Positions 1 to 64,000 of a stretch of 64,000 nucleotides of DNA are shown here, in pieces (within the stretch, counting starts at the first letter, position 1; each line of letters starts with the position of its first letter). The notes under the pieces are model-generated. The model saw nothing but the letters and a program-made list of their open reading frames with translations, was not told where the DNA came from and searched no databases. Source of the stretch: an uncultured Candidatus Saccharibacteria bacterium (GTDB taxonomy: Bacteria; Patescibacteriota; Minisyncoccia; Phycocordibacterales; CSBR16-119); contig CAZBAG010000002.1 of the NCBI GenBank assembly GCA_964490365.1, positions 73,486 to 137,485 of the forward strand. Reading direction: 5' to 3'. The position numbers were made by a program, and so were the translations under genes.

Positions 1-720
1 GAAATATCTTCTACGGAGCTTATAGAGGGTATTAAAGCGGTTTCATATAGTTCGTCTGTTTCAGATATTAAACCAGAAATATCAAGCGTGTTTATGTATA
101 CACACGAAGACTCCGTATATTTTGTTGCGACAGACTCCTTTAGACTTGCTGAAAAAGCTCTTAAAAATAGAAAAGAAGCTGATATTTCAACATTACTAAT
201 CCCTTATAAGAATATTATCGAGATAGTAAAAGTACTTACAGGAATAACAAGCGATGTAAAAGTTATTTATAATAAAAATCAAATATCTTTTAATGCTCCT
301 GGTCTATTTCTTACTTCTCGACTTATCGACGGTGTATTTCCTGATTATCGCCAAATTATTCCTAAAGAATATGAAACAAACGTTATTGTGCTTAAAAATG
401 ATCTACAAAATGCACTTAAACTGTCTCATATCTTCTCAGACAAGTTTAATCAAATAACAATATCTATTAAACCAAGTGAAAAAAGCTTTGAAATATATTC
501 GGAAAATAAAGATGTGGGAGAAAATAAGACAAAATTAGAAGGATCTCTGAAAGGAAAAGATGTTCAGATGAATATAAACCTAAAATATCTTCTTGATTGT
601 TTCCAATCAATTAACGATGACTCAGTAACACTTAATTTTAATGGATCAAATAGGCCACTTATTGTAAAAGGGAACAGTGATCGAAGTTTCCAATATTTAA
701 TAATGCCGATGAATCGTTAA
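1..720 (+). CDS. dnaN: DNA polymerase III beta sliding clamp, C-terminal part (5' end lies upstream of the window)
   Basis: Frame 1 is open from base 1 and continues into the ORF at 88..720. The translation (PEISSVF...LIMPMNR) is typical of beta clamp domains II-III. In bacteria dnaN usually follows dnaA. Confidence 0.8.
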   Translation, partial: EISSTELIEGIKAVSYSSSVSDIKPEISSVFMYTHEDSVYFVATDSFRLAEKALKNRKEADISTLLIPYKNIIEIVKVLTGITSDVKVIYNKNQISFNAPGLFLTSRLIDGVFPDYRQIIPKEYETNVIVLKNDLQNALKLSHIFSDKFNQITISIKPSEKSFEIYSENKDVGENKTKLEGSLKGKDVQMNINLKYLLDCFQSINDDSVTLNFNGSNRPLIVKGNSDRSFQYLIMPMNR

Positions 721-722
721 AT

Positions 723-980
723 ATGTTAAATCTACAAGATTTATTAATACACACTAAAAATACTCTCTTTAAAGATTCGTCAGAAAAAGACATTATTGTT
801 TCAGTTTTTAAAAAAATTATAGATATAACCTTAGCACGAGAAGATATTTCTACTAAAAGAGATATTCTTTATATAAAATCTAATGCATATATAAAATCAG
901 AGATACAACTCAATAAAACTGCTCTTTTACGGGAGATTCATAAACAAAAAATTGGAAAAGTTATTAATGACATACAATAA
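723..980 (+). CDS. small hypothetical protein downstream of dnaN (possibly a DUF721/DciA-like companion)
   Basis: 85-aa ORF that starts 3 nt after the dnaN stop and is followed by a hairpin terminator. No recognisable motif, so any family assignment is a guess. Confidence 0.35.
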   Translation: MLNLQDLLIHTKNTLFKDSSEKDIIVSVFKKIIDITLAREDISTKRDILYIKSNAYIKSEIQLNKTALLREIHKQKIGKVINDIQ

Positions 981-1004
981 AACCCTCACACTGTGAGGGT
1001 TTTA
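981..1004. terminator. bidirectional rho-independent terminator hairpin
   Basis: aaccctcacactgtgagggtttt is a perfect stem with flanking A/T runs. It sits between the convergent genes ending at 980 (+) and 1011 (-). Confidence 0.6.
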
Positions 1005-1010
1005 TTGTAT

Positions 1011-3569
1011 TTACATATCGACTGAGAAGGTTACACTTGCTTCTTTTTTGTTGAATGCCTTATCTCGAATAATAACCCTTAACTCATTTACCGACTGGAT
1101 ATTATCTACTGAAGATGGTACGAACGAGAAGTTAAATGGTGTGTTCTTTGTGTTTCCTAAATAGGTGTTATTTACAAAGATATCGAATGAATCAACCGGA
1201 GAATCTGTTTTATAGTCTAGTTTAATAGCTATCGGTTCGTCTGGTTGATAAAGGTCAGTGTTATTTGGATACTCAATGTCTAGTTTTGGCTGGCTTGTTT
1301 CTGTGTGAACATTATCGTATCCATTTGGTAGATCAGCTTTTGTGATAATGTCGTAGTTTTTCTTATTACTATTCCACCAATTCTGTACACTGTATTCCCA
1401 GTTCTCGTACTGTCTTCCTCCTGGGACTGCTGGATTTGGTCCTGTTGGGTTTAATCTGTCGATCCAGTGAAGTTCGTTGTGCACATTTGTTATGGTCATT
1501 TCTTTGAGCGTTTCCTCTGGGGTAAATTCCGTTGCAAGTTTTCCTGAAACAGAGTCAATGAGGACACTTTCTCCTCCAAGCCAGTTTCCTCGAAGGAGTG
1601 GCTTTAATTCAAGAGACTCATTGATGAACGGTGGGGTAAATGATTCTCTTGATACTTTTGTAAGGGCGAAATCCATAAACTCTCTCCATAGTCTTCCTGA
1701 AATAGCAGAACCTTTTTTCATTGGTGTATTGTCGTTGTTTCCAGACCACACCCCAACAACAAGATTTGGTGTATATCCCATCATCCATGCGTCTTTGTTG
1801 TTGTTGGTTGTTCCTGTTTTACCAGCAACATCTCGTTCTCCGAAGTTTAAGAATGAGTTAACTCCAAAAAGGGGAGTTCGCGCTTCATTATCTTTTAGCA
1901 TATCAGAAATAATACGAGCAGAGTTTGCATCAACAACCGTTTGACCACGAGATTCTTTATACTCTTCAAGTACGTTTCCATTAGCATCTTCTACGCGTAA
2001 TATCGATACTGGTTCATGGTGTACTCCTTCGGTCGCAAAGACACTATATGCCGATGTCATGTCAAGAAGTGTTACTTCGCCACCTCCAAGCACGAGTGTT
2101 AATCCATATTGGTTTGCGTCGGCAAGAGTCTTGATACCCATATTCTTAGCTGTTTTTAGAGAATCAGCAATTGTTGTTAAGTAGAGAAGTTTTACCGCAG
2201 GAACGTTTCGTGATTCTCCCAACGCTTGGCGTAGTGTTACAGGGCCCTTATATATATCATCATAGTTTTGTGGTTTATAACAATCAGCCTGACTACCACT
2301 TGTTGCATTTCCTTGAGGACTACATGTTGTCTGGAATTCAGTAGGAGTATCAAACAATACTGAGTTTGGTGTAAAGCCTTTCATCATCGCGGTGACATAA
2401 ATAAATGGCTTAAACGATGAACCTGGCTGTCGTTTTGCGGTTGCAATGTTGAACTTACCATCAATTTCTTCGTCGAAGTAATTTCGTGATCCAACCATGG
2501 TTAAGATTTCACCGGTTTCTGGATTTATGGCAACAAGTCCTGCATTTGAAGCGTTGTATAACTCTTCATTTTCTTTTGCGTGCTTATAAACCACTTGTTC
2601 AGCTTTTTGTTGAAGATCGTAATCAAGTGTTGTCACTACTTTAAGCCCACCCGACTCAACAACATCAGCGCCATATTTTTGTTCAAGGTATTCTCGAACG
2701 TAAAATACAAAGTGCGGAGCTTTAATGCTAAATCTACTTTGTGGTAGGAACTCAACAACTTCTTCTTTCGCTGCCGTATATTCTTCTTCAGTGATTCGAC
2801 CTTGTTTTAGCATCTCAGAAAGCACTAAGTTTTTTCGTGCGTTGAGTGCTTCTTTGTTTTTTCCATAGGGAGAATAATAAGTTGGCGCTTTTGGGATAGC
2901 AGCAAGATAGGCTGCCTCAGCAATTGTTATATCAACAGGATTTTTACTAAAGAAGTAGTTCGATGCTTCTTTAACGCCATAAATGTTGCCCCCATAAGGA
3001 ATTTCGTTTAGATAGGTTGCCAAAATAGCGTCTTTTGGCATTTCTTTTTCTAGTTTCAACGCCAAAAACCACTCTTTAAGTTTTCGTGAAATTCTCTTTT
3101 CGTTGGTAAGTAGAGAGTTTTTTACCACTTGTTGAGTAATCGTTGACCCTCCTTGAGAGAAGCTTCCAGATTTTAGGTTGGCAACAATAGCTCGAATAAA
3201 TGCCCGTGGCTGAACACCTTTGTGTTGATAAAAATCTTTATCTTCAATAGCAAGTGTTGCGTCTTTAATCGAGTCGCCCATTTCTTCAAAAGGAATAACT
3301 GTTCTTTTTACATCTTGGTGAATATCAAACAAAATTTCTTCCCCAGTTCGATCATAGATTTTTGTTGATCGTGCCACGCGTCGTTCGTCAAAAGAGGTAA
3401 AGTCTGGAACTCGGAGTGTTGCTACCCAAAGAATAGCTACTGCTCCCGCAAATACTCCAAACAAAACAAAGAGCAACCCTGCATTCACCACGTGATGCTT
3501 GTGTTTTTTAAGGTTAATCGACCGTATATTCCGTAGGTTTTTGAGCTTGTGTTTTAGTTTTTTAATCAT
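1011..3569 (-). CDS. class A penicillin-binding protein (bifunctional glycosyltransferase/transpeptidase, PBP1A-like)
   Basis: 852 aa. N-terminal membrane anchor, GT51 motifs (EDKDFYQHKGV, GGSTITQQ), and transpeptidase motifs SSFKP (SxxK), SRN and KTGTT. Confidence 0.85.
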   Translation of the reverse strand: MIKKLKHKLKNLRNIRSINLKKHKHHVVNAGLLFVLFGVFAGAVAILWVATLRVPDFTSFDERRVARSTKIYDRTGEEILFDIHQDVKRTVIPFEEMGDSIKDATLAIEDKDFYQHKGVQPRAFIRAIVANLKSGSFSQGGSTITQQVVKNSLLTNEKRISRKLKEWFLALKLEKEMPKDAILATYLNEIPYGGNIYGVKEASNYFFSKNPVDITIAEAAYLAAIPKAPTYYSPYGKNKEALNARKNLVLSEMLKQGRITEEEYTAAKEEVVEFLPQSRFSIKAPHFVFYVREYLEQKYGADVVESGGLKVVTTLDYDLQQKAEQVVYKHAKENEELYNASNAGLVAINPETGEILTMVGSRNYFDEEIDGKFNIATAKRQPGSSFKPFIYVTAMMKGFTPNSVLFDTPTEFQTTCSPQGNATSGSQADCYKPQNYDDIYKGPVTLRQALGESRNVPAVKLLYLTTIADSLKTAKNMGIKTLADANQYGLTLVLGGGEVTLLDMTSAYSVFATEGVHHEPVSILRVEDANGNVLEEYKESRGQTVVDANSARIISDMLKDNEARTPLFGVNSFLNFGERDVAGKTGTTNNNKDAWMMGYTPNLVVGVWSGNNDNTPMKKGSAISGRLWREFMDFALTKVSRESFTPPFINESLELKPLLRGNWLGGESVLIDSVSGKLATEFTPEETLKEMTITNVHNELHWIDRLNPTGPNPAVPGGRQYENWEYSVQNWWNSNKKNYDIITKADLPNGYDNVHTETSQPKLDIEYPNNTDLYQPDEPIAIKLDYKTDSPVDSFDIFVNNTYLGNTKNTPFNFSFVPSSVDNIQSVNELRVIIRDKAFNKKEASVTFSVDM

Positions 3570-3714
3570 GAAATAGAAAATTACCTCCTTAGTAAATCCT
3601 TAATCAAATACTAGCAATAAAAAGGCTTTTTGCCATCTTTTACGAAGACGAAAAAGTGGAAAATATATTACCCAGATACAAGGATTTTGCAACAATTTAC
3701 CAGAGTGTCTTAAA

Positions 3715-4929
3715 GTGATAAAATCACACTATATGGCAAACATAATAACTGACAGTAAAAAAATCGAAGAACTTCTAACTCGAGGTGTTGAAGAGGTTAT
3801 CGACCATGAAAATCTTAAGAAAAAGCTCATGAGCGGTAAACAACTTCGTATTAAGCTTGGTATTGATCCAACAAGTCCAAATATCCACCTAGGACGATCT
3901 ATTCCACTTCTTAAGCTTCGAGACTTTCAAAACCTTGGCCACAAAATTGTGTTTATTGCTGGTGATTTTACGGGAGTTATTGGTGATACGTCAGATAAAG
4001 ATTCAGAACGACCAATGTTGACTGATAAAATTATTAAAGAAAACTTAAAAAACTACAAAAAACAAGTTGGTAAAATTATTAACTTACAAAAATGCGAATT
4101 CCATCAAAACAGTAGTTGGCTTAAAAAACTTAAGTATAAAGATATTAGCACTCATGCAAATATCTTTTCAATAAATCAGTTTATTTCTCGCGATAATATT
4201 AATAAACGATTAAAAGAGGGGAAACGAGTTTCTCTTAGAGAAGTTCTGTATCCTTTGATGCAAGGTTATGACTCAGTTGCAATTAAAGCCGATGTAGAGC
4301 TTGGTGGTACTGATCAAAAATTTAATCTTCTTGCTGGGCGTGATATGCAACGAGAATTTAATCAAAACCCACAAGATGTTGTTATGACAAAGATTATCAA
4401 CGGTCTTGATGGGCGAAAAATGAGTTCAAGTTGGGGTAATACCATTAATTTTCTCGATGATGCAAATAATATGTTCGGGAAAATAATGTCGATGTCTGAT
4501 GGATTAATTGTGGAATATTTTGACCTTCTGACACGTGTTCCTCTTGAAAAAGTTTCTGAAGTGAAAAAGCGTTTAGAAAAAGGAGAGAATCCAAAAAATC
4601 TAAAAATAGAACTTGCACTTGAAATTGTTGCAATGTACACATCGAAGAAAGAAGCAGAAAAAGCAAGAGAAAACTGGGAAAACACGTTCTCTAAAAAAGA
4701 AGCACCAGAAAATATTCAGCAGATTAAAGTTTCTTCTGGGACAAAATTAAGCGACGTGTTGGTGAAAAATAATCTACTTCCTTCAAATAGTGAATTTAAC
4801 CGAAGACTTTCCGGTTCAGCTCTAAAAAATATGCAGACAGAAGAAGTATTGCAAAAAAATATTGAAGTTAAGGAAGACATGGTTCTCAAGTATGGTAAAA
4901 AAGATTTTGTGAAAATTATTGTTGGATAA
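3715..4929 (+). CDS. tyrS: tyrosyl-tRNA synthetase
   Basis: Class I HIGH region (GIDPTSPNIHLG...FQNLGHKIVFIAGDFTGVIGD), KMSKS-like KMSSS, and a C-terminal S4-like domain. An alternative start is possible at 3736. Confidence 0.8.
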   Translation: MIKSHYMANIITDSKKIEELLTRGVEEVIDHENLKKKLMSGKQLRIKLGIDPTSPNIHLGRSIPLLKLRDFQNLGHKIVFIAGDFTGVIGDTSDKDSERPMLTDKIIKENLKNYKKQVGKIINLQKCEFHQNSSWLKKLKYKDISTHANIFSINQFISRDNINKRLKEGKRVSLREVLYPLMQGYDSVAIKADVELGGTDQKFNLLAGRDMQREFNQNPQDVVMTKIINGLDGRKMSSSWGNTINFLDDANNMFGKIMSMSDGLIVEYFDLLTRVPLEKVSEVKKRLEKGENPKNLKIELALEIVAMYTSKKEAEKARENWENTFSKKEAPENIQQIKVSSGTKLSDVLVKNNLLPSNSEFNRRLSGSALKNMQTEEVLQKNIEVKEDMVLKYGKKDFVKIIVG

Positions 4930-5458
4930 TAGATGAAGGCCGGCACGCTTGCGTGCCGGCCCTTTTCTTTTTATTCTTCTTGAGCCATTTTGCAACAGCC
5001 TCAACTCCATTCTGCCAGGAACCGTATACTTTCATTTTGCCGTTGTAGGTTCCAACGTTCCCTGGATTCTTCGATCGTGCCCCTTTGCCCTTTGTTCCAA
5101 AACCAGAATCTTGTTGCATGATTGCAAGAAGAAGGTGAACACTTACTCCATGCTTAATTGCTGAGTTGGTCACCATTTTCCCAGTCAATGGGCTTTTAGG
5201 AAATCTTTTGCGGATGTATGTCTCAACATCCTGAGAAGATCTCATGCGAGGCATCTTTTGTAGGATTTTGTAAACCCTACTCTCATGACTCTTAGCCGTT
5301 GCGTAGTCTGTAATGTCGTAGTTCTTAAAAGAAGAAAGGGGTGACTCAAAAGCAGGATCCGTTTTTTCCACGGCTCGTCTCTGTAATCGGGCATGGATCA
5401 AGTAGAAAACGAGAACAGCAAGTACTATAAAAAGCCAAAACATTTTCTTATTTGCCAT
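4916..5458 (-). CDS. membrane-anchored peptidoglycan hydrolase-like protein (glucosaminidase/FlgJ-like motif)
   Basis: N-terminal transmembrane helix. AIMQQDSGFGTKGKGARSKNPGNVG parallels the GH73 glucosaminidase motif AxxLESGWG...NNLFGIK, with Asp in place of Glu. The 3' end runs through the terminator hairpin, so the true stop may be earlier. Confidence 0.3.
   Translation of the reverse strand: MANKKMFWLFIVLAVLVFYLIHARLQRRAVEKTDPAFESPLSSFKNYDITDYATAKSHESRVYKILQKMPRMRSSQDVETYIRKRFPKSPLTGKMVTNSAIKHGVSVHLLLAIMQQDSGFGTKGKGARSKNPGNVGTYNGKMKVYGSWQNGVEAVAKWLKKNKKKRAGTQACRPSSIIQQ
4938..4975. terminator. bidirectional terminator
   Basis: ggccggcacg/cgtgccggcc 10-bp GC stem followed by a T tract, located between tyrS (+) and the - strand gene ending at 4916. 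Confidence 0.6.
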
Positions 5459-5525
5459 GTTGTGTGTGTTGGTTGGTAAGAACCTTCTTGATTAAAATAG
5501 CATAAAAATATACTTTTGTCAAATA

Positions 5526-5554
5526 AAAAACCATGCAGGGATTGCATGGTTTTC
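5526..5554 (-). terminator. hairpin terminator downstream of the acidic small gene
   Basis: accatgcaggga/ttgcatggt stem with flanking A/T runs. Confidence 0.45.
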
Positions 5555-5558
5555 ATTA

Positions 5559-5774
5559 TTAATTCCATTCGTCTGGGTTATATCCTCCACCACTACCACC
5601 ATATTCATCATCTTCAGCAAGATCGTCATCATCAAGACCAAGTTCATCATCTTCAGTAAGATCGTCATCATCAAGACCAAGTTCATCATCGTCGCTCATG
5701 TCGTCGTCAGTCATTGCATCGTCATTTAGCTCGCTTGTAAACAAATCATCTGAAAGTAAATCGTCTTGTCCCAT
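5559..5774 (-). CDS. highly acidic small protein with tandem repeat (Asp/Glu/Leu rich)
   Basis: 71 aa, about 45% Asp/Glu. Contains two tandem 39-nt units that encode DDELGLDDDDL(T/A)ED. It has its own terminator. A DNA-mimic or chaperone-like role is only inferred. Confidence 0.45.
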   Translation of the reverse strand: MGQDDLLSDDLFTSELNDDAMTDDDMSDDDELGLDDDDLTEDDELGLDDDDLAEDDEYGGSGGGYNPDEWN

Positions 5775-5861
5775 GTTCTTTAAAAATTGATTATGATAAT
5801 TAGGATATTTTTATCAGAAACATTTTTTTTTGGCAATACCCTAGTGTTGCTTGTGTGGAAA

Positions 5862-6341
5862 CTAGAATCGCTCGTATGCAAAACAAGTAATCCCAATAGC
5901 AATCGCATCTATTTCATCATCTTGTTTTTTCTCTTTTGGAATATCTACAAGCCTGTGAACCATAGTATGAATTGCATCTTTGGTTGCTTTGCCGTATCCA
6001 GTCACAGCACTCTTAATTTGAAGTGGTGTATATTCAAAAATAGCTAAACCATGCACGTGCGCAACATATAAAATTGCCCCTCGTGCCTCTGCAACACCCA
6101 TCGCGGTTTTTTGATTGTTTTCAAAATAGAGTTTCTCTATAGCAAGTGTTTCAGGAGAAAATTCAGTGACTATTTTTTCTAGTTCTTGCCCAATAAGAAA
6201 TATTCTCTCATGGAGTGGCAACTTCGGCGAAGTTTTAAAGCACGTCGAATAGAGTAGTTTCTCACGTCTGTCACCGGGATTCTTTTCGAGAACCGCAATA
6301 CCAACTCGTTCATATCCTGGATCAATACCAAGTAGTTTCAT
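5862..6341 (-). CDS. ruvC: crossover junction endodeoxyribonuclease RuvC
   Basis: MKLLGIDPGYERVGIAV start and RNase H-like fold motifs. Conserved ruvC-yebC-ruvB order. Confidence 0.85.
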   Translation of the reverse strand: MKLLGIDPGYERVGIAVLEKNPGDRREKLLYSTCFKTSPKLPLHERIFLIGQELEKIVTEFSPETLAIEKLYFENNQKTAMGVAEARGAILYVAHVHGLAIFEYTPLQIKSAVTGYGKATKDAIHTMVHRLVDIPKEKKQDDEIDAIAIGITCFAYERF

Positions 6342-6346
6342 AATAG

Positions 6347-6868
6347 TTATAGAGCGTTTGTGTACACGTCTTGCACGTCGTCGCTTGCCTCAAGTGCCTC
6401 AATGATTGTATTGAGTTTTTCAAGATCTTCACCATGTACTTCAAGTGTTGTATTTGGCATCCATTCTCCCTCAGGATTTTTTGTGAAATTCCAAGCCACA
6501 GAACCTTTACTACCGAGACTCGCATCGTTTTTCGAAAGAATATGTTTAATCTCTTGGTTGGTTCGATTGTTGTTGTCGGTAAGAGCGGTAATGATAATAC
6601 CAATACCTCCTGGTCCATATGCCTCGAAGAGCACCGGCTCGAGGTTTACGTTGCTTTCAGAAGCCTTTTTAATTGCTCGTTCAATGTTGTCGCTCGGCAT
6701 ATTTTCCTTCTTTGCTTTTTCAATGGCCGCCTTAAGACCAGGGGAGCTCGTATTTCCTCCAGCCTTTTTTGATTCCATTTGAATAAGTTTTACAAGGTTA
6801 GAAAATACCTTCGATTTCTTAACGTTGTTGTCAGCGATTTTTCCTTGTTTTTTGTGTGATGATCCCAT
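6347..6868 (-). CDS. YebC/PmpR family DNA-binding regulator (short form)
   Basis: KVFSNLVKLI...GGNTSSPGLKAAIEKAKKENMP matches the YebC N-terminal region. Lies between ruvC and ruvB as in many bacteria. Confidence 0.7.
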   Translation of the reverse strand: MGSSHKKQGKIADNNVKKSKVFSNLVKLIQMESKKAGGNTSSPGLKAAIEKAKKENMPSDNIERAIKKASESNVNLEPVLFEAYGPGGIGIIITALTDNNNRTNQEIKHILSKNDASLGSKGSVAWNFTKNPEGEWMPNTTLEVHGEDLEKLNTIIEALEASDDVQDVYTNAL

Positions 6869-6869
6869 G

Positions 6870-7862
6870 TTATTTTTGTATGCCTAAATGTGTATATGCT
6901 TTTTCTGTTGCAGTGCGTCCACGCGGTGTTCGTTCAAGAAGTCCAAGCTGGATAAGATATGGCTCGATCACTTCTTCAATAGTTGCTTCTTCTTCAGAGG
7001 TCGCCGCCGCTAGTGTGCCGAGCCCAACAGGTCCGCCATTAAATTTTTCTATAATTGTTTTGAGTACCAGTCTGTCTGACTCAAAGAGTCCGAGAACATC
7101 AACCCCTAACAGCTCAAGTGCTTTTTGTACATTTTCTTTGGTAAGGTTTTCTTTGTGTACTTGGGCGTAGTCTCGTGCGCGTTTCAAAAAGTAGTTTGCT
7201 GTTCGTGGTGTATACCGAGCTCGCTTGGCTATTTCTTCTACTGCGCCGGAATCTATCGTTGTTCCAAGTATGTCGCCAGCTCGCTTTACGATTTTTTTCA
7301 TTTCATCTTCTGTGTAAAATTCAAGTCGATGTACTCCGCCAGAAAATCGAGAACGTAATGGAGAAGAGATAAGCGCTGGTCTTGTGGTGGCAGCAATAAG
7401 CGTAAATGCTGGAAGATCTAGTTGGATGGTTCGGGCAGAAGGTCCTTTTCCAATGATGATATCGAGCACACCAGATTCCATAGCAGGGTAGAGAACCTCT
7501 TCAACCATTTTGTTGAGTCGGTGTATCTCGTCGATAAAAAGAATATCACCGGATGAAAGATTGGTAAGCACCGATGCAAGATCGCCAACCTTTTCGATAG
7601 CCGGACCTGACGTGATTTTCATTTGTTTGCCAGACTCTTTGGCAATCAGGTGTGCGAGTGTTGTTTTTCCAAGACCTGGTGGGCCATGAAATAAAATATG
7701 TTCAGGAACATGACCTCGTTCTTCAGCGGCTTGGAGTAAAATTTTTAAATTCTTTTTTATTTTTTCTTGCCCAATATATTCGTCCCATGTATGAGGGCGA
7801 AGCGTATTATCCAAAAAGCTGTCACTCTTTAATTCTTGACTAAAAGGTGTATCACTTGACAT
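6870..7862 (-). CDS. ruvB: Holliday junction branch migration helicase RuvB
   Basis: Walker A GPPGLGKTT, AAA+ sensor motifs, and a C-terminal winged-helix domain. Confidence 0.9.
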   Translation of the reverse strand: MSSDTPFSQELKSDSFLDNTLRPHTWDEYIGQEKIKKNLKILLQAAEERGHVPEHILFHGPPGLGKTTLAHLIAKESGKQMKITSGPAIEKVGDLASVLTNLSSGDILFIDEIHRLNKMVEEVLYPAMESGVLDIIIGKGPSARTIQLDLPAFTLIAATTRPALISSPLRSRFSGGVHRLEFYTEDEMKKIVKRAGDILGTTIDSGAVEEIAKRARYTPRTANYFLKRARDYAQVHKENLTKENVQKALELLGVDVLGLFESDRLVLKTIIEKFNGGPVGLGTLAAATSEEEATIEEVIEPYLIQLGLLERTPRGRTATEKAYTHLGIQK

Positions 7863-8230
7863 ATTAGTTTATTTATGCTAGTCTTTAAGAGTAGTTAATT
7901 AAAGACATTGTAAATAGTATATCACTTTTTGTGATTTTTCGTTACAAGACAATGGTTTTTATGGGTAATTCCATGGAAATAGATTGTCTTTTCTTATGTC
8001 TTTAGAATAGTACTTTACAAGAATTTCACCCATGATATAGTGTGTATCCACTTTGATAAGGGTTTAGAAACCTCTAAGTAATCAGGCTCTGTCTCTATGA
8101 CTTTAATAAGGACGCAATGGTTACCGTTTCGGCGGAGTTACTGCGGCTATCCTTTGAGATTTCATTACTTTTCTTACTTTGTAAGAAAAAGGATTATTTG
8201 GAGGTTTGTGGATCTTTTCAAAGTAAAAAC

Positions 8231-8260
8231 AAAACCGCTCACATTGTGAGCGGTTTTGTT
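8231..8260 (-). terminator. terminator of pilB
   Basis: aaaaccgctcacattgtgagcggtttt is a perfect hairpin with flanking A/T. Confidence 0.6.
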
Positions 8261-9986
8261 ATACAGGTGCCTCGTTCTCTAATTTTATTTCTTCATAAAT
8301 ATCTACAGACTTCTTCACTTCTTCAATCGTGGTTACACCGATTACTGCTTTGATCAGTCCATCTTCTTTCATATCGAGTATTCCTTGCTTACTTGCGATT
8401 GATTTAATTTCGTCTTCACTTGGGTTTATGGGCATCGCATCAATGATCGCTTTATCAGAAAGAATTGCTTCAAAAATACCAATACGTCCTTTGTATCCGA
8501 TATTGTTGCATTTGTTGCAGCCAACCGCTTCCCATAGTTCAATTGCTTGATCTGCTTTCACACCATATGAAGCTAAATCTTTTCCAAGTGCTGCGGCAGA
8601 CTTCAATACTTTTTGAATAATTTCTTTTTCCTCCTGTGTTACATCTCGTTTCTTTTTACAGTGTGGGCATAATTTTCTTACGAGTCGTTGAGCAATCGAC
8701 AAAGAGAGGGCAGAGGCTAAGATCTTTGGGTTTACGCCGAGGTCGATAAGCCTCGGTACTGCTCCGGCAGCATTGTTCGTGTGAAGAGTTGAGAACACCA
8801 TGTGTCCAGTGAGCGATGACTCAACTGCAATCTTTGCTGTTTCACCATCTCGAATTTCTCCCACCATGATAACGTCTGGATCTTGTCGGAGCGCACTGCG
8901 TAACCCTTCGAGAAATCCGTACCCTTTTTTGTGATCTGTTTGAGTTTGGGTGATGCCTTCTAGGTGGTATTCAATAGGGTTTTCTATGGTTAGAATCTTA
9001 ATTTCAGCAGAATAGATTCTTTGTAAAAAGGTATATAAACTGGTTGTTTTTCCGCTTCCTGTTGGGCCGGTGATAATAATCAGTCCATTTGGTTTTGCGA
9101 TCTCTCGCTCGATGATGCTAAACAATTTTTTTTCAATACCGAGCTCTTCCATCGGCACCATAATCGACTGGGGGTTCAAAAGTCGCATCACAATACCTTC
9201 TCCATATGCTCCTGGTATCACCGATGTTCTCATCGACACCTCGTATTCATTTAACCAAATAGAAAAACGTCCATCTTGTGCTTGGTTCTTTGAAAGTTTT
9301 AATCCTGAAACTAATTTTATTCTTGAGTTGATAAGATTATATGTTTTTTCGTCGAGACGTAGTACTTCATGAAGGATTCCATCGAGACGTATTCGTACTT
9401 GCACGTGGTCTTCTTCTGGCTCAATGTGTACGTCAGATGCTTTCAGTGCAATCGCTCCAGCAAAAATTACTTCAATAATTTTAGAAATCTTATGAGTTGA
9501 TGTTGTGTCGGTGATTGTTTGAACTTGCTCTTCAATATCTTCAAGTTTTTTAATTTTTTCTGCAGTCTTTAAAAGTGTTTCTCCAGAAATACTCAAACTT
9601 CCTGCCTTTAATTTCTCAGCCTGCGACACTTCTTGATATCTGTCCCATACTTTCTCAAGACTTTTTTTTGAAGCCATGAAATAAATAACTTTGTAACCCT
9701 TACGTTCAAGTGTTTTTTTAAGATTCAACACTTCCATGCGTTCTGGGGCGTGCACGGCAATCAAAACCTTTTTTCCTGCAATATTAAAGGGTGCAACCTC
9801 AATTTCTCGTGCTTCGTCTTCAGAAACCGTCTTTAAGGCGTCGTTTTCGATAACCACTTTTGTGAGATCGATATAGGGAACATGGTATTTTGTGGTGGCG
9901 AGCGTTTTTGCCAAATCCTCCTCTTCGGTTATTCGAAGAAGATCGATCTGTTTTTGTTGTTTATCTTCATTAAATAGCACGTTCAT
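8259..9986 (-). CDS. pilB: type IV pilus / type II secretion assembly ATPase (PilB/GspE family)
   Basis: 575 aa. N-terminal GSPII_E N domain, Walker A GPTGSGKTT, Asp box, His box, and a tetracysteine zinc motif CPHC...CNKC. Confidence 0.85.
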   Translation of the reverse strand: MNVLFNEDKQQKQIDLLRITEEEDLAKTLATTKYHVPYIDLTKVVIENDALKTVSEDEAREIEVAPFNIAGKKVLIAVHAPERMEVLNLKKTLERKGYKVIYFMASKKSLEKVWDRYQEVSQAEKLKAGSLSISGETLLKTAEKIKKLEDIEEQVQTITDTTSTHKISKIIEVIFAGAIALKASDVHIEPEEDHVQVRIRLDGILHEVLRLDEKTYNLINSRIKLVSGLKLSKNQAQDGRFSIWLNEYEVSMRTSVIPGAYGEGIVMRLLNPQSIMVPMEELGIEKKLFSIIEREIAKPNGLIIITGPTGSGKTTSLYTFLQRIYSAEIKILTIENPIEYHLEGITQTQTDHKKGYGFLEGLRSALRQDPDVIMVGEIRDGETAKIAVESSLTGHMVFSTLHTNNAAGAVPRLIDLGVNPKILASALSLSIAQRLVRKLCPHCKKKRDVTQEEKEIIQKVLKSAAALGKDLASYGVKADQAIELWEAVGCNKCNNIGYKGRIGIFEAILSDKAIIDAMPINPSEDEIKSIASKQGILDMKEDGLIKAVIGVTTIEEVKKSVDIYEEIKLENEAPV

Positions 9987-10078
9987 ACTGGGTTAAGTAT
10001 ACTCCATAGGTCAAGAAATACCATATTTTATAAGGGGAAAATCGTTTATGTGGGCTCTGGGAGGGTTAGGTAAAGTAC

Positions 10079-10107
10079 TTGACAAAAATGCTTGAATATG
10101 CTATATT
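10079..10107 (+). promoter_or_regulatory. consensus sigma70-type promoter (TTGACA-17-TATATT)
   Basis: ttgaca at 10079-10084, a 17-nt spacer, then tatatt at 10102-10107. About 70 nt upstream of the 10176 start. Shares the 12-mer cttgacaaaaat with the promoter at 12233. Confidence 0.6.
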
Positions 10108-10175
10108 GTACACAGAAATGAGTCTTGGACTCAGACAAACAGAAACTAAAGCAATCACGATAAAACCCAAGAACC

Positions 10176-12068
10176 ATGAAGAAGTACCTTGTCATTTTCT
10201 TCGCGATAGTGAGGTTGGCATTGCCAGCCTTCTCGCAACAGGAGCTTTCTTACGAACAGTTCCAAAAGGTGAAAGAGGTCATTAAGGCCTCTCCCCAGAT
10301 GGAGTTCACAGAGGGTTATGCGACGAAGTTGAACATCAACAGTGTCAGTGATGACCACTGGAAGATGATCATTTCCAACCCTAATTACACGCAAGAGCAG
10401 AATCTGACTGGAGCATTCGAACTGATTGACCTTGCCAATGCCACGTCGGTGAAGGTATGGGACACCACTTTGACAGTTTTCGTATCTGACCTCTCTCTGG
10501 CATGGGAGACACGAGAAGGTGCGCCTGTTGAAGATCCTCGCTTCCGGATTCCAACCTATGAGGTTGGTACGAAGAAGATCATCAAGTCGTATACACTTGC
10601 CGGCGATACTGAAAAGACCCAAGAGCAATCTGAAGTCCTTGCAGAAAATGCCAGCACTACGACCCAAGAAGGATCTTCTGTGTCTACTAATTCTACCTCG
10701 TCTACAACAGCGGCGTCCGACAGCGTAAAAACCCCCGAACTTGTTCGCAAGGACAATCTTGGGAAGCGTGATGTGCTCAGCTTCTACAACCCGGCAACGG
10801 GCATGTATGAGGTGGCATATGATGGTCGTCGCTCACGTTGGCCATATCGTGATGACATGTCATGGAAGACCCGCAACGGTTTCTATGATGGTGGCTACGG
10901 ACTGATGCCAGTTGCATCTACCTTCTATCCTTCTTACAACTACGGTTTCCCAATGGGAGGCGGTGGATGGGGAGCTGGTTTTGGAGGTGGTTGCTATGGT
11001 GGAGGGTTCTCTGCTGGATTCAGCCTTGATTTTGGCTGGACCAGCGGCTGCAGTTATGCAAACCCTTACTATATGATGCCGAATCGCTACTCATCTGGGG
11101 GTGCCGCCATTTGGAATGGTTACACTCATGTGGGTATCGACTGGATCGGATCCGGCGTTGGTTGGAGTGCTGGTGGAAGCAATGGTTATTGGTACGATGA
11201 TGGCTGTGGTGGATGCAAATCCAACCAAGTTGCAAGTGCTGACACCTACGTTTCTGAAGCTGACAACAGCTACTACGCTGAAACTTCTGGAGGTGCAAAA
11301 TCTCTTCCCAATGCTCAACAGCAGCAAGAAGAGGTATTCACTTCTGTAGGGGTTTCGAAATTCTTGGCGAACGAAGATGTAGCGAAAGCTGCACCTGCAC
11401 GCGAGAATAACCAGTCGAAGGCTGCTCCGGTTACAACTGAAAATCGCATGAGCGATATTCCTACAACTCGCAGTGCTCAAGGGGAAGCATCTTCTCGGAC
11501 TACCGATCGTACCGAAGCACATGCTGAGGTCGGCAATCGTTTCCAAGATGTTGCTCCTACGCGCAAAGCACCTGCACCAACTGCGATGATTGAAGAGAAA
11601 CCTCGCAACTCGAGTAACTCTTCATTACGTGGTTCGCAGGATGTAAAACCTGGTCGTCATAATCCGGCTATCTCACAAGGTGGTCGCAGTGGTAACACTG
11701 CTCGTGACACTAGAAATACTTCGGCTCGCGCACAGCAAGATCCGAAGCCTGGACGCACTCGCAATGCAAGTGTGACCCCATCGACGAATCATCGAACAAC
11801 TACTGCTCCTCCGCAAACAACTCGTAGGTCAAACCCTGCCCCTCATATTGGGCAGAAACCTATGAACAATGGCGGTGGCAGGACAGTAAGTGCTCCTGCG
11901 GGACAAAACCGTGGACCGGTAACGCGTCCTACGCGTACCCAAAGGTCAAATTCGTCAGTTGGCGGAAAACAGCCGATGCGTTCTGCACCTGTGCGACAAG
12001 CGAACCCTCAAATGCGCCAAAAGCCAATGCGCTCTGCGCCGGCTCCTCGCGTACGGAAGGGTCGCTAA
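10176..12068 (+). CDS. secreted Gly/Trp/Tyr-rich protein with long basic disordered C-terminal tail; compositionally foreign
   Basis: Signal peptide MKKYLVIFFAIVRLALPAFSQQ. Central GGGGWGAGFGGGCYGGGF region. About 250 aa of R/T/S/P/Q/N-rich tail. GC about 50% and GC3 about 55%, against host GC3 of about 25-30%. Confidence 0.6.
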   Translation: MKKYLVIFFAIVRLALPAFSQQELSYEQFQKVKEVIKASPQMEFTEGYATKLNINSVSDDHWKMIISNPNYTQEQNLTGAFELIDLANATSVKVWDTTLTVFVSDLSLAWETREGAPVEDPRFRIPTYEVGTKKIIKSYTLAGDTEKTQEQSEVLAENASTTTQEGSSVSTNSTSSTTAASDSVKTPELVRKDNLGKRDVLSFYNPATGMYEVAYDGRRSRWPYRDDMSWKTRNGFYDGGYGLMPVASTFYPSYNYGFPMGGGGWGAGFGGGCYGGGFSAGFSLDFGWTSGCSYANPYYMMPNRYSSGGAAIWNGYTHVGIDWIGSGVGWSAGGSNGYWYDDGCGGCKSNQVASADTYVSEADNSYYAETSGGAKSLPNAQQQQEEVFTSVGVSKFLANEDVAKAAPARENNQSKAAPVTTENRMSDIPTTRSAQGEASSRTTDRTEAHAEVGNRFQDVAPTRKAPAPTAMIEEKPRNSSNSSLRGSQDVKPGRHNPAISQGGRSGNTARDTRNTSARAQQDPKPGRTRNASVTPSTNHRTTTAPPQTTRRSNPAPHIGQKPMNNGGGRTVSAPAGQNRGPVTRPTRTQRSNSSVGGKQPMRSAPVRQANPQMRQKPMRSAPAPRVRKGR

Positions 12069-12088
12069 TCCGAAGAAAATAATGAAGT

Positions 12089-12129
12089 CCCCACTATATG
12101 GGGTTTGGGGGAGGTCAGAAACCTCCCCC
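12089..12129 (+). terminator. tandem hairpin terminators
   Basis: ccccactatatgggg followed by gggggaggtcagaaacctccccc. Confidence 0.55.
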
Positions 12130-12232
12130 TCATTATTAAGTCTTTAATAGAAATATTGAATATTTAAGAGTGAAATATCTGAAAAAACGTTATATTACAA
12201 GCTTTAGGATATAGCTTGAGTAAATATAAAGC

Positions 12233-12261
12233 TTGACAAAAATATTATAAAGTGATATAAT
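12233..12261 (+). promoter_or_regulatory. consensus sigma70-type promoter (TTGACA-17-TATAAT)
   Basis: ttgaca at 12233-12238, a 17-nt spacer, then tataat at 12256-12261. About 50 nt upstream of the 12310 start. Confidence 0.6.
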
Positions 12262-12309
12262 GTATATATTAAAAGTTTAGTAAACCTGTGAAAGCAGGAC
12301 ATACAATAT

Positions 12310-13797
12310 ATGAAAAACACAATCAAAAATACAACAATCGTGGCATTCGTACTGGTGTTCTCATTCTCTGGTTTCATAAACACAGCGTTTGCAGCACCAA
12401 ACGGAAACGCTACATTTTGGAATGGTGAAGAACTTGTTCCAATTTCATGGGACGGCTCATCAAATAATAATGGAGGAAATGACAACGATGATGATGACGA
12501 TAATGATAACGACGGAGATCAAGTCACAACTCTCTCAGCGACAAGTATTGATGAAGATTCAGCAGTGCTTCGAGGAGAAGTAACAAATGGAAGTAATGTA
12601 GATGTGTGGTTTGTTATCGATGATAGCGACTCAACACCTTCATGTTCTGACGATGATCTCGAAGTAAGTGTTTCAGGAGACTTTGATGACGGAGATGATT
12701 TCTCACGAACAGTTTCTAATCTTGATGAAGATGAAACATATTATTTCCGAGCGTGTACGAACGATGACCCTGGCTCAGTTCGATCATTTACAACCGACGA
12801 TGATAATGGTAACAATAATAATGACGACGATGACGATAGTGATGACAACGACAACGGAAACAATGATGAAGGTAATGTTGTAGCGTACACAAGTATTGCA
12901 ACCAATGTTACAACAAGTTCAGCGTTTCTCAACGGTGTGTCAGTTATCAATGAAGGAGGTTCTGGAAATGCATGGTTCGAATATGGTCTTACAACAGCTC
13001 TTGGTGAACGAACACCAAATCAGTCTGTTGGTAGCGGATCAAACAATGTTTCTCGACAAATTCTTAATCTTTCGCCACGAACTCCATATTATTTCAGAAT
13101 GGTTGTTCAAAACAGTGAGGGAACAGACGCAGGAGATATCTCTACATTTACAACTGGTGGTTTCTCAACAACAAACACAGGAACAACACCAAAACCTACA
13201 GGAACGACAACAACATCAGTAACAACAACTAGTGCTGTGTTTCTAGGTCTTGATATTGAATCAAACCTCGACACTGTGTCTGTTGGAGATATTGTTACCT
13301 ATACGGTTTCGTATAAAAACATTTCAGGAAAAGATCTGAAAAATGTGATTATGCAAGTTACACTTCCATACGAAGTAGCATTTCAAAAATCTACTATTGG
13401 TGGATACTCGAAACCAACACACACCGTAACAGTAACCGTTGAAACTCTTCCAAAAGATGTTAAAGGTGAATTTGTGGTGGTCGGTGAAGTTCTAAAGACT
13501 GCTCGAGGATCATCAATCCTTATTGCATCACTCCTTGGAATTCATGATCATCCAACAATCGCCGATGCGAAAGTTGATTCACTCAGTTATTCAATTATTG
13601 AAGTTGACCTGGGGAATGCAAGTCAATCTGCAAACTCAGTATTTGCAGGGACATTCTTCCCAACATCATTTATTGGATGGCTTCTGATTGTTCTGATCAT
13701 CTTCCTTATCATTCTTATTGCCCGAAAAATGGCAAAGGATAAAGAGGAACGAGAAGAACAAAAAAAGAAAGAAGAAGGAATTAAAATAGCAAAATAA
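12310..13797 (+). CDS. cell-surface protein: signal peptide, poly-Asp/Asn tracts, duplicated beta-rich modules, DUF11-like repeat, C-terminal TM anchor
   Basis: Signal peptide. NDNDDDDDNDND and NNNDDDDDSDDNDN low-complexity tracts. Two related modules (TSIDEDSAVLRGEVTNGSNVDVWF / TSIATNVTTSSAFLNGVSV...AWFEYG). VGDIVTYTVSYKNISGKDL resembles a DUF11 repeat. C-terminal hydrophobic helix plus a KKEE tail. Confidence 0.55.
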   Translation: MKNTIKNTTIVAFVLVFSFSGFINTAFAAPNGNATFWNGEELVPISWDGSSNNNGGNDNDDDDDNDNDGDQVTTLSATSIDEDSAVLRGEVTNGSNVDVWFVIDDSDSTPSCSDDDLEVSVSGDFDDGDDFSRTVSNLDEDETYYFRACTNDDPGSVRSFTTDDDNGNNNNDDDDDSDDNDNGNNDEGNVVAYTSIATNVTTSSAFLNGVSVINEGGSGNAWFEYGLTTALGERTPNQSVGSGSNNVSRQILNLSPRTPYYFRMVVQNSEGTDAGDISTFTTGGFSTTNTGTTPKPTGTTTTSVTTTSAVFLGLDIESNLDTVSVGDIVTYTVSYKNISGKDLKNVIMQVTLPYEVAFQKSTIGGYSKPTHTVTVTVETLPKDVKGEFVVVGEVLKTARGSSILIASLLGIHDHPTIADAKVDSLSYSIIEVDLGNASQSANSVFAGTFFPTSFIGWLLIVLIIFLIILIARKMAKDKEEREEQKKKEEGIKIAK

Positions 13798-13804
13798 ATA
13801 CATC

Positions 13805-13829
13805 AAAACCCCCGCAATGCGGGGGTTTT
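13805..13829 (+). terminator. terminator
   Basis: aaaacccccgcaatgcgggggtttt. Confidence 0.6.
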
Positions 13830-13850
13830 GATGTATGGTAAAATAGGCTC

Positions 13851-14312
13851 ATGATATACAAAAGTGTGTCGGAGCAGGAAACAAAAGAAGCGGCAAAAGC
13901 TATCATTCAAAAGATTCTAGAAGCTAAAAAAACAGGGCCTATTTTTGTTGGGCTTATTGGTGACCTTGGAGCGGGTAAAACAACGTTTATGAAAGGTGTC
14001 GCTGAATTTTTTAGTGTTACCGAAGCTATACAAAGTCCCACTTTTGTTATTCAAAAAATCTATCCGATTTCAGAAGAAAATAGACACGAGAAACATCATA
14101 CATTTACACAGCTCATACATATGGATATGTATAGACTTGAGTCTGAAGATGCGCTTCGTGCACTTGCTTGGGAAGACTACAAAAATAACAAAGAGCACAT
14201 ACTCTGCGTAGAATGGCCGAATCAGTTGTGGGAAACGAACCCAGAAGAAATGATACCTGTAACCATAGAACACGATGACCATGAAACACGAATAATTACA
14301 TATCATGAATAA
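13851..14312 (+). CDS. tsaE: tRNA threonylcarbamoyladenosine biosynthesis ATPase TsaE (YjeE)
   Basis: P-loop GDLGAGKTTFMKG and a size of about 150 aa. Confidence 0.75.
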   Translation: MIYKSVSEQETKEAAKAIIQKILEAKKTGPIFVGLIGDLGAGKTTFMKGVAEFFSVTEAIQSPTFVIQKIYPISEENRHEKHHTFTQLIHMDMYRLESEDALRALAWEDYKNNKEHILCVEWPNQLWETNPEEMIPVTIEHDDHETRIITYHE

Positions 14313-16674
14313 AACACAGAAAAAAAGAATAGTTCTTCTCGACACGCATGCAATTATTCACCGTGCGTATCATGCATTGCCTGACTTTTCTACTTCAAGT
14401 GGCGAACCAACAGGCGCGCTTTATGGTCTCTCTACAATGATCCTCACACTTATTCAAACACTCAATCCAGACTATATTATTGCTTGTTACGATATGCCGG
14501 GGGGGACATTCAGAAGTGTGGCGACTCCAACCTATAAGGCCAATCGAAAGAAAAACGACGATGAGCTCAACGATCAGATTAAAAAATCTCGTGGACTTAT
14601 GGATGCGTTTGGAATTCCTTACTACGAAAAGAAAGGCTATGAAGCAGACGATTTACTTGGAACGTTGTCTGAAATTCTGAAGAAAGACGGAGATAATGAA
14701 GTGATTATTTCTTCAGGAGATATGGATACCTTGCAACTCGTTGATAAAAAACAAGTGCAAGTATTTACTCTAAAACGTGGACTCACTGACACTGTGCTCT
14801 ACGATGAAAAAGCAGTGAAAGATCGTTTTGGGTTTGGTCCAAAATTATTACCAGACTACAAAGGTCTTCGAGGTGATCCATCAGACAATATTATTGGTAT
14901 TGCTGGTATTGGAGAAAAAACAGCAACAACACTGATCACTGAATTCGGAACCATCCAAGATATTTATAAAAAATTAAAAAAAGATAAAGAAGCTTTTAAA
15001 AAAGCGGGAATAACAGATCGTATTGTGAAACTTCTCGAAGAGGGTGAAGAAGAAGCTCTTTTTTCAAAAACACTCGCAACTATCGTGAGAGATGTTCCTG
15101 TTTCATTTGCATTACCAGAAAAGAAGTGGAGAGAAGACGTGCAACTAGAAAATATAGAAAAGTTCTGTACTCAATTTGAATTTAAAAGCTTACCATCACG
15201 ATTTAGAAAAATTTTGACAGGTGAAGTGGTGCCAGAGAAAGTGGAAGAGGAAAAAGAAATCAATGTTTCTAAAGAAGAAATTCGCAAGGTGTCTATTGCT
15301 TTGTGGCTCATTGATTCAGAAAAAACAAATCCAAAAATTGATGATATTTTGCAGTTTGGTAAAACAAAAGATTTTGATGAGGCAAAGAAAAGTATTTGGA
15401 AAGAAGTGAAAAAAAGAAATCTAGAAAAAGTTTATGAGGAGATTGAAGCGCCAATCATTCCTGTTATTCAAAAAATGGAAGATCGAGGAGTACGTCTTGA
15501 TACACAATATCTAAAAACACTGAGTGTTGACTATCACAAGAAACTAGAAGCGTTAGAAAAAGAAATACACGCATTTGCAGGAGAAGAGTTTAATATTAAA
15601 TCTCCAAAACAGCTTTCTGAAATTCTTTTTACAAAATTAGGTTTACCAACAAAAGGTATTAAAAAATCTGCGACAGGTGGTTATTCAACAGATATTTCTA
15701 CACTTGAAAAGCTAGAAGATGATCACGAGATCATTAAAAAGATTATTGATTTTCGTGAATTGCAAAAACTTCTCTCAACATATATCGATGTCTTGCCTGA
15801 CTTGGTGAAAGAAGATGGACGTCTTCATGCTGAGTTTATTCAACATGGATCTTCAACGGGAAGGTTCTCTTCAAACAATCCAAACCTTCAAAACATTCCA
15901 ACAAGAAGTGAGCTTGGTCGAGTGATTCGAAATGCTTTTGTGGCAGCTCCAGGCTGGAAGCTTATCTCGTTTGACTATTCTCAAATTGAACTTCGTATTG
16001 CAGCTATGTTTGCCGCGGACGACTACATGATTAAAACTTTTAACGAAGGAAAAGATATTCATGCTGCCGTTGCCGCCAAGGTGTTTAATGTAAGAGAAGA
16101 TAAGGTTGATCGAGAGATGCGAAGAATGGCAAAGATTATAAACTTTGGAATTCTCTACGGTATGGGAGTGCTCGCTTTAAAGAAAAATATCGGCACAACA
16201 AAAGAAGAGGCGCAAAAGTTTTATGATGAATATTTTGAACAATTTAGTTCGATTAAAAACTATTTGGATGATACGAAAAATTTTGTAAGAAAATTCGGTT
16301 ACACTGAAACATTATTTAAACGTCGTCGATATTTTGGGGGTATTAACTCCACACTTCCTTTTATTCGTGCCATGGCAGAACGTATGGCGATCAATGCACC
16401 TATCCAAGGAACTTCAGCCGATATTATTAAACTTGCTATGAAGATGATCGACGACGTAATAGAAAAAGAAGGACTCTCTTCTTCCGTGTTTCCAATTTTA
16501 CAGATTCACGACGAACTTATTTATGAAGTAAAGGAAGATGTTGTTCAAAAAGTTGCCCCTATGATTGAAACTATAATGGAGCAGGTATTAGAAAATTCAT
16601 TCATCCATCACAAACCAGAAGTTCCACTCGACGTTAACTTTGCCGTGGGAGACAACTGGGGTGACCTTAAATAG
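14305..16674 (+). CDS. polA: DNA polymerase I (5'-3' exonuclease + polymerase; reduced or absent 3'-5' exo region)
   Basis: N-terminal FEN domain (VLLDTHAIIHRAYHA). Pol A motifs DYSQIELR, RRMAKIINFGILYG, QIHDELIYE. Only 789 aa. Confidence 0.85.
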   Translation: MNKTQKKRIVLLDTHAIIHRAYHALPDFSTSSGEPTGALYGLSTMILTLIQTLNPDYIIACYDMPGGTFRSVATPTYKANRKKNDDELNDQIKKSRGLMDAFGIPYYEKKGYEADDLLGTLSEILKKDGDNEVIISSGDMDTLQLVDKKQVQVFTLKRGLTDTVLYDEKAVKDRFGFGPKLLPDYKGLRGDPSDNIIGIAGIGEKTATTLITEFGTIQDIYKKLKKDKEAFKKAGITDRIVKLLEEGEEEALFSKTLATIVRDVPVSFALPEKKWREDVQLENIEKFCTQFEFKSLPSRFRKILTGEVVPEKVEEEKEINVSKEEIRKVSIALWLIDSEKTNPKIDDILQFGKTKDFDEAKKSIWKEVKKRNLEKVYEEIEAPIIPVIQKMEDRGVRLDTQYLKTLSVDYHKKLEALEKEIHAFAGEEFNIKSPKQLSEILFTKLGLPTKGIKKSATGGYSTDISTLEKLEDDHEIIKKIIDFRELQKLLSTYIDVLPDLVKEDGRLHAEFIQHGSSTGRFSSNNPNLQNIPTRSELGRVIRNAFVAAPGWKLISFDYSQIELRIAAMFAADDYMIKTFNEGKDIHAAVAAKVFNVREDKVDREMRRMAKIINFGILYGMGVLALKKNIGTTKEEAQKFYDEYFEQFSSIKNYLDDTKNFVRKFGYTETLFKRRRYFGGINSTLPFIRAMAERMAINAPIQGTSADIIKLAMKMIDDVIEKEGLSSSVFPILQIHDELIYEVKEDVVQKVAPMIETIMEQVLENSFIHHKPEVPLDVNFAVGDNWGDLK

Positions 16675-16691
16675 AAATCAAGCTCGTTTAT

Positions 16692-17192
16692 TTGCGAGTA
16701 GTAAATAAGTGCTATAATACACTCATGGATAAAAATAGTGTTTCTCATTTAAGTTCATATTCAATATCAATATTTGCACTCGGTCTTTTTATTGGAGTAC
16801 TTCTCGATATTTTCTTTCCTATGAGATTTATGATGGAACCTCTTAATCAATATATCGGTCTTGGCCTTGTTGTTCTTGCGACTCTCGTTATCTATTCTGC
16901 TGAAAAGCACGGGGAAGAGTATTCGACCAAGCGAAAGTCAAATACCGTTTCTCATATTGAACACTTTTCTGCTGGACCATATAAATATACGAGAAATCCT
17001 AAATATCTAGGGCTTAGTTTCTTATTAATAGGTCTTGGGCTTATTTTAAACACTCCATTTATCATTGGAACATCAATTCTTTCTGGAATTATCGTAAATA
17101 TCTATTTTGTTGGCAAAGAAGAGGCGTTACTTGAACAAAGACATGGAGAATTGTATAAAGAGTATAAGAGTAAGGTCAGAAAATGGTTATAA
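16692..17192 (+). CDS. membrane methyltransferase of the isoprenylcysteine carboxyl / phospholipid methyltransferase family
   Basis: Multi-pass membrane protein. GPYKYTRNPKYLG matches the ICMT/PEMT SAM-binding motif. Confidence 0.5.
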   Translation: MRVVNKCYNTLMDKNSVSHLSSYSISIFALGLFIGVLLDIFFPMRFMMEPLNQYIGLGLVVLATLVIYSAEKHGEEYSTKRKSNTVSHIEHFSAGPYKYTRNPKYLGLSFLLIGLGLILNTPFIIGTSILSGIIVNIYFVGKEEALLEQRHGELYKEYKSKVRKWL

Positions 17193-17206
17193 TATAGGGA
17201 ATTATT

Positions 17207-17920
17207 GTGGTATTCATTTATTCGGGCAAAAACTTTGAAAAGAAAAAGAAAGCGTTTGAGTCAGATCTCAAGCGCTTTTCTGAATACGATAAGGTGTTTA
17301 TGGACGAACAAAGCTTTCAGTTCCCAGAATTTGAGAGTTATATAGATGGGAGAAGCTTATTTGGCAATAAAACAGCGATAATTCTAGACTCCGTACTAGA
17401 AAATGAGTCATATAGACGAGATATTTTAAAAAAAATGAAGGAATTACAAGCTTCGGCCAATGTTTTCTTCTTTCTTGAAGCGAATATTACAAAAACAGAC
17501 TTAAAACCTATAGAAAAAAAGGTTGAAGCTATTGAATTTTTTGATCTTATTACCAAAAAAGAAGAAAAATTCAATATTTTTAGTCTTACAGACGCTTTTG
17601 CAAAAAGAGATAAGAAAGAAACATGGGTTTTATTGCAAAAAGCACTGAGGAACAACGTTCCTGCGATGGACGTGGCAAATATACTTACCTGGTCAATTAA
17701 AAACCTGATTTTGGTAAAAGGGAAGACTGGAACTGATCAAGATATTAAAAAAACAGGCCTTAACCCTTTTGTGTTTAAGAAAACCGTAGGCTCTTCAAGG
17801 CTTTGGAATGAAGCCGACCTTAAAAAGGCTTTGCAAAATATAGTTTTTCTCTATCATGATGATCGCAGGGGTGAAAATCTGGCTGTGGATTTAGAGCTTT
17901 TTATCCTGAAAACCCTTTAA
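17207..17920 (+). CDS. holA: DNA polymerase III delta subunit-like (short HolA)
   Basis: C-terminal region KKTGLNPFVFKKTV...DLKKALQNIVFLYHDDRRGENLAVDLELFILK resembles the delta subunit C-terminal domain. Sits downstream of polA. 237 aa is short for HolA. Confidence 0.45.
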   Translation: MVFIYSGKNFEKKKKAFESDLKRFSEYDKVFMDEQSFQFPEFESYIDGRSLFGNKTAIILDSVLENESYRRDILKKMKELQASANVFFFLEANITKTDLKPIEKKVEAIEFFDLITKKEEKFNIFSLTDAFAKRDKKETWVLLQKALRNNVPAMDVANILTWSIKNLILVKGKTGTDQDIKKTGLNPFVFKKTVGSSRLWNEADLKKALQNIVFLYHDDRRGENLAVDLELFILKTL

Positions 17921-17922
17921 TA

Positions 17923-18489
17923 TTAAAGATTCTCTACTAGTTCCAACCTTTCTTTAAGTGCTTGTATTTTTTCAGTATTTCTTGGCAACATCTCAAACTC
18001 ATCTGATTGCAACCTATCTTTTATTTCTGCAATCTGTCCTCTAATAGACGTTAAAAACCCTTTTAGATATTCAAAATCATCGTTTGCAAGAGCTAATGTT
18101 GTCGAGCTTAGTTTATTGTCAAAGAACCTAAGTCCTTTTTCTATGAAATTTCTGAGCTCGAAAAGGTTAAGACCTTGGATATAAATCGATTCTGTGATGT
18201 TATTTTCATGTAGAAAATCCAATATCATTTCTTCAGAGAGTCTGTTGATACCCTTTAGTTTTATTGATAAATCTCCCGCCTTTCTTAATATTTTTTTATA
18301 CTCACTATCAAGTAATTCTGGGTTTTCTTCGTTTCGAATCCTGTCTTTTAGGGCTAAAACAGTGATTTTTTTATATTCTGGATCTTCGCTACACTTTTTT
18401 ACTATAGGATTTGGATCAAAGCCCTCTAAATTAAGAAAATTACTGTAGTTTTTAAGCTCCAAGTCTTTATTTTCAGGTATTTTTTCCAT
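17923..18489 (-). CDS. hypothetical helical protein
   Basis: The ORF runs to 18567, but its first 26 codons overlap a hairpin. The more likely start is MEKIPENK at 18489. No motif recognised. Confidence 0.35.
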   Translation of the reverse strand: MEKIPENKDLELKNYSNFLNLEGFDPNPIVKKCSEDPEYKKITVLALKDRIRNEENPELLDSEYKKILRKAGDLSIKLKGINRLSEEMILDFLHENNITESIYIQGLNLFELRNFIEKGLRFFDNKLSSTTLALANDDFEYLKGFLTSIRGQIAEIKDRLQSDEFEMLPRNTEKIQALKERLELVENL

Positions 18490-19080
18490 TAAAAGTATTA
18501 TAGCATCTAAAAAATTATTAAAACCCCTCAAAAAACACAAGACCCGGCCAATGGGTCGGGTCTTCATCTAAAAAATTGTCGCCTATACGGCGTGTGACGA
18601 ATGGTTACGTCTAGGAAAGAACAAACTTCACTTCAAATGTACAAATCCACGATTATAGTCCGTCGACTAGATTGTATTTTGTTGTTGTCGCTCCCCTGTG
18701 CGAAGTTCTCCTCAGGCTTTTGTCATTCGAATGTTTGTAAGAATGTGATGATACGTATGTTGTATATTACCCTAAAAAGTGGGTGACTATGTATCTCGTG
18801 AAATTCTTCTAAATCTTCGAACATGTTTATTATACGAATAAAAGACATAAAGGACAAAATTGTTATTGTGGATAACTTATGTCCCTTACTTTTTCCATGA
18901 CAAAAAAGTAACAAAAACTCTAGACCCACACTTCACACCTAAAAATACTAGATGTTTAGCTAAGAAAATGATGAACTCGGAAAGTCATTACTTTCCTCAA
19001 ACAGCATCATTTTCTAAAGCAACATACTAGTATTTTAAAAACGGTGTTCTCGTGTAGGGTCGAAAGATTTAAATGAAACT

Positions 19081-19104
19081 AAAAACACCCTTGCGGGTGT
19101 TTTT
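19081..19104 (-). terminator. terminator of the dsbB-like/thioredoxin operon
   Basis: aaaaacacccttgcgggtgttttt. Confidence 0.6.
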
Positions 19105-19117
19105 AGTTTCATTCTCG

Positions 19118-19642
19118 TTAATTAAACCTTTTTCTGTTTACGATGAGTATTAGGATGAATACTAGTGCAGTAAGAGACATTACAGGAATATCGATGTATC
19201 CAAACTTTGTGAATAATTCTTGTAAACAAGATGGCCCAACCGCAGAACAATCAAATATTTCACTATTTGTTGTTCTTGAAAATACGTGGAATAGAGCGAC
19301 GATTGCCCCTAAGACAGCAAGTGTACTTATGTAGTTCCAAATATCTTTCCCTGTTTTTTTAATAAGTGCGACACAAGAGATTATGGCAATACTGTAAATC
19401 ACTATTCGTTGGTACCAGCACATAAGACATGGTAAGTAGCCAATAACTTCAGAATAGAAAAGACTTGCCAGCATTGATCCTCCCATTATAAATAGAGTTA
19501 AAACCAAAGCCTTGTCACTGAACCATTTTGCAAGAGCGCCCTTATCTTTTGTGGCGATCATTATAAGAAGCAGTACTGATGTAATTTGCACAAAAACGGT
19601 TCCTAAACTTAGTATTGTATTTGTTGTATTTGCTAAGCCCAT
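19118..19642 (-). CDS. disulfide bond formation protein B-like (DsbB/BdbC family) membrane thiol oxidase
   Basis: Four TM helices. CLMC (CxxC) in the first extracytoplasmic loop and a later Cys pair (CSAVGPSC). Adjacent to a thioredoxin-fold gene. The start was moved to MGLANT at 19642 to avoid an 80-nt overlap. Confidence 0.5.
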   Translation of the reverse strand: MGLANTTNTILSLGTVFVQITSVLLLIMIATKDKGALAKWFSDKALVLTLFIMGGSMLASLFYSEVIGYLPCLMCWYQRIVIYSIAIISCVALIKKTGKDIWNYISTLAVLGAIVALFHVFSRTTNSEIFDCSAVGPSCLQELFTKFGYIDIPVMSLTALVFILILIVNRKRFN

Positions 19643-19643
19643 A

Positions 19644-20096
19644 TTAACTAAGTGGTGCGTCTGAAGAAGTATTAGTTTGAACAGGTGTCTCCTCAGTTGC
19701 ATTTGTTGGCAATGTTGCTTCACATGCAGTTTTTTCTGCTAGAGCTTCTGGAGTTTGTTCTCCTGTGAGCCGTGTTCCATCTGCAAAGATCCATGTAGGA
19801 TAACTTTGGATTTGATTATCAATACATACTTGTGTCTGACCTTTTCCATCTGGGGTTGAACATTCTACATAAGGAAGCAATTCCTCGGATTTTCCAAAAG
19901 CCTTTTTCTGGTTATTACAGTGTGGACACCAAAACGCACCATAGAACTTTGCACCAGCTTCTCCAAGGCATGTTGCTAGAGCATTGTACTGTCCTGGTTT
20001 GCCAGACTCCTTATTACTTTTTTGTTGCAAAATGACGAGTCCGCCAATAACAAGAGCAGCGATAATAACAATTGAAATTATTGTTTGTTTATTCAT
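19644..20096 (-). CDS. membrane-anchored thioredoxin-fold thiol:disulfide oxidoreductase (DsbA/BdbD-like)
   Basis: N-terminal signal anchor and a WCPHC active site. Confidence 0.65.
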   Translation of the reverse strand: MNKQTIISIVIIAALVIGGLVILQQKSNKESGKPGQYNALATCLGEAGAKFYGAFWCPHCNNQKKAFGKSEELLPYVECSTPDGKGQTQVCIDNQIQSYPTWIFADGTRLTGEQTPEALAEKTACEATLPTNATEETPVQTNTSSDAPLS

Positions 20097-20325
20097 GTAT
20101 AATCTAATCTTCTAAATTACTAATAGTCTGATTTTAGGTGTTTTGGGCGCTTTTCGCAAGAAACAAAAATACTTAGCAAGGTTTGATGGTTTTCTCGGTA
20201 GATCGGTCACGAGTTACTAATTCCCTTCGGTCATAAGTACTCTCGACCCCGTCTCGCGATGCTCACAGGTTCGCATAACGCTCCGACCTTCGATTCCTAC
20301 ACGAAAGCAAAACTGTTTGCTTTCT

Positions 20326-20380
20326 CGAGAGGACAAAATGAAAAACCGCCTTACGGGCGGTTTTTCATTTTGTCCTCTCG
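20326..20380 (-). terminator. 25-bp perfect inverted repeat forming the tRNA-Lys trailer hairpin/terminator
   Basis: cgagaggacaaaatgaaaaaccgcc ttac ggcggtttttcattttgtcctctcg. One arm contains the tRNA-Lys 3' acceptor strand, and the other arm is an inverted copy of that 3' end. Confidence 0.55.
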
Positions 20381-20445
20381 GTAGGAATCGAACCTACGAC
20401 CGTCTCCTTAAAAGGGAGCTGCTCTACCAACTGAGCTACGAGAGG
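20373..20445 (-). tRNA. tRNA-Lys (anticodon TTT)
   Basis: Manual cloverleaf: acceptor cctctcg/cgagagg, D-arm gctcagttggtagagc, anticodon loop cttttaa, T-arm gtaggttcgattcctac. No CCA is encoded. Confidence 0.8.
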
Positions 20446-20505
20446 ATATTAAAAATCTCACAAAGAGATTAAAAATACTCTACGAATATACACAACTTTT
20501 ATCTT

Positions 20506-21006
20506 TTGGTCAATTGGTGTAAGATGCATGCCATGGAACGAGAACATATTCTTATTCTTCATGACATCCGAAGCGCCCAAAATGTGGGAGCTATTTTCCG
20601 CACAGCTGATGCATGTGGAATCTCAAAAATAATTTTGTCGGGCTATTCGCCAGCGCCAATTGATCGCTTTGGTCGTACAAGATCTGATATTACCAAAGCA
20701 TCATTGGGTGCTGAAAATACTATTCCATGGGAATTTTCTAAAAATATTTTTCAAACAGTACAGAGCTTAAAAGAAAAAAACTTTAAAGTTATTTCTATTG
20801 AACAGTCAGAAAATTCAATAGACTATAAAGAGGTGGGGCTCGGCGACAACAATGTTTTTATTGTTGGTAATGAGGTTGGGGGAGTGGAAAAAGAACTCCT
20901 AGATCTTTCTGATGTTGTGGCTGAAATTCCTATGAAAGGAGAAAAAGAATCTCTCAATGTTTCTGTTGCTGCAGGTGTGGCGCTCTTTCGCATGCTCGGT
21001 CTCTAG
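20506..21006 (+). CDS. SpoU/TrmH family RNA 2'-O-methyltransferase
   Basis: SPOUT motifs ILHDIRSAQNVGAIFRTADACG and IVGNEVGGV...LNVSVAAGV. Confidence 0.75.
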   Translation: MVNWCKMHAMEREHILILHDIRSAQNVGAIFRTADACGISKIILSGYSPAPIDRFGRTRSDITKASLGAENTIPWEFSKNIFQTVQSLKEKNFKVISIEQSENSIDYKEVGLGDNNVFIVGNEVGGVEKELLDLSDVVAEIPMKGEKESLNVSVAAGVALFRMLGL

Positions 21007-21013
21007 CTTTAGT

Positions 21014-21174
21014 TTGTTGGAGTGGTAAATGTTGTTGGGCCACCAACACCTTTTGGTGCAGAAATAAGTGGTGTGGTGCCGCCTCCACGCTCTGGGCCAC
21101 CAGTAAGAATCCAAAGGACAAAGAGTCCAAAGAACATAATAAGAAACCATTTTAAAACATCGGTAAGCATACAT
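21014..21174 (-). CDS. possible small membrane protein (53 aa; not in ORF track)
   Basis: Manual translation MLTDVLKWFLIMFFGLFVLWILTGGPERGGG... with one clear TM helix. It is in a different frame from the listed 91-aa ORF, which overlaps trmH and is probably spurious. Confidence 0.3.
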
Positions 21175-21176
21175 TG

Positions 21177-22115
21177 TTAGTTATTTTCTAAAGCTTGGTG
21201 GGCAGGGCAAAAGTGGGCACTTCTTCCTCCAACGACTTTTCTTAGTATAACACCTGGACAACCTCTTTTTTTACAGGGCTGTTTGTTTTTCCCGTAGACA
21301 TTATGTTTGTTTTGAAAGGTGCCTCGTTCACCATGAATGTTTCTGTAATCAGACATTGAATCGCCGCCGAAATTGATTCCATGTTCTAAGAGGGGTTTCA
21401 TGACAAGAAACATTTTCTTGAATTTATTTTCAGAAATGTTTCGCACGGACTCCTCGGGGTGAACACTTGCAAGCCACAACATTTCATCTGAATAAATATT
21501 ACCGATTCCTGTAATAAGTTCCTGATCCATTAACACGTTTTTTATTCTCCCATTTGGTTTTCTATGAAGTAATTCTTTAAAAGAGTTGTAGGTTAGCTTG
21601 ATATCGAGAGCATCTATACCTAAGTCTTTAACATGTTTCGCGGTTGCATCACCAGTTTTTACAAGTGTTACTTTCCCAAATTTTCGTGAATCACAAAATG
21701 CCAAATGTTTGCCATTGGTAAAGTGAATGAGGAAATGTATGAACCTATTGTATGGATCTTGAAGAGATGTATCTTTTTCTGCCCACCAAACCCACGTGTG
21801 ATGCGCTTCTCCGTCTTGTGGTTTCGCAGCGCGATATTTTCCAAACAGAAGGTGTCCGGTCATTTTCATGTGAATAAGGATTGTGAAACCGTTGTTAAGG
21901 TGAATGAAAATATTTTTTCCGTGACGGGTAGTGTTTTTAATGTTAGCGCCTACAACTTGTTTTTTAAATGTGTTCCAAAAGGCTAGATTTTTTATTTCAT
22001 CTTTTCGTGAGTGATTTTTTTGAGGTAGGTCACTCCAGACATCTTTAATGGTCAAACCTTTTACCGTCTGATTGAGGCCTCGCACTGTTGTTTCTACTTC
22101 GGGTAATTCTGGCAT
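21177..22115 (-). CDS. fpg: formamidopyrimidine-DNA glycosylase (Fpg/MutM family)
   Basis: N-terminal MPELPEVE catalytic Pro2/Glu3, H2TH region, and a C-terminal zinc finger CKKRGC...CPAHQ. Confidence 0.85.
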   Translation of the reverse strand: MPELPEVETTVRGLNQTVKGLTIKDVWSDLPQKNHSRKDEIKNLAFWNTFKKQVVGANIKNTTRHGKNIFIHLNNGFTILIHMKMTGHLLFGKYRAAKPQDGEAHHTWVWWAEKDTSLQDPYNRFIHFLIHFTNGKHLAFCDSRKFGKVTLVKTGDATAKHVKDLGIDALDIKLTYNSFKELLHRKPNGRIKNVLMDQELITGIGNIYSDEMLWLASVHPEESVRNISENKFKKMFLVMKPLLEHGINFGGDSMSDYRNIHGERGTFQNKHNVYGKNKQPCKKRGCPGVILRKVVGGRSAHFCPAHQALENN

Positions 22116-22200
22116 GAGTACAGTGTATGTAAAACTCTATAAAAAGGCGAGAATTGATAAGCGCTTAAAAATGTGTTTATATTAGGTTAAATTTGAACCT

Positions 22201-22668
22201 ATGAGTACTTCGGGTATACCCAAAGAGCTTTCAAAGTTGATTGCTAAAAAGCACCGTGAGGACTATCGGCGAGAGCATGGTAGGAATCCTCAAACCGGGA
22301 AAGAATTGTTCGATTCTGTGAAGAATACCATGGACAAGATGACACCAAAAGATTTTGCAGCTTTAAATGTGAGAATCGCTAGGGCCGATGTTGCGCACCT
22401 GGAAATGTTTAGTCGCACTCCCATGGAAAGAATAAATGCACAAAGAGATTTGGAGATAGCTGAAAGAAAGTACCAAGAAACTCCAGGTAAAGAAACCCCG
22501 AGAACACTATCCCTTAGAGAAAAAGTGGTTAATCTACTCTCCCGAGATAAAGAGAAGAATTGGAGAGTGAGAGAGATTGCAGAAGCGCTTGATCATCCCC
22601 CATCAGACGTAGGTATTGTGGTTAGCTTTTTAAGGAAGGAGAATCGGAGAATAAATGTGGTTAAGTAG
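22201..22668 (+). CDS. hypothetical basic protein with a possible C-terminal winged-helix domain
   Basis: 155 aa rich in Lys/Arg/Glu. The segment REIAEALDHPPSDVGIVVSFLRKENR looks wHTH-like. Codon usage (AGG/CGG, higher GC3) differs from its neighbours. Followed by a hairpin terminator at 22675-22704. Confidence 0.4.
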   Translation: MSTSGIPKELSKLIAKKHREDYRREHGRNPQTGKELFDSVKNTMDKMTPKDFAALNVRIARADVAHLEMFSRTPMERINAQRDLEIAERKYQETPGKETPRTLSLREKVVNLLSRDKEKNWRVREIAEALDHPPSDVGIVVSFLRKENRRINVVK

Positions 22669-22674
22669 TTACAA

Positions 22675-22704
22675 GTCTCGAATACTGTTCGAGACTTTTT
22701 CTTT
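22675..22704 (+). terminator. terminator
   Basis: agtctcgaa tactg ttcgagact followed by a T run. Confidence 0.55.
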
Positions 22705-22745
22705 ATAAAAAATAAGAGGTAGGAACCCTTGGTTCCTACCTCTCC

Positions 22746-22940
22746 CTAGTTGTGTGTTGGCTGGATCACTTCTTCAAGGCCTGCTTCTTCTGTGCCTCCA
22801 TGTGCTGTTGTGCTGCTTCTGGCTTGCCACGCGTCTTCTGGTTCTTTTTCATTGTGCTCATGGTCTTCGCGAACCAGTTGTTGGTTATCTGTATGGCTCG
22901 AATAGCAAAAGGTGGAATTCTCGACAAGACTATTTACCAA
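22746..22940 (-). CDS. possible small acidic protein downstream of ruvA (TTG start)
   Basis: 64 aa, follows the ruvA stop by 10 nt. A perfect hairpin terminator lies immediately downstream (22717-22743 with an A run). The + strand ORFs over this region are Cys/Phe-rich antisense artefacts. Confidence 0.25.
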   Translation of the reverse strand: MVNSLVENSTFCYSSHTDNQQLVREDHEHNEKEPEDAWQARSSTTAHGGTEEAGLEEVIQPTHN

Positions 22941-23502
22941 GAATTTTAAGTGCCTGCTTTATCTTTTCGTTTGTCGAAAGTGAATGGTCAATTTCTTTTG
23001 TTGCATTTCGTGATTCATTTTGAGTGTAGCCGAGTGACATAAGAGCAAGAATAACATCTGCTTCACCTTTAAGTGCCCCAGACTCATCGTTATGTCCCAA
23101 ACTTGCAAGTTTGTCGCGCAGTTCTACAACTATTTTTTCTGCAGTCTTTTTACCAATACCAGAAACTTTTGTCATGTACGACATGTCGCCTGTCGCGATA
23201 GCTTTCTTTAGAGTTTCCATTGGAGCAATAGAAAGGATAGAAAGCGCATTCTTTGGTCCAATTCCTGAAACACTGATGAGTAGTTCAAAAAAGTTTTTCT
23301 CATCAATTGTTTGAAAGCCGTACAAGTCGAGTGCATTTTCTCGAACGGCTAAATATGTCCAGAGAGAAAACATTTCTCCAATAGAGGGCGAAGAGGAAAG
23401 TGTGTGTGTTGATGTAAAAATCAAATAGCCAACACTGTTTGCTTCAATAATTAAAAACTTGTTATTTTTTTCTAAAATTTTTCCTTGAATGTGGGCGATC
23501 AT
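22930..23502 (-). CDS. ruvA: Holliday junction DNA helicase RuvA
   Basis: MIAHIQGKI...VGYLIF OB-fold start and HhH motifs (GIGPKNA..., GIGKKTAEKI). Confidence 0.85.
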   Translation of the reverse strand: MIAHIQGKILEKNNKFLIIEANSVGYLIFTSTHTLSSSPSIGEMFSLWTYLAVRENALDLYGFQTIDEKNFFELLISVSGIGPKNALSILSIAPMETLKKAIATGDMSYMTKVSGIGKKTAEKIVVELRDKLASLGHNDESGALKGEADVILALMSLGYTQNESRNATKEIDHSLSTNEKIKQALKILGK

Positions 23503-23647
23503 AGTGATATGAATGTGGTGCTATATACGGTAAGTGTACCATCTTGTAACACCAAAAAGACCCTTGTGTTTTCTTAAAACCTCTGGTATTATGACCTCGT
23601 TCGTAACTTAAGCGTGTCGCATAGGCTTACACATTAAATTTTACATT

Positions 23648-23902
23648 ATGCCAATATCAGCATCAGCAAAAAAATCTCTTCGAGTATCTCACCGAAAAAG
23701 AATCGTGAATGATCGCCGAAGAAAAACAATGAAAGAGTCGATTAAAGAAATCACAAAGCTTGTGAAAGCAGGGAAGAAAGATGACGCAAAAAAACTTCTT
23801 CCAAAAGTGTACAAAGCTATCGATAAAGCAAATAAACGAGGAGTTATTCAAACAAATACTGCATCTCGAAGAAAATCAAGTCTTTCTAAAATGACAAAAT
23901 AA
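23648..23902 (+). CDS. rpsT: 30S ribosomal protein S20
   Basis: MPISASAKKSLRVSHRKRIVNDRRR is typical of S20. 84 aa. Confidence 0.85.
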   Translation: MPISASAKKSLRVSHRKRIVNDRRRKTMKESIKEITKLVKAGKKDDAKKLLPKVYKAIDKANKRGVIQTNTASRRKSSLSKMTK

Positions 23903-23926
23903 AAAATCCCCGTACGGGGATTTTTT
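23901..23926. terminator. bidirectional terminator
   Basis: aaaaaatccccgtacggggatttttt. Confidence 0.6.
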
Positions 23927-24212
23927 ATTTTCGTGATAAGTCTTGAAGTTTTCTTTTTGCAGCTTCTATTTCTTGTTGTAAGCTTTGAATACTTGCTTCT
24001 GTTTGCTCTACTTCTCTTTCTAGGTTTCCTTTTTCTTGTTCTAATTTTCTTAGCTCAGCTTCGTGGTCTCGCTTACTTTTTTCAATATCAGTCTCTACTT
24101 TCTTTACTTTCCCTTGTTTGGTAGCAAGATCTTTTTTTGCTCTATCAATTTCTTGGGTGTGATTTTGAATTTCTGCTTGTATTTGACTAATTGCGGCATT
24201 TAATTCTGACAT
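23925..24212 (-). CDS. coiled-coil protein
   Basis: 95 aa. Heptad-rich charged sequence (EIDRAKKDLATKQGKVKKVETDIEKSKRDHEAELRKLEQEKGNLEREVEQTE). Confidence 0.4.
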   Translation of the reverse strand: MSELNAAISQIQAEIQNHTQEIDRAKKDLATKQGKVKKVETDIEKSKRDHEAELRKLEQEKGNLEREVEQTEASIQSLQQEIEAAKRKLQDLSRK

Positions 24213-24219
24213 ATGGTTA

Positions 24220-24801
24220 TTAATTCAATAAATAAAATTTAGTAATATCGTTTTTATTTCTCACACCAATATCATACATGTCGTTGCCAACTTTTATTGT
24301 GTAGTGGTATGTTGTCATATTTTCATCGGTAAAAGAATATACATCAAAATTCTTTCCGTTAATTTTTTCACTAGGAAGTTTTACTCCATCACTCATCATT
24401 TTTGTAAATTGTTCTATATCATTCCAAACATACAGAGCCATGCTATTTGGTACACGTTTTGATTCTTCTATGTTTGACTGATCTCCAGCACCAAATGTAA
24501 AAATTACACTCATGTAAAGTGGTGTTTCTGGTTTTCTTGTCGCAATAAGATTTGGTAAATCAACAGCAAACTTAAATTCAGTATTTGTATATGAGTATTT
24601 TTTATTTACTACTGGATTTTTTACTGGTTCAGGCGAGGTTTTGTTTTCTGTTGCCATTCCTTCTTCTTGTGTATCAACACTCTCAGGTGCCACTTGTTCA
24701 CCAGTCACCACTTCTTCTGTCGTAGGAGTAACTTTTTTCGAAATGAAAAATGCCACCACTAACACCACAACAACAACCCCTACCATCAAAATATTTTTCA
24801 T
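24220..24801 (-). CDS. membrane-anchored secreted hypothetical protein
   Basis: N-terminal hydrophobic anchor (VGVVVVVLVVAFFI) followed by a Thr/Glu-rich linker. Confidence 0.4.
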   Translation of the reverse strand: MKNILMVGVVVVVLVVAFFISKKVTPTTEEVVTGEQVAPESVDTQEEGMATENKTSPEPVKNPVVNKKYSYTNTEFKFAVDLPNLIATRKPETPLYMSVIFTFGAGDQSNIEESKRVPNSMALYVWNDIEQFTKMMSDGVKLPSEKINGKNFDVYSFTDENMTTYHYTIKVGNDMYDIGVRNKNDITKFYLLN

Positions 24802-24823
24802 ATGATATGTTTCTTAATTACTA

Positions 24824-24920
24824 TGTGCTCTCGGTAGGAATCGCCTCTCCCTTTGGTCGAAACGCACCATTTTTATAATCGCTTCGCTCTTTAAAAATGG
24901 GCGCCCTTGGTTCGATTCCT
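24824..24920 (-). repeat. tRNA-Arg-associated element copy 1: 20-nt direct duplicate of the tRNA 3' end plus an 84-bp conserved core
   Basis: tgtgctctcggtaggaatcg (24824-24843) repeats the tRNA-Arg 3' end at 24955-24974 with one mismatch. Bases 24837-24920 are 100% identical to 28901-28984. The core contains an imperfect hairpin (gcaccatttttat...aaaaatgggcgc) and terminal inverted ggaatcg/cgattcc. Confidence 0.7.
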
Positions 24921-24956
24921 ACCGTAAGTATAAAACTTACTTTGTTCATCCATCTG

Positions 24957-25028
24957 TGCTCTCGGCAGGAATCGAACCTACATTTTAACTTCCGCAAAGT
25001 CATGTCCTATCCATTGAACGACGAGAGC
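24957..25028 (-). tRNA. tRNA-Arg (anticodon reads GCG)
   Basis: Manual cloverleaf: acceptor gctctcg/cgagagc, D-arm gttcaatggataggac, anticodon stem tgact/agtta with loop ttgcgga, T-arm gtaggttcgattcctgc. Confidence 0.65.
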
Positions 25029-25086
25029 TCAAGGCGATAATACAATATTTCTTTTAAAAGTAAAACACCCACATAGAGTAGGTGTT

Positions 25087-25560
25087 TTAGAAACCAAGCC
25101 TGTCCATAATTTTATGAGCAGCTGATTCATGAATCTCTTGTTCTTCTAATACTTGTGACAAGATACTATAAATCTCTCTACCTGTTTCATCCTCTTCAAA
25201 AGGGAGAACCATAACCGGCATAAATGTTTTGTCTGACTGAATGAGTAGCCTTTTTTCTCCGCGAAGTTCTTCCATCCAAAATGAGGAGAGTCGTTCATAA
25301 GGGTAGATACGACCATCAAAATATACACCCTCTGTCGTTATTTTGTATCGTATTCTCTGAGGTTTTGAGAGTCCAAAGAAAAACATTGCAGCTGCAGTCA
25401 AGAGAATAAAAATACCAAAGAGAAAGTTGCCGTAAATAAAAGTGGCAGTACTTCCTGCAACAGCAATTATGCCAAGAGCCCAAAACCAATCCGGCCTTCG
25501 TTTTTTTTGCTGATATTCAAATGCGTCCCACTCCACGAGAATAGTATCATTGTTCATCAC
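25087..25560 (-). CDS. hypothetical membrane protein
   Basis: Two TM helices near the N-terminus. Hairpin downstream at about 25060-25086. Confidence 0.4.
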   Translation of the reverse strand: MMNNDTILVEWDAFEYQQKKRRPDWFWALGIIAVAGSTATFIYGNFLFGIFILLTAAAMFFFGLSKPQRIRYKITTEGVYFDGRIYPYERLSSFWMEELRGEKRLLIQSDKTFMPVMVLPFEEDETGREIYSILSQVLEEQEIHESAAHKIMDRLGF

Positions 25561-25620
25561 TTGTATTTTATCAGATTACTATGAAAGACTACAGAAAATA
25601 TGTCTGTTGAAAAACAAAAA

Positions 25621-25657
25621 CCGGAGTTAATCCGGTTTTTGTTTTTTGCGGAGGCGG
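25621..25657 (-). terminator. terminator after tRNA-Ser
   Basis: aaaaaccggagttaatccggttttt. Confidence 0.55.
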
Positions 25658-25658
25658 T

Positions 25659-25745
25659 GAGATTCGAACTCACGGACCGCGTTAACGGTCTCCTGTTTTC
25701 AAGACAGGTGCCTTCAACCACTCAGCCACGCCTCCGTACAATATG
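25659..25745 (-). tRNA. tRNA-Ser (anticodon TGA), long variable arm
   Basis: Acceptor ggaggcg/cgcctcc, anticodon stem cctgt/acagg with loop cttgaaa, long variable arm gagaccgttaacgcggtccgtga, T-loop gttcgaatc. 87 nt. Confidence 0.8.
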
Positions 25746-25789
25746 GAATACTAGCACGCTTGCCTCAGAATTTCAAACCCTTCACCGTG

Positions 25790-26020
25790 CTATCTATCTA
25801 GGTTGTCTACAGTATCTGATTTTGGTCGCACTGCAAAGAAATAGATAATCTCAAGGATGCCAAATGTATTCAAGACCAAAAGGATAATAAACCAAGGTTT
25901 TGAACCTAGTCTTGCGGCTTTCCAAAGGGCTAATCCTTTCCATGTAATGCTCCATGCAAGGATAAGTCCTAGGGCTGCCATCCCACCAGGCAATGGTATA
26001 AATTGTTCTGCGCCTAACAT
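25790..26020 (-). CDS. small two-TM membrane protein
   Basis: 76 aa with two hydrophobic helices. Confidence 0.35.
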   Translation of the reverse strand: MLGAEQFIPLPGGMAALGLILAWSITWKGLALWKAARLGSKPWFIILLVLNTFGILEIIYFFAVRPKSDTVDNLDR

Positions 26021-26074
26021 ACGTAGATTATAGCACGTGAAGCCAATTAGGGTATTTTGTGGTATTCTCTATGC

Positions 26075-26479
26075 ATGAAGATACTAGGGATTGATTATGG
26101 AGAAAAAAGGATTGGGGTCGCACTTTCTGACGACCAATCAACAATAGCCTTTCCTTATTCGGTTTTGGAAAATAAGGGAAATACCACTGAAGTTATAAAG
26201 GATATACAAAAGAAAGAAGGTTTTACTGATATTATTGTTGGAGATCCAGGATCTAATGCTCTCAAAGAAAAAGTCACTTCTTTTGTAAGGGCTTTGGAAA
26301 ACGAAGGATTTCGGGTTTTTCTTGAAAAAGAGTTTATGACATCGCTCCACACTGACATGTTTACTAAAACAAAACCTATTGCACGGCAATCAAAACAAAA
26401 ACGAGATGTAAAAAAAGATGAATCAGCTGCGGCGCTTATACTTCAACGATTTTTAGACAAACAAGCATTTAAAAAATAA
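26075..26479 (+). CDS. ruvX: putative pre-16S rRNA nuclease / Holliday junction resolvase-like YqgF (RuvX)
   Basis: MKILGIDYGEKRIGVALSD N-terminal motif typical of YqgF. The start was trimmed from 26057. Confidence 0.75.
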   Translation: MKILGIDYGEKRIGVALSDDQSTIAFPYSVLENKGNTTEVIKDIQKKEGFTDIIVGDPGSNALKEKVTSFVRALENEGFRVFLEKEFMTSLHTDMFTKTKPIARQSKQKRDVKKDESAAALILQRFLDKQAFKK

Positions 26480-26490
26480 CACAACATACT

Positions 26491-26850
26491 ATGGAAGATA
26501 TAAAGAAAGAAGAGGGAAACATGATTACCTACGAAGAATTTAAAAAGGTTGAAATGAAAGTAGGGGAGATTATGTCGGTGGAAATTGTTGAAGGTGCTGA
26601 CAAACTTTATAAGTTTATGGTGAATCTTGGAGAAGAAAAACCACGACAAATACTTTCTGCTATTCGAGAATACTATGACAACCCAGATTTTTTTGTTGGA
26701 AAGAAATTAGTATTTGTTTCAAACCTAGAGCCACGAGTTATACGAGGCTTGGAAAGTCAGGGTATGGTTGTTGCTGTTGATGGTTTCGAGAATCAGCCAA
26801 TTTTCTTGGTGCCAGAAGTTGATGTTCCACATGGAAGTAAAGCTCGCTAA
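26491..26850 (+). CDS. tRNA-binding domain protein (CsaA/Trbp111/MetRS C-terminal-like)
   Basis: KVGEIMSVEIVEGADKLYKFMVNLGEE...LVFVSNLEPRVIRGLESQGMVVA matches the OB-fold tRNA-binding (Myf) domain. Confidence 0.65.
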   Translation: MEDIKKEEGNMITYEEFKKVEMKVGEIMSVEIVEGADKLYKFMVNLGEEKPRQILSAIREYYDNPDFFVGKKLVFVSNLEPRVIRGLESQGMVVAVDGFENQPIFLVPEVDVPHGSKAR

Positions 26851-26853
26851 TAT

Positions 26854-27456
26854 ATGAAAAATATTTTTTATTTTTTCAAAAAAGAAAATTTAAAAGAATG
26901 GTTTATAAAGCATGGAGATTCTAAAAAATCCGCAGTTCTGTTGTGTGTTATTTCATATCTTGAGGCAATATTTTTCCCAATTCCACCAGATTTTTTCTTG
27001 ATGGCTATTCTTGCTTCAAACGAAGGGAAGAGATGGGCGTACTATTCATTTCTTACCTCAATCTTTTCAGTGCTCGGTGGTTTGACGAGTTATATGATTG
27101 GTTTTTTGTTTTTCGATACTCTTGGACAGTCAATCATTGATTTTTATAATATGCAGGCTGATTTCGATAAAGTATCAGTCATCTTTAATGAAAATGCTTT
27201 CTGGGCAGTATTCGTTTCTTCGTTTACTCCACTACCTGACAAAGTGTTTAACCTTGCGTCTGGTTTGTTTAAGCTCAACATTCCAATCTTCCTTATTGCG
27301 TACACACTCGGTCGATCACTTCGATTTTTCTCTGTTGGGATTGTTATGAAAATCTTCGGTGCTCGTATTGCAAAGGTTGTCTACAAACATTTAAACATCA
27401 TTTCTATTGTTGTTGTGCTCGTTCTTGTTCTGTTCGGATTCTTTATTTTCCGATAA
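26854..27456 (+). CDS. DedA/YqaA (SNARE-associated) family membrane protein
   Basis: Conserved AIFFPIPPD motif and a multi-TM topology. Confidence 0.65.
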   Translation: MKNIFYFFKKENLKEWFIKHGDSKKSAVLLCVISYLEAIFFPIPPDFFLMAILASNEGKRWAYYSFLTSIFSVLGGLTSYMIGFLFFDTLGQSIIDFYNMQADFDKVSVIFNENAFWAVFVSSFTPLPDKVFNLASGLFKLNIPIFLIAYTLGRSLRFFSVGIVMKIFGARIAKVVYKHLNIISIVVVLVLVLFGFFIFR

Positions 27457-27499
27457 CTATTCTTTGTAGTTTTCTAAAACCTGTTAAAATTTAGATACG

Positions 27500-28369
27500 A
27501 TGTTTCTATTTTTACGAAAAAGAAAAATTCTTGGTCTAGATATTACCGAAGAGCGTATTCGTTATGTGCTCGTTGAAAAAAGTAGAGAGACTACAAAGCT
27601 TATACTCTGTGCCGAAGAAAAAGTTCCCCGAGTTGAACCAAAAAATGCTTTACTTTACGGTCTTCGTAGTATTGTGCAAAAATCAGGTTGTACAAAAGCC
27701 CATGTTTCATTCCCGGCAGATTTCGTCAGGCCTGAAACTGTTTCTGTGTCGTCAAAAACTCGCCAAGAAGATATTGTTTCAGAGCTCGGACTTCGTTTAA
27801 CTGAACGAAAAGCTCTTACTCATGGAGAATCGATTTTTTATTACGAAAAAATTGAATCAATAAATAATAAAGATTTCTATACCGTATTTGTTTCTTCAAA
27901 CGAAACCATTAGTTTTCTTAAAAGTGTCTTCGTGCATGCCGGTCTTGATATTCAAAAGGTTGTTAGTCGTAAAGATGCACTTCTTGCGTCATGTGTGAAA
28001 GAGGGTGAAATTATAAACACCATGGTTATTAACGCTGACGCAGAGAGAGTTGATCTTGCTATCTTTAGCCCGTTCAATCGGTTTAAAGGCGTTAGTGTTG
28101 TGACAGGAAAAGAGAATATTCCAAGGCTTATTGCAGAAACACACCAAGATTTCTATGGCTTGGCGGGTGACAGGATTGGCTATTTCATGTGTGCCGGATC
28201 ATCTACTTCTGATATTTCATTTATAAACTATCTTTCTCGCGAAACGAGACTTCCTGTAAGTCAGACTGATATTTTTGCTAATGTTTCTTTGGGGAGAGGA
28301 GAGCTACCGCTTGTTACAAAAAATGAATCATTTAACTATGCAATAGCACTTGGTGCTGCTATGCGGTAG
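27500..28369 (+). CDS. type IV pilus assembly protein PilM-like (actin-like ATPase fold)
   Basis: N-terminal ILGLDITEERIRYVLVE and a C-terminal NYAIALGAAMR ending like PilM (..LALGLALR). 289 aa. Confidence 0.4.
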   Translation: MFLFLRKRKILGLDITEERIRYVLVEKSRETTKLILCAEEKVPRVEPKNALLYGLRSIVQKSGCTKAHVSFPADFVRPETVSVSSKTRQEDIVSELGLRLTERKALTHGESIFYYEKIESINNKDFYTVFVSSNETISFLKSVFVHAGLDIQKVVSRKDALLASCVKEGEIINTMVINADAERVDLAIFSPFNRFKGVSVVTGKENIPRLIAETHQDFYGLAGDRIGYFMCAGSSTSDISFINYLSRETRLPVSQTDIFANVSLGRGELPLVTKNESFNYAIALGAAMR

Positions 28370-28378
28370 AATACTCAC

Positions 28379-28732
28379 ATGGAACAAGGCCCTAATCCAA
28401 TACAAAGAATACGTGAACGTATTTCTCCTGAAACAAAACAGCGGGTTGCTTTAAGTATAGAAGAAGCCAACGAACGAAAGAAAAAAGTTGATTCTCTCAT
28501 GGAAAAAATACAAGAAAAGCAAATGCAAAAAGTTCATGTAAATTTTATTCTGTTGAATTCTGGATTACCTCATGACTTTATTCAAGGATACTTCACGGGC
28601 GATGAAGACTATCTGTATACCACTGACTACGACTTAAATAATCTGAAGATTATAGAAGAAGGGGTTGATAATTTTGATATAAAAAGAGACGAAGGTAAGA
28701 TGTTTCCAACTTCAGGCCATCACCATAATTAA
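28379..28732 (+). CDS. hypothetical protein
   Basis: 117 aa with no TM helix and no recognisable motif. C-terminal His run. Confidence 0.3.
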   Translation: MEQGPNPIQRIRERISPETKQRVALSIEEANERKKKVDSLMEKIQEKQMQKVHVNFILLNSGLPHDFIQGYFTGDEDYLYTTDYDLNNLKIIEEGVDNFDIKRDEGKMFPTSGHHHN

Positions 28733-28737
28733 ACTAA

Positions 28738-28763
28738 AAGACTCGCATATGCGAGTCTTTTAG
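28738..28763. terminator. bidirectional terminator
   Basis: aaaagactcgcatatgcgagtctttt. Confidence 0.6.
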
Positions 28764-28766
28764 TTT

Positions 28767-28842
28767 TGGTGGGCGATAGAGGACTTGAACCTCTGACCTT
28801 TCCAGTGTAAATGGATTGCTCTACCAACTGAGCTAATCGCCC
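28767..28842 (-). tRNA. tRNA-Val (anticodon TAC), CCA encoded
   Basis: gggcgattagctcagttggtagagca...tttacac...ggttcaagtcctctatcgcccacca. 76 nt. Confidence 0.8.
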
Positions 28843-28885
28843 TTATTGAACCTTAAATATACATTTATTTGCAGAAAACCGCAAA

Positions 28886-28984
28886 CTTGTCCCCTCGGCA
28901 GGAATCGCCTCTCCCTTTGGTCGAAACGCACCATTTTTATAATCGCTTCGCTCTTTAAAAATGGGCGCCCTTGGTTCGATTCCT
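28886..28984 (-). repeat. tRNA-Arg-associated element copy 2: 22-nt direct duplicate of the tRNA-Arg(TCT) 3' end plus the same 84-bp core
   Basis: cttgtcccctcggcaggaatcg at 28886-28907 is identical to 29009-29030. Bases 28901-28984 are identical to 24837-24920. Confidence 0.7.
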
Positions 28985-29012
28985 TTCGAATGTTTGTAAC
29001 ACATCGGCCTTG

Positions 29013-29084
29013 TCCCCTCGGCAGGAATCGAACCTACATCGAGACCTTAGAAGAGTCCTGTTCTATCCATTGAACTACGAGGGG
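29013..29084 (-). tRNA. tRNA-Arg (anticodon TCT)
   Basis: Acceptor cccctcg/cgagggg, D-arm gttcaatggatagaac, anticodon loop cttctaa, T-arm gtaggttcgattcctgc. Confidence 0.8.
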
Positions 29085-29148
29085 TGAACGTTTGAAATAT
29101 ACCATACATGACCAAAATTTCAAGTCTAAATAGGTAGAGTGTCTTTCA

Positions 29149-29907
29149 ATGAGTATTTTGGTAGAATTGAAATATATGGAAAAAGTTGGAAAAAGTTTTG
29201 AGGTTATAAAGAAATTTATTGAAAATACTGATCCACGAGAATTGGCAGAATGTATTAAAACCCTAGAGGGTAGAGCAGAGCAGATAGGTTGGGGTAAAAA
29301 TGCAGATATTTATGCTGTCGGAGATAAGGAATATAAAAGACTTTGCGCGAAAAAAATAAAAGAAAAACCATTCTTACTAGATAATCGTCCAGAAGAAGAA
29401 TTTGCATATCAGCAAAAAGTTAGAGCTCTTGGTGTAAAAACCCCTGCGAGTGTTGCTGTTATTAAAAATATTACAACAGGAGAAGAGTACATCATTATGG
29501 AAAGAATCATAGGTGTGTCTATTGGTGATATTGTAAGCTCTGAGATTAATGCTCCTATTCCTGAAGAATATGATCATGATAGGTTTTTTGAAAAACTAAA
29601 GCAAGATTTAAAAAAAATGCATGAGGATGGGATATATCACAGAGACCTTCATATGGGTAATGTGATGATTGACGAAAAAGGGGATCCTGTAATTATTGAT
29701 TTTGGCAGTGCCACTATTGCCTTTTCTGGTGACGATGATAAGTATTTACAGACTCAGGTTAAACAATATAACAAAGAAAAAGATCGATATGAAGTTGTGA
29801 GCGGGCGTTACCTAGATGACGATAACGGATATGAAAGCTTAAGAAGTTCGATGAATCGACATCTTAATCCAAATAGTATTAATGTTGACAAAAACTGGAA
29901 GTTATGA
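29149..29907 (+). CDS. small protein kinase-like fold protein (atypical/eukaryotic-like kinase; RIO/Bud32/Kdo-kinase-like size)
   Basis: Gly-rich loop IGWGKNADIYAV, conserved Lys region LCAKKIK, catalytic loop HRDLHMGNVMID, and DFG as IIDFGSA. 252 aa. Confidence 0.5.
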   Translation: MSILVELKYMEKVGKSFEVIKKFIENTDPRELAECIKTLEGRAEQIGWGKNADIYAVGDKEYKRLCAKKIKEKPFLLDNRPEEEFAYQQKVRALGVKTPASVAVIKNITTGEEYIIMERIIGVSIGDIVSSEINAPIPEEYDHDRFFEKLKQDLKKMHEDGIYHRDLHMGNVMIDEKGDPVIIDFGSATIAFSGDDDKYLQTQVKQYNKEKDRYEVVSGRYLDDDNGYESLRSSMNRHLNPNSINVDKNWKL

Positions 29908-29935
29908 TTATATTTTAAATAAATAAAAAGAGTAT

Positions 29936-30145
29936 ATGGAAATCCAATCAACATTCAGTGAAGAATTTAAAGAGGTTGTTAGAAAAAAGGCAACAGATTT
30001 AATTTCTTCCAATCAAGAAAAGGGTGAACTAGAAGATGATTTCTATGGTCCGCTTATGATCTTCATAGATAAACGACCCAAAACCATTCTCTTTTCTGCT
30101 AAGATAGATGATCATCAGATCTACGTGGGAGGAGAACAAGAATAA
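29936..30145 (+). CDS. small hypothetical protein
   Basis: 69-aa ORF between the kinase-like gene and the HIT gene. Confidence 0.25.
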   Translation: MEIQSTFSEEFKEVVRKKATDLISSNQEKGELEDDFYGPLMIFIDKRPKTILFSAKIDDHQIYVGGEQE

Positions 30146-30195
30146 GACCACCTTTAGAATTGCCGTAAGTTTATAACTTGCGGTAATTTTATTTT

Positions 30196-30594
30196 TTAAA
30201 TTAAATCTCTTTTTATATTCTCTGCTTGCTTGATTAACGTTTCATCGCTTACTTCTCCGCCCATGTGGATTTCAAGCTTCTCACCTTTTCGAACGGGATA
30301 CATTTTTATATGAACATGAGGCACATGAAAACCCTCTACTAACATGCAGACTCTTTCAGCATTTAAAGCTGTGTGCATTGCAGAACCAATTTTTTTTGCA
30401 AGGTTAAAAAGATATGAGTATGTTGTATCGTCTAAATCAAACACGTAGTCTGTTGGTGTTTTTGGTATTACAAGCACCTGTCCCGAAATAGCTGGGAATT
30501 TATCCATAATAGCGATAGCTTGCTCATCTTCATATACAAATACTGCAGGTATTTCTCGATCAATAATCTTTTCAAATATTGTTTTCATACTCAT
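30196..30594 (-). CDS. HIT family (histidine triad) nucleotide hydrolase
   Basis: HVPHVHIKMYP histidine triad. 132 aa, HinT-like. Confidence 0.75.
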   Translation of the reverse strand: MSMKTIFEKIIDREIPAVFVYEDEQAIAIMDKFPAISGQVLVIPKTPTDYVFDLDDTTYSYLFNLAKKIGSAMHTALNAERVCMLVEGFHVPHVHIKMYPVRKGEKLEIHMGGEVSDETLIKQAENIKRDLI

Positions 30595-30629
30595 ATTTTA
30601 GCATGTTTCAAGTGTGATAGAATTGACCA

Positions 30630-32333
30630 ATGACTATTGCAGAAATCCCTGAAAAATTAGATAAAGAATTGGCACGATATTCTCCACTTATCCGTAGACT
30701 TCTTGTAAATAGAAATATAACAACAGCAGAAGAGGCGAGAGCCTTCATGTTTCCTTCATACGAAGATGATGTTCATGATCCATTTTTAATGAAAAATATG
30801 GAAGGTGTTGTTTCTCGGATTTATACTGCGATACAGAATAATGAAAAAATTGTCGTATATTCAGACTACGACTGCGACGGTATTCCAGGCGCGGTGATTA
30901 TGCATGAATTTTTTAAAACTGTTGGTTACACGAATTTTGAAGTGTATATTCCTGATCGACACAAAGAAGGATACGGTTTAAATGCTGATGCGGTTCGTCA
31001 GATTGTAAAAGATGGGGCACAACTTTTAATAACACTCGATCTTGGTATTACCGCAGTAGCGGAAACAACACTCGCAAAAAGTTTAGGTATGGATGTGATT
31101 ATTACCGACCACCACCAACCCCAAGAACAACTTCCCGAAGCTCTTTTTATCTTAAACCCAAAACAAGAAGGTGATAGGTATCCTGACAAGATGCTCTGCG
31201 GTTCTGGAGTTGCTTTCAAATGCATACAATCATTTTTAAAAACATATGGAAAAGAATTTGGTGTGAAAGAAGGTTACGAAAAATGGATGCTCGACATGGT
31301 TGGTCTTGCAACTCTTGCTGACATGGTGCCACTACGAAATGAAAATCGGGTGTTCGCATATTATGGTTTAAAAGTTTTAAGAAAAACAAAACGTCTTGGA
31401 CTTCTGAAACTTTTTAGAAAGACATCACTGAAACCTGAAACACTTCAAGACGAAGATATTACATTTACGATTTGTCCTCGTCTAAATGCAGCAGGAAGAA
31501 TGGATCATCCTCGCTATGCGTTCGACCTACTTGTTGCAGACAATGAAGACGCAGCTGAAACATCAGCTGCGTATCTTACGAAAATAAATAATGAACGTAA
31601 AACGCTTGTTGCTACGATGATGCGATCGGTGCACAAAGAGGTTTCGGCACGACAAAAAGATTTCTCTGTTATTTGCATTGGTGACACAACATGGCGAGCG
31701 GGTGTGCTTGGTCTTGTTGCAGGAAAGATTGTTGATGAATATAAGAAGCCAGCTTTTGTGTGGGGGCTTGAAGGTGGTGAAACAATAAAAGGTTCGTGTC
31801 GTTCGTCTGGCGAAGTAAATCTTGTAGACATGATGACACTTCTTCCTGAAAATAGCTTGCTTGAATTTGGTGGTCACGAGATGGCTGGAGGTTTTTCGGT
31901 TTCTCGTGAAGAAATTCATTTCCTTGAAGAAAGGTTAGAGGAGGCGTATCAAAATACTCCCAAAAAAGAAGTTTCACGAAATGAGGAAGTTCTTGTTGAT
32001 GCAGAGCTTTCTCTCGATGAGGTGCGCAAAGATGTATTTGAAGAAATTAATATGTTGGCACCATTTGGTGTTGCAAATCCAAAACCAGTTTTTCTATTTC
32101 CGAGCATTGAAGTTTCTGAAGTGCGAACATTTGGAAAAAATAATGAACACATCGAGCTATCATTTAAAAACTCAAAAGGAAAAATAGTAAAGGCTATTCA
32201 ATTTTTTAAATCGTTTCACAGTCTTCCTTCTCATGTTCGAGCAGGGAATAATATTAATTTGAAGGCACATATTGAAAAATCTACATTTGGATGGAAAGAA
32301 GAGATACGACTTCGGATAGTTGAGATTTCTTAA
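30630..32333 (+). CDS. recJ: single-stranded-DNA-specific exonuclease RecJ
   Basis: DHH motifs (DYDCDGIPGA, ITDHHQP) and a DHHA1 C-terminal domain. 567 aa. Confidence 0.85.
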   Translation: MTIAEIPEKLDKELARYSPLIRRLLVNRNITTAEEARAFMFPSYEDDVHDPFLMKNMEGVVSRIYTAIQNNEKIVVYSDYDCDGIPGAVIMHEFFKTVGYTNFEVYIPDRHKEGYGLNADAVRQIVKDGAQLLITLDLGITAVAETTLAKSLGMDVIITDHHQPQEQLPEALFILNPKQEGDRYPDKMLCGSGVAFKCIQSFLKTYGKEFGVKEGYEKWMLDMVGLATLADMVPLRNENRVFAYYGLKVLRKTKRLGLLKLFRKTSLKPETLQDEDITFTICPRLNAAGRMDHPRYAFDLLVADNEDAAETSAAYLTKINNERKTLVATMMRSVHKEVSARQKDFSVICIGDTTWRAGVLGLVAGKIVDEYKKPAFVWGLEGGETIKGSCRSSGEVNLVDMMTLLPENSLLEFGGHEMAGGFSVSREEIHFLEERLEEAYQNTPKKEVSRNEEVLVDAELSLDEVRKDVFEEINMLAPFGVANPKPVFLFPSIEVSEVRTFGKNNEHIELSFKNSKGKIVKAIQFFKSFHSLPSHVRAGNNINLKAHIEKSTFGWKEEIRLRIVEIS

Positions 32334-32366
32334 AGAGGGTGGTATTCTGTTTAAAATTTCACGACC

Positions 32367-32753
32367 ATGGAAATGCTCCTTCAGTTGGTTCTTATTTTTC
32401 TTTGTTTTTTCCTTGGATGGATAGCACATGGATCACATAGACTGTTGAATACATATTCCCAATCCAGTAGGCTTGCTCTTGTGTCGTTGGTATATCTCAT
32501 CTTGATTCCAGCGCCTTTGTTTCTCTATGAAGAGAAGGTCTCATCAATTATCATGATGACTGCTTTACTTGTAGAGTATTCAATCAGTACATTCATGGCA
32601 GATGAAAAGATGCACGAAGAGCACTCCGTTACCTACAAGGCTCAGAAAGAAATGAAGAAGAGGTTTAAGCAAGAGCGAAGAGAAGCTCTCCAGATCTCTA
32701 GGCAGAGAAAAAACGAAACAGTGCAAATGTCGCACATCCAAGACCAGCTTTGA
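32367..32753 (+). CDS. hypothetical membrane protein
   Basis: Three predicted TM helices followed by a basic C-terminal tail. Confidence 0.35.
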   Translation: MEMLLQLVLIFLCFFLGWIAHGSHRLLNTYSQSSRLALVSLVYLILIPAPLFLYEEKVSSIIMMTALLVEYSISTFMADEKMHEEHSVTYKAQKEMKKRFKQERREALQISRQRKNETVQMSHIQDQL

Positions 32754-32776
32754 GGCTGGTCTTTTTCTTTGGTACA

Positions 32777-33493
32777 ATGACTTCAATGTCAGAGAATATA
32801 CAAGAGATAAAAATCTTTACTGATGGTGGTGCAATCGGGAATCCTGGTCCTGGTGGATGGGGGGCAATCATCTTGAATGAAACTTCAAAGAAGGTGATTG
32901 AACTCGGTGGCAAAGAAGACAAGACAACCAACAATCGAATGGAGATGATGGCAATTGTCCAAGCACTCAAATATTCTCCAGACGGGCTAATTACTATCTA
33001 CTCAGATTCAAAATACACTATTACTGGTATCACTCAGTGGGTGTTTGGTTGGGAGAAAAATAATTGGAAGACAAAAAACAAAACTGATGTACTCAATAAA
33101 GATCTATGGCAAGCGTTGATTGAAGTTACAAAAGATAAAGAAATCGAATGGAAGCATGTTGAGGGTCATGTTGGTATTGCTGGAAACGAAAGAGTAGACA
33201 CTATTGCCAACTCATTTGCGCGGGGTAACGAAGTTTCTCTTTTTAATGGTGATCTCAAAGAATATTCAGTGAATCTTCTTGATATGAAAAAAAATGAAGC
33301 TGCGGCTTCACAAAAAGCAAAAGCTAAATCAAGTGCAAAAGCCTACTCGTACATCAGTATGATTGATGGAAAAATTGAAAAGCATACTACCTGGGCAGAA
33401 TGTGAAGCGAGAGTAAAAGGTAAAAAGGCCAGATTCAAAAAAACTCTTTCAAAAGAAGACGAAGAAAAAATTATTAGTGAATGGATTAAGTAA
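32777..33493 (+). CDS. rnhA: ribonuclease HI with C-terminal hybrid-binding (Cauli_VI-like) domain
   Basis: RNase H core (IFTDGGAIGNPGPGGWGAIIL, MEMMAIVQAL, IYSDSKY, HVGIAGNERVD). C-terminal YSYISMIDGKIEKHTTWAECEARVKGKKARFKKTLSKEDEEKI matches the RNase H1 N-terminal hybrid-binding domain pattern. The start was trimmed to MTSMSE. Confidence 0.75.
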   Translation: MTSMSENIQEIKIFTDGGAIGNPGPGGWGAIILNETSKKVIELGGKEDKTTNNRMEMMAIVQALKYSPDGLITIYSDSKYTITGITQWVFGWEKNNWKTKNKTDVLNKDLWQALIEVTKDKEIEWKHVEGHVGIAGNERVDTIANSFARGNEVSLFNGDLKEYSVNLLDMKKNEAAASQKAKAKSSAKAYSYISMIDGKIEKHTTWAECEARVKGKKARFKKTLSKEDEEKIISEWIK

Positions 33494-33498
33494 CCTCT

Positions 33499-34962
33499 AT
33501 GAGGGATACTATTATTTTTGTTAGCACCTTCTCGTTTTTAGGAGGTGTTTTTCTGAGTTCTATTTTTACGATACCTACTGAATATTTTTGGATATTTGGT
33601 GTAGTGTTCGTAGTGCTTATTGTCAGTTTTTTCTTGCTTCGAAAAAAGACATTACTACTTGTTTCGTGTGGTGTACTTTTTGTATTTCTTGGAATTTTTC
33701 GTTTTCATCATAAAGACATTCGTGAGCCAAAAACTATTTTTGACGATATTGTTGGAAGTGAAGTACAGTTTGAAGGCGTGATACAGCAGGACCCCGATAG
33801 AAGGGAAAATAATCAAAGAGTTATTGTTGGTTTTGAAGGTGTTGACGTTCTTGTTTCTACTGAGCTGTATCCTGAATTTACCTACGGTGATCTTGTCCAA
33901 GTTTCTGGTGTGCTCGAAAAGCCAGAAAATTTTAAGACAGATATTGGGAAAGAATTTGATTACATCCACTATCTTTCAAAAGATAGTATTTATTACACTA
34001 TTTCATACGGGGATGTCACACTTGTTTCAAGTGGTCATGGAAGTGGATTTATGAGTGTTGTTCTTAAGACAAAACATACCTTACTTAATACACTAGAAAA
34101 AATTATTCCACCTCCACAAAGTTCGCTCTTGGGAGGCTTGTTACTTGGAACAAAGCAATCACTTGGAAAAGATTTAGAGCAACGTTTTATTGATACTGGG
34201 CTGATCCATATTGTTGTTTTGTCTGGGTATAACGTTACGATTGTTGCAGAAGCAATTATGCGACTACTTTCTTTTTTACCGCTCGTTGCTAGTGTCGCGA
34301 CAGGGTCGCTTGCCATTGTGTTGTTCGCGCTTATGACGGGTGCCGGGGCAACGATTGTTCGAGCCAGTATTATGGCGATTATTGCCCTTATTGCACGAGC
34401 AACGGGAAATGCTTTTCACATGACTCGAGCACTCATGTTTGCTGGATTCCTCATGGTTCTTCATAATCCATACATTCTCTACTTCGATCTTTCTTTTCAG
34501 CTTTCTTTTTTGGCGACCCTTGGACTTATCTATCTTTCACCACTCTTTGAGAAATATTTCCAGTGGCTTCCTAAAAAGTTTGGACTTCGAGAAATTGCCT
34601 CTGCAACACTTGCTACACAAATTTTTGTATTGCCATTTATTCTCTACACTATGGGCACCCTTTCTCTCATTGCACCGTTTACCAACCTCCTTGTATTGCC
34701 ATTTGTGCCACTCACCATGTTCTTTGGCTTTCTTACTGGGCTTGTCGGACTACTATCTCCAATAGTTGCTATACCGTTTGGCTTTGTTGTAAACGTGCTT
34801 CTTAAGTTTGAAATAGCTGTTGTTACGCTTTTTTCAAAATTACAATTTGCGGTGATGGAGGTAAAAAATTTCCCACTATGGCTTGCGCTGGTTGTATACC
34901 TCATTATCTTTTGGTTTTTGTATAAACAGTATAAAATTTATTCTAATGAACAGAGAACATAA
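33499..34962 (+). CDS. comEC: ComEC/Rec2 competence channel protein (DUF4131 + Competence domain portion)
   Basis: Multi-TM protein. SLLGGLLLGTKQSLGKDLEQRFIDTGLIHIVVLSGYNVTIV is the Competence-domain signature. Confidence 0.75.
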   Translation: MRDTIIFVSTFSFLGGVFLSSIFTIPTEYFWIFGVVFVVLIVSFFLLRKKTLLLVSCGVLFVFLGIFRFHHKDIREPKTIFDDIVGSEVQFEGVIQQDPDRRENNQRVIVGFEGVDVLVSTELYPEFTYGDLVQVSGVLEKPENFKTDIGKEFDYIHYLSKDSIYYTISYGDVTLVSSGHGSGFMSVVLKTKHTLLNTLEKIIPPPQSSLLGGLLLGTKQSLGKDLEQRFIDTGLIHIVVLSGYNVTIVAEAIMRLLSFLPLVASVATGSLAIVLFALMTGAGATIVRASIMAIIALIARATGNAFHMTRALMFAGFLMVLHNPYILYFDLSFQLSFLATLGLIYLSPLFEKYFQWLPKKFGLREIASATLATQIFVLPFILYTMGTLSLIAPFTNLLVLPFVPLTMFFGFLTGLVGLLSPIVAIPFGFVVNVLLKFEIAVVTLFSKLQFAVMEVKNFPLWLALVVYLIIFWFLYKQYKIYSNEQRT

Positions 34963-35803
34963 ACTTTTTATTGTCTCAATCCTACTTCTTGTTGGTATAA
35001 ATATTTTTGTATGGAGTTATACTCCACAAGCGCCTGATACTACGCTCACCGTTTCATTTCTTGACGTTGGACAAGGAGACGCTGTTTTTATTGAAGTCCC
35101 GAATGGCAAGCAAATGCTTATCGATGGAGGTAAAAATAGTTCCATGCTTTCTGCACTCGGAGAGCAGATCGATTTTCAAGATAGGGACATAGATGTTGTA
35201 TTGGTAACACATCCACATGCTGACCATATTGGTGGTTTACCTGAAGTATTTGACCGTTTTAATGTTCACTATTTTATTGATACAGGATTAGCAGGGGAAG
35301 ATAACACCTATCGAACACTCATAGATAAAGTTTCCTCAGAGACTTCAGTGTACAAAAAGGGTGAAAGGGGACTTACAATTATTTTAGATAAAAAGAATGG
35401 AGTATATTTTCAAATATTGGCTCCTGATGAACGATTTAACTACAAAGATCCAAACGATATGTCTATTGTGGGAAGGCTTGTCTATAAAGATTCGAGCTTT
35501 CTGCTGACCGGTGACGCTTCAAAAGCAATTGAAAATATTCTCGTGTATTCAGACGGAAATCTTCTCGACAGCGATATTTTAAAAGCCGGTCACCATGGGT
35601 CAAAAACTGCTTCAGGACTTTTATTTCTCGAAACGGTAACACCAGACGCTTCTATAATTTCAGCGAGTTCGGATAATAGTTATGGGCATCCACATATAAG
35701 CGTTCTTCAAAACTTAGAGTCGGTCGGTTCAGAAATCCTTGAAACATCAAAAGAGGGAACAATAACGTTTGAGACAGACGGCACAACTATTTGGAGAAAA
35801 TAA
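34946..35803 (+). CDS. membrane-anchored metallo-beta-lactamase fold protein (ComEC C-terminal domain as a separate ORF)
   Basis: N-terminal TM helix. SFLDVGQGDAVFIE...VLVTHPHADHIGG MBL motifs. It overlaps the channel ORF by 17 nt and is in a different frame. Confidence 0.7.
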   Translation: MNREHKLFIVSILLLVGINIFVWSYTPQAPDTTLTVSFLDVGQGDAVFIEVPNGKQMLIDGGKNSSMLSALGEQIDFQDRDIDVVLVTHPHADHIGGLPEVFDRFNVHYFIDTGLAGEDNTYRTLIDKVSSETSVYKKGERGLTIILDKKNGVYFQILAPDERFNYKDPNDMSIVGRLVYKDSSFLLTGDASKAIENILVYSDGNLLDSDILKAGHHGSKTASGLLFLETVTPDASIISASSDNSYGHPHISVLQNLESVGSEILETSKEGTITFETDGTTIWRK

Positions 35804-35829
35804 AAAGAGCACCTCACGGTGCTCTTTTT
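35803..35829. terminator. bidirectional terminator
   Basis: aaaaagagcacctcacggtgctcttttt. Confidence 0.6.
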
Positions 35830-35830
35830 A

Positions 35831-36073
35831 TTATATAATTCCTGCTTTTTTGAGTGTTTTGAATGCCCCGTTTTTGTTGATTGTTTTGATTGCCTTTGTT
35901 GAGATTTCAAGTCGTATTGTTTGACCTGTTTCAGGGATATAAATCTTCTTTCGTTGCATGTTTACCTTTTGAACTCGTGTACCTGTTGGGTTGAATTGGG
36001 TAGCACGAACACGGTTACTGTATTTCCCAGCTACGTTGCGTGTTTTCTTTGTTATTGGGCATGTTTTTGCCAT
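35831..36073 (-). CDS. rpmB: 50S ribosomal protein L28
   Basis: MAKTCPITKKTRNVAGKYSNRVRATQFNPTG is typical of L28. The start was trimmed from the 36112 ORF start. Confidence 0.75.
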   Translation of the reverse strand: MAKTCPITKKTRNVAGKYSNRVRATQFNPTGTRVQKVNMQRKKIYIPETGQTIRLEISTKAIKTINKNGAFKTLKKAGII

Positions 36074-36106
36074 AAGTTCCCCTATGCTATCATAAGGGGT
36101 ATAAAC

Positions 36107-36730
36107 ATGCAAGACCTTAATTCAATATTCTATATACTCGTACTTCTGATGTCTGTGGTTATCCATGAAGTCGCTCATGGCTACGCAGCCTTGTATTTTG
36201 GGGATAAAACTGCTGAATATGCTGGTCGATTAACACTAAATCCATTAAAACATCTTGATCCTTTTGGGTCGGTTATTCTTCCGCTTTTGCTTGTTATAAC
36301 ACATGCGCCATTTCTCATAGGTTGGGCAAAACCAGTCCCTTATAACCCAGAAAATTTACGAAACCAAAAGACAGCAGTTTTATGGGTTGCTTCTGCGGGA
36401 ATATTGGCAAACCTGTCGATTGCCATCTTTTTTGGTATTGTGATCAGAGTTTCTCTTGCCACCGGTATTCTAGGGTCATCATTTATAGAACTTGCTTCGA
36501 TTGTTGTTCTTCTTAATATTGTGCTTGCATTATTTAATCTTGTTCCAATTCCACCACTCGACGGATCAAAAATTTTGTTTACACCACTTGGATATCGCGG
36601 CAGAAAACTAGAAGCATTTATTTCAAGATACTCTCTATTTGTATTGCTTTTCTTTATCCTTTTTCTCTGGCAATATATTGCTCCTGTTATCTATATTGTC
36701 TTTAGACTCATAACAGGAATTTCTCTCTAA
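36107..36730 (+). CDS. site-2 protease family zinc metalloprotease (peptidase M50)
   Basis: HExxH as VIHEVAHG within a TM helix, followed by LNPLKHLDPFGS and a multi-TM topology. The start was trimmed to MQDLNS. Confidence 0.7.
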   Translation: MQDLNSIFYILVLLMSVVIHEVAHGYAALYFGDKTAEYAGRLTLNPLKHLDPFGSVILPLLLVITHAPFLIGWAKPVPYNPENLRNQKTAVLWVASAGILANLSIAIFFGIVIRVSLATGILGSSFIELASIVVLLNIVLALFNLVPIPPLDGSKILFTPLGYRGRKLEAFISRYSLFVLLFFILFLWQYIAPVIYIVFRLITGISL

Positions 36731-36733
36731 ACT

Positions 36734-37453
36734 ATGTATCCAGAAATAATATACGAAGACGATTCTGTACTCGTGCTTAATAAGCCGGCCGGTTTGGTTG
36801 TTCATGGTGACGGAAAAACACAAGAAAAAACACTGTGCGATTGGGTACTCGAAGAATATCCAGACATGGAAAATGTAGGTGAGCCGATCGATACAGGTGA
36901 TGAAATAATTAAAAGACCAGGGATTGTGCACAGGCTTGACCGAGAAACATCGGGAGTGATTATTCTTGCTAAAACACAAGACTCTTTTGAATTTTTAAAA
37001 GAACAATTCCAAAACAGACATGTTGAAAAAATATATAGCGCAGTTGTGTGGGGGAATATCAAAAATGATAAAGGAATCATCGACGCACCGATCGGAAGAC
37101 ACGGAAAAGATTTTAGGCAGTGGAGTGCAACACGCGGGGCACGAGGGCAACTAAGAGAAGCTATTACTGAGTACACCGTTTTGTCTCGTTTCGAGGAAGA
37201 CGGAGAAAAATTTGTATTAGTAGAGGTTCGTCCCAAAACAGGAAGAACGCACCAAATACGAGTTCATATGAAATATCTTAATAATCCTCTTGTGGGAGAT
37301 ATGTTGTATGCTGAAAATAGGCCTTATGTTTTGGGCTTTGAAAGGGTGGCGCTTCATGCACGAAGTATGACTATTGAGATACCTGAAAAGGGTAAAAAGT
37401 CTTTTGAGGCACCCTATCCTGAAGATTTCATGGATTTGCTTGCTAAACTCTAA
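36734..37453 (+). CDS. RluA-family pseudouridine synthase
   Basis: Catalytic motif [16 protein letters not shown] and no S4 domain. 239 aa. Confidence 0.8.
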
Positions 37454-37515
37454 TACTTGTGATAAAGTCTCTTTTGTTAATACGTCACCCAAATGTGGGT
37501 GATTTTAGAAAAAAC

Positions 37516-37950
37516 ATGACTACAGCAATTAAACTATCACCTATTGATATAGAATCACGAAAAAAACTCGACGTAAAAGCGGGTGACACTGTTCGTGTAT
37601 ATTCTAAAATCCAAGAAAAAGGAAAAACCCGAGTTCAGGCTTTTGAAGGATTAGTACTTGCTCGAAAGCACGGCACAGAACCAGGTGCAACAATTACCGT
37701 TCGAAAAATTTCAGAAGGTGTTGGTGTTGAAAGAATTTTCCCTCTGTACTCTCCAAATATTGAAACTATCGAAGTGGTGAAACGAGCAAAAGTAAAGCGA
37801 TCAAAGCTTTACTTCCTCCGAGAAAAGACAGCTAAAGAGATCCGAAGAAAACTAAAGGCATTTGGATTCATTGCAAAGACAGAAAAACTTGATATCAAAG
37901 CAGAAGATATGGAAGAGGAAAAAGTAGAAGCTCCAGTAGAAGAAAAATAA
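37516..37950 (+). CDS. rplS: 50S ribosomal protein L19 with acidic C-terminal extension
   Basis: [37 protein letters not shown] is typical of L19. The start was trimmed to MTTAIK. Confidence 0.8.
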
Positions 37951-37954
37951 CATC

Positions 37955-37988
37955 AAAGCCGCGCCGAAAGGTGCGGCTTTGATTTTTT
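37955..37988 (+). terminator. terminator
   Basis: aaagccgcgccgaaaggtgcggcttt followed by a T run. Confidence 0.55.
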
Positions 37989-38015
37989 ATGTATTTTCTG
38001 TAATATCTCCTATAT

Positions 38016-38097
38016 GCCCAGGTGTTGAAACTGGTAGACAAGCTACCTTGAGGTGGTAGTGCTGTGAGGCGTGGAGGTTCGAGTCCTCTCCTGGGCA
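38016..38097 (+). tRNA. tRNA-Leu (anticodon GAG), long variable arm
   Basis: Acceptor gcccagg/cctgggc, anticodon stem ctacc/ggtag with loop ttgaggt, variable arm gctgtgaggcgt, T-arm ggaggttcgagtcctct. 82 nt. Confidence 0.8.
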
Positions 38098-38104
38098 CAA
38101 AAAA

Positions 38105-38136
38105 TATCCCGAATTTTTTCGGGTTTTATTTTTTGG
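38105..38136 (+). terminator. terminator after tRNA-Leu
   Basis: cccgaattttttcggg followed by a T run. Confidence 0.5.
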
Positions 38137-38219
38137 TGAGAGGACTCGAAGACCTTTTGAGCTTTTTTGTGAGTGAAACGAACACAAGAGCCAAAAGGTG
38201 TACTGCTCCTGTAAGGAGA

Positions 38220-38239
38220 GAGTCCTCTCCTGGGCACAA
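38220..38239 (+). repeat. 20-nt direct duplicate of the tRNA-Leu 3' end
   Basis: gagtcctctcctgggcacaa is identical to 38081-38100, the 3' end of tRNA-Leu plus 3 nt of trailer. An inverted T-arm-like fragment (gagaggactcgaagacc) lies between the two copies. Confidence 0.65.
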
Positions 38240-38316
38240 CATGAATTTGTAAATACTCCGCTTAGGAGTATTTTTGCTATACTAATATCTGTAGATAATT
38301 AATAGAGATAATTAAT

Positions 38317-39348
38317 ATGTTTCTTATTTTAGAAAAACTTTTTTTTAATTTTGGACCAATACTTTTCGGTGCTGCAGGATTCTTTCTTGCCTCATATGTG
38401 TACACCAAAAAACATAAACAAGAAAACCTTGTGTGTCCAATGAATGGAAGTTGTGACGAGGTTGTGAATAGTAGATATTCAAAATTTCTTGGTCTTCCAG
38501 TGGAAGTTCTCGGCATGATCTACTACGCGTTTATTGTTTTAGTGTACAGCGCTATGCACCTCTACCCTCATGTATTTAGTGATGTGGCTAAATTTTTTAT
38601 AACAGGGATAACTGTCGGTGCCTTTTTCTTTTCAGTGTATCTTGTAACTATTCAGGCATTTATATTAAAAAAATGGTGCACATGGTGTCTTTTTTCTGCA
38701 GGTTTCAGTACATTTATTTTTATAACCGCTATTTTCACTACAGACTTCTCACTCATTTCTTTACTTGCCGAATACCGTACTACGATTATCATTTTCCATG
38801 CACTGGCAGCCTTGGTAGGTGTCGGCACCGCAACAGTGACTGATGTTTTCTTCTTTAAATATTTGAAAGATTACAAAATATCAGAAAGTGAACAAAAAAC
38901 TATGGAAACGCTCTCGGGTGTTATTTGGATTGCGCTTGGTGTACTCGTCTTAACTGGTATTGGATTGTTTGTTCCAGAATCAGAGCGCCTTCTTGATTCA
39001 TCAAAATTCATAACAAAGTCGTTTGCTGTGTTTGTGCTTATTATTAATGGTGTGTTGCTCAACTTAAGTATTTCGCCACGAATGATGGAGATTACCTTTG
39101 GCGACAACTTTAGCCACCAAAGACATGATTTACATAGATTGCGAAAACTCGCCTTTGCTCTTGGTGCGATCTCTATTACATCGTGGTATACCGTTTTTGT
39201 CCTTGGTTCTCTTAAGTCAATTCCTTTGTCTATCCAACAAGCGCTTTGGGCATATCTCACATTGCTTGTTGTGGTAATTGTTGTCTCTCAAGTTTTTGAT
39301 CATGCCATGATTCAAAAAAGAAAAAGAGAACTATCACTTAATAAATAA
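38317..39348 (+). CDS. vitamin K epoxide reductase (VKOR) family membrane protein with extended C-terminal membrane domain
   Basis: Loop cysteines CPMNGSC, a CTWC (CxxC) at the start of a TM helix, and about 8 TM helices. 343 aa. Confidence 0.65.
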   Translation: MFLILEKLFFNFGPILFGAAGFFLASYVYTKKHKQENLVCPMNGSCDEVVNSRYSKFLGLPVEVLGMIYYAFIVLVYSAMHLYPHVFSDVAKFFITGITVGAFFFSVYLVTIQAFILKKWCTWCLFSAGFSTFIFITAIFTTDFSLISLLAEYRTTIIIFHALAALVGVGTATVTDVFFFKYLKDYKISESEQKTMETLSGVIWIALGVLVLTGIGLFVPESERLLDSSKFITKSFAVFVLIINGVLLNLSISPRMMEITFGDNFSHQRHDLHRLRKLAFALGAISITSWYTVFVLGSLKSIPLSIQQALWAYLTLLVVVIVVSQVFDHAMIQKRKRELSLNK

Positions 39349-39351
39349 TCT

Positions 39352-39768
39352 ATGAATTTTCGAGAATCATTCAATAACTTATTTCACTCTCGCAGTCCCG
39401 AGAATACAGCACAGCAAGCTGATGACTTAACAGACTACACCTTCCTTTTCTCTACTTTTGAGGAACGTCTTGAAAAAGTAAAACCTTCTTTGGTCGAATT
39501 AGCGACTTTGTTGAGTGATTTCAAAGCAACATTTTTTGAAACAGGAGTAGGGAAAGAATATCGCCATCTAACCGAAGAAAAAAACAGCCTTATGTTGTCA
39601 CTTGATACTTCAGATGAGACAACAATTAATATGGGAGCCATCAACATGATCGATCAAAAGATGATGGTCATTGAAAACTCGGATGAGTTTGTTGGTTACA
39701 AAGACATGGTAGAAAGGATGGAAAAAATCTTACATGACGGACAAGAAGAATTACCAAGAGTTGCTTAG
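39352..39768 (+). CDS. hypothetical protein
   Basis: 138-aa acidic soluble protein with no motif. Confidence 0.3.
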   Translation: MNFRESFNNLFHSRSPENTAQQADDLTDYTFLFSTFEERLEKVKPSLVELATLLSDFKATFFETGVGKEYRHLTEEKNSLMLSLDTSDETTINMGAINMIDQKMMVIENSDEFVGYKDMVERMEKILHDGQEELPRVA

Positions 39769-39829
39769 TGGATTTATTTTTACTATTTTGCTATAACAGA
39801 GGAGTTCTAGGACTCTAGGACAATAATAT

Positions 39830-39905
39830 GGTGGCTATGGTGTAACGGTTAACACTGAGGTTTGTGGAACCTTCGATCAGGGTTCGATTCCCTGTAGTCA
39901 CCCCA
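39830..39905 (+). tRNA. tRNA-His (anticodon GTG) with encoded G-1 and CCA
   Basis: g-gtggcta...anticodon loop ttgtgga...T-arm cagggttcgattccctg, acceptor tagtcac, C73, CCA. The extra 5' G pairs with C73, as in bacterial tRNA-His. Confidence 0.8.
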
Positions 39906-39964
39906 AATATATAAACTTCGAACAAGGTTTCATTGGACGTGCTTAAACTGCTATAATCTTAAAT

Positions 39965-40471
39965 ATGGCAAATTACGAAGCTAAAACTGAAGACAATAAG
40001 TGTATTTTTTGTGAAATTTCAAGCGGAAGGATGAAAACATCTGGTGTGTTTTGGGAAGACCAAGAATTTATGGCATTTCTTTCGATAGATCCAAATACAG
40101 AAGGTTTTTCTTGTGTCATTCCTAAAGAGCACTTTGGAAGTGATGTTTTAAAAATACCTGATGATGTTTTGCAAAGGTTTATCCTTGCATCTAAAAAAGT
40201 TGCAGAGGTTCTAGAGGGCTACTTTGAGAATGTTGGCAGAGTTGGGCTAATCATGGAAGGAACTGGAATAGACCACGCACATATTAAACTTGTACCAATG
40301 CACGGTACTGGCTATATGAAAAAAGGAGAATGGAGGCAAATACTTTCTGGTAAAGAATTTTGGTTTCCAGAATACGAAGGATGGATTTCTTCTGGAGGAG
40401 GACCGAAAGCCGAACCTGCATCCCTAGCCTCTCTTGCCGAAGCTCTTAAAAATTACCAAAAACATGAATAA
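39965..40471 (+). CDS. HIT-like (histidine triad) family protein
   Basis: N-terminal CIFCEI and a triad region GIDHAHIKLVP (variant HxHxK). 168 aa. Overlaps the next gene by 8 nt. Confidence 0.6.
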   Translation: MANYEAKTEDNKCIFCEISSGRMKTSGVFWEDQEFMAFLSIDPNTEGFSCVIPKEHFGSDVLKIPDDVLQRFILASKKVAEVLEGYFENVGRVGLIMEGTGIDHAHIKLVPMHGTGYMKKGEWRQILSGKEFWFPEYEGWISSGGGPKAEPASLASLAEALKNYQKHE

Positions 40472-40997
40472 AACAAATCTAGAACTAAAACACTTTTGCT
40501 CAGACTTTCATGAGGTAAGAAAAGTTCTAAAAACAATGGGTGCGAAGAAAGAAGTGGTAAAAAATCAAAAAGATTATTTCTTTGAATTGCCAAAAAGGAA
40601 AATAGGAAATCCTAGATTAAAACTTCGGATTGAGGGGAAGAAAGAAACTCTTATTTACTACGATCGTCCTGATTTTAAAAAAGGAAAAGAAACTAACGCA
40701 AAAATAAAGCTCTATGAGGTTAAAGACAAAGAGCTCTTGCCATTTCTTAAAGAATCTTTGGGTGTGAAAGCTATTGTTGAAAAGAAAAGGGAAGTATGGC
40801 GAAAAGATAATACGGTATTCCATTTAGATGATGTTAAAGGTGCGGGGAAGATTTTTGAAGTTGAACTTCAAAAGTTTGGAAAAATAAACCAGAAAGATAT
40901 TGATCTTTTTAAAGAATACCAAACACAGCTTTTACCGTATCTAGGTCAGGTAGTTCGTGGCTCAAATGTTGATTTGGTTAAAAAGTCAAAAATCTAA
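40464..40997 (+). CDS. CYTH domain protein (CyaB-like class IV adenylyl cyclase / triphosphatase fold)
   Basis: About 178 aa. N-terminal NLELKHF (variant of ExExK), alternating charged beta-strand pattern (RLKLRIEGKKETLIYY, EVELQKFG). Translationally coupled to the upstream HIT gene. Confidence 0.45.
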   Translation: MNKTNLELKHFCSDFHEVRKVLKTMGAKKEVVKNQKDYFFELPKRKIGNPRLKLRIEGKKETLIYYDRPDFKKGKETNAKIKLYEVKDKELLPFLKESLGVKAIVEKKREVWRKDNTVFHLDDVKGAGKIFEVELQKFGKINQKDIDLFKEYQTQLLPYLGQVVRGSNVDLVKKSKI

Positions 40998-41042
40998 ATA
41001 CAAAAGTCGAAGCTCAGAGATGGTTTGACCCCTAAAAAACAA

Positions 41043-41066
41043 AAAGACCCATATGGGTCTTTTTGT
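41043..41066 (+). terminator. terminator
   Basis: aaaaagacccatatgggtcttttt. Confidence 0.6.
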
Positions 41067-41085
41067 TTGATATAATTAATACACT

Positions 41086-41526
41086 ATGAGTATAGAAAAA
41101 GTAGATTCTCGTCTTATTCATTTTTTTCGAAAAATATTTATCCCTTCAGCTCGAATAGGTTTGTTTATTGTGTTTTTTTGGTTTGGGTTTTTGAAAGTGC
41201 TTGGCCTATCTCCTGCAAGTGGTGTTGTCCAAAGGCTTTTCGAAAACACTGTTCCTTTTATGGATTTCTCTGTTTTTCTAGTTTTGTTTGGTCTCTTTGA
41301 GTGCTTGATCGGAGCGCTATTTCTTATCAAAGGTTTGGAGCGGTTAGTTATTCCTCTTCTTTTTATACATATGATCACCACGTTTGGACCACTCATTCTT
41401 TTACCAGAAGAAACGTGGCAACAATTTATGGTGCCAACCCTTGAAGGACAATATATTATTAAAAATGTTGTACTTATTGCTGCGGCTATCGGTATTGCAG
41501 CGCACCTTCATCCTATTAAAAGATAA
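41086..41526 (+). CDS. hypothetical 4-TM membrane protein
   Basis: Hydrophobic helices throughout. Confidence 0.4.
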   Translation: MSIEKVDSRLIHFFRKIFIPSARIGLFIVFFWFGFLKVLGLSPASGVVQRLFENTVPFMDFSVFLVLFGLFECLIGALFLIKGLERLVIPLLFIHMITTFGPLILLPEETWQQFMVPTLEGQYIIKNVVLIAAAIGIAAHLHPIKR

Positions 41527-41529
41527 ACT

Positions 41530-42015
41530 ATGATTGATGAATTACACAAAACAGTTGATGAGCTCGAGCGTGACGGCAAGCTCGATAAACGACTCAAGAG
41601 AAGGCTCTATTTTTTCAAGGTTCTTTCATTCCTTTTTGGGTTGATTACTGTCTACGATATTTTATTCGAAGGATTCTACTGGTTCCATGTCTTTCTAGCG
41701 GTAGCATTTTCATTCCTTTTCGGATTCTTTCTTTTGGCGAAAATAAATGAAGTTTCTTGGGATAAGAAAAAACAGAGAATGGTTATTCTAAAGATGGATA
41801 TTTGGGGTATTGTTATTCTAGTGTTGTATATTAGTGCTCGAATCCTTTCAGATGCCTATCTCCATGATTTTTTTGACGGCAATGTTTCAAAAGTTCTGGC
41901 ATACACGTTCTTTACTGCCTTTGGTGTAACTTTAGGAAGATTCGTAGGGTCTCTTGCGTCTATTTATATGGCACAACCGAGAAAAAGTTTCCGGTTTTCT
42001 CGAAAAAATAAATAA
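41530..42015 (+). CDS. hypothetical membrane protein
   Basis: Four predicted TM helices. Starts 4 nt after the previous stop. Confidence 0.4.
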   Translation: MIDELHKTVDELERDGKLDKRLKRRLYFFKVLSFLFGLITVYDILFEGFYWFHVFLAVAFSFLFGFFLLAKINEVSWDKKKQRMVILKMDIWGIVILVLYISARILSDAYLHDFFDGNVSKVLAYTFFTAFGVTLGRFVGSLASIYMAQPRKSFRFSRKNK

Positions 42016-42053
42016 GGTATACTGAAATTATTACCAATAATTTTTTTAATTCC

Positions 42054-42794
42054 ATGTATACAAAACTATCTGACAGACCTTTCTTTTATCCAGCACTTAT
42101 TATTGGCGCATGTCTTGTGCTCGCAGCACTTGTTGCAGGTTTCTTTGTTTCCGGTATTAAAAATTCTGGTGATACCATTACTTCAACAGGTTCTGCAAAA
42201 GTTCGAGTAACATCAGATTCGGCAAAGTTTACGGGATCTGTAGTGAGAACTTCGTCAGAATATGACTTAAAAGGTGGTTACACGGCTGTGGCGTCTGATA
42301 TAAAAATCATTGAAGAATTTCTTAAGGAAAAAGGCTTAACATCTGAAGACTATGCGATTCAGCCAGTAGCTGTGAACGAGGTGTATCAATACGGTGAGGG
42401 TGCTCAAAATCTTCCAAAAAAATATGAATTCCGACAAACAATTTCAATCGATTCAAATGAAATTGAAAAAGTTGAAAATGTTGCAAACTCTATTTCATCA
42501 CTCGTGAATAAAAATGTACTCTTCCAAAGTTACGGTATTCAATACCTTTACAGTGGGCTTGCAGAAAAACGAGTTGAGCTTCTCGGGGGAGCGATACAAG
42601 ATGCAAAAGCACGAGCTCATGAAATTGCAAAAAGTTCTGGTTCCAGTATTGGAAAGCTTCAGTCTTCAACAGGTGGTGTGGTACAAGTACTTTCTCCAAA
42701 CTCTATTGATGTTTCCGACTATGGTTCATACGACACATCTACAAAAGAGAAAGATATTTCAGTTACAGTACGAGCAACATTTAAGCTAAACTAA
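42054..42794 (+). CDS. membrane-anchored SIMPL/DUF541-like protein
   Basis: N-terminal TM anchor. Sequence pattern is similar to the SIMPL-domain protein at 59743. Confidence 0.4.
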   Translation: MYTKLSDRPFFYPALIIGACLVLAALVAGFFVSGIKNSGDTITSTGSAKVRVTSDSAKFTGSVVRTSSEYDLKGGYTAVASDIKIIEEFLKEKGLTSEDYAIQPVAVNEVYQYGEGAQNLPKKYEFRQTISIDSNEIEKVENVANSISSLVNKNVLFQSYGIQYLYSGLAEKRVELLGGAIQDAKARAHEIAKSSGSSIGKLQSSTGGVVQVLSPNSIDVSDYGSYDTSTKEKDISVTVRATFKLN

Positions 42795-42796
42795 GG

Positions 42797-42835
42797 AAAA
42801 AAGAGACGGGCACGCTTCGCGTGCCCGTCTCTTTT
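42797..42835 (+). terminator. terminator
   Basis: aaaaaagagacgggcacgcttcgcgtgcccgtctctttt. Confidence 0.6.
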
Positions 42836-42855
42836 CATTTTGGTATAATCAGGTT

Positions 42856-43620
42856 ATGAATACTATGAAGACCATTCTCTTAATACTCATGCTTGTGCTA
42901 GCCCTCTATTTAGGTGTATTTCGAGAGCGAAAATCTGTTGTTGTTGAAAATCCAAAAATTTGGATAGATGAAGAAGTTGTTACTCCTGAAACAGTTACAA
43001 AGCTTATGCTGTGGGAAAATGAAGAAACAGATTTGTATAAAATCACCTACAAACTTTCTGATATTTCGGAAGAACGTCCAAAAGAAGATATAGCACGTTG
43101 GGTTTCTGACAGAGTGTTGCAATTTAAAACAGAAGCAGGTTTTGAAACAATGACCGCAGAAGACAAAGAAACACTTGGTTTTAATCGTGGTATGAAATAT
43201 ACGCTTGATTTTTCATATAAGATTAAAGAATCCAAAACAATAAAAACATATGTTGTTTCGTCAGCCGTATTTACAGGTGGTGCACATGGAAATTTAGAAG
43301 TACTCACCTTTAACTACGAAAAAGAATCAGGAAAACGAATTTCCTTAAGTGATGTATTTGTGAAAAGTCCTGCAGAGTATTTGCCAGTACTCGCGGCTCT
43401 TGGTGATAAATTTTTAGAGGCAAAATATAAAGATGTTGCGTTTCATGAAGGTTTGAAGCCAGAGCCAGTTAATTGGGCAACATGGTATACGACCGACACA
43501 TCTCTTGTGTTTATTTTCCAAACATATCAAGTTGTGCCATATGCGTACGGGACTCCAGAGTTTGAAGTAGTTGCAGAAGGTGTTAAAGATTTCATTAACT
43601 CAAAATATTTTGTTGAATAG
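42856..43620 (+). CDS. DUF3298/DUF4163 (RsiV/PdaC N-terminal-like) domain protein, membrane anchored
   Basis: Signal anchor and the FTGGAHGN motif characteristic of DUF3298. Confidence 0.5.
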   Translation: MNTMKTILLILMLVLALYLGVFRERKSVVVENPKIWIDEEVVTPETVTKLMLWENEETDLYKITYKLSDISEERPKEDIARWVSDRVLQFKTEAGFETMTAEDKETLGFNRGMKYTLDFSYKIKESKTIKTYVVSSAVFTGGAHGNLEVLTFNYEKESGKRISLSDVFVKSPAEYLPVLAALGDKFLEAKYKDVAFHEGLKPEPVNWATWYTTDTSLVFIFQTYQVVPYAYGTPEFEVVAEGVKDFINSKYFVE

Positions 43621-43622
43621 CA

Positions 43623-45398
43623 ATGGAAGATACAAATAAAAAAAGTACGGTTAAATATTCTCGCATCTTTTACTATTTTTGGAGAGAGACAAAAGGTTAT
43701 AGATTACCTGTATTTATTTCCGTGCTTGCTGTTGCGGTAGGGACACTCTTAGCAAATGTTATTGAGCCAAAAATATATCAAAAAATAGTAGACGTTGTTT
43801 CGTCTAGTTCGTATCCAGCATGGACAAAAGAGTTAACCTCTTCCTTTTTCTTATTGTTTTTTGTTTTAGTGGGCGGTTTCATTTTTTGGAGAATAAACGA
43901 ATTTCTTCAATCTTACGTACAAAGTAAAATAATAAAAAAACTAACAGATCTAACGTATAAAAGCATACTAGCCCACTCAAGAAGATTTTTTTCAAATAGT
44001 TTTTCAGGAGGACTCATTGCAAAATCAGGAAGATTTATTGGTGCTTTTGAATCGTTGTATGACATTATTGTCTGGAATTTTTTTGCTTCAATTCTGGGTT
44101 TTATCGGTATTATTTTTGTAATATCAAAAGAGGACACAACTCTCGCACTCATATTCATAGCTTGGTTCTTTATTTTTTTAATAATCTCTTATTTTTTTGC
44201 AAAATATAAAATGCCATTTGATGAAGATAGGGCAAAAGCAAGCACTGAAGTAAGGAGTTGGTTCTCAGACGGTGTGACAAACATCTTAAGTGTAAAAATA
44301 TTCTCAGCCTTCGCAAGTGAGGTTTTAAATTTTAAAAGGAAAACAAAAGAAGAAGAAATAAAAAGAACTAAATCTTGGTTTATAACAAATACTCAGAACT
44401 TAGTTCAAGCCTTTTTGATTATGATCCTAGAAGTCGTAGGGCTGTATATTGCAATTCGACTGTGGTCAAAAGGATTAGTTTCTGTTGGTTTTATTATTCT
44501 GGTTCAAATCTATATGGCAAGAATCTTTCATTTTATTGGTGGAATAGGATATTCCATGAGAAGGTTCGCTGGTTCGCTTTCTGATGCTAAAGAAATGGTA
44601 GAAATATTAGATCAAGAAATCGATATAAAAGATCCTGAAAATCCTGAAACATGTTTAATTAAAAAAGGAGACATTACTTTCGAAGATGTTTCATTTGAAT
44701 ATAAAGACGGCAAAGATGTGTTTAAAAAATTAAACCTCCATATTCCAAGTGGACAAAAAGTTGGTATTGTTGGACATTCTGGCTCTGGTAAAACCACTAT
44801 CACCAACCTACTTTTACGCTTCGAAGATGTTTCAGGCGGCGTCATTAAAATTGATACTCAAGATATTAGAAACATAACTCAAGATGATTTGCGACGAAAT
44901 ATTTCATACGTTCCACAAGAACCTGTTCTGTTCCATAGAACGCTCAGAGAAAATATTGCCTACGGAAATCTAAGTGCAAGTACTAAAGAAATCGAAATTG
45001 CGTCAAAGAAAGCTCATGCTGAAGAGTTTATTAAAGACTTAAAAGATGGTTACGAGACCGTGGTTGGGGAGCGAGGAGTGAAGCTTTCTGGTGGACAACG
45101 TCAACGAATTTCTATTGCTCGTGTTATGCTCGAACATTCCCCAATTCTTATTTTAGATGAAGCAACATCTTCGCTTGACTCAATTAGTGAAAATCTTATC
45201 CAAAAAGCATTCGATGAGGCTATGAAGAACAGAACGACAGTAGTGATTGCTCATCGACTTTCTACCATTAAAAAGATGGATAGAATTATTGTTCTCGACA
45301 AAGGTGAAATCGTTGAAGATGGAACACACGATGACTTACTTCTTAAGAAGGGATACTACTTTAAACTTTGGCAGGCACAAAAAGATGGAGTGATATAA
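43623..45398 (+). CDS. ABC transporter permease/ATPase fusion (MsbA-like exporter)
   Basis: Six-TM domain followed by Walker A GHSGSGKTT, signature LSGGQRQRISIAR, Walker B ILILDEATS, and an H loop. Confidence 0.85.
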   Translation: MEDTNKKSTVKYSRIFYYFWRETKGYRLPVFISVLAVAVGTLLANVIEPKIYQKIVDVVSSSSYPAWTKELTSSFFLLFFVLVGGFIFWRINEFLQSYVQSKIIKKLTDLTYKSILAHSRRFFSNSFSGGLIAKSGRFIGAFESLYDIIVWNFFASILGFIGIIFVISKEDTTLALIFIAWFFIFLIISYFFAKYKMPFDEDRAKASTEVRSWFSDGVTNILSVKIFSAFASEVLNFKRKTKEEEIKRTKSWFITNTQNLVQAFLIMILEVVGLYIAIRLWSKGLVSVGFIILVQIYMARIFHFIGGIGYSMRRFAGSLSDAKEMVEILDQEIDIKDPENPETCLIKKGDITFEDVSFEYKDGKDVFKKLNLHIPSGQKVGIVGHSGSGKTTITNLLLRFEDVSGGVIKIDTQDIRNITQDDLRRNISYVPQEPVLFHRTLRENIAYGNLSASTKEIEIASKKAHAEEFIKDLKDGYETVVGERGVKLSGGQRQRISIARVMLEHSPILILDEATSSLDSISENLIQKAFDEAMKNRTTVVIAHRLSTIKKMDRIIVLDKGEIVEDGTHDDLLLKKGYYFKLWQAQKDGVI

Positions 45399-45464
45399 AG
45401 TATCACGAAGAGATTTTTTCACTTTCCCACACACAAAAATAATATTCTGCTGTAGAATACAAGT

Positions 45465-46118
45465 ATGAATAAAGAAGTATCACGTCTTGATATTTTAGCT
45501 GACGGTATTTTTGCTATCGTCATGACCATACTTGTTTTTGAAATCAAAGTTCCAGAAATTGTGAATCCAACCAATGAAGTTATTTTTGAGTTACTGAAGC
45601 ACTCATATCCACTCTTTTTATCGTATATTCTTTCCTTTGCAGTGCTGTTTACGTATTGGCGAGGATACCACTCTATCGTCTCTGATTTTGCAAAAAGTTT
45701 TGATGTAAATTTCCAAAATATTGCTGGCGCATTTCTTTTGTTTGTGGGACTTATTCCATTTTCTTCGCACCTTCTTGGGGTCTACAGCCACTTGCCTGCA
45801 TCAGTAATTGTGTTTTCACTCAACGTGATTATTATCGGAGCACTTCTCTTTTGTATGCGACTCTATGCGTGGAAGTCTCATAGTATTAAAAACAAACGAA
45901 TAACAAAGACAGAACAGGTTCATTCTCACATTAGAATCTTTATTCCTATTGTTTTTTCCGTGTTTGCGATACTCGTAGCTTTTATTAATACTGATATTGC
46001 ACTTACTATTCTTACTATTGCGATTATATTTAACCTTCTGAAGCGAAGTACGAGGATTATTTGCGAGTTTTTAGAAATTGAACATTCAAATGGAAAAATT
46101 ACTACCACTAAAAAGTAA
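45465..46118 (+). CDS. DUF1211/TMEM175-family membrane protein (putative K+ channel)
   Basis: RLDILADGIFAIVMTILVFEIKVP matches the TMEM175 signature RxxxFSDGVFAIAITLLVLE. Confidence 0.6.
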   Translation: MNKEVSRLDILADGIFAIVMTILVFEIKVPEIVNPTNEVIFELLKHSYPLFLSYILSFAVLFTYWRGYHSIVSDFAKSFDVNFQNIAGAFLLFVGLIPFSSHLLGVYSHLPASVIVFSLNVIIIGALLFCMRLYAWKSHSIKNKRITKTEQVHSHIRIFIPIVFSVFAILVAFINTDIALTILTIAIIFNLLKRSTRIICEFLEIEHSNGKITTTKK

Positions 46119-46563
46119 AGCACCTGATTTTACGTTGCAAGATCAAGATGGAAATAAACACTCACTTTCTGATTATCTTGGAAGTTTTGTCCTTATTTAT
46201 TTTTATCCAAAGGATGACACACCCGGGTGCACCAAAGAAGCATGTATGCTCCGAGATGATTTCCCAAATTTTAAGAAACTAGAAGCAAAAGTGCTTGGTA
46301 TTAGCGCTGATTCGGTTAAAAGTCATAAAAAATTCGCAGAAAAATACCAGTTGCCATTTACGTTACTCTCTGATGAAGAGAAAACAGTGATACGTGCATA
46401 TGGCGCGCTTGGTGAGAAAAGTATGTTTGGCAAAAAATTCTTAGGTATTCACAGAGTTTCATATTTGATCGATAAGAAAGGGAATATTGTAAAAGTATAT
46501 GACAACGTAAAGCCTGAAACTCATGCGGAAGAGGTGTTGGTTGACCTACAATCACTCGCATAA
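46090..46563 (+). CDS. bcp: peroxiredoxin Bcp (thiol peroxidase, AhpC/TSA family)
   Basis: FYPKDDTPGCTKEAC peroxidatic-cysteine motif. The start was trimmed to MEKLLP. Confidence 0.8.
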   Translation: MEKLLPLKSKAPDFTLQDQDGNKHSLSDYLGSFVLIYFYPKDDTPGCTKEACMLRDDFPNFKKLEAKVLGISADSVKSHKKFAEKYQLPFTLLSDEEKTVIRAYGALGEKSMFGKKFLGIHRVSYLIDKKGNIVKVYDNVKPETHAEEVLVDLQSLA

Positions 46564-46618
46564 TAAAGTAAAACCTTCTGTCGTGGAAGGTTTTTTCTTT
46601 GCGTGATACTATTGAATT

Positions 46619-47749
46619 ATGAAATCTAAATACCTAAGTGGCCTTATATTTCTGACTTTTCTTGTTTTGTCATTTCCTATATTTGCTGAAGCTGACCAGA
46701 AAAGCGATATATCAAAAGGGGAAGTGATAGAAATAGTTCAAGAAACAGAAGAAATGGACATTCTTAAGGACAATTCGCTAACGATACAACATTTAAAGGT
46801 CAAAAACACAAAAAGTCATGAAATTGTTGATGTATATAATGATTTTCGACCTGTTTCTGTGGGGCAAAAGGTTTTCTATGTGCCCAACGATTCAGGGGGT
46901 GGGGAACAGCAAAATATCCTTGTAGGTATTAGTCGTTTGACTCAAATAGTGCTTCTAAGCCTCCTTTTTATTATAGTTGTTGCGATTTTCTCAGGGTTTA
47001 AGGGTATTAGATCTATTTTTTCGCTTATTTTAAGCTTTTTAGCTATATTTTACGTGATGATACCCCTTATTTTAAAAGGGGTAAATCCGCTTATTGTAGG
47101 CCCTATTTTGGCTCTCACTATCTTGTTTTTTGCCATTTTTCTCTCATACGGGTTCAATAGAGTGTCAAAAATAGCCTTCCTGGGTACTGGAATAACTGTT
47201 GTTATTACTAGTATTTTGGCATTTTTCGCTATTAAATTCTTTGCGCTTTCAGGTATTACTGATGAAACAGCCCTTTATTTAGGTTATTTTTCTGAGGTTT
47301 CACTAAATTTAGTCAATTTGCTCACAGCTGGGATTATTATCGGAATACTTGGGGTTTTGGACGACATTGCTGTTACTCAGGTTGCCGTTGTCCGTGAACT
47401 CTATCTTTCAAATAGCAGTTTAACGGTCAAAGAAGTATATAGAAGAGCGTTGCGGGTTGGTCAGGATCACGTTTCTGCCCTTGTAAATACACTTGTATTA
47501 GCATATGTTGGTGTTGCTCTGCCCTTAATTTTAATTTTAAGACTCTCAAATAGTGGTTTTCAGTTTAATATGAGTCAAGAAATTATTGCTTCAGAGATTG
47601 TGAGAACTATTGTCGGCAGTATAGGAGTAGTACTCGCTGTTCCGATTACCACATACTTAGCGGCAAAATTTTTAGGGAAAGATAAAGATAAACTTTCTAA
47701 AATTCACTTTCATGGTGGTCACTCTCACGATCACCATAGTCACGAGTAG
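46619..47749 (+). CDS. YibE/F-like multi-TM membrane protein with His-rich C-terminus
   Basis: Signal peptide, extracytoplasmic N-domain, about 8 TM helices, and a C-terminal HFHGGHSHDHHSHE. Confidence 0.4.
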   Translation: MKSKYLSGLIFLTFLVLSFPIFAEADQKSDISKGEVIEIVQETEEMDILKDNSLTIQHLKVKNTKSHEIVDVYNDFRPVSVGQKVFYVPNDSGGGEQQNILVGISRLTQIVLLSLLFIIVVAIFSGFKGIRSIFSLILSFLAIFYVMIPLILKGVNPLIVGPILALTILFFAIFLSYGFNRVSKIAFLGTGITVVITSILAFFAIKFFALSGITDETALYLGYFSEVSLNLVNLLTAGIIIGILGVLDDIAVTQVAVVRELYLSNSSLTVKEVYRRALRVGQDHVSALVNTLVLAYVGVALPLILILRLSNSGFQFNMSQEIIASEIVRTIVGSIGVVLAVPITTYLAAKFLGKDKDKLSKIHFHGGHSHDHHSHE

Positions 47750-47878
47750 AAGATTATTTTTCTTGTTTTCTTGACCACACAAAATAAGAGTTATCAACAC
47801 TTTTATTTTTAAAGACTACGCTCTATATAAAAACTCAAATATAATATATTACGTATTAATAATTAAAAAACGTTTGTA

Positions 47879-50800
47879 TTGTATATGAAGTTACAAAAAG
47901 CATTCTTTCTTGTTCTCGGCCTCGCCTTTTTGGTGTCGCTGGGTTCTTTAGTTTCTGGGGCACCTGGTCAAAAAGCTCAAGTAGTTAGTGGACAAAACTC
48001 TATTGGTGTTACATCACCATCAACAAGCACTATTGTAGCAGCAGGGCAATCTGTTCCTACAACATGTCAGTATGCTACGGCGTCTGGATTCTCAGTAACG
48101 ACACTTCAGTGGTCAGCTGAGACGACAAATGATCTCGAAACACCTATTACAAGTATGGTTCCAACTGGAGCAACAGGATCTGAAACAAGAAATATCGTAG
48201 TTCCTGTTGGCGGCACTGGCTCTGTCATCTTAAAGTGTTATGCTGAATACGCAAATGCTTCTACAGGTGTTGAAATGCAAATTGCATCTCAAAGAGTTCT
48301 CAATATCTCTGGAACTGTAACACCTCCAACAAACGACACCACAGCACCTACTGTTCCATCAGGACTTACTGTAACTGCAACAAGTTACTCAAGTCTTACA
48401 CTTAACTGGACAGCATCCACAGATGCAGGTGGTGTAGCTTCATACGAGATCTTCCGAAACAATGGAGGGTCAACAGCAATCAATACAACAACTCCTATCG
48501 CTGTAGTTAATCATCCAACAACTACATATCTAAACTCAGGTCTTCTTGCGAATAAGACATATAAATATAGAATACGAGCAAAGGATACAGCGGGAAACGT
48601 TTCATCACTTACTTCAACAGTAAGTCGAACAACTCTCGCTATTGGTATACCAACAAACGTTACCATTACCAATCCAACAACTTCATCTCTTACGGTAAAC
48701 TGGACAGCGCCAACAAGTGGAGCATACGAATATGCAATTTTTGCAAACAACGGTGGTACCACAGCAATCAATACAACAACTCCTATTGCAACAGTTCCAG
48801 CGGGTGTAACAACATACACACGAACAGGACTTACTCCTGCAACTTCATATAAATTTAGAGTAGCAGCCCTTACTGATGCGGGTAGTCGATCATCTCTTAC
48901 AACTGTGAAAACAGGCGTGACAGCAAGTAGTGGACCATCTGACACCACCGCCCCAACAGTAACCATCACAGCTCCAACTGCTTCACAAGTTCTTGCAGCA
49001 GGTACTACTTCTACAAACCTTACGGTTACCACAAACGAGAATGCAACCTGTAAATGGTCAACAACCAACACAGCATACGCAAGTATGACCAACACCATGA
49101 CAGGATCTGGTTCTACTTCACACTCAGCTTCTCAAACAGGTCTTACCAATGGAACATCATACACACGATACGTATCATGTGCTGATACAGCAGGTAATGC
49201 TTCGACAACACAAAGTAGAGCGTTTAGTGTGGGATCTCCAGTTGCTGATACTACTGCACCAACATTCTCTGGTCTTGCAGCAACAGCTTCAACGGTAAAC
49301 TCAGTTACTCTTGATTGGTCAGATTCTACAGATCCTTCATCTCCGGTGACCTATAAGATTTACCGAAGCACAACTCAAACAGGAACATTTACTCAAGTTG
49401 GAGGAACTCTTTCAACAAGTGCATTTGTTGATTCTGGTCTTACTGCTTCAACAACATATTGGTATAAAGGAGTTGCTTGTGATGCGGTCAACAATTGTTC
49501 AGCTCAAAGTGCGGCGGTAAGCCGAGCAACAACTGCTGCTCCTGACACCACCGCCCCAACAGTAACCATCACAGCTCCAACTGCTTCACAAGTTCTTGCA
49601 GCAGGTACTACTTCTACAAACCTTACGGTTACCACAAACGAGAATGCAACCTGTAAATGGTCAACAACCAACACAGCATACGCAAGTATGACCAACACCA
49701 TGACAGGATCTGGTTCTACTTCACACTCAGCTTCTCAAACAGGTCTTACCAATGGAACATCATACACACGATACGTATCATGTGCTGATACAGCAGGTAA
49801 TGCTTCGACAACACAAAGTAGAGCGTTTAGTGTGGCTCTTGCAGCGCCAAGTGCACCAACCGGTGTAACAGTTGGCTCTCCAACAACTTCATCTCTTGTT
49901 GTAAACTGGACAGCAGTAACTAGTGCAACATCATACAAAGTCTATCGAGTTGCTTCAAACGGTCTTGTTGATGGGACTATTCCAGCGCTTACAGTTGCAA
50001 CACCAAACGTATCAACAACCGTTACAGGGCTTTCATCTGGTACCGCATACCGATTCCTCGTAACAGCAGTGAACTCTGTAGGCGAATCAACACTAACTCC
50101 AAGTGGAACAAACAATGCAAGTGCAACAACATCTTCACCACAAATTACTGTTTCATCACTTGAACTTGTTCGAACAAACGGAACAGTTGTTGAATCACTC
50201 GATGGAGGAGAATCAATTAACGTTGGAACTCAAAATGGAGGAGTGGGTCCAAACATTTCAGTACGAGCAAGCACAAACCCAGCTACTCCAGGAAGTGTTG
50301 TATTCTCTCTCCAAAAACCAAACAGTACAACACACACACTTACTGAAAACTCTGCGCCATATACGTTGTTCGGCGACACCAGTGACACAGTGATTGTTGC
50401 TTGGCAAAACCTTCTTCCAGGAGGATATACACTAACTGTAACTCCATACGCAGGTACAAATGGAACAGGACAAGTTGGAGTACCACGAACAGTGCAATTC
50501 CAAATTGTAAACAATGATGACACCACAGCACCAGTAAACCCAACAAACGTTGCGATTACGTATCGATCAGCATCTCAACTTAAAGTTGGATGGACTAATT
50601 CAACATCATCTGATGTTGCTTCATATCGAGTCTACCGAGACAACGTTTCTATGGGTGTTGTGAATCATCCAACAAATACATTTACTGATACATCAGTAAA
50701 TGCGACAGGAAACTATGTATACAAAGCAGTAGCAATTGACACATCAAACAATGAAGCAACTCTTCCAGGAACTGGTGTAACTTCGCCAACACTTTCTACA

Positions 50801-53800
50801 GCCTTCGTACTTAACAATCAAGTAGAAACAAATACAAGTGCTCAGGTTAAATCAGCACCTGAATCAACAACTGTTGCTGGTACACAAGCAACAGGTTCTA
50901 TTGGAACAATAACAAACGGACCAGTATGGGTAACAGGCGGTGTTCAACACTGGTATGTTAACTTTAACTCAGGTACTGATGGTTGGGTAAACCAAGCTAA
51001 TCTTGACCTCTATACAGCACCAACAACTGATACTACTGCGCCAGCATATCCAGGAGGAAATGCAGCATTTACCGTAACAGCAGGATCACAAACATCACTC
51101 GTCCTTGATTGGGCAGATGCAACAGACGCAACAGCTCCAGTAACATATAAAGTTTCAAGAAGTACTTCTGCAAGTGGACCATTTACTCAAGTTTCTCCAG
51201 CATTCACAGCAAGTACCTTTAACGACAACAACGCTGGTCTTACCGCAGGATCAACACGATACTACCAATTGATTGCTTGTGACGCCGTAACGCCAACTCA
51301 AAACTGTACAACACCAATTGTTCAAGGGGGTACAACTTCACCTGTTGTTGATACGACTGCTCCAACAGTAACGATTTCAGCGCCAACAGCAAATGAAGTA
51401 TTCCCATCAGGAACAACCAACGCAACACTTACTGTTTCTACGAACGAACCAGCAACCTGTAAATGGTCAACAACCAACACAGCATACGCAAGTATGACCA
51501 ACACCATGACAGGATCTGGTTCTACTTCACACTCAGCTTCTCAAACAGGTCTTACCAATGGAACATCATACACACGATACGTATCATGTGCTGATACAGC
51601 AGGTAATGCTTCGACAACACAAAGTAGAGCGTTTAGTGTGGCCGTGTTTGTTCCTGACACAACAGCTCCAGCCGGAACCTTAAACCCAGTAGTAGGTTCT
51701 CCTACATCAAGTAGTCTCACTGTTTCTTGGTCAGCTCTTACCGATTCAACAACACCAATTAACTACCGACTCTACCGAAGCACAACTCAAACAGGAACAT
51801 TTACACAAGTTGGTGGAAATATTACTGGTACATCATATGTTGACACTGGACGATCTGCTTCAACAACATATTGGTATAAAGTAGATGCCTGTGATAGTGC
51901 TACGACACCAAACTGTACTTCTCAATCAGCGGCAGTAAGTGGAACAACTGTTTCAGAGGGAACTGAACCACCAATTACTACAACATGTCCTACAATGCCT
52001 TCAATTACTGGAGACATTCACACACAAAAAGCAGTACAACTATGTGCAGAAATTTCAAACAACCCAAATAGAATCACTCTTAAGTGGGCAAACGTTTCAG
52101 GAAGAACGCAAACAAGTGCAACAATCTCAAGAAAAGCTGGCCTAGCTTCAACCTCATTCACTTCACTAGGAACAGTATCAGGTAATGCAACAAGTTACGT
52201 TGATAACACTGCGGTTGCTGGAACATACTATGAATACAAGGTTCAAGTAAACTCAAATGCATACGGATATATTGCTGCTGGAATCAATGTTCCTCAAGAA
52301 TCATATCGAGGTAAAATGGTTCTTGTTATCGACAACACATTCCAAACATCACTCGCATCACAAATTAGCACACTCGTAGATGACCTTACAGCTGATAAAT
52401 GGGTGGTAATACCAAAATATGTAAGTCGAAGTGATACACCAACAACAGTTCGAAATGCTATTAAAGCAGAATACGATGCCGATCCAACAAACGTAAAGGC
52501 CGTATATCTTCTTGGACACGTTCCTGTTCCACGAGCTGGAAACTTCAATGGTGATGGACATGGATCACGTGCGCTTTCAACTGATACATATTATGGAGAA
52601 ATGACTCAAGAGTTCAATAAACTCTCAAATGGATGTACACCATATACAGAAATCTCAAACATACCAGCTGGCCCGTCTGATTGGAGTCTATCGCCGATAA
52701 ACTACTCTCAATGGCAAAGTCCATATCAAGTGAGTTCATTTATGCCAATTCCACCAACGACTCATAAATTCTGTCTTACAAGTGGTCAAACTCCTTCTGC
52801 TCTTGAACTGCAAGTTGGACGAGTAGATATGTTTGCGCTTACAGTCTATAGTCAATCAGAACAAACACTACTTTCAAACTATCTAACAAAAGCAAGAGAA
52901 TTTAAGAGAAAAGTGTGGACACCGGTAAAAAGAGCATTTATCCGAGATGGACTTATCTATCAAGGATATGATGGAGGTAAGTTCGTATGGGGGATGTTGC
53001 CATCTATTGTTGGACCACTTGTCGGATCAAACATTACGGCAGATAACGGTGTAAGTAGTATGGCCGCAATGAACACGGCAACATCAAGTGCAAATACATA
53101 CTTGTTTACGTCGTTACGATACGGAGGTACAACAACTGCTGTTGACTATGCTGGAGGTACGGCTCTTGGTAGTAGTTATACACATGCATCATCAGGATTT
53201 GAAATGGGTGGTGTGTTTAATCAATATGTAGCAAGTTATATTCCAGAATGGGGAGACTATAATGCACTTCTTCGAGCCGCTCTTGCTGATGGTAAGGCTC
53301 TCGCTTCTATGCATGGTGATGACCGAAACTGGTACTTGCATTCAATGGGTCTTGGTCAAAATATTGGTTACGCAGGTAAGATGACTGTAAATAACACAAC
53401 CTCACTATATGTTCCAGTCGGAGGTATCTGGGATAGCAACTATGGCGGTAATGGGTTTATGTCACTTCTTGGCGATCCATCACTACGAGCTGAATATGTT
53501 GCTCCGGTTTCTTCTCTCACACTTTCAAACAGCTCTGGTAAGACAGCAATGTCATGGCCAGCAGCTTCAAGTGCTACTCATGGGTATAATGTATACAAAA
53601 TAACTTCAGGTGGTATTACAAAACTTAATGGAGCACCGATCACAGGAACAAGTTACACTTCAACAGATAACTATACTTCAGGAAACAAATACATGGTTAC
53701 TGCAGTAAAACTTGAAACAACAAACGGTGGAACATATTACAATGAATCGCTTGGTGCAATTGCAACAGTCGGTGGGGTGGCCTCAGATACGACGGCCCCC

Positions 53801-56224
53801 TCAACGCCGTCTGGGCTTGTTACCAACGGCTCAACTTCAAACTCACTTAGTTTCTCTTGGACAGCGTCATCTGACGCTGTTGGAGTTACAGGGTACAAAG
53901 TGTATCGAAGTTCTTCCCTAACTGGTACCTATAGTCAGGTGGCAACAGGAATTACAACAACAAGCTATACCGATTCTGGTCTTAGTGCGAGTACAACCTA
54001 CTACTACAAAGTGTCTGCATACGATGCTGCCGCAAATGACTCTGCTCAATCTTCAGCAATTACACTTACGACATCTGCTGCAGGTAGTGGCGGAGGTCAA
54101 GTACTTGGTATTAATGGACCAGTCGGTCCAAGCCTTACTGATAACGCTTCGGTCTGTACAAACCCATCTGGTGGAACTATTTACTACGTTGATTCAATGT
54201 CAGGGAATGATTCAAACAGTGGCACTTCAACAACTACTGCATGGAAAACAATAGGTAGACTTAACACAGGTGCCTCATCTTTCTCTCCGGGAACAATGAC
54301 TTGTTTCAAGCGAGGTGGTATTTATCCAGGAACAATTACTCTTCCTGTGTCAGGAACACAATCAGCACCAATTCGATTTGATGCGTATGGATCTGGTAAT
54401 GCGCCAATTATCTCTGGATTCGACCAAATTACAACACCATGGGTAGCTCACTCAGGTAATATCTGGAAAACAACCATCGCCACAGGTCTAACACCAAAAC
54501 AACTTCAAGTAAGTGGTACTGTGCAAAAACTTGCACGTCATCCAAACACTGGATGGCTTCAAACAACAAATAAAACCGCAACAACCACCTCAGGATCTTG
54601 GATCGGTACTCAAACAGCAGGATCTCTTGTTGGTGCAAATATTGTACAGTTAGCAAATCCTTGGGCATGGTTCCGAGATAAAGTGACAGCACAATCTGGG
54701 TCAACAGTAACGTTTGCTTCTCCGGGTGCAGCAATTTTTACAGGCGAGCAAGCTGGTTGGTCATATGGTTTTGAAAATAAACTATCATTCTTAGATTCTG
54801 CGGGTGAATGGTACTACAATGATGTGACGGGAGAGCTCTATCTTTGGGCACCAAGTAGTGCAAACCCAAATAGCTTGTTGGTAGAAATTTCTTCTCGAAA
54901 TCTTGGAATTGTTCTACGAGAAAATATGCCAGATGCTGATATTCAGTTTAAAAATCTTGTTTTCGAAGGTTACAGTACGGCAATTAGTCAAGATGGAATG
55001 CAAACACGAGTGCTCTATGAAAATCTTGAGTTGAGAAAATCTGGACGAGCACTCCTCATGTGGACACCAAGTGAAAATATTAACGACGCAAACACTATTC
55101 GAAATAACTATATTCACGATATTCAACAAGATGCAGTTGCACTCTTCAGTGGAAATGGTCACACATTTGAAGGAAACGTGGTGAAAGATGTTGGGGTTGA
55201 TCCTTGGCTTGCTGCAAACTCTACAACATGGGGAATGATCGGGCTCAACACAGGAACATCAAACCAAATTGTTCGAAGAAATAAATTTGAAAATATTGGG
55301 TACACAGGAATCTTTGTAAACGGTAGTGGTCTTGTTGAAGAAAATTATCTTGAAAACATGCTGGTATCAACAACGGATGGTGCAGGTATTATGTGGAACG
55401 TAGCAGACGGACTTACCGTTCGAAAGAATATTGTAAAAGATGTTCACTCAAACGTAGATAACATGCCTCTGCCATACCCAACCTACAGTCCAATTGGTAA
55501 TGCATTCTACTACGGAGACGACACGATTAAGAACACAACGGTAGAAGGTAACATTGCAATTGATATTGAAAATGATGCATACGTTATGGATCACGGTGCA
55601 GAATATACAAACAACAGAACTATTAACAATATCGGATTTGATTTCGGACGAGGAGGACTCTTCTTCTCAGATGCTTCAATTTATCGAGACATTGGTCCTT
55701 CATATGGTCAATCATATATGCAACTCTGTCTTCCATATGAAAACAGTACATGTTTCAGACCACAATTTAACGATGTGGTAACAGGAAATAAGTTGTACGG
55801 TATAAAACCAGATGGATTTAATAGTGCAGCAAACTATGGAACAGGTAGTAGAGGAATTTACATGTTCTACGTATACAGTAACGGCAGTGGTGCGCACGTA
55901 GATTACGGCACCATCAACAATAACTACTACTATAACCGTTTAAGTGCTGAACGAGTAACAACACGCTTGCCAGTTATCGGTCCATTTACTACAATAGACC
56001 ACACTTTAGCAGAATGGAGGACTGCTTCAGGGGAAGATATGAACTCAACAGAATCAAGTTATCCTGCATCGAGTACACGACCAGAACCAAGTATCTTCTA
56101 TAACGCAACAAGTGCTCCAATCACACAATCTGTTAACGGGTGTACATCAACAAACACACCTCTAACAGGAACACAAACTATCCAGCCATTCACCGCATTA
56201 GTAGTAGAGTATGGTAATTGTTAA
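47879..56224 (+). CDS. giant (2781 aa) secreted surface protein: FN3-like repeats, thrice-repeated Cys-containing Ig-like module, C-terminal right-handed beta-helix region
   Basis: Signal peptide. Multiple modules of about 100 aa with the FN3 pattern (TSSLTVNWTA...YKYRI.A.D.AGN). Three copies of the module DTTAPTVTITAPTASQVL...ATCKWSTTNTAYASMTNTMTGSGSTSHSASQTGLTNGTSYTRYVSCADTAGNAS. The C-terminal 700 aa has parallel beta-helix repeat signatures (NNYIHDIQQDAVALFSGNGHTFEGNVVKDVG). Confidence 0.8.
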   Translation: MYMKLQKAFFLVLGLAFLVSLGSLVSGAPGQKAQVVSGQNSIGVTSPSTSTIVAAGQSVPTTCQYATASGFSVTTLQWSAETTNDLETPITSMVPTGATGSETRNIVVPVGGTGSVILKCYAEYANASTGVEMQIASQRVLNISGTVTPPTNDTTAPTVPSGLTVTATSYSSLTLNWTASTDAGGVASYEIFRNNGGSTAINTTTPIAVVNHPTTTYLNSGLLANKTYKYRIRAKDTAGNVSSLTSTVSRTTLAIGIPTNVTITNPTTSSLTVNWTAPTSGAYEYAIFANNGGTTAINTTTPIATVPAGVTTYTRTGLTPATSYKFRVAALTDAGSRSSLTTVKTGVTASSGPSDTTAPTVTITAPTASQVLAAGTTSTNLTVTTNENATCKWSTTNTAYASMTNTMTGSGSTSHSASQTGLTNGTSYTRYVSCADTAGNASTTQSRAFSVGSPVADTTAPTFSGLAATASTVNSVTLDWSDSTDPSSPVTYKIYRSTTQTGTFTQVGGTLSTSAFVDSGLTASTTYWYKGVACDAVNNCSAQSAAVSRATTAAPDTTAPTVTITAPTASQVLAAGTTSTNLTVTTNENATCKWSTTNTAYASMTNTMTGSGSTSHSASQTGLTNGTSYTRYVSCADTAGNASTTQSRAFSVALAAPSAPTGVTVGSPTTSSLVVNWTAVTSATSYKVYRVASNGLVDGTIPALTVATPNVSTTVTGLSSGTAYRFLVTAVNSVGESTLTPSGTNNASATTSSPQITVSSLELVRTNGTVVESLDGGESINVGTQNGGVGPNISVRASTNPATPGSVVFSLQKPNSTTHTLTENSAPYTLFGDTSDTVIVAWQNLLPGGYTLTVTPYAGTNGTGQVGVPRTVQFQIVNNDDTTAPVNPTNVAITYRSASQLKVGWTNSTSSDVASYRVYRDNVSMGVVNHPTNTFTDTSVNATGNYVYKAVAIDTSNNEATLPGTGVTSPTLSTAFVLNNQVETNTSAQVKSAPESTTVAGTQATGSIGTITNGPVWVTGGVQHWYVNFNSGTDGWVNQANLDLYTAPTTDTTAPAYPGGNAAFTVTAGSQTSLVLDWADATDATAPVTYKVSRSTSASGPFTQVSPAFTASTFNDNNAGLTAGSTRYYQLIACDAVTPTQNCTTPIVQGGTTSPVVDTTAPTVTISAPTANEVFPSGTTNATLTVSTNEPATCKWSTTNTAYASMTNTMTGSGSTSHSASQTGLTNGTSYTRYVSCADTAGNASTTQSRAFSVAVFVPDTTAPAGTLNPVVGSPTSSSLTVSWSALTDSTTPINYRLYRSTTQTGTFTQVGGNITGTSYVDTGRSASTTYWYKVDACDSATTPNCTSQSAAVSGTTVSEGTEPPITTTCPTMPSITGDIHTQKAVQLCAEISNNPNRITLKWANVSGRTQTSATISRKAGLASTSFTSLGTVSGNATSYVDNTAVAGTYYEYKVQVNSNAYGYIAAGINVPQESYRGKMVLVIDNTFQTSLASQISTLVDDLTADKWVVIPKYVSRSDTPTTVRNAIKAEYDADPTNVKAVYLLGHVPVPRAGNFNGDGHGSRALSTDTYYGEMTQEFNKLSNGCTPYTEISNIPAGPSDWSLSPINYSQWQSPYQVSSFMPIPPTTHKFCLTSGQTPSALELQVGRVDMFALTVYSQSEQTLLSNYLTKAREFKRKVWTPVKRAFIRDGLIYQGYDGGKFVWGMLPSIVGPLVGSNITADNGVSSMAAMNTATSSANTYLFTSLRYGGTTTAVDYAGGTALGSSYTHASSGFEMGGVFNQYVASYIPEWGDYNALLRAALADGKALASMHGDDRNWYLHSMGLGQNIGYAGKMTVNNTTSLYVPVGGIWDSNYGGNGFMSLLGDPSLRAEYVAPVSSLTLSNSSGKTAMSWPAASSATHGYNVYKITSGGITKLNGAPITGTSYTSTDNYTSGNKYMVTAVKLETTNGGTYYNESLGAIATVGGVASDTTAPSTPSGLVTNGSTSNSLSFSWTASSDAVGVTGYKVYRSSSLTGTYSQVATGITTTSYTDSGLSASTTYYYKVSAYDAAANDSAQSSAITLTTSAAGSGGGQVLGINGPVGPSLTDNASVCTNPSGGTIYYVDSMSGNDSNSGTSTTTAWKTIGRLNTGASSFSPGTMTCFKRGGIYPGTITLPVSGTQSAPIRFDAYGSGNAPIISGFDQITTPWVAHSGNIWKTTIATGLTPKQLQVSGTVQKLARHPNTGWLQTTNKTATTTSGSWIGTQTAGSLVGANIVQLANPWAWFRDKVTAQSGSTVTFASPGAAIFTGEQAGWSYGFENKLSFLDSAGEWYYNDVTGELYLWAPSSANPNSLLVEISSRNLGIVLRENMPDADIQFKNLVFEGYSTAISQDGMQTRVLYENLELRKSGRALLMWTPSENINDANTIRNNYIHDIQQDAVALFSGNGHTFEGNVVKDVGVDPWLAANSTTWGMIGLNTGTSNQIVRRNKFENIGYTGIFVNGSGLVEENYLENMLVSTTDGAGIMWNVADGLTVRKNIVKDVHSNVDNMPLPYPTYSPIGNAFYYGDDTIKNTTVEGNIAIDIENDAYVMDHGAEYTNNRTINNIGFDFGRGGLFFSDASIYRDIGPSYGQSYMQLCLPYENSTCFRPQFNDVVTGNKLYGIKPDGFNSAANYGTGSRGIYMFYVYSNGSGAHVDYGTINNNYYYNRLSAERVTTRLPVIGPFTTIDHTLAEWRTASGEDMNSTESSYPASSTRPEPSIFYNATSAPITQSVNGCTSTNTPLTGTQTIQPFTALVVEYGNC
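48941..49232 (+). repeat. intragenic ~292-bp direct repeat (copy A) inside the giant gene
   Basis: Identical to 49544-49835 (copy B, offset 603 bp). The 3' 190 bp is also identical to 51453-51641 (copy C). Confidence 0.85.
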
Positions 56225-56228
56225 ATAT

Positions 56229-56525
56229 ATGAAAAGAATAGTAATTTTGATCTCAGTTGTCTTGGTTCTACTCATCGCATATCTTGTAATGAGTAAGAAG
56301 AATATGGACACGGGCAACAACGAAGCAAATGTGATCTCTAACCTTTTCAAAGGTAAGACAGAAGAAAAGCCTGCAGATACAAAACCTATGGAAACATCAA
56401 AGGGTAGACCGGCGATAACTCCAGCAATGACAAGGTTTAAAGGAAATGATCCTAAAAAGGTGCAGGAAGTATTCATTGATGGACTTAAAAAACAAGTTCC
56501 AAAAGGACAAGACGTACCAAGATAA
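56229..56525 (+). CDS. small membrane-anchored hypothetical protein
   Basis: MKRIVILISVVLVLLIAYLV anchor followed by a Lys/Pro-rich tail. Terminator at 56531-56555. Confidence 0.35.
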   Translation: MKRIVILISVVLVLLIAYLVMSKKNMDTGNNEANVISNLFKGKTEEKPADTKPMETSKGRPAITPAMTRFKGNDPKKVQEVFIDGLKKQVPKGQDVPR

Positions 56526-56577
56526 TATATAAAAAGACCCCAAAAGGGTCTTTTTATATTGTGCTATAATTACTTCT

Positions 56578-57006
56578 ATGAAAATTGGATTGAAATCACA
56601 GGTAAAGAACAGTAAAGATTTTACGATTATTAAAGCGAAAAAAGGTGCAGGATTTGGACTCAAAACAAATAAAAGCTTTAAAAAAGGCGACTTTGTTATT
56701 GAATATATTGGTATAAAGCGACTTAATAAAGATATTGAATACCATACAGGAAAATATCTATTTGAAATTGATGAAACGTACACGATTGATGGAAGTCCAC
56801 GATGGAACATTGCTAGGTATATTAATCATTCTTGTCGACCAAACTGTGAAGTAGAGATTGATGCAGAAGGGAAAATACTCATTGAGGCAATAAAGCCAAT
56901 ACAACCAGGAGAAGAAATAACGTACGATTACGGCAAAGAATACTTTAATGAATTCATAAAGCCAATTGGGTGTAGATGTGTAAAGTGTTTAGCAAAAAAG
57001 AAATAA
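56578..57006 (+). CDS. SET domain protein (putative protein lysine methyltransferase)
   Basis: GAGFGL, RYINHSCRPNC (the NHSCxPN SET hallmark), EEITYDYG, and a post-SET Cys cluster CRCVKC. Confidence 0.7.
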   Translation: MKIGLKSQVKNSKDFTIIKAKKGAGFGLKTNKSFKKGDFVIEYIGIKRLNKDIEYHTGKYLFEIDETYTIDGSPRWNIARYINHSCRPNCEVEIDAEGKILIEAIKPIQPGEEITYDYGKEYFNEFIKPIGCRCVKCLAKKK

Positions 57007-57008
57007 GT

Positions 57009-57698
57009 ATGGATCAAGAAAAACAAGAAAATATACATAAAAAAAAGTTGATGGTTTCAATTCCTCAGGCAATTGTGGTGGCGGGTGTTCTTATTTCACT
57101 ATCGGTTATTTTTTCATCATCACAGTCATCAAACACTTCAGCTGAGCTTGGCTCAGTAAAACAGGTACCGATTCCTGAAGTTACTGAAGCTGACTTTATT
57201 TTGGGAAACAAAAATGCAGAGATTACTCTTGTAGAATATTCTGATTTTTCATGTGGTTTTTGTGCACGCTACCATCCAACCATGAAGCAAATTGTTGCTG
57301 AATACGACGGAAAGGTTCGCTGGGTATATAGACACTTGCCAATTTTTAATAAACCCGCAGCAGTTTCTGCATCGTGTGTTGGAAATACTCTCGGAGACAC
57401 TTCGTTTTTCTCATATACCGATACCTTGTTTGCAAACCAGAAAAATATCGACTCAGCCCTGCTAAAAAGGGAAGCTCTAGCACTCGGCATGACTGATTCT
57501 GACTATGAAGCATGTATTAATGACAAAGAATTGCAAGATACTATTACAAAAGAATTTACTGCGGTGCGGGTATTGGCCGGTTTTAATGCAACACCGTACA
57601 GTGTGTTAATTGATAAAAAAGGTAATATGCACCCATTTTCAGGTGCGTTGCCGTATGAAGAAGTATCTGCACTGATCGATTCATTATTAGCAAGTTAA
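57009..57698 (+). CDS. membrane-anchored DsbA-like thioredoxin-fold oxidoreductase
   Basis: TM anchor, a CGFC active site inside LVEYSDFSCGFCARYHP, and a DsbA-like length. Confidence 0.65.
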   Translation: MDQEKQENIHKKKLMVSIPQAIVVAGVLISLSVIFSSSQSSNTSAELGSVKQVPIPEVTEADFILGNKNAEITLVEYSDFSCGFCARYHPTMKQIVAEYDGKVRWVYRHLPIFNKPAAVSASCVGNTLGDTSFFSYTDTLFANQKNIDSALLKREALALGMTDSDYEACINDKELQDTITKEFTAVRVLAGFNATPYSVLIDKKGNMHPFSGALPYEEVSALIDSLLAS

Positions 57699-57712
57699 TG
57701 TAGTTTTACGTT

Positions 57713-58537
57713 ATGGAAATTATTAAATCAGGTGGTGTTCCAGAACAATTTAATCCTAAAAAACTGTGCGATTCAATCAAGCACGCTGGTGCGCCAACAA
57801 AGGTTGCAGATAGTATTTGTCAGATGGTTGCTCAAAAAGTAAAACCGGGAATTACTAGTTCAAATATTTTTAGAGATTCACTAAGGCATCTTATAAAAGA
57901 AGACTTGGATATTGCTGTCAGATATTCTCTTAAAAGAGGTATTAATTCTTTAGGTCCATCAGGTTTCTTATTTGAGCAGTATATTGAGGCTGTTCTTCGG
58001 GCATACGGCTATAAAACACGCAGAAATATCATGATGAAAGGTAAGGGCGTTATTCATGAAATTGATGTTGTTGCTGAAAAAGATAATCAAACATTTCTTG
58101 TTGAAGCAAAATATCGAAACGAAGAAGGTATCCGCACTCATATTAATGAAATGATGTACGCAGAATCTCGGGTTCGTGACATCAATAACCTTGAACAAAA
58201 TAAGAAAAAAAATAAACAGTTTGTCCCTTGGCTTATCACCAATACGAAGTTCACCGATACTGTCATAAAATATGCAAAAACATATAACTTACTTGTAACA
58301 GGTTGGACGTATCCAAAGGGAAAGTCACTCGAAGATCTTGTTATTGCAAAGAAAATATATCCGGTGACCGTTATTCCATCGATGACAAAAAGCGCTCTCG
58401 AGGAGATTGCAAAGAGGGGAATGATTTTGGCTCAAGACTTGCTACCATATTCTGCAGAAGATTTAGCTTTAGAATTTAACATTAATCCATACAAAGCAAA
58501 GGCTATTTTCCGAGAAGTTCAAGAGCTTATGAAGTAG
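57713..58537 (+). CDS. ATP-cone domain fused to Mrr-like (PD-(D/E)xK) restriction endonuclease domain
   Basis: N-terminal roughly 85 aa is an ATP-cone (IIKSGGVPEQFNPKKLCDSIKHAG...). The middle segment GFLFEQYIEAVLRAYGYKTRRN...GVIHEIDVVAEKDNQTFLVEAKY matches Mrr_cat with the EID...EAK catalytic arrangement. Confidence 0.55.
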   Translation: MEIIKSGGVPEQFNPKKLCDSIKHAGAPTKVADSICQMVAQKVKPGITSSNIFRDSLRHLIKEDLDIAVRYSLKRGINSLGPSGFLFEQYIEAVLRAYGYKTRRNIMMKGKGVIHEIDVVAEKDNQTFLVEAKYRNEEGIRTHINEMMYAESRVRDINNLEQNKKKNKQFVPWLITNTKFTDTVIKYAKTYNLLVTGWTYPKGKSLEDLVIAKKIYPVTVIPSMTKSALEEIAKRGMILAQDLLPYSAEDLALEFNINPYKAKAIFREVQELMK

Positions 58538-58579
58538 GGTATAATACAAAGGATTATAAATTTATTTTTTTAATGATAT

Positions 58580-59074
58580 ATGAATAAAAATTTACTTATT
58601 TCAGTTATTGTTGTTGTTGCTTTTGCGGCTGGTGTATACTTTGTCCTGCAAAATGCACCAGAGCGTGAAGTTATTAATAATCAATCAGAAACAGGACAAA
58701 CCGAACAATCTATGAATACTACACAAGAAACAGCAGATCAACCTATGGGAGAAGCTCCTGAAATGGTTGTTCTGAAAGAGGGAACAGGAGATATTGTTAC
58801 AAAAGAGGGCGACACGCTCAGTGTTGTCTATACAGGATATTTCACAGATGGAAAAGTTTTCGATTCAAATGTAGAATCTGGTCAAGCCTTTGAATTTACT
58901 CTTGGTGCTGGCCAAGTGATTGCTGGCTGGGATGTTGGACTTGTCGGTATGAAAGTTGGCGAAGTAAGAAGACTCAAACTTCCTCCAGCGTTTGCATACG
59001 GATCAAATGAAGTAGGTCCAATTCCTGCGAACTCTACACTTGTATTCGATGTAGAACTAAAAGCTATTAAATAA
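58580..59074 (+). CDS. FKBP-type peptidyl-prolyl cis-trans isomerase (secreted)
   Basis: N-terminal TM anchor. FKBP core VVYTGYFTDGKVFDSN...FTLGAGQVIAGWDVGLVGMKVGEVRRLKLPPAFAYG. Confidence 0.8.
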   Translation: MNKNLLISVIVVVAFAAGVYFVLQNAPEREVINNQSETGQTEQSMNTTQETADQPMGEAPEMVVLKEGTGDIVTKEGDTLSVVYTGYFTDGKVFDSNVESGQAFEFTLGAGQVIAGWDVGLVGMKVGEVRRLKLPPAFAYGSNEVGPIPANSTLVFDVELKAIK

Positions 59075-59079
59075 TCTCT

Positions 59080-59733
59080 ATGAATATTTCTCTTAAAGAA
59101 ATCTTTAGAACAAGTTGGAAACAGGTAAAAGCTAACTATAAATTTCTTATACCACTTTTTCTGATAGCAATAGTAATTTCTTTTGCCCTGAGTTTTGAAG
59201 GGGATGATATCTTTTCCTTGTCCGGTATTATATCACTACTCATTACTCCACTCTTGTATTTTGTAGTTACCAAAGTTTCGTTATACGTTGCAAGAAATGA
59301 AAAAATAGGATTCCACGACCTTTTTAAAGGTTTTAACCAGAGAACATATCTTCTGTTTTTGGCGATAAATATTTTTATGAGTATTGCTCTTATGTTGCTC
59401 ATTGGTCTCGGGGTTTTTGTTGCCTTTCTGCATCCGATTATCGGATCTCTTGTTTCGTTGGCAGTGCTCGTCGTAGTATCAATTATCTGTATTGGAGTAA
59501 TATTCTTCCCACAATTCCGTCTTATAGATGTAGGAAGCAGTTTTTGGCCTACGATAAAGGATTCTTTTATTCTGGGAAAGGGTAATAGAGTACTCCTTAT
59601 CAAGTTTGTCCTGATTGCTTTTGTACTCAATATAGTTGGGGCACTTTTGCTTGGAATTGGTTTACTTGTAACACTACCAATTACAACAATCGCTCTTGCT
59701 CATATCTACGAAAAAATTAAGATTATAAAATAA
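59080..59733 (+). CDS. hypothetical multi-TM membrane protein
   Basis: About 6 TM helices. Confidence 0.4.
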   Translation: MNISLKEIFRTSWKQVKANYKFLIPLFLIAIVISFALSFEGDDIFSLSGIISLLITPLLYFVVTKVSLYVARNEKIGFHDLFKGFNQRTYLLFLAINIFMSIALMLLIGLGVFVAFLHPIIGSLVSLAVLVVVSIICIGVIFFPQFRLIDVGSSFWPTIKDSFILGKGNRVLLIKFVLIAFVLNIVGALLLGIGLLVTLPITTIALAHIYEKIKIIK

Positions 59734-59742
59734 TAGATACGT

Positions 59743-60525
59743 ATGGAAAAAACATTACAAGACAGTATAAAAAATGCCCTCGGAGTAGTTACTATTGTAC
59801 TCTTGCTTCTTGCCGCATTTATTATTGTTCAAATTTTTAAAGGGTTAAAACAAAAAGGAGATTTTGACACGATCACCGTCGATGCTTCAGCTGAAACATT
59901 TGCAACGCCAGATATTGCTGAAATTTCTTTCTCGGTTATTAAGGAAGATAAAGAGCTTTCAGTTGCTCAAGCAAACGTTGATATCATTGTAAAATCAACC
60001 CTTGTTTCACTTAAGGCGTTGGGTATTGAAGATAAGGATATTAAAACTTCTTACTACAATGCGAATCCTCGATACGAATATGGAAAAGCTATTTGTATGC
60101 AATATCGATGCGATGACGGAGAACGAGCATTGGTTGGATACGAAGCAAATCAATCAATAACCGTTACTATTCGAAACTTAGATAATGTTGGCAAGGTGAT
60201 CTCAGCCCTTGGCTCAGCAGATGTTTCAAATATGTATGGTCCAAATTTCCGAATTGAAAATGAAGATAGCCTGAAGGCAGAAGTTCGAGAAGAAGCTATT
60301 GCTAAGGCAAAAGAAAAAGCAAAAGTGTTGGCAAAAAATCTTGATGTTCGAATTGTCGGTATTGAAAACTTCTCAGAAGGTTACGGTGGTGGAATGTATT
60401 ATGCAAAAGCAGAAATGGCAGCAGGGGACGCAATGAACCAAGCAGCTCCAGCATTTAGCCCAACACTTCCAACAGGAGAAAACAAAGTTCAAACAACAGT
60501 AACGATTACCTATCGAGTGAGATAA
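59743..60525 (+). CDS. SIMPL domain (DUF541) protein, membrane anchored
   Basis: TM anchor then ITVDASAETFATPDIAEISFSV...ANVDIIVKSTLVSLKALGIEDKDIKTSYYNANPRY, typical of SIMPL/26-kDa periplasmic immunogenic protein. Confidence 0.55.
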   Translation: MEKTLQDSIKNALGVVTIVLLLLAAFIIVQIFKGLKQKGDFDTITVDASAETFATPDIAEISFSVIKEDKELSVAQANVDIIVKSTLVSLKALGIEDKDIKTSYYNANPRYEYGKAICMQYRCDDGERALVGYEANQSITVTIRNLDNVGKVISALGSADVSNMYGPNFRIENEDSLKAEVREEAIAKAKEKAKVLAKNLDVRIVGIENFSEGYGGGMYYAKAEMAAGDAMNQAAPAFSPTLPTGENKVQTTVTITYRVR

Positions 60526-60535
60526 TAAAAGACAG

Positions 60536-60564
60536 AAAAAAGCGGGCCAGATGGCCCGCTTTTT
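60536..60564. terminator. terminator
   Basis: aaaaaagcgggccagatggcccgcttttt. Confidence 0.6.
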
Positions 60565-60763
60565 ATTTCCAAGGATTTATAGCCCTGTGTAATGGTGATA
60601 CATTATCCCAATCCCTTCGCAACTTTTCTTTATCAATTCCAAATCCTTTGAGTTTGGTCGGAAGATAAGTAGACAACTTTCTCTTTTGAGATTTGTCTTT
60701 TGGATAAAATATACCAACTACCCCAAAGATGGCCTCACGTATTGCTTTGAGTATGTACTCCAT
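60563..60763 (-). CDS. small hypothetical protein
   Basis: 66 aa, basic. No motif. Confidence 0.25.
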   Translation of the reverse strand: MEYILKAIREAIFGVVGIFYPKDKSQKRKLSTYLPTKLKGFGIDKEKLRRDWDNVSPLHRAINPWK

Positions 60764-60798
60764 TGTTTATGGTGTTTGCTCTGTTTATATCATACTCT

Positions 60799-60840
60799 TA
60801 ATCAAACAAAAAATCCCGCGAGGGATTTTTTGTTTGATTA
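60799..60840 (-). terminator. 17-bp perfect inverted repeat / terminator downstream of the 60838 gene
   Basis: aatcaaacaaaaaatccc gcga gggattttttgtttgatt. Confidence 0.55.
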
Positions 60841-61080
60841 TTTTGAAGCGAAGTATCCAAGAGCGATACCCATGATTGAGAGGGAGCCGATAATTGGTCC
60901 TAATACCCAAGCAGTATCAGGTGCAAATACTACAACAATCGCGACGATACCCACACAAAGCTGTGTGATCGTTTTGGTTATTTTTGCAAATACATTTTCT
61001 TGTTTGAGAGGTGCTGATGACTTACTTGTTTCAGGAGATTTTTCTGCAACTTTTTTTGTTGTTCTTTTTACGGTTGCCAT
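60838..61080 (-). CDS. small membrane protein
   Basis: 80 aa. Basic N-terminus followed by two hydrophobic helices. Confidence 0.35.
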   Translation of the reverse strand: MATVKRTTKKVAEKSPETSKSSAPLKQENVFAKITKTITQLCVGIVAIVVVFAPDTAWVLGPIIGSLSIMGIALGYFASK

Positions 61081-61326
61081 AATACTTTGAAAATTCTTAT
61101 GTAAAAATTATACACTATAAAAAAATAAAACAATACAAGTTTTGCACAACTTTATGGTGCAAAAAGTAAAATTTAATTTCTGATTTTAGGTTTTAGCGAA
61201 TATTTTATTATGTTGACAAAATCTATAAACAAGAGTATTCTCTAAATAACCCCGCGGGGGTTTTTTAGTAAGGGAAAACCTTATATACTACTCTTAGGGA
61301 TTAATAACTAATTTGGCGCTACCACT

Positions 61327-61503
61327 ATGAAATTTTTCACATATATTAAAGAATCGTTTGGGGAGATCAAGCATATTAAATGGCCAACAAAACGAGAAAC
61401 AGCAGCGTACACACTTGCAGTTATTGTTATTGCAGTACTTGTTGCGTACTATCTTGGTGTTTGGGATATTATTTTCACAAAAGGACTTGAGCAAATAATT
61501 TAA
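61327..61503 (+). CDS. secE: preprotein translocase subunit SecE (58 aa; below ORF-track cutoff)
   Basis: Manual translation MKFFTYIKESFGEIKHIKWPTKRETAAYTLAVIVIAVLVAYYLGVWDIIFTKGLEQII: a single TM helix with the conserved KW motif. Lies immediately upstream of nusG, as in the canonical secE-nusG-rplK cluster. Confidence 0.7.
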   Translation: MKFFTYIKESFGEIKHIKWPTKRETAAYTLAVIVIAVLVAYYLGVWDIIFTKGLEQII

Positions 61504-61509
61504 TTTTCT

Positions 61510-62055
61510 ATGGCAAAACAATCATTAGGAGAAAGAAATTGGTATGCAATTCACACCTATGCTGGGTATGAAAACGCAGTGCTTCGAAATCTAAAACAAC
61601 GAATCGAGTCTCTTGGTATGCAAGATAAGATTTTTGAAGTTATCGTTCCAACAGAAAAGAAAATAAAAATCAAAGGTGGCAAGCGCGTTGAAACAGAAGA
61701 AAAGATCTATCCTGGATACATTCTCGTGGATATGATCGTAACCGATGATTCTTGGTATGTTGTTCGAAATACACCACGAGTAACAGGTTTCGTTGGGGCA
61801 GGAGTGAACCCAGTTCCAGTCTCAGAGCAAGAAATCAATATTTTGTTTGGCAGAATGAAAGGAGACGAAAAGAATAAATTTAACATTGACGCTGAAGTGG
61901 GTGAGACAATCAAAATTGTTGACGGACCATTCAAAGATCTTGAAGGAAAAATCAATAGTATTGACAAAGAACGAGGAAAAATCAATGTATTAGTTTCAAT
62001 GTTTGGCCGCGAAACTCCAGTAGAGCTCGACTTTTTGCAAGTAAAGAAGCTCTAA
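61510..62055 (+). CDS. nusG: transcription termination/antitermination factor NusG
   Basis: NGN domain WYAIHTYAGYENAV and a C-terminal KOW (ETIKIVDGPFKDLEGKINSID). Confidence 0.85.
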   Translation: MAKQSLGERNWYAIHTYAGYENAVLRNLKQRIESLGMQDKIFEVIVPTEKKIKIKGGKRVETEEKIYPGYILVDMIVTDDSWYVVRNTPRVTGFVGAGVNPVPVSEQEINILFGRMKGDEKNKFNIDAEVGETIKIVDGPFKDLEGKINSIDKERGKINVLVSMFGRETPVELDFLQVKKL

Positions 62056-62179
62056 AGAGTTCTTGGCAAAAAGGGATAGTTAGTGTATAGTCATTGTGCT
62101 GTCTCTTGGAGATAAACTGGAGACACTCTTGTTCAGCCTCACACTTGTTCAAGAAAAGACGTATTAATTTAGATAGAAT

Positions 62180-62602
62180 ATGGCAAAGAAAATAACAAAA
62201 ACAGTAAAAATGCAGGTTCCAGCTGGAAAGGCAACACCTGCTCCACCGCTTGGTCCAGCACTTGGACAAGCTGGTGTGAACATCAGTGCGTTCGTGAATG
62301 AATTTAACGATCGTACAAAGCAAGATGTGGGGCACAAAGTTTCTGTGGTTCTACGAGTATTTGAAGACAGATCCTTTGAATTTGATGTAAAAACTCCACT
62401 TACAAAAAGTCTTATTTTGAAGGCTGCAGGACTTGAAAAGGGTTCAGGAAAGAATCGAACATCAAAAGTTGGTTCAATCACAAAGGCAAAAGTTCAGGAA
62501 ATTGCAGAGATTAAAATGAAAGATCTCAATGCAAAAGACCTAGAAGGTGCAATGAAAATTGTTTCTGGACAATGCAAATCAATGGGAATTGAGGTTAAAT
62601 AA
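62180..62602 (+). CDS. rplK: 50S ribosomal protein L11
   Basis: MAKKITKTVKMQVPAGKATPAPPLGPALGQAGVNI is typical of L11. Confidence 0.9.
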   Translation: MAKKITKTVKMQVPAGKATPAPPLGPALGQAGVNISAFVNEFNDRTKQDVGHKVSVVLRVFEDRSFEFDVKTPLTKSLILKAAGLEKGSGKNRTSKVGSITKAKVQEIAEIKMKDLNAKDLEGAMKIVSGQCKSMGIEVK

Positions 62603-62605
62603 TTA

Positions 62606-62634
62606 AAAGAACCCCTTTAAGGGGGTTCTTTTAA
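62606..62634 (+). terminator. terminator directly after rplK
   Basis: aaaagaacccctttaagggggttctttt. Confidence 0.6.
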
Positions 62635-62665
62635 TTTAGTCACTTTATAACGTATAATAGTAAAT

Positions 62666-63148
62666 ATGTCAGATAAACGACCATCTTGGGATGAATACTT
62701 TTTTGAGATTATTGACGCCGTGGCAAAACGAGCAACGTGTGATCGTGGACGAAGTGGCTGCGTAATAGCTAAAAATAAACGAATACTTGCGACAGGTTAT
62801 GTTGGCTCTCCTGCAGGATGTAAACACTGTGATGAAGCTGGTCATGAGATGCATAAAGTTACTAAAGAAGATGGAACAGAATCTAGTCACTGTATCCGAA
62901 CTGCTCATGCTGAGCAAAATGCCATAGCACATGCCGCATGTGTGGGCATTGCTCTAGAAGGCGCAACATTGTACTGCCAAATGACCCCATGTTACGTGTG
63001 TGCGAAGATGATTATAAATTCTGGAATTGAAAGAGTGGTGTCTCGCAATGACTACCATGCTGGTGCGCGAAGTAAAGAAGTTTTTGCTGAAGCTGGTGTT
63101 GCTTTTGAATTACTTAATAATCAAATTGAAAAATACGATAATCAATAA
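62666..63148 (+). CDS. deoxycytidylate (dCMP) deaminase / ComEB-like cytidine-deaminase fold
   Basis: Zinc-binding HAEQNAI and PCYVCAKMI motifs. Confidence 0.75.
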   Translation: MSDKRPSWDEYFFEIIDAVAKRATCDRGRSGCVIAKNKRILATGYVGSPAGCKHCDEAGHEMHKVTKEDGTESSHCIRTAHAEQNAIAHAACVGIALEGATLYCQMTPCYVCAKMIINSGIERVVSRNDYHAGARSKEVFAEAGVAFELLNNQIEKYDNQ

Positions 63149-63162
63149 TAGTTCACAAAATT

Positions 63163-63495
63163 ATGTCAGTTGATCTAAAAAAGCTTCAAGAAGAAGTGAT
63201 GAGAAATAAGATAGAGAAGGGGTTTAATACCACTGATGTGGCACTTGAATTTTGTCGTGCCCATGAGGAGCTTTCAGAAGCTTTTGCAAAGTTTCACAAA
63301 AATGAAGACGGTGTTGCAGAGGAGTTTGCTGACGTTGCAATTTTCTTATTAGGCATGTCTGAAATTTTGGGCTACGATCTAGAAAAAGAAATTACAAGAA
63401 AGATAGAAATAAACAAAAATAGAAAATACACCAAAACAAAATCTCCTGACGGTAAAGATATTTTTATACGAGTAAAAACAAAGGAGGATAACTAA
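63163..63495 (+). CDS. MazG-like nucleotide pyrophosphohydrolase (small all-alpha NTP-PPase)
   Basis: EELSEAFAKF...EEFADVAIFLLGMSEILGYDLEKEI is the EExxE/D metal-binding helix pattern. 110 aa. Confidence 0.6.
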   Translation: MSVDLKKLQEEVMRNKIEKGFNTTDVALEFCRAHEELSEAFAKFHKNEDGVAEEFADVAIFLLGMSEILGYDLEKEITRKIEINKNRKYTKTKSPDGKDIFIRVKTKEDN

Positions 63496-63509
63496 TTATT
63501 TAAAAACAG

Positions 63510-63537
63510 AAAGGCCGGACCCTTGGGTCCGGCCTTT
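63510..63537. terminator. bidirectional terminator
   Basis: aaaggccggacccttgggtccggccttt. Confidence 0.6.
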
Positions 63538-63553
63538 GCCGTTTGATGTGTTG

Positions 63554-64000
63554 TTACTTCACTTCATCTTTCTTGATGATCGTCTGTGTTCCACGCTTGA
63601 TGTCGAATTTGTCCGGATCCATGTTGGCGTAGAGCCTCATGTTCGGGAACATGCTCATCAAGTCTTTAGCCCAGAACTGAGCGATTCTCCGCACAGTCGG
63701 ATGGACGGTCTGTGGAGTTCGCAGTTCAACAATGTAGACAAGGTGTGCGAGACCAACCGAGAACTCGATCGATACCTTGTAGCCCATTGGTGTCAGATAC
63801 TGCTTGTCTTCGAGCGAAAGATCGAGCGCCTCGAGTCTATTTTGGTAGTTCTCAAGCCATTCGCGCACTTTTGCTGCCATGGGTTCAGGCATCTGCTTGA
63901 GATACCATTCCTCGAAGCCAAGTCCGGTGGTCAGAAGTGGCATGCTCTGATTCATACTACGCTGACGATGTAAGTCACGGAATGAGCGGAAGTCGATGGT
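63554..64000 (-). CDS. hypothetical protein, compositionally foreign (GC3 about 60%); N-terminus may lie beyond the window
   Basis: The reading frame is open to the window edge upstream of the listed Met. Codon usage is sharply different from the neighbours. No confident family assignment. Confidence 0.45.
   Translation of the reverse strand, partial: TIDFRSFRDLHRQRSMNQSMPLLTTGLGFEEWYLKQMPEPMAAKVREWLENYQNRLEALDLSLEDKQYLTPMGYKVSIEFSVGLAHLVYIVELRTPQTVHPTVRRIAQFWAKDLMSMFPNMRLYANMDPDKFDIKRGTQTIIKKDEVK

Follow-up and report, generated by a model that had tools for sequence, protein, structure and literature searches.

Two tRNA-Arg genes, with anticodons GCG and UCU, lie in the window, by which we mean the whole 64,000-nucleotide stretch of DNA that was analysed, and each is accompanied by a copy of the same short element (Table 1). 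The first-pass annotation had noted an identity of 84 bp (24837-24920 and 28901-28984); with one additional base, the two copies are 100% identical over 85 nt. Both tRNA-Arg genes are on the minus strand, and the cores are therefore located downstream of them, with gaps of 35 nt at tRNA-Arg(GCG) and 27 nt at tRNA-Arg(UCU). Sub-patterns of 27 and 29 nt, with up to 3 mismatches, were found within the window only at the two core copies, with 0 occurrences expected. On the tRNA strand, the complete module comprises a locus-specific linker, an inverted copy of the T-loop and of the 3' strand of the T-stem (IR-L), a three-helix core, and a direct replica of the tRNA gene that starts at T-loop position C56.

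The 20-22-nt duplicates of each tRNA's own 3' end, described in the same annotation, are present after small corrections of the coordinates, and match at 19 of 20 positions for copy 1 and 22 of 22 for copy 2. These repeats span C56 of the T-loop and the 3' strand of the acceptor stem, and end 2-4 nt beyond the discriminator, with GGAATCG as the overlap between each repeat and the core. The core ends, listed earlier as ggaatcg/cgattcc, are perfect 8-bp inverted repeats, AGGAATCG...CGATTCCT, which resemble the T-loop and extend to 12 bp in copy 1. IR-L of copy 1 is the complement both of tRNA positions G52-G67 and of the beginning of the replica. The replica of tRNA-Arg(GCG) retains the CCTACC state that relatives show in this tRNA. 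Neither the linker nor the outer flank of one copy is related to that of the other, so the pair did not arise by simple duplication of one locus, the segmental origin that the annotation had kept as an alternative. The start of linker 1 partly resembles the remnant module of a relative, L017 (GATGGATGAAC vs GATGAAAGAAC).

Two further modules are found in the window. A distant relative of the core follows tRNA-Leu(GAG) and is matched over its full length, and the module after tRNA-Lys has a different, 'type B' body. The latter begins with a perfect 25-bp palindrome that includes the 3' strand of the acceptor stem, followed by a hairpin, IR-L (GTAGGAATCGAA), the type B body and a degenerate replica.

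Table 1. Positions of tRNA genes, modules and their parts in the window.
Feature	Position	Strand	Evidence or remark
tRNA-Arg(GCG)	24956..25028	-	ARAGORN; Rfam tRNA, 57.5 bits
Promoter-like site TTTACT-16-TATTAT, 8 nt upstream of tRNA-Arg(GCG)	25037..25064	-	consensus scan
Template of repeat 1, tRNA-Arg(GCG) 3' segment from C56 to discriminator +2	24955-24974	-	
Linker 1, locus-specific	24925..24954	-	unlike linker 2
Small hairpin at linker 1	24924-24940	-	
IR-L of copy 1, inverted T-arm segment, CGGTAGGAATCGAACC on the minus strand	24909..24924	-	
Core copy 1	24836..24920	-	identity to 28900-28984; covariation; covariance model, 120.9 bits
Helix P1 of copy 1	24913-24919 with 24837-24843	-	
Long hairpin P2 of copy 1	24861-24905	-	
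Short hairpin P3 of copy 1	24846-24860	-	
Replica ('tail') of tRNA-Arg(GCG) 3' end, CGATTCCTACCGAGAGCACA	24824..24843	-	19/20 to tRNA
tRNA-Arg(UCU)	29012..29084	-	ARAGORN, Rfam
Promoter-like site TTGAAA-16-TATATT, TG before, upstream of tRNA-Arg(UCU)	29096-29123	-	
Template of repeat 2	29009-29030	-	
Linker 2, locus-specific	28985..29008	-	missing from the empty site in L027
Core copy 2	28900..28984	-	covariance model, 116.7 bits
IR-L of copy 2	28973-28984	-	
P2 of copy 2	28925-28969	-	
P3 of copy 2	28910-28924	-	
Replica of tRNA-Arg(UCU) 3' end with 4-nt trailer, CGATTCCTGCCGAGGGGACAAG	28886..28907	-	22/22
Spacer between replica and tRNA-Val (28767-28842)	28843..28885	-	
Distant related module after tRNA-Leu(GAG) (38016-38098)	38131..38241	+	covariance model, 23.8 bits, E = 0.002, full length
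IR-L of tRNA-Leu module, GAGAGGACTCGAA	38138-38150	+	
Replica in tRNA-Leu module, GAGTCCTCTCCTGGGCACA	38220-38238	+	
Module after tRNA-Lys (20372-20445)	20193..20380	-	'type B' body
Palindrome of tRNA-Lys module	20326-20380	-	
Degenerate replica of tRNA-Lys module, CGATCTACCGAGA	20193-20205	-	

Fold and distribution of the core

Three helices make up the core: P1, the long hairpin P2, which ends in a tandem G.A motif with a small GAA-type loop, and the short hairpin P3. The minus (tRNA-sense) strand folds more favourably than shuffled sequences (z = -5.9). Across 12 homologues the fold is maintained by compensatory changes, with 89% of cells paired and a covariation score of 0.279, compared with 0.136 for shuffles (0 of 500 reach the observed value) and 0.05-0.10 for slid controls. 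Changes on both sides were observed in 7 of the 12 P2 pairs, one G.U pair is invariant, and the tRNA strand holds 26 G.U against 6 A.C pairs. About 26 nucleotides are invariant and, together with conserved bulges and the tandem G.A motifs, persist across genomes in which the hairpin arms have diverged. That the folded strand has a function is suggested by the strongly conserved junction nucleotides, the invariant G.U pair and the bulges. The structured small RNA that had been listed among the candidate explanations is well supported by this covariation.

Searches of Rfam, with its self-cleaving ribozymes, group I/II introns, tmRNA and riboswitches, gave no match to any module at E <= 1 for positions 20-40 kb of the window, or at E <= 0.1 for six loci. 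The two shared open reading frames of 60 and 53 aa are spurious, as the homologues retain the pairing and not the reading frame. By eye, the CUGANGA/GAAA core of a hammerhead ribozyme is absent from both strands, and no boxes of a C/D box RNA follow the antisense segment. The terminal ACA is merely the discriminator plus CA, common to most of the tRNA genes examined. The upstream tRNAs are complete, which speaks against a split or permuted tRNA, and they are complete without splicing, which speaks against a group I intron in the T-loop; described tRNA introns of Patescibacteria lie in the anticodon loop (bioRxiv 10.1101/2025.07.03.662931; PMC13011429). A retro-copy of mature tRNA was rejected because the replica bears the genomic trailer (CA, CAAG) and not CCA, and a TA target duplication of the mariner type fits copy 1 alone.

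Scans of species-representative genomes and JGI metagenomes revealed related copies at 12 further loci in Paceibacteria. Every copy with visible upstream sequence sits 3' of a tRNA gene on the same strand (the contig of L009 stops before any tRNA would be visible), and most loci end in that tRNA's own 3' end. The generic MITE at non-tRNA loci, which the first-pass annotation had considered as a counter-explanation, was thus not what we found, and its proposal of a target-derived, tRNA-specific repeat holds at every tRNA species examined. Hosts of the core are tRNA-Arg (3 anticodons), tRNA-Lys and tRNA-Gly, and related modules are found at tRNA-Leu, tRNA-Val, tRNA-Ser and tRNA-Ala. A covariance model search of 145 kb returned tRNA-linked matches only, including the tRNA-Leu module, and exact-motif copies number 1-2 per species-representative genome, all of them tRNA-linked. 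An 18-nt copy of the tRNA 3' end (at most 1 mismatch, at most 450 nt downstream) is present at 9 tRNAs across the loci examined, far above chance. Tandem arrays occur in L005 and L003, and contig L001 contains a recombinant. Two members, L007 and L011, have a core without a replica, and replicas are decayed or absent in these two and in L004 and L017; module remnants are seen in L017 and L010.

Core identity groups by genome and not by tRNA. The two window copies are 100% identical, compared with 88% and 67-90% at orthologous loci elsewhere, and in one genome the cores at tRNA-Arg(CCG) and tRNA-Gly(CCC) are 97% identical. In the close relative L004, in which a neighbouring protein is 85% identical, this core is located at tRNA-Lys, the gene that carries a different body in the window. 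Intergenic hairpin repeats of the REP/REPIN type are likewise positioned 3' of genes and are near-identical within and divergent between genomes, but REPINs have copy numbers in the tens to hundreds, show no link to tRNAs and do not include copies of the adjacent gene that differ from locus to locus. As a structured element supported by covariation, the family is unrecorded, and literature searches found no described equivalent of the module.

Insertion at tRNA 3' ends

At the orthologous site in L027, the same tRNA-Arg(UCU) 3' end runs straight into the DNA that, in the window and in L013, comes after the replica. The alignment shows occupied alleles in the window and L013 and an empty allele in L027, and by comparison with the latter the module amounts to an insertion of 123 bp. 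The original DNA corresponds to the replica with its downstream flank; both are colinear with the empty site, and the repeat contains 4 nt of non-tRNA trailer that are present once in L027. The empty allele could alternatively be a secondary loss via recombination between the repeats, rather than a site that was never occupied. As a related genome lacks it at the same site, the small conserved hairpin-forming insert found after several tRNA genes of this tiny-genome (Paceibacteria) bacterium appears to be a small tRNA-targeting insertion of a new kind, and is possibly also a working RNA.

Inserts measure 123-131 bp, and their inner boundary is constant. The junction is fixed at U55|C56 in four body types, the left junction being C56, and the linker between tRNA and core is locus-specific and 0-70 nt long. 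The duplicated segment ranges from 20 to ~65 nt (20-22 nt in the window), and reaches ~45 nt into the terminator in L007-Val and L003, where 0 of 300 shuffles attain the score. Integrase, transposase and Cas1 genes were not seen near any copy; the neighbours encode RuvA, Mur ligases, MurB, LepA, S20, SpoU and other proteins, and both flanks consist of syntenic housekeeping genes. Taken together, the variable duplication, the locus-specific linkers and the lack of a nearby integrase fit poorly with classical att integration and with a fixed-length target duplication.

An identity block from the T-loop to just past the end of the tRNA is the textbook signature of tRNA-integrating elements. The modules share this signature, in that an intact tRNA is kept at one boundary and a displaced 3' fragment lies at the opposite one, and could in principle be the footprint of a tyrosine- or serine-integrase element that carried its own tRNA 3' end and was later mostly deleted, or a tiny cassette integrated in trans. 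The variable block, which sometimes includes the terminator, suits a copy borne by the element, and the identification of the replica and flank as original DNA is also in line with this reading. However, the inserts have neither an integrase nor kb-sized cargo, and the tRNA end that accompanies one and the same core changes with the host tRNA, also inside a single genome. A constant inner boundary in inserts of 123-131 bp is not expected from random deletions, and the inverted T-arm copy and the covarying RNA-like fold set the modules apart from tRNA att sites. We regard this origin as very improbable. Of the tRNA 3'-end integration put forward in the first-pass annotation, insertion next to or into the tRNA 3' end is upheld by the empty site of L027, but neither the attL/attR-like action of an integrase nor the decayed end of a larger island is upheld, given the occurrence of one core at different tRNAs with the respective repeat on both sides, the locus-specific linkers, the varying duplication length and the housekeeping flanks with no integrase or transposase.

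Also improbable, though less so, is a miniature transposon with terminal inverted repeats, similar to a MITE or a mini-casposon, for which an enzyme acting in trans would recognise the T-arm-like ends, make a staggered cut and generate a target-site duplication of 14-22 bp. The perfect 8-bp inverted ends, the existence of an empty site and the L005 core, which adjoins the repeat without a linker and occurs in tandem, would all be expected. Casposons share the preference for tRNA 3' ends and the occurrence of tandem insertions, and produce a 14-bp duplication that overlaps the tRNA end, as reported in Methanosarcina mazei (PMC6977970). Against such a transposon, the left repeat and the left end are separated by a locus-specific linker of 0-70 nt, the length of the duplication is not fixed and can take in a terminator, and the copy number is very low, with no copies away from tRNAs in the 145 kb searched. 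No casposase or other transposase gene was seen near the copies, and neither IMG/VR patterns nor the INPHARED and PLSDB collections gave a match that would suggest a phage, viral or plasmid origin.

A neutral by-product of palindrome growth has the lowest probability of the explanations considered. Template switching at terminator hairpins near tRNA genes would generate inverted as well as direct copies of the tRNA end, and the core would hitch-hike. Long perfect palindromes do incorporate the acceptor strand (in the window at tRNA-Lys, and in L007, L012 and L024), and IR-L follows the T-loop variant of its tRNA, but the persistence across genomes of the invariant nucleotides, the invariant G.U pair, the bulges and the tandem G.A motifs, and the constancy of the junction at C56, speak against it.

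A proposed break-repair origin and a possible RNA role

Our preferred reading, adopted tentatively and at somewhat less than an even chance, is that the repeat forms the conserved core of an insertion module that is small, structured, non-autonomous and dedicated to tRNA 3' ends in a clade of Paceibacteria, and that originates by breakage in the T-loop and repair. A double-strand break would be made in the T-loop DNA of a tRNA gene, and the broken end starting with CGATTCC would prime on the matching right end of a core elsewhere and copy that core. The other end would be extended on an intact copy of the tRNA gene, restoring the tRNA 3' end over a variable distance, before the two ends are joined. 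From this scheme would follow the fixed U55|C56 junction, the tRNA-specific replica, the variable duplication, the locus-specific linkers and the identity of cores within genomes. As a reconstruction, it leaves unexplained why copying stops at IR-L and why IR-L occasionally extends into the complement of the acceptor strand.

Candidates for the putative T-loop-cutting enzyme are the small GIY-YIG nucleases of the clade. These proteins comprise 85-91 aa and the catalytic domain only, and their genes are located at tRNA 5' ends; all six sampled homologues lie just upstream of a tRNA, each with a copy of tRNA nucleotides 1-12 and palindromic arms, duplications analogous to those at the 3' ends. 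A GIY-YIG ORF adjoins the replica in L013, the only such case among the modules, and one is also present in the empty L027. The window has no GIY-YIG gene and at most a putative ~25-nt remnant: the spacer between the replica and tRNA-Val appears to hold the first ~25 nt of the ORF that is intact in L013 and L027, as judged by 18/20-type similarity.

SegB of phages T4 and T6 is a free-standing GIY-YIG nuclease encoded among tRNA genes, and its breaks lead to recombination-dependent duplication (PMC13096335; PMC2330249). The T6 enzyme cuts within tRNA genes at RAWTSGAAC and thereby drives segmental amplification of tRNA-containing segments (PMC13096335). The motif is complementary to the T-loop and recurs at the inner left end of the module, as the GAATCGAAC of IR-L. 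The parallel has limits, as the module itself is non-coding, the clade proteins are confined to the catalytic domain and to the tRNA 5' side, and SegB amplifies whole genes in tandem without leaving behind a structured insert and a 20-nt replica. Several points count against the break-repair origin. A passive passenger would not need the conserved junction nucleotides, the invariant G.U pair or the bulges; there are very few copies per genome, and some loci hold old modules; and the nucleases of the clade are found at 5' and not 3' ends, the window has no gene for one, and L007 and L011 have no replica.

It is possible, if rather unlikely, that the module has no dedicated mobility and is instead a functional cis-acting RNA device co-transcribed with its tRNA. 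The anti-T-arm segment would pair either with the T-arm and 3' strand of the tRNA or with the replica, which would substitute for the tRNA 3' strand, and the three-way junction closed by P1 would be the sensor or protein-binding part that chooses between released tRNA and locked precursor. The covariation and the strand asymmetry favour a folded tRNA-sense strand. In the window, promoter-like sites are found only upstream of the tRNAs and the interval from tRNA to module has neither a promoter-like nor a terminator-like site, so that co-transcription is expected; a strong terminator nevertheless separates tRNA and module at many loci, which weakens the case. Prediction of the minimum-energy fold for tRNA and module together gave the same outcome at 10 of 10 loci: the replica pairs with the 5' acceptor strand, and IR-L with the native T-arm. 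This fold is favoured by 6-22 kcal/mol under an energy model that ignores co-transcriptional folding and tRNA tertiary structure.

IR-L agrees with the T-loop variant of its tRNA in each of the four variants observed; in L004, A57 of the tRNA is met by the matching T in IR-L, while G is kept in the replica. Replicas track lineage-specific acceptor changes in L012 and L017, and in L010, where the tRNA is truncated, the module is rearranged with an insertion. The empty orthologous site, the swapped body at tRNA-Lys of the close relative and the loss or decay of replicas in four members count against such a device.

A specific form of this idea, which we consider doubtful, is that the module is a built-in device controlling its own tRNA by a strand swap between two states. 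In one, the tRNA would be released and the three-way junction closed; in the other, a locked precursor or long tRNA-like RNA would have an acceptor stem formed with the replica, and the conserved junction would act as sensor or protein-binding site. Structured RNAs of tRNA operons and riboswitches offer a parallel, in that the module would lie within a tRNA transcription unit and has a covarying multi-helix fold with conserved junction nucleotides, and the tRNA 3' end, its complement and the replica permit two mutually exclusive pairings. Unlike those RNAs, the module matches no Rfam family, its competing segments are copied from the neighbouring tRNA, and it shows presence/absence and body replacement between close relatives. 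The break-repair origin and an RNA role may also be combined, in that the window module would be co-transcribed with its tRNA and the conserved fold may serve a function in RNA as well.

Under either reading, the module breaks short-read assemblies at tRNA loci and could mislead the annotation of genomic-island boundaries where it draws on duplicated 3' ends of tRNAs. Should the RNA reading be true, the module would be a regulator that acts directly on the folding or maturation of tRNA. Should repair or homing be the true origin, small cassettes would occupy both ends of tRNA genes in candidate-phyla-radiation (CPR) bacteria and keep each tRNA intact by re-creating its terminus, selfish DNA would in this way reside inside essential and universally conserved genes without introns, and the very abundant small GIY-YIG nucleases of the phylum would gain a concrete target.

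Identical blocks with cognate replicas beside two tRNA-Arg genes

Both tRNA-Arg genes lie on the minus strand, so the repeated block stands downstream of each tRNA (see table). The first-pass annotation had reported an identical 84-bp element with tRNA-specific repeats at these genes, and this was confirmed: the blocks are identical over 85 nt, and each is followed on the tRNA strand by a replica of the cognate tRNA 3' end, running from T-loop C56 to 2-4 nt beyond the discriminator. Sub-patterns of the block (≤3 mismatches) were found nowhere else in the 64-kb window. The tRNA-to-block linkers (30 and 24 nt) are mutually unrelated, as are the outer flanks, and segmental duplication of one tRNA-Arg locus, which the annotation had considered, was therefore rejected.

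On the tRNA strand the module reads linker, inverted T-arm copy (IR-L), body, GAGAGG, and replica from C56. The linker is 0-70 nt long and often holds a terminator hairpin. IR-L, (GGTAGG)AATCGAACC, is the reverse complement of the T-loop and the T-stem 3' strand, and at two related loci (L009 and L012) it reaches into the complement of the acceptor strand. The tRNA-sense strand of the block folds much better than shuffles (z = -5.9), and an alignment of 12 members supports three helices, with 89% paired cells overall. P1 forms between IR-L and the first bases of the replica; the arms of the long hairpin P2 vary among genomes with complementarity kept (both sides changed in 7/12 pairs), and P2 also has an invariant G.U pair, a conserved bulge and, at its apex, a tandem G.A / 2-bp / GAA-type loop; and P3 is short, UCUC-GA-CC-AAA-GG-GA-GAGA. 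The covariation score was 0.279, against 0.136 in shuffles (0/500) and 0.05-0.10 in slid controls, which upholds the earlier suggestion of a structured RNA. G.U pairs outnumber A.C pairs (26 vs 6), indicating that folding takes place on the tRNA-sense strand, a count that serves RNA and single-stranded DNA alike. The invariance of the 3' 26 nt of the core is partly circular, since these were within the search patterns; the 5' junction bases (GAATCGAACC..GG), also invariant, lay outside them. Membership of an Rfam family was rejected, as none matches the module. A mini-hairpin, GCGAAGC with flanking G.A pairs (AGCGAAGCGA), is seen repeatedly at module apices as well as in tRNA-to-inverted-T-arm linkers; d(GCGAAGC) is a DNA mini-hairpin of unusual stability, so a role as single-stranded DNA may be entertained.

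A 23-nt pattern scan (one genome per species) found five loci in four genomes, three labelled Paceibacterota or Parcubacteria and one Saccharibacteria, and a 20-nt pattern matched eight metagenome contigs. All copies with visible upstream sequence lie 3' of a same-strand tRNA (Arg-GCG, Arg-UCU, Arg-CCG, Lys-UUU or Gly-CCC), and most loci end in CGATTCC followed by the T-stem and acceptor 3' strands of the cognate tRNA and the start of its trailer. A covariance model based on the 12 members and run over 145 kb detected no copy away from a tRNA, which speaks against the generic element at non-tRNA loci that the annotation had also considered. A scripted search (≤1 mismatch) recovered nine tRNAs with an 18-nt copy of their own 3' end ≤450 nt downstream, including the window tRNA-Leu and a tRNA-Val in L007, whose bodies differ.

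The tRNA-Leu(GAG) module is a distant full-length relative (23.8 bits by the covariance model), ordered as terminator, inverted T-arm GAGAGGACTCGAA, long hairpin with the apical tandem G.A motif of the core, short hairpin and replica GAGTCCTCTCCTGGGCACA. Another variant follows the window tRNA-Lys: it opens with a perfect 25-bp palindromic terminator that includes the tRNA acceptor 3' strand, and continues with the inverted T-arm, a 'type B' body of greater length and a degenerate replica. The type B motifs GGGGTCGAGAG and TTAGTAA..CGTGACC are common to modules in L003, L007 and L024. No module was found at tRNA-Ser, tRNA-Val or tRNA-His of the window. Three contigs (L008, L010, L015) carry an intact tRNA-Gly(CCC) followed by a second, partial tRNA-Gly(CCC) that begins within the anticodon loop. 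This fragment holds the module body in L010 and L015, immediately between its T-stem 5' strand and CGATTCCCG, with an extra 14-nt insertion in the replica. In L024, the 3' module opens with a ~45-bp palindrome, T-loop through trailer. Among other window repeats, those at 48389-51895 probably belong to a gene for a repeat-domain surface protein.

Positions of modules, cassettes and other repeats
Feature	Sequence	Position	Strand	Remarks
tRNA-Arg, anticodon GCG	window	24956-25028	minus	
Block, copy 1	window	24836-24920		
Replica 1 CGATTCCTACCGAGAGCACA	window	24843 down to 24824	tRNA strand	19/20 to tRNA
tRNA-Arg, anticodon UCU	window	29012-29084	minus	
Block, copy 2	window	28900-28984		
Replica 2 CGATTCCTGCCGAGGGGACAAG	window	28907 down to 28886	tRNA strand	22/22 to tRNA
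Spacer, replica 2 to tRNA-Val	window	28843-28885		
tRNA-Leu(GAG) module	window	38131-38241	+	after tRNA 38016-38098; architecture shared, sequence different
tRNA-Lys module	window	20193-20380	minus	after tRNA-Lys 20372-20445
GCGAAGC mini-hairpin	window	24876-24886		
GCGAAGC mini-hairpin	L012	793-812 (-)		
GCGAAGC mini-hairpin	L018	830-845 and 700-720 (-)		
tRNA-Gly(CCC) and fragment	L008	600-880		
tRNA-Gly(CCC) and fragment	L010	2265-2470 (-)		
tRNA-Gly(CCC) and fragment	L015			
tRNA-Ala(UGC)	L024	1820-2035		5' GIY-YIG cassette and 3' module
GIY-YIG cassettes (84-91 aa)	L013	2210-2523		
	L021	1455-1775		
	L024	1460-1775		
	L026	1160-1480		
	L027	1201-1495		
	L028	1165-1490		
Joined tRNA-Arg copies	L001	1-175		Logan contig SRR10036065_49420
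Long direct repeats	window	48389-51895		300 nt x 3 copies, 83-97% identity; also 177-nt and 77-nt repeats, spacing 603 and 1206 nt
Short-period GAT/GAC-rich coding repeats	window	5598-5714 and 12464-12865		acidic low-complexity stretches

Empty site and turnover

In L027, a related locus, tRNA-Arg(UCU) has no module and ...GGGGACAAG runs directly into TTTGAGGTTGCTTTTAATATG; L013 and the window have module and replica there. The sequence homologous to the L027 flank follows the replica, not the tRNA, in both, which indicates that the module is a 123-bp insertion bounded by a 22-bp target repeat, and that the replica with its downstream sequence represents the original DNA. The proposed insertion at a tRNA 3' end with a target-derived repeat thus holds; the L027 state may instead be a secondary loss through recombination between the repeats. 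Because 4 nt of trailer are part of the 22-bp repeat, its source was DNA or precursor, and copying from mature tRNA was rejected. The junction at C56 is fixed. Duplicated length is variable, similarity in the L007 tRNA-Val module and L003 extending ~45 nt further, into the terminator (0/300 shuffles reach the score).

Modules also turn over. Tandem arrays occur in L005 and L003, L017 retains a 22-nt remnant and part of a replica, and L010 has a truncated tRNA-Gly, a rearranged module and an insertion in the replica. L004, with a neighbouring protein 85% identical to the window's, carries a 94% identical version of this core behind tRNA-Lys, a site that another body occupies in the window. The L004/L014 contigs (CAZJZW010000002.1, JACCDG010026350.1) are labelled Candidatus Saccharibacteria yet are syntenic with the window at tRNA-Lys; this label or binning is doubtful. 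Core identity groups by genome, not by tRNA (100% in the window and 97% in VMEM01; 88% for L013 and 67-90% at orthologous loci of other genomes), and the exact 85-nt identity is accordingly best read as a stretch copyable or convertible between paralogous modules, with T-loop-derived bounds. The L001 contig runs from the tRNA-Arg(UCU) 3' end and linker 2 by way of the core into replica 1 and then the 193-aa gene. Recombination between the two window copies would yield this arrangement, with a 4,064-bp deletion, but it could equally be an assembly chimera across the repeat.

GIY-YIG cassettes and a possible repair origin

The ORF adjoining the replica in L013 encodes a 91-aa GIY-YIG protein (Pfam E = 2.7e-17) with > 800 homologues, many on short contigs and the source-named ones from Patescibacteria. 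Such genes lie immediately upstream of a tRNA in 6/6 contexts examined (Val, Ala x3, Val, Ile). Each cassette repeats tRNA nucleotides 1-12, with up to 5 leader bases in addition, and has ~12-20-bp palindromic arms, CCCCTCACYCAG...CTGRGTGAGGGG, that end in the first bases of the tRNA. In this clade, tRNA genes therefore carry palindromic cassettes with duplicated tRNA ends on the 5' as well as the 3' side, with junctions in universally conserved motifs (D-arm 12|13, T-loop 55|56). The ORF before tRNA-Val is intact in L027 and L013; the window spacer resembles only the first ~25 nt of their ORF (AAATAAATGTATATTTAAGG vs AAATATGTTTTATGTGTATATTTTAAGG), and the gene was probably deleted in the window lineage.

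Phage T6 SegB, a GIY-YIG enzyme encoded among tRNA genes, cuts within tRNA genes, prefers the motif RAWTSGAAC, and makes breaks that lead to recombination-dependent segmental amplification (PMC13096335; PMC2330249). This motif equals the T-loop complement, GAATCGAAC, the inner part of IR-L, and by analogy the clade nuclease is a candidate enzyme. A break in the T-loop DNA of a tRNA gene would leave an end starting CGATTCC, which could anneal to a core at another locus, at the right end that it matches, and copy that core; the other end would be extended by a variable length along an intact copy of the tRNA, and the two would be joined. The expected outcome is a core specific to the genome, accompanied by a locus-specific linker and a cognate replica. 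That modules arise by such repair, with core copying and re-creation of the tRNA end, is a tentative proposal to which we give somewhat less than even weight; it accounts neither for the strong constraint on the core nor for the stop of copying at IR-L.

Expression context and relation to known systems

The two tRNA-Arg genes are preceded by promoter-like sites, at distances of 8 and 11 nt, and no promoter-like or terminator-like site separates tRNA from module at either window copy, so co-transcription is expected there. Copy 2 lies within a tRNA-Arg - module - tRNA-Val unit, and copy 1 between tRNA and the 193-aa gene; other loci have a strong terminator ahead of the module and another after the replica. 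We consider it unlikely that the module is a purely functional, non-mobile RNA. At 10/10 loci the predicted minimum-energy fold pairs the 5' acceptor strand with the replica, and the native T-arm and 3' strand with IR-L, this swapped fold of the tRNA-plus-module transcript being 6-22 kcal/mol better than the native arrangement in a calculation that ignores co-transcriptional folding and tertiary structure. IR-L matches the tRNA T-loop variant in 4/4 variants seen; the L004 replica does not follow it. The three-segment arrangement, which resembles a riboswitch expression platform, would account for replicas tracking acceptor-stem changes (L012, L017). Several members have no intact replica. A functional RNA would also fit with a mobile origin and later co-option.

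Integrase-type att integration and the decayed end of a larger island, both offered by the annotation, did not survive: the modules are surrounded by housekeeping genes, among which no gene for an integrase, a transposase or a reverse transcriptase was seen, the insert is tiny, and the repeats are not element-specific, which also dismisses a tRNA-integrating island. Viral, phage and plasmid collections gave no matches to the module. A fixed-duplication TIR transposon or casposon was rejected on the linkers and variable duplication length, and a REPIN on low copy number and gene-specific flanks. In its working the module is closest to homing or repair-mediated insertion at a nuclease-sensitive site; it also duplicates part of an essential gene in a way that keeps the gene intact, and the insert itself is a conserved structured element.

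Follow-up and report, generated by a model that had tools for sequence, protein, structure and literature searches.

A 123-bp insertion behind tRNA-Arg(tct) and an apparently undescribed family of structured mini-elements at tRNA T-loops in Patescibacteria

The locus at tRNA-Arg(tct)

The DNA under study, termed the window, is a stretch of 64,000 nucleotides from an uncultured Candidatus Saccharibacteria bacterium. The window is a Patescibacteria (Paceibacterota) genome segment low in GC, and the closest relatives of its RecJ are found in MAGs labelled Paceibacterota or 'Saccharibacteria'. Two tRNA genes on the reverse strand, tRNA-Arg(tct) at 29012/29013-29084 and tRNA-Val(tac) at 28767-28842, are located by both ARAGORN and the Rfam tRNA model. 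The features of the locus, and of related elements elsewhere in the window, are listed in Table 1.

Table 1. Features at and around tRNA-Arg(tct), and the other elements of the window.
Feature	Position	Strand	Basis or remark
Perfect palindrome, 18+18 bp (36 bp)	28731-28766	.	Inverted repeat I7, 100% complementary; adjoins tRNA-Val
tRNA-Val(tac), downstream partner of tRNA-Arg(tct)	28767-28842	-	ARAGORN, Rfam
Distal direct repeat	28886-28907	-	Displaced/duplicated 3' fragment of tRNA-Arg(tct), 22/22 match to 29009-29030; T-loop second half, T-stem 3' strand, acceptor 3' strand, discriminator, CAAG
Structured core, three-way junction	28899-28985	-	Covariance model R1 96.1 bits, E 6e-21; covariation in relatives
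Inverted copy of tRNA T-arm	28973-28989	-	UCGAAAGGAAUCGAACC on tRNA-sense strand; 5' strand of P1
Proximal spacer of insert	28990-29008	-	Diverged between copies 1 and 2
Intact tRNA-Arg(tct)	29013-29084	-	Rfam tRNA 63.8 bits; ARAGORN
Promoter-like site of tRNA-Arg(tct)	29096-29123	-	TTGAAA, 16 nt, TG-TATATT; 10/12 consensus matches
Kinase-like ORF	29149-29907		Pkinase 3.7e-14
69-aa ORF	29936-30145		No Pfam matches
HIT gene	30196-30594	-	
Copy 1, behind tRNA-Arg(gcg) (24957-25028)	24824-24954	-	R1 97.2 bits
Third element, behind tRNA-Leu(gag)	38101-38239	+	Same architecture; weak R1 match, E 0.66
Fourth element, behind tRNA-Lys(ttt)	20185-20371	-	Different core type; degenerate distal repeat

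The sequence CTTGTCCCCTCGGCAGGAATCG occurs twice and exactly, at 28886-28907 and at 29009-29030. The second occurrence is part of the tRNA gene, running from the middle of the T-loop through the T-stem and acceptor strand to the discriminator. It comprises the last 18 nt of tRNA-Arg(tct) followed by the four trailer bases 29009-29012. A 17-mer taken from the tRNA 3' end has no further exact match within the window. The 101 nt between the two repeats are non-coding and hold no credible ORF. The interval 28886-29008 is a 123-bp insertion, consisting of a 101-nt non-coding element and a 22-nt repeat of the target. An earlier note on this DNA had described a 22-nt duplicate of the tRNA 3' end, a core and then the intact tRNA, both here (copy 2) and at copy 1, and that order is borne out by the exact repeat and by alignment of the two loci.

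At the tRNA-proximal end of the core a 17-nt stretch (inverted repeat I20) copies the T-arm in inverted orientation, with 88% complementarity to the T-loop and T-stem at 29018-29034. Such a copy is found in every member of the family described below. The position of the proximal spacer is occupied, in many relatives, by a bidirectional terminator hairpin.

Promoter-like sites occur directly upstream of both tRNA-Arg genes and none is present within the elements. In the interval between tRNA-Arg(tct) and tRNA-Val neither a promoter-like nor a terminator-like site was found. The palindrome next to tRNA-Val is likely to be a bidirectional terminator that closes the Arg-element-Val unit and also a convergent 117-aa gene. 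From the promoter-like site upstream, the lack of a terminator before tRNA-Val and the palindrome after it, we infer that Arg, element and Val would form one transcript, from which the element RNA would be released by tRNA processing. As tRNA-Val probably follows on this transcript, the element would lie within an Arg-Val tRNA operon, between its two genes.

Empty sites, relatives and the core fold

A RecJ-based scan, using one genome per species, gave 40 Patescibacteria loci. Two of these, L003 and L005, encode a RecJ 81% and 79% identical to that of the window and carry the same tRNA set, Arg-gcg, Ser, Val and Arg-tct. Their spacer between tRNA-Arg(tct) and tRNA-Val is element-free and 50-51 nt long; that of the window measures 169 nt. 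CAAG comes directly after tRNA-Arg(tct) in both relatives, and then a flank collinear with the outer flank of the distal repeat in the window. Because these empty sites are collinear, the difference is a 123-bp indel with the repeat as its ends, representing either a gain in the window or a precise loss in L003 and L005. Two parts of the Islander signature are seen at tRNA-Arg(tct), an intact tRNA with a cognate direct 3' fragment and an empty site bounded at the repeats. At the site orthologous to copy 1, L005 displays a type B element beside the tRNA, then an internally deleted remnant of copy-1 type, from which it follows that copy 1 predates the split from the L005 lineage.

Copy 1 has the same layout as copy 2, its distal repeat (24824-24843) matching 24955-24974 at 19/20 positions. 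When the two loci are aligned an 85-nt block, 24836-24920, is 100% identical to 28900-28984. Outside this block the similarity is lower: the tRNA-Arg(gcg) and tRNA-Arg(tct) genes share 78% identity, and the core-to-tRNA spacers have diverged. Identical cores beside diverged spacers are best explained by gene conversion between the copies. A 33-nt core probe matches the window only at 24850-24882 and 28914-28946; the number expected by chance, from 100 shuffles, is 0. In one Logan contig, L138, the common core connects proximal sequence of copy 2 with distal sequence of copy 1; this contig is either an assembly chimera or a recombinant. When flanking proteins were used to look up strain variants of copies 1 and 2, every short-read contig was found to end at these loci. 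The elements explain such breaks in short-read assemblies at tRNA loci of these organisms, and they can give rise to chimeric contigs as well.

The element behind tRNA-Leu(gag) presents, in order, a terminator hairpin, an inverted T-arm copy, the core and a 20-nt repeat (38220-38239, equal to 38081-38100). That behind tRNA-Lys(ttt) forms a long palindrome which includes the tRNA acceptor strand. The window therefore holds four such elements at its seven tRNAs, three on the reverse strand and one on the forward. The window starts with dnaN and the cumulative GC skew rises, so the mix of strands indicates that the polarity of an element follows its tRNA and not replication.

How widely are such elements distributed? 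Metagenome contigs were scanned with a pattern made from the core ends, AGGAATCGCCTCTC N45-75 TTCGATTCC. This gave 40 loci, of which 38 share the architecture and two are chance matches in coding sequence. Wherever the contig continues, a tRNA gene is found 31-80 nt beyond the core and on the opposite strand, with a single polarity throughout. Most of the tRNAs are Arg (gcg, ccg or tct), the others being Trp, Gln, Ile and Lys. At most loci, 13-16 of 18 compared positions of the distal repeat are shared with the local tRNA. Repeats range from 14 nt (L099 and L128) to 33 nt (L132) and take in 0-5 bases past the discriminator, once about 15; the inner boundary is fixed and the outer boundary varies. 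The same design with other cores is observed at tRNA-Ser (L003, L094), tRNA-Lys (L094) and tRNA-Gly (L012), as well as at tRNA-Leu and tRNA-Lys in the window. Along the tRNA-sense strand the tRNA is always followed by a spacer, often a bidirectional terminator hairpin, then by the inverted T-arm copy, the core, and a direct repeat starting in the T-loop. The junction falls at T55|C56 in the window Arg copies and in core classes 1 and 2, at C56|G57 in the Leu, Ser and Gly elements and at T59|T60 in type B. All of these junctions lie inside the 7-nt T-loop and identity continues as far as the tRNA 3' end, which corresponds to the class II (T-loop) sublocation.

Other loci give evidence of movement, related types being present or absent at strain level. 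Comparison of L085 with L084, L086, L090 and L091, all with an identical flanking DUF5673-type protein, delimits a type B element of 151 nt with a 16-nt repeat at its boundaries, and L094 is empty. In L116 two different elements stand in tandem behind one tRNA; in tandem arrays the newest copy is the one that adjoins the tRNA. In L003 and L083 type B ends enclose around 1.8 kb encoding a wHTH protein and a cyclodipeptide synthase, the genes being in both orientations. An element occupies the orthologous tRNA-Arg(gcg) beside a DUF5673-type gene in the window and in L099, L102, L104, L115, L117 and L132, with the caveat that these loci were selected by the search pattern. The R1 covariance model detected no additional class 1 copies in 789 kb of sequence from relatives. 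Viral contigs yielded 0 matches in exact-pattern searches, whether made with the core or with a degenerate left-end pattern, and no match to the element was obtained by blastn in phage or plasmid collections. We are confident that the sequence behind tRNA-Arg(tct) is an insertion and a member of this family. A search of the literature found no description of such mini-elements, and these structured units, widespread in Patescibacteria and targeting tRNA T-loops, apparently form a family not described before.

Two classes of core, class 1 with 19 distinct sequences and class 2 with 9, both fold as a three-way junction. In stem P1 (GGAAUCG/CGAUUCC) the inverted T-arm copy is base-paired to the first part of the repeat. 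P2 is a variable hairpin, in copy 2 a long AT-rich one with a GCGAAGC apex. P3 is a hairpin in which, on our reading of the alignments, the conserved UCGA...GAGAGG sequences form a helix with tandem G.A pairs. Compensatory changes are seen at 9 and 11 base pairs in the two classes. Paired cells amount to 96.8% and 94.0%, against 38-54% when the partners are slid. The covariation scores are 0.325 and 0.312 compared to 0.122 in shuffles, with 0/500 shuffles reaching the observed values and slid controls giving ≤0.11. We caution that the invariance of P1 arises partly by construction because the search pattern fixes both ends of the core. In the tRNA-Leu element P1 is GGACUCG/CGAGUCC, which matches its own T-arm.

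Three observations bear on the strand that folds. One G.U pair is retained in 18/19 sequences, several U.G pairs become A.C mismatches if read on the opposite strand, and the summed folding energy is -602 kcal/mol on the tRNA-sense strand versus -490 kcal/mol, the former being favoured in 18/19 sequences. These observations favour the tRNA-sense strand. Opposite the missing T54 and T55, P1 has an AA bulge, and a strand asymmetry is present. A search of Rfam 15 at the gathering score and more permissively (E≤10 on a 501-nt slice, E≤1 on seven related loci), covering the window and the seven loci, matched only tRNAs. A tRNA-like cloverleaf on either strand is unsupported by eye and by ARAGORN. 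Hammerhead, HDV-like and K-turn readings of the UCGA...GAGAGG helix were rejected in a manual check as the defining nucleotides are absent. The covarying three-way junction is a candidate new structured RNA/DNA motif for Rfam-type curation.

Mechanism and alternative explanations

The regenerated tRNA, the displaced fragment, the junction in the T-loop and the position of the newest unit beside the tRNA are the signature of elements integrated in tRNA genes, and a miniature, non-autonomous relative of these, moved in trans, is the most economical reading. Our preferred explanation, which we hold to be somewhat better than evenly supported, is that a non-autonomous miniature mobile element homing to the tRNA T-loop has given rise to the 123-bp insertion, being moved in trans and co-transcribed with the tRNA. 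The enzyme would be encoded elsewhere. It would most likely be a site-specific recombinase exchanging strands in the T-loop, at the 'class II' sublocation of tyrosine integrases, with stem P1 presenting a duplex copy of the target; this mechanism is put forward tentatively. Copy 2 would be transcribed along with tRNA-Arg and tRNA-Val, then freed by tRNA processing. The predicted empty-site junction at tRNA-Arg(tct) is ...AACCGCAAACTTGTCCCCTCGGCAGGAATCGAACCTACAT... and that of the circle, or attP, is ...AAAGGGAGAGGCGATTCCTGCCGAGGGGACAAGGCCGATGTG....

Is a gene for such an enzyme at hand? No integrase, transposase or reverse transcriptase was detected within the elements or beside them, and none among the ORFs of the window, of which 40 of 65 were scanned. 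The search of these ORFs and the two cargo ORFs produced only housekeeping proteins, the wHTH protein and the cyclodipeptide synthase. The integrase gene by which a tRNA island is recognised is thus missing here, the 101-nt insert having no ORF and the 1.8-kb relative no recombinase. Clustering of the ORFs within 4 kb of the 38 elements revealed only syntenic housekeeping neighbours. A cluster of small ORFs, GIY-YIG-like by eye and occurring in two tRNA contexts, was dropped since the one located member is about 2.4 kb from its element.

The earlier note had raised the possibility that the stretch is what remains of an integrated element whose cargo genes persist. In that view a larger island left the repeat and core as its scar, with the kinase-like gene, the small ORF and the HIT gene (29149-30594) as surviving cargo. 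The three genes are present as described, and integration at the tRNA 3' end is upheld by the empty sites of L003 and L005, but the idea of cargo fails. The genes lie 5' of the tRNA, beyond the promoter-like site at 29096-29123, whereas the repeat-bounded insert is on the 3' side (28886-29008); and in L003 the genes for the kinase (76% identical), small ORF, HIT and RecJ follow the window order although the tRNA site is empty. Comparison of relatives over this segment, as that note had suggested, gives a divided answer. The divergent HIT-RecJ pair is kept in 24/40 related Paceibacteria loci, down to 40% RecJ identity, and with such conserved synteny HIT is not part of any islet. The kinase and 69-aa ORF do vary, and this is the observation that speaks for an island. 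They are present in the window, L001/L002 and L003 and missing from the equivalent position in L004, L005, L006 and L037; in L005 a DksA-like gene and a 247-aa gene take their place and the tRNA pair is inverted, and in L004 too other genes stand there. That pattern defines a 1-kb segment variable between genera, but no repeat or att-like boundary linking the kinase and 69-aa ORF to the element was found, and about 40 further tRNA loci have this type of element beside unrelated genes. All three genes, HIT included, are ordinary neighbours, and we consider the scar of a larger island highly improbable. A different proposition is that the element now serves chiefly as a structured RNA with a function in the tRNA transcription unit. 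It might be a spacer or 3'-trailer RNA released by processing, or a module that acts in cis on termination or processing; selection would maintain it, and its mobility would be ancient or incidental. The strong covariation, the conserved junction nucleotides and the G.U and tandem G.A pairs on the transcribed strand would suit this, as would the elements at the orthologous tRNA-Arg(gcg) in several species, the intactness of copy 1 despite its age and the proportion of window tRNAs with an element. However, elements have been lost, deleted or replaced in close relatives (L003, L005, L084, L094), several unrelated core types share one architecture, terminators part many cores from the tRNA, no Rfam family is matched and the syntenic loci were selected by the search pattern itself. 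We judge this explanation unlikely.

A closer contender is true target-site duplication, with staggered cuts in the T-loop and just past the tRNA end, the gap then being filled. The agent could be a DNA transposase or Cas1-like integrase, or the route could be target-primed copying of RNA, as for SINE or R2 elements. By the RNA route, an element landing behind a tRNA gene would be transcribed from the tRNA promoter and trimmed by the tRNA-processing enzymes. Related cores are found behind tRNAs with different acceptor stems, and each repeat fits its own tRNA, trailer bases included. Because the repeats match their own tRNA despite the related cores, true duplication of the target fits better than classic integrase logic, under which the regenerated tRNA 3' end comes from the element. 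The fixed inner and variable outer boundary of the repeats, the conserved fold on the strand transcribed from the tRNA promoter and a polarity that follows the tRNA also favour it, and the 3' end of an element RNA would complement the bottom strand of the target. On the other side, no reverse transcriptase, endonuclease or transposase was found nearby, the strong terminator between tRNA and core in many relatives would block co-transcription, the version with cargo carries genes in both orientations and the terminal inverted repeats expected of a casposon or DDE element are lacking. In addition we know of no prokaryotic system of this kind, nor of a precedent for target duplication by RNA copying. 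We regard target-site duplication as possible but rather doubtful. A double-stranded attP site has no need of covarying hairpins or of conserved G.U and G.A pairs. The covarying strand-specific fold and the repeats fitting the local tRNA make two alternatives conceivable, a folded-strand recombination site or true target duplication, possibly through an RNA intermediate. To take the latter further, we might be dealing with a new class of prokaryotic mobile element, integrase-less, RNA-structured units of approximately 100 nt which home to tRNA T-loops, duplicate the tRNA 3' end and thereby spare the gene, and exploit the tRNA promoter and processing for a transposition intermediate or guide of their own, a speculation on which we place no great weight. 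Such a unit would be akin to a bacterial SINE or R2, or to an RNA scaffold with a target-matching 3' segment serving a recombinase in trans.

The genomes of Patescibacteria are tiny with little spare DNA, yet four of the seven tRNA genes in the window carry a unit. If active, the units would represent a compact and harmless means of inserting DNA at tRNA genes with no enzyme of their own, and would point to an unrecognised recombination activity of host or phage that reads the T-arm. A small cis unit that targets the universal GGTTCGAnTCC could interest those who build insertion tools.

Comparison with known systems

The elements do not have the marks of MITEs, which derive from DDE transposons. 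There are no terminal inverted repeats (compare the start of the spacer with the GAGAGG end), and the direct repeats of 14-33 nt are unlike the short, fixed 2-10 bp of MITEs. The inverted pair that is present consists of the internal T-arm copy and the target repeat, not the element ends. Elements of the IS200/IS605 group create no target repeat, restore no gene and show a bias to the lagging-strand template; PATEs and right-end guide RNAs are associated with them. Like PATEs, the present elements are hairpin-rich, strand-specific and about 100-200 nt long, with a scaffold followed by about 16-22 nt matching the adjacent target. However, a repeat is present here, three of the four window elements are opposite in sense and no Rfam omega-RNA or HEARO match was obtained. 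A lagging-strand mechanism of IS200/IS605 type is disfavoured since the elements occur on both strands, following the tRNA.

Casposons generate a 14-15 bp duplication at the 3' end of a tRNA gene, and CRISPR arrays grow by duplication of a whole repeat, in polar fashion beside the 'leader'. A target at the tRNA gene 3' end, a long duplication and polar addition are points in common with the elements. Against this, the elements have no terminal inverted repeats, their duplication varies in length, no Cas1 gene was seen and they are far smaller than casposons.

CIMEs and satellites, which are non-autonomous derivatives of integrative elements, and Xer-dependent modules (IMEX, such as CTX phage, and pdif) have no recombinase of their own; the enzyme acts in trans on units bounded by recombination sites. 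A folded single strand, with a stem that mimics the duplex target, is the active form of the CTX phage and integron attC sites. The mini-elements likewise appear to be without a recombinase, and P1 could act in the manner of the folded attC or CTX stem. The target differs, being the T-loop of a tRNA and not dif or attI, the R-box GTTRRRY is unmatched (GTTCGAT) and polarity follows the tRNA.

R2 retroelements exploit host RNA genes (PMC3414825). In common with SINEs and R2, the elements lie in or behind a highly transcribed RNA gene with which they would be co-transcribed, would have a structured RNA required in cis, are non-autonomous and show duplications of variable length. They differ in that no reverse transcriptase partner was found near them, an A-rich tail is absent and terminators are often upstream of the core.

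The elements also resemble the islands and prophages that tyrosine integrases insert into tRNA genes, the signature of which is a regenerated tRNA and a displaced fragment (PMC4383910). In phage Ms6 the crossover is in the T-loop and the identity block extends to the tRNA 3' end (PMC1762012). The T-loop is the 'class II' sublocation of these integrases according to Williams (2002), as far as that work is cited in PMC4383910 and PMC1762012. The present elements depart from such islands in being 100-190 nt long with no integrase or ORF, in a core whose fold covaries and is strand-specific, in place of a double-stranded attP with arm sites, and in repeats that fit the acceptor stem of their own tRNA even where cores are closely related, the attP equivalent being without T54, T55 and the 5' strand of the T-stem. 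What is shared is an intact, regenerated tRNA with a direct, displaced 3' fragment, identity that runs from the 7-nt T-loop to or past the tRNA end, a fixed polarity, tandem arrays with the newest member beside the tRNA, and presence or absence exactly at the repeats.

Further elements in the window

Two more elements lie behind tRNA genes in the window, and a longer version of the related type B element, which has another core, was located in relatives (table). The third element has the same architecture as copies 1 and 2, the elements behind tRNA-Arg(gcg) and tRNA-Arg(tct), and consists of a terminator hairpin, an inverted T-arm copy (GGTGAGAGGACTCGAA), a core of three helices with GGAGAG at its end, and a 20-nt repeat (38220-38239, identical to 38081-38100). 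Its P1, the helix formed by the T-arm copy and the start of the repeat, fits the T-arm of tRNA-Leu, reading GAGTCC and not GATTCC. The fourth element differs in its core, and its distal repeat is degenerate; its terminator hairpin is prolonged into the acceptor strand of the tRNA, giving a palindrome of approximately 37 bp.

Coordinates of the additional elements (window positions unless a locus is named)
Element	Position	Strand	Adjacent tRNA gene (5′ of element)
Third element	38101-38239	+	tRNA-Leu(gag), 38016-38098
Fourth element	about 20185-20371	-	tRNA-Lys(ttt), 20372-20445
Type B, 1.8-kb version	L003:407-2238		
Type B, 1.8-kb version	L083:5515-7300		

Elsewhere in the window a single ORF of 2781 aa (47879-56224, +) lies in a stretch of higher GC content and negative GC skew. 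A partial gene for the DNA polymerase III beta subunit, dnaN, occupies the extreme start (88-720, +), suggesting that the replication origin is positioned directly to the left.

Cargo of the type B element

Two proteins are encoded by the 1.8-kb version. One, of 281 aa, is a wHTH protein; the other is a cyclodipeptide synthase (Pfam CDPS, 3.9e-29) and so belongs to an enzyme family annotated as using aminoacyl-tRNAs. At L083 the tRNA gene and island are inverted and the distal end is missing.

Variation in relatives and at contig ends

Two strains (L084:5472-5723 and L090:1065-1316) carry an identical flanking protein and tRNA, and five A<->G changes separate them. These all fall within a 45-nt element remnant behind tRNA-Arg(gcg), with none in the other ~200 nt, and form a strand-coordinated cluster. 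At L105:223-392 the whole tRNA-Arg(ccg) gene is duplicated in tandem as a 97-nt unit directly upstream of an element. L005:8204-9545 has tRNA-Arg(tct) and tRNA-Val as an inverted pair with respect to RecJ; the position of the kinase and small ORF is taken there by two other genes, one for a DksA/TraR-like zinc-finger protein and one for a protein of 247 aa.

Short-read contigs of the window organism all end at the tRNA loci of copies 1 and 2. One Logan contig (SRR10036065_49420; L138:1-180) links the 3′ end of tRNA-Arg(tct) and the copy-2 spacer, through the common 85-nt core, to the distal repeat of copy 1, followed by the 193-aa gene found downstream of that copy. Either assembly has produced a chimera here, or the contig represents a recombinant from which 4 kb has been lost.

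A recurrent motif

The motif GAGCGAAGCGA (tRNA-sense strand) occurs at 24883-24893 and 28947-28957. Its sites are of three kinds: the apex of the AT-rich hairpin P2, several spacer starts directly 3′ of the tRNA, and the type B distal junction. Among related loci it recurs in many spacers and at the type B junction. It includes GCGAAGC, known as a very stable DNA mini-hairpin.

Follow-up and report, generated by a model that had tools for sequence, protein, structure and literature searches.

Structured elements flanked by copies of the neighbouring tRNA 3' end lie downstream of tRNA genes in Patescibacteria

The duplicated tRNA 3' ends found in a 64-kb stretch of DNA (the window, meaning the whole stretch analysed) are the arms of structured non-coding elements of ~100–190 nt that lie downstream of a tRNA and on its strand. 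ARAGORN detected seven tRNAs in the window. Downstream of four of them, tRNA-Leu, tRNA-Lys, tRNA-Arg(GCG) and tRNA-Arg(TCT), an inverted and then a direct copy of the tRNA's own T-loop-to-3'-end sequence is present, which bears out an earlier note that had counted a second 3'-end copy at four of seven tRNAs. The inverted copy lies 27–71 nt past the tRNA end and the direct copy 104–170 nt past it, with a core of 65–85 nt separating the two. No such pair of copies follows tRNA-Ser, tRNA-Val or tRNA-His of the window. A terminator or spacer may intervene between the tRNA and the inverted copy (the 5' arm), and the direct copy (the 3' arm) extends from the T-loop to just beyond the discriminator. 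The cores belong to types A, B and C in the window, and to at least five types in related loci.

Elements downstream of four tRNAs

At tRNA-Leu, the 20-mer GAGTCCTCTCCTGGGCACAA is found at 38081–38100 and at 38220–38239 and nowhere else in the 64 kb. The earlier note had reported this duplication and held that the pattern at four of seven tRNAs was not due to chance; the 20-mer had no match in 100 shuffles, even when two mismatches were allowed. The inverted T-arm fragment that had been described between the two copies is equally exact, GAGAGGACTCGAA (38138–38150) being the reverse complement of tRNA-Leu 38078–38090, which comprises T-loop and T-stem 3' strand. The features of this type-C locus are the following:

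38016–38098, plus strand: tRNA-Leu(GAG), the intact host tRNA (ARAGORN; 47.4 bits with the Rfam tRNA model)
38081–38100, plus strand: copy 1 of the 20-mer, within the functional tRNA (G57 of the T-loop, T-stem 3' strand, acceptor 3' strand, N73, CAA)
38108–38135, no strand assigned: T1, a bidirectional terminator-like hairpin CCCGAATTTTTTCGGG (hairpin 38108–38123) with a T-tract
38136–38150, plus strand: 5' arm, consisting of a GT linker and then GAGAGGACTCGAA, which is exactly complementary to tRNA positions 54–66
38152–38199, plus strand: Pb, the variable long type-C hairpin ACCUUUUG...CAAAAGGU, with the apex GA-GU-GAA-AC-GA
38195–38218, plus strand: conserved core AAGGTGTACTG, then the Pc hairpin CTCC-TGTAA-GGAG, a motif found in at least 120 metagenome stretches
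38220–38239, plus strand: copy 2 of the 20-mer, forming the P1 3' arm and an unpaired acceptor-3' tail
38251–38275, plus strand: T2, the original tRNA-Leu terminator AAATACTCCG..CGGAGTATTTTT, whose orthologue directly follows the tRNA in the related locus L001

The tRNA-Leu gene does not encode CCA and ends in ...GGGCA-CAA. Pairing of the 5' arm with copy 2 forms P1, and the fold of the element has a z-score of −4.7.

The tRNA-Lys element is of type A:

20372–20445, minus strand: tRNA-Lys(UUU), the host tRNA (ARAGORN)
20188–20371, minus strand: the type-A element after tRNA-Lys, with the parts listed below
20335–20371, minus strand: terminator
20326–20334, minus strand: acceptor complement GTCCTCTCG, complementary to the tRNA 3' end
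20304–20323, minus strand: side hairpin
20289–20300, minus strand: T-arm complement GTAGGAATCGAA, a second inverted piece
20207–20288, minus strand: core ..CGGAGCG..GGGGTCGAGAGTACTTATGA..GAATTAGTAACTCGTGAC
20188–20206, minus strand: decayed direct copy CCGATCTACCGAGAAAACC

The trailer of tRNA-Lys forms the perfect 25-bp hairpin (20326–20380) that had been described, and its far arm complements the tRNA 3' end. This element keeps the full 5' scaffold. Its 5' arm remains a perfect match to the tRNA despite the decay of copy 2, which shows that P1 pairing with copy 2 is not maintained in every case. The second inverted piece and the degenerate direct copy at this tRNA had been missed in the first reading of the sequence.

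The two tRNA-Arg elements are of type B:

24956–25028, minus strand: tRNA-Arg(GCG), host tRNA (ARAGORN)
24824–24923, minus strand: type-B element after tRNA-Arg(GCG)
24909–24923, minus strand: its 5' arm, the inverted copy GGTAGGAATCGAACC
24844–24908, minus strand: its core
24824–24843, minus strand: its direct copy CGATTCCTACCGAGAGCACA, with one mismatch
29012–29084, minus strand: tRNA-Arg(UCU) (gene anticodon TCT), host tRNA (ARAGORN)
28886–28984, minus strand: type-B element between tRNA-Arg(UCU) and tRNA-Val, with no flanking terminator
28973–28984, minus strand: its 5' arm, the inverted copy
28908–28972, minus strand: its core, 100% identical to the tRNA-Arg(GCG) core
28886–28907, minus strand: its direct copy, 22 nt

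Identity between the two Arg elements is 100% over 63 nt of core and 91% over 113 nt; their 3' arms differ, each following its own tRNA (GAGAGCAC versus GAGGGGAC). Both keep the hairpin and the T-arm complement, and in both the acceptor complement and the terminator are absent.

A conserved module on a tRNA-like handle

The type-C module is a three-way junction with near-invariant junction nucleotides, AAGGUGUACUG and CCUGUAAGG. An exact pattern with 20 specified bases, AAGGTGTACTGNNCCTGTAAGG (window 38195–38216), was found in at least 120 metagenome stretches, and occurs once in the window even when three mismatches are allowed. The closing helix P1 is arbitrary in sequence. Between P1 and Pb the junction reads (C)GAA(A/G)A, and between Pb and Pc it reads GUACUG. 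Pb (ACCUU...AAGGU) had 74 distinct interiors with a mean z of −3.9, 94% of them below −2. In Pc (NNCC-UGUAA-GGNN), the outer two pairs were changed on both sides, with pairing kept, in 18 and 10 of 37 sequences. In its long form, the module is extended by (G)GUGAG and one more hairpin. Pc was considered as a substrate mimic for the queuosine enzyme (TGT) on account of its loop UGU, an idea that was dropped because the loop can be closed to 5 nt and support is lacking.

A tRNA lies within 300 nt of 57 type-C modules. Of these, 52 share the strand of the tRNA (43 downstream of it, 9 upstream), and 5 lie on the opposite strand. The 43 downstream modules represent about 20 tRNA specificities, and each time the arms match the module's own tRNA. 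Rfam 15 scans of the window and 20 related loci at gathering thresholds returned only tRNA and rRNA, and scans by E-value (20000–40200 at E≤5; 38095–38245 at E≤10) gave nothing but weak hits to unrelated families, all below threshold (best E 0.016). Covariance models of the hammerhead, twister, twister-sister, pistol, hatchet and HDV-like ribozymes in Rfam gave no match, and no description of these elements was found in the full-text literature.

In full-length relatives, the tRNA is followed by a bidirectional terminator, by a stretch exactly complementary to the acceptor 3' strand, N73 and C(CA), and by AG. Next come a 9-bp hairpin (loop CURC), a GT dinucleotide, the T-stem 5' strand with AATCGAA, and the module; the 3' strands of T-stem and acceptor, N73 and C then lead into the original flank. 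The side hairpin has 33 distinct stems among 36, with only G.T mismatches in an unbiased count. In one full-length relative (L145; z = −7.6), the fold consists of an acceptor-like stem, the side hairpin and a T-like stem bearing the module. As modelled, P1 of the full-length relatives rebuilds an acceptor stem on the T-stem, the side hairpin takes the place of the D and anticodon arms, and the module sits at the T-loop position. This stack of acceptor and T-stem with a contiguous 3' strand, of the kind seen in t-elements, is present in the full-length relatives and partly at the window tRNA-Lys; the Leu and Arg elements have its T-stem/T-loop part only. The tRNA-Leu element, which keeps the GT linker and the T-arm complement and lacks the acceptor complement and side hairpin of the full-length relatives, is a trimmed copy that retains only P1 of the handle.

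At 11 of 12 positions where the acceptor stem of the tRNA has a G.U pair, the base in the 5' arm is the Watson-Crick partner of the 3' strand. The 5' arm is therefore derived from the 3' strand or selected against it, and is not a copy of the 5' half. An origin of the arm from a tandem tRNA-gene duplicate was rejected on these same 11 positions. Other origins were also tried. A T-loop intron was rejected since in-silico excision of 88 modules gave no tRNA detectable by ARAGORN and the upstream tRNA is already complete; a general target-site duplication was rejected since modules away from tRNAs have P1 and no flank repeats; and retro-copying of the mature tRNA was rejected since copy 2 has no CCA wherever the gene has none. 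Fold-back synthesis from perfect terminator palindromes was weakened by tRNA-Ser and tRNA-Val, which have equally perfect palindromes and no element.

The element family is widespread in Patescibacteria (CPR bacteria), with about one tRNA in ten affected in related loci. These loci were gathered via the L19 gene (rplS), which adjoins tRNA-Leu; the best was 85% identical, and all came from Patescibacteria metagenome-assembled genomes (Paceibacteria/Parcubacteria, Yanofskybacteria and similar). The inverted-then-direct layout of a tRNA's own 3' end was found at about 17 of 186 tRNAs in these relatives (Arg, Val, Lys, Leu, His, Phe and Ile), and nothing comparable was found in the upstream flanks of the same tRNAs, which gave a few matches of 11–13 nt, all from adjacent tRNA genes. 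In a second, independent set, a downstream match of at least 12 nt was found at 5 of 58 tRNAs, versus 0 of 58 in the upstream control. The complement of the last 9 nt of the acceptor 3' end lies just past the terminator at 24 of 294 tRNAs, where it forms hairpins of 25–30 bp, and a reversed-word control gave 0 of 294. Comparison with related genomes had been called for in the earlier note, which offered a genome-specific trailer structure as one of its readings; the trailer structure comes near to the reading that we prefer below, and its restriction to one genome is contradicted by the ~10% of tRNAs that carry elements in related loci.

Empty and filled sites

At the empty tRNA-Leu site of L001, the gene is directly followed by the AAATACTCCG..CGGAGTATTTTT terminator and then by a gene of the vitamin K epoxide reductase family (VKOR). 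In the window, the orthologous terminator is located after copy 2, and another terminator directly follows tRNA-Leu. Because of this displacement, the 139 bp at tRNA-Leu represent an insertion, and T1, which is absent from the empty site, was part of the inserted DNA. A third state of the same tRNA is found in L002 and L012, whose tRNA-Leu(GAG) is followed by a type-A core where the window has type C, and whose repeat spans about 45–48 nt and includes CCA and the terminator; in L037, the tRNA-Leu site is empty and has the same terminator as L002 and L012. To judge from these alleles, tRNA-Leu(GAG) sites were probably colonised independently by type-A and type-C cores.

L005 has an empty tRNA-Arg(UCU) site, and an element occupies this site in the window, L003 and L037. 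The orthologous cores there are 92–95% identical, the adjacent spacer is unalignable, and one minihairpin has undergone a compensatory change from CC/GG to CT/AG. The retention of cores and pairing beside a diverged spacer points to purifying selection on structure. In L006, an Arg(UCU) and a Val element share a core at 94.5% identity and have different arms. Taken together, these comparisons show that the elements are accessory and indicate that, once present, they are held under structural constraint.

Repeat lengths vary, from 20 nt (Leu) and 22 nt (Arg(UCU)) up to about 48 nt, with the right end at +1 to +30. Nested cores occur in L009 and in L146 and L156, and L202 holds a tandem array of modules in 105-nt units. 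Modules are also located in the leader of an rRNA (L099) and in the gap separating rplK from rplA. Nesting, tandem arrays, presence or absence, and exchange of cores at one site look like mobile or modular behaviour.

No integrase, transposase, reverse transcriptase or recombinase was found among the 30 window ORFs scanned, which are housekeeping genes, including those for ComEC, RecJ, RuvAB and RNase H. The neighbours of 120 loci likewise contained no recurrent recombinase, transposase or reverse transcriptase and no co-travelling protein family; the largest neighbour cluster, present at 7 of the 120 loci, includes a predicted PD-(D/E)xK nuclease (YraN-like), and the others are housekeeping genes. 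In viral contigs, the patterns of types A, B and C gave only chance matches in coding sequence, with no evident carriage by phages.

Candidate explanations and known systems

Folds of the sense strand are more stable than those of the antisense strand (−20.5 versus −18.2 kcal/mol, p = 1e-9) and are richer in G.U pairs (54 versus 34, p = 0.012), and 52 of the 57 modules near a tRNA share its strand. No terminator separates tRNA-Arg(UCU), its element and tRNA-Val. Sense-fold stability, G.U count, tRNA-linked orientation and the Arg-Val unit favour a transcribed RNA. A promoter scan found no promoter-like site belonging to any of the window elements, in keeping with transcription from the tRNA.

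Our leading explanation, to which we assign a probability of roughly 0.5, is that each element is an accessory structured RNA co-transcribed with its tRNA, with a tRNA-mimicking handle that recruits tRNA-end processing and arms templated from the local 3' strand. The element would be transcribed with the tRNA, or by read-through from it, and would fold on the sense strand. By analogy with the t-elements of plant mitochondria, the handle could let RNase P, RNase Z and the CCA-adding enzyme excise and stabilise the module RNA. In this view, an inverted duplication or a template switch at the palindromes of the terminator or the T-loop would copy the local tRNA 3' strand and so create the arms or keep them in agreement with the tRNA; the arms would not be carried as a transposase-defined end. 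Terminators stand between tRNA and element at Leu and Lys, so transcription there requires read-through, and the Leu and Arg copies of the window lack the acceptor complement, so that they fit processing by RNase P and RNase Z poorly.

The t-elements of plant mitochondria undergo cleavage by RNase P and RNase Z and receive a CCA tail, but are not aminoacylated (PMC1920247, PMC11658184). Like the elements described here, they are partial tRNA mimics made of acceptor-stem and T-arm sequence; they lie within longer transcripts, beside other genes (PMC1920247, PMC11658184). Our full-length relatives share their strand topology, in which the acceptor 5' strand is followed by an insert, the T-stem 5' strand and a loop, and then by unbroken T-stem 3' and acceptor 3' strands. 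The present elements differ in that the mimic is an exact copy of the adjacent cognate tRNA, the 5' strand is a Watson-Crick complement and not a diverged copy, a conserved module of 65–130 nt replaces the T-loop, and processing is putative.

Some of this evidence also weighs on the other side. The sense bias is modest and would be the same in single-stranded DNA of that strand. The arms are not G.U-tolerant, and minihairpins of GCGAAGC type recur; a single-stranded-DNA hairpin accounts for these two features as well as or better than RNA does. A structure in single-stranded DNA of the same strand also fits the data, and would suit the Watson-Crick arms and the minihairpins of GCGAAGC type. 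Such minihairpins (C-GAA-G) are classically known as exceptionally stable in DNA.

A more tentative extension, which we regard as possible, is that the elements constitute an undescribed class of tRNA-anchored CPR RNA, in which interchangeable catalytic or protein-binding modules occupy the T-loop position of a handle copied from the 3' strand of the adjacent tRNA. Type C, with its invariant junction nucleotides and its tandem arrays of 105-nt units, could then be, for example, a new small self-cleaving ribozyme, and spread might be RNA-templated or hairpin-templated, with no element-encoded protein.

The main rival to the co-transcribed RNA, which we rate as less likely, is a mobile element that moves as a single-stranded-DNA hairpin, in the manner of integron attC or CTX-phage attP sites: the R':R arm duplex would mimic the 3' end of the tRNA gene, and a host recombinase would act in trans. 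Integration would leave the tRNA with copy 1, a spacer, the inverted arm, the core loop and copy 2, which is the order seen, with the ancestral flank and T2 after copy 2 and T1 new. The exact Watson-Crick complementarity of the 5' arm at 11 of 12 informative positions agrees with this, as do the very stable DNA tips of GCGAAGC type and the presence/absence, nesting and tandem arrays of elements. At Arg(GCG), copy 2 reads CCTAC, as in the L003 and L005 orthologues, and copy 1 reads CCTGC, like the Arg(UCU) element. In genes co-oriented with replication, the sense strand serves as template for the lagging strand, which would also count in favour of the hairpin if these tRNA genes are so oriented. 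Weighing against it, neither the scanned window ORFs nor the recurrent neighbours include a recombinase or an HUH or Y1 transposase; arms made for one tRNA would wreck another on integration, and cores occur with ~20 tRNA types; the right end of the repeat is variable (+1 to +30); and orthologous cores with compensatory changes beside diverging spacers are unexpected for inert DNA. The known attC and attP(+) sites are alike in their succession of repeat, spacer, inverted arm, variable loop and repeat, in their size of about 60–150 nt, and in a stem that mimics a duplex target; unlike them, the present elements have no IntI or XerCD candidate in the window, arms that differ with each tRNA, and a loop that is itself a conserved multi-helix structure.

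Next to these, we think it improbable that the elements serve as a cis-acting device of the tRNA trailer, in which the inverted copy competes with the tRNA 5' strand for the acceptor 3' strand and so tunes termination, 3' processing or quality control. Such a device would explain why 24 of 294 tRNAs have an exact complement of their last 9 nt just past the terminator, why the Lys 5' arm is perfect in spite of the decayed copy 2, and why L023 has the extended palindrome without a module; RNAfold of tRNA plus element also predicts alternative pairings (tRNA stem, extended terminator or P1). Close relatives, however, have the same tRNAs without an element, modules also lie away from tRNAs, in tandem arrays, in the rRNA leader and between rplK and rplA, and the Arg elements have neither acceptor complement nor terminator.

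Still harder to sustain is a retro-element, or templated cDNA, in which a reverse transcriptase self-primes on the terminated pre-tRNA (U-tract on A-tract), copies as far as the T-loop and switches to a module RNA, with the product then recombining. The inverted copy does begin just after the terminator T-tract and end in the T-loop, and the repeat in L002 and L012 ends in the terminator T-tract, the end point of a terminated transcript. Copy 2, on the other hand, is usually without CCA at genes that do not encode it, and mature tRNA was thus not the template; long perfect terminator palindromes at tRNA ends (tRNA-Ser, tRNA-Val) are general in this genome. Group II introns are reported to be absent from 95 complete Patescibacteria genomes (PMC13011429), and the neighbours of the 120 loci include no reverse transcriptase near the elements.

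Islands that integrate at the T-loop sublocation are characteristically marked by a direct repeat of the tRNA 3' segment that starts in the T-loop. The earlier note had accordingly suggested repeated integration and excision at tRNA 3' ends. The part of this proposal that stands is the insertion at tRNA 3' ends, as empty and filled Leu and Arg(TCT) sites attest. Classical attL/attR scars of integrase-bearing islands or prophages are essentially excluded, despite the direct T-loop-to-3' repeats and the filled and empty sites: the inserts are 100–190 bp long and non-coding, without an ORF, the scanned window ORFs include no integrase, the repeat ranges from 20 to ~48 nt, the inverted copy is always there, viral contigs gave only chance coding matches, and the interior is no decayed island DNA, being a structured module that is conserved, co-varies and recurs in distant genomes and in at least 120 metagenome stretches. 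Known tRNA-gene islands and prophages thus resemble the elements in that a T-loop-to-3' direct repeat brackets the insert, the tRNA stays intact and both filled and empty alleles exist; they differ from them in the small non-coding insert, the missing integrase, the obligatory inverted copy, the structured interior and the variable repeat.

Group IIC introns insert after terminators. A group IIC intron was nevertheless rejected, as the element is too small, there is no Rfam group II match and group II introns are reported to be absent from the phylum (PMC13011429). Group I introns of Patescibacteria tRNA genes lie in the anticodon loop and measure at least 200 nt (PMC13011429). They too are structured RNA insertions tied to tRNA genes in the same phylum (PMC13011429), whereas the present elements lie outside an intact tRNA, deletion of the module rebuilds no tRNA, and no match to Intron_gpI was found.

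With MITEs and REP-like repeats (Rickettsia palindromic elements, Correia elements), the elements have in common that they are small, non-coding, structured and polymorphic, form several families, can be nested or in tandem, and occupy intergenic or stable-RNA positions. They differ in having only one or two copies per core type in 64 kb and a core conserved across distant genomes. The constant terminal inverted repeats of MITEs are missing because the arms derive from the host tRNA, and in place of a target duplication of fixed length, repeats of 20, 22 and about 45–48 nt were found, with none at modules away from tRNAs.

Patescibacteria genomes are about 1 Mb in size, with little spare DNA. 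Despite these tiny genomes, about one in ten tRNAs in these lineages, and four of seven in the window, bear elements of 100–190 nt, and the type-C core ranks with the most conserved non-coding motifs while having no Rfam family. If the elements are RNAs, they would form a new, abundant family of structured RNA with a built-in tRNA mimic, and would offer a way into the RNA processing of an uncultivated phylum. As DNA elements, they would instead target tRNA genes in a new way, without an element-encoded enzyme. In practice, the elements could pass for pseudo-tRNAs, or for att sites in island prediction, and they break assemblies at tRNA loci: when strain-level empty alleles were sought by exact protein look-ups of the loci, the contigs broke at the tRNA locus.

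Tandem and nested modules

Tandem modules were observed in related loci (stretches from related genomes and metagenomes, designated by L-numbers). In L202 (7900-8420, minus strand), at least four identical copies of the type-C module, the three-way junction found downstream of the window tRNA-Leu, are arranged in tandem with a unit of 105 nt, the closing helix of each being formed by GAAAGCAAA/TTTGCTTTC. The array is followed by one diverged module, CAACCT-AAACAG-CTTCTGTAAGAAG. By analogy, this array resembles the multimeric arrays of small self-cleaving ribozymes and those of type III antitoxin RNAs.

Two elements also follow one another after tRNA-Val in L009 (7500-8056, minus strand). The second has the type-A core known from the window tRNA-Lys, with a long-form type-C module, which carries (G)GUGAG and a further hairpin, nested within one of the type-A hairpins. 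At L037 (7860-7920), the type-B element of tRNA-Arg(UCU) has part of its 3′ stem and flank duplicated internally (∼50 nt).

Possible rearrangements at tRNA genes

The arrangement at L085 (12500-13050, minus strand) is the mirror image of that in the window: two partial 5′ copies of tRNA-Ala (positions 1-47) lie upstream of the intact tRNA-Ala, and each is followed by a long-form module. In L162 (10560-10900), a tRNA-Gln gene appears to be interrupted within the anticodon region. The insert would consist of an intact tRNA-Gln(CTG) and a long-form module, and the displaced tRNA-Gln 3′ half, including the full T-arm, lies 3′ of the module.

The two copies of the window tRNA-Arg(GCG) 3′ end differ in the T-stem. 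The displaced copy (24824-24843) reads CCTAC, as do the L003 and L005 orthologues, and the functional tRNA (24966-24985) reads CCTGC, the same as tRNA-Arg(UCU) and the Arg(UCU) element. This distribution hints that the present 3′ part of tRNA-Arg(GCG) derives from gene conversion or from the element donor.

Four samples yielded independent Logan assemblies of the window strain (L205-L209). All of these break within tRNA-Leu, at window position ∼38043, and one of them restarts within the type-C module, at 38192. Strain heterogeneity at this locus could explain the breaks, as could repeats that interrupt the assembly graph there.

Terminators, minihairpins and modules outside tRNA loci

Long perfect palindromes form the terminators of two window tRNAs, tRNA-Ser and tRNA-Val. 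Their A-tract, stem and T-tract are fully complementary, and they start exactly at the tRNA end:

25600-25647, terminator of tRNA-Ser
28720-28766, terminator of tRNA-Val

A long perfect palindrome abutting the tRNA appears to be the general terminator style of this genome. An extended version was found at tRNA-Gly(GCC) in L023 (13441-13560), with 26-nt arms and no mismatches, comprising the acceptor 3′ strand plus CCA, the terminator and the exact complement. No module lies 3′ of this palindrome, which may represent either a precursor stage or a remnant.

All core types have hairpins topped by the minihairpin GA-NN-GAA-NN-GA, often GAGCGAAGCGA (for example, at window 24869-24898 and 38170-38183, and in L116 and L137). 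At some loci it stands immediately 3′ of the tRNA, replacing the terminator.

The rplK-rplA intergenic region recurrently contains a type-C module (L092, L125, L134, L158 and L175), located ∼58 nt past the L11 gene and with its first hairpin overlapping the rplK stop codon; L125 carries two module variants in tandem. Instead of a chance insertion, this module could represent a conserved site of regulation or processing. In L099 (1-821, minus strand), the rRNA leader contains a long-form module, ∼280 nt 5′ of the 16S rRNA start and on the rRNA strand.

Protein-coding genes in the window

The following protein-coding features were recorded:

6870-7862, RuvB, apart from the ComEC region
22930-23502, RuvA, likewise apart from it
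30630-33493, RecJ and RNase H, immediately 5′ of the ComEC ORFs
33499-35803, plus strand, ComEC, as two overlapping ORFs
47885-56224, plus strand, a 2779-aa ORF with internal repeats

One ComEC ORF bears the DUF4131 and Competence domains and the other the metallo-beta-lactamase domain. The 2779-aa ORF, with repeats of 300 nt (83-97% identity) and 177 nt (75% identity), probably encodes a giant repetitive surface protein.
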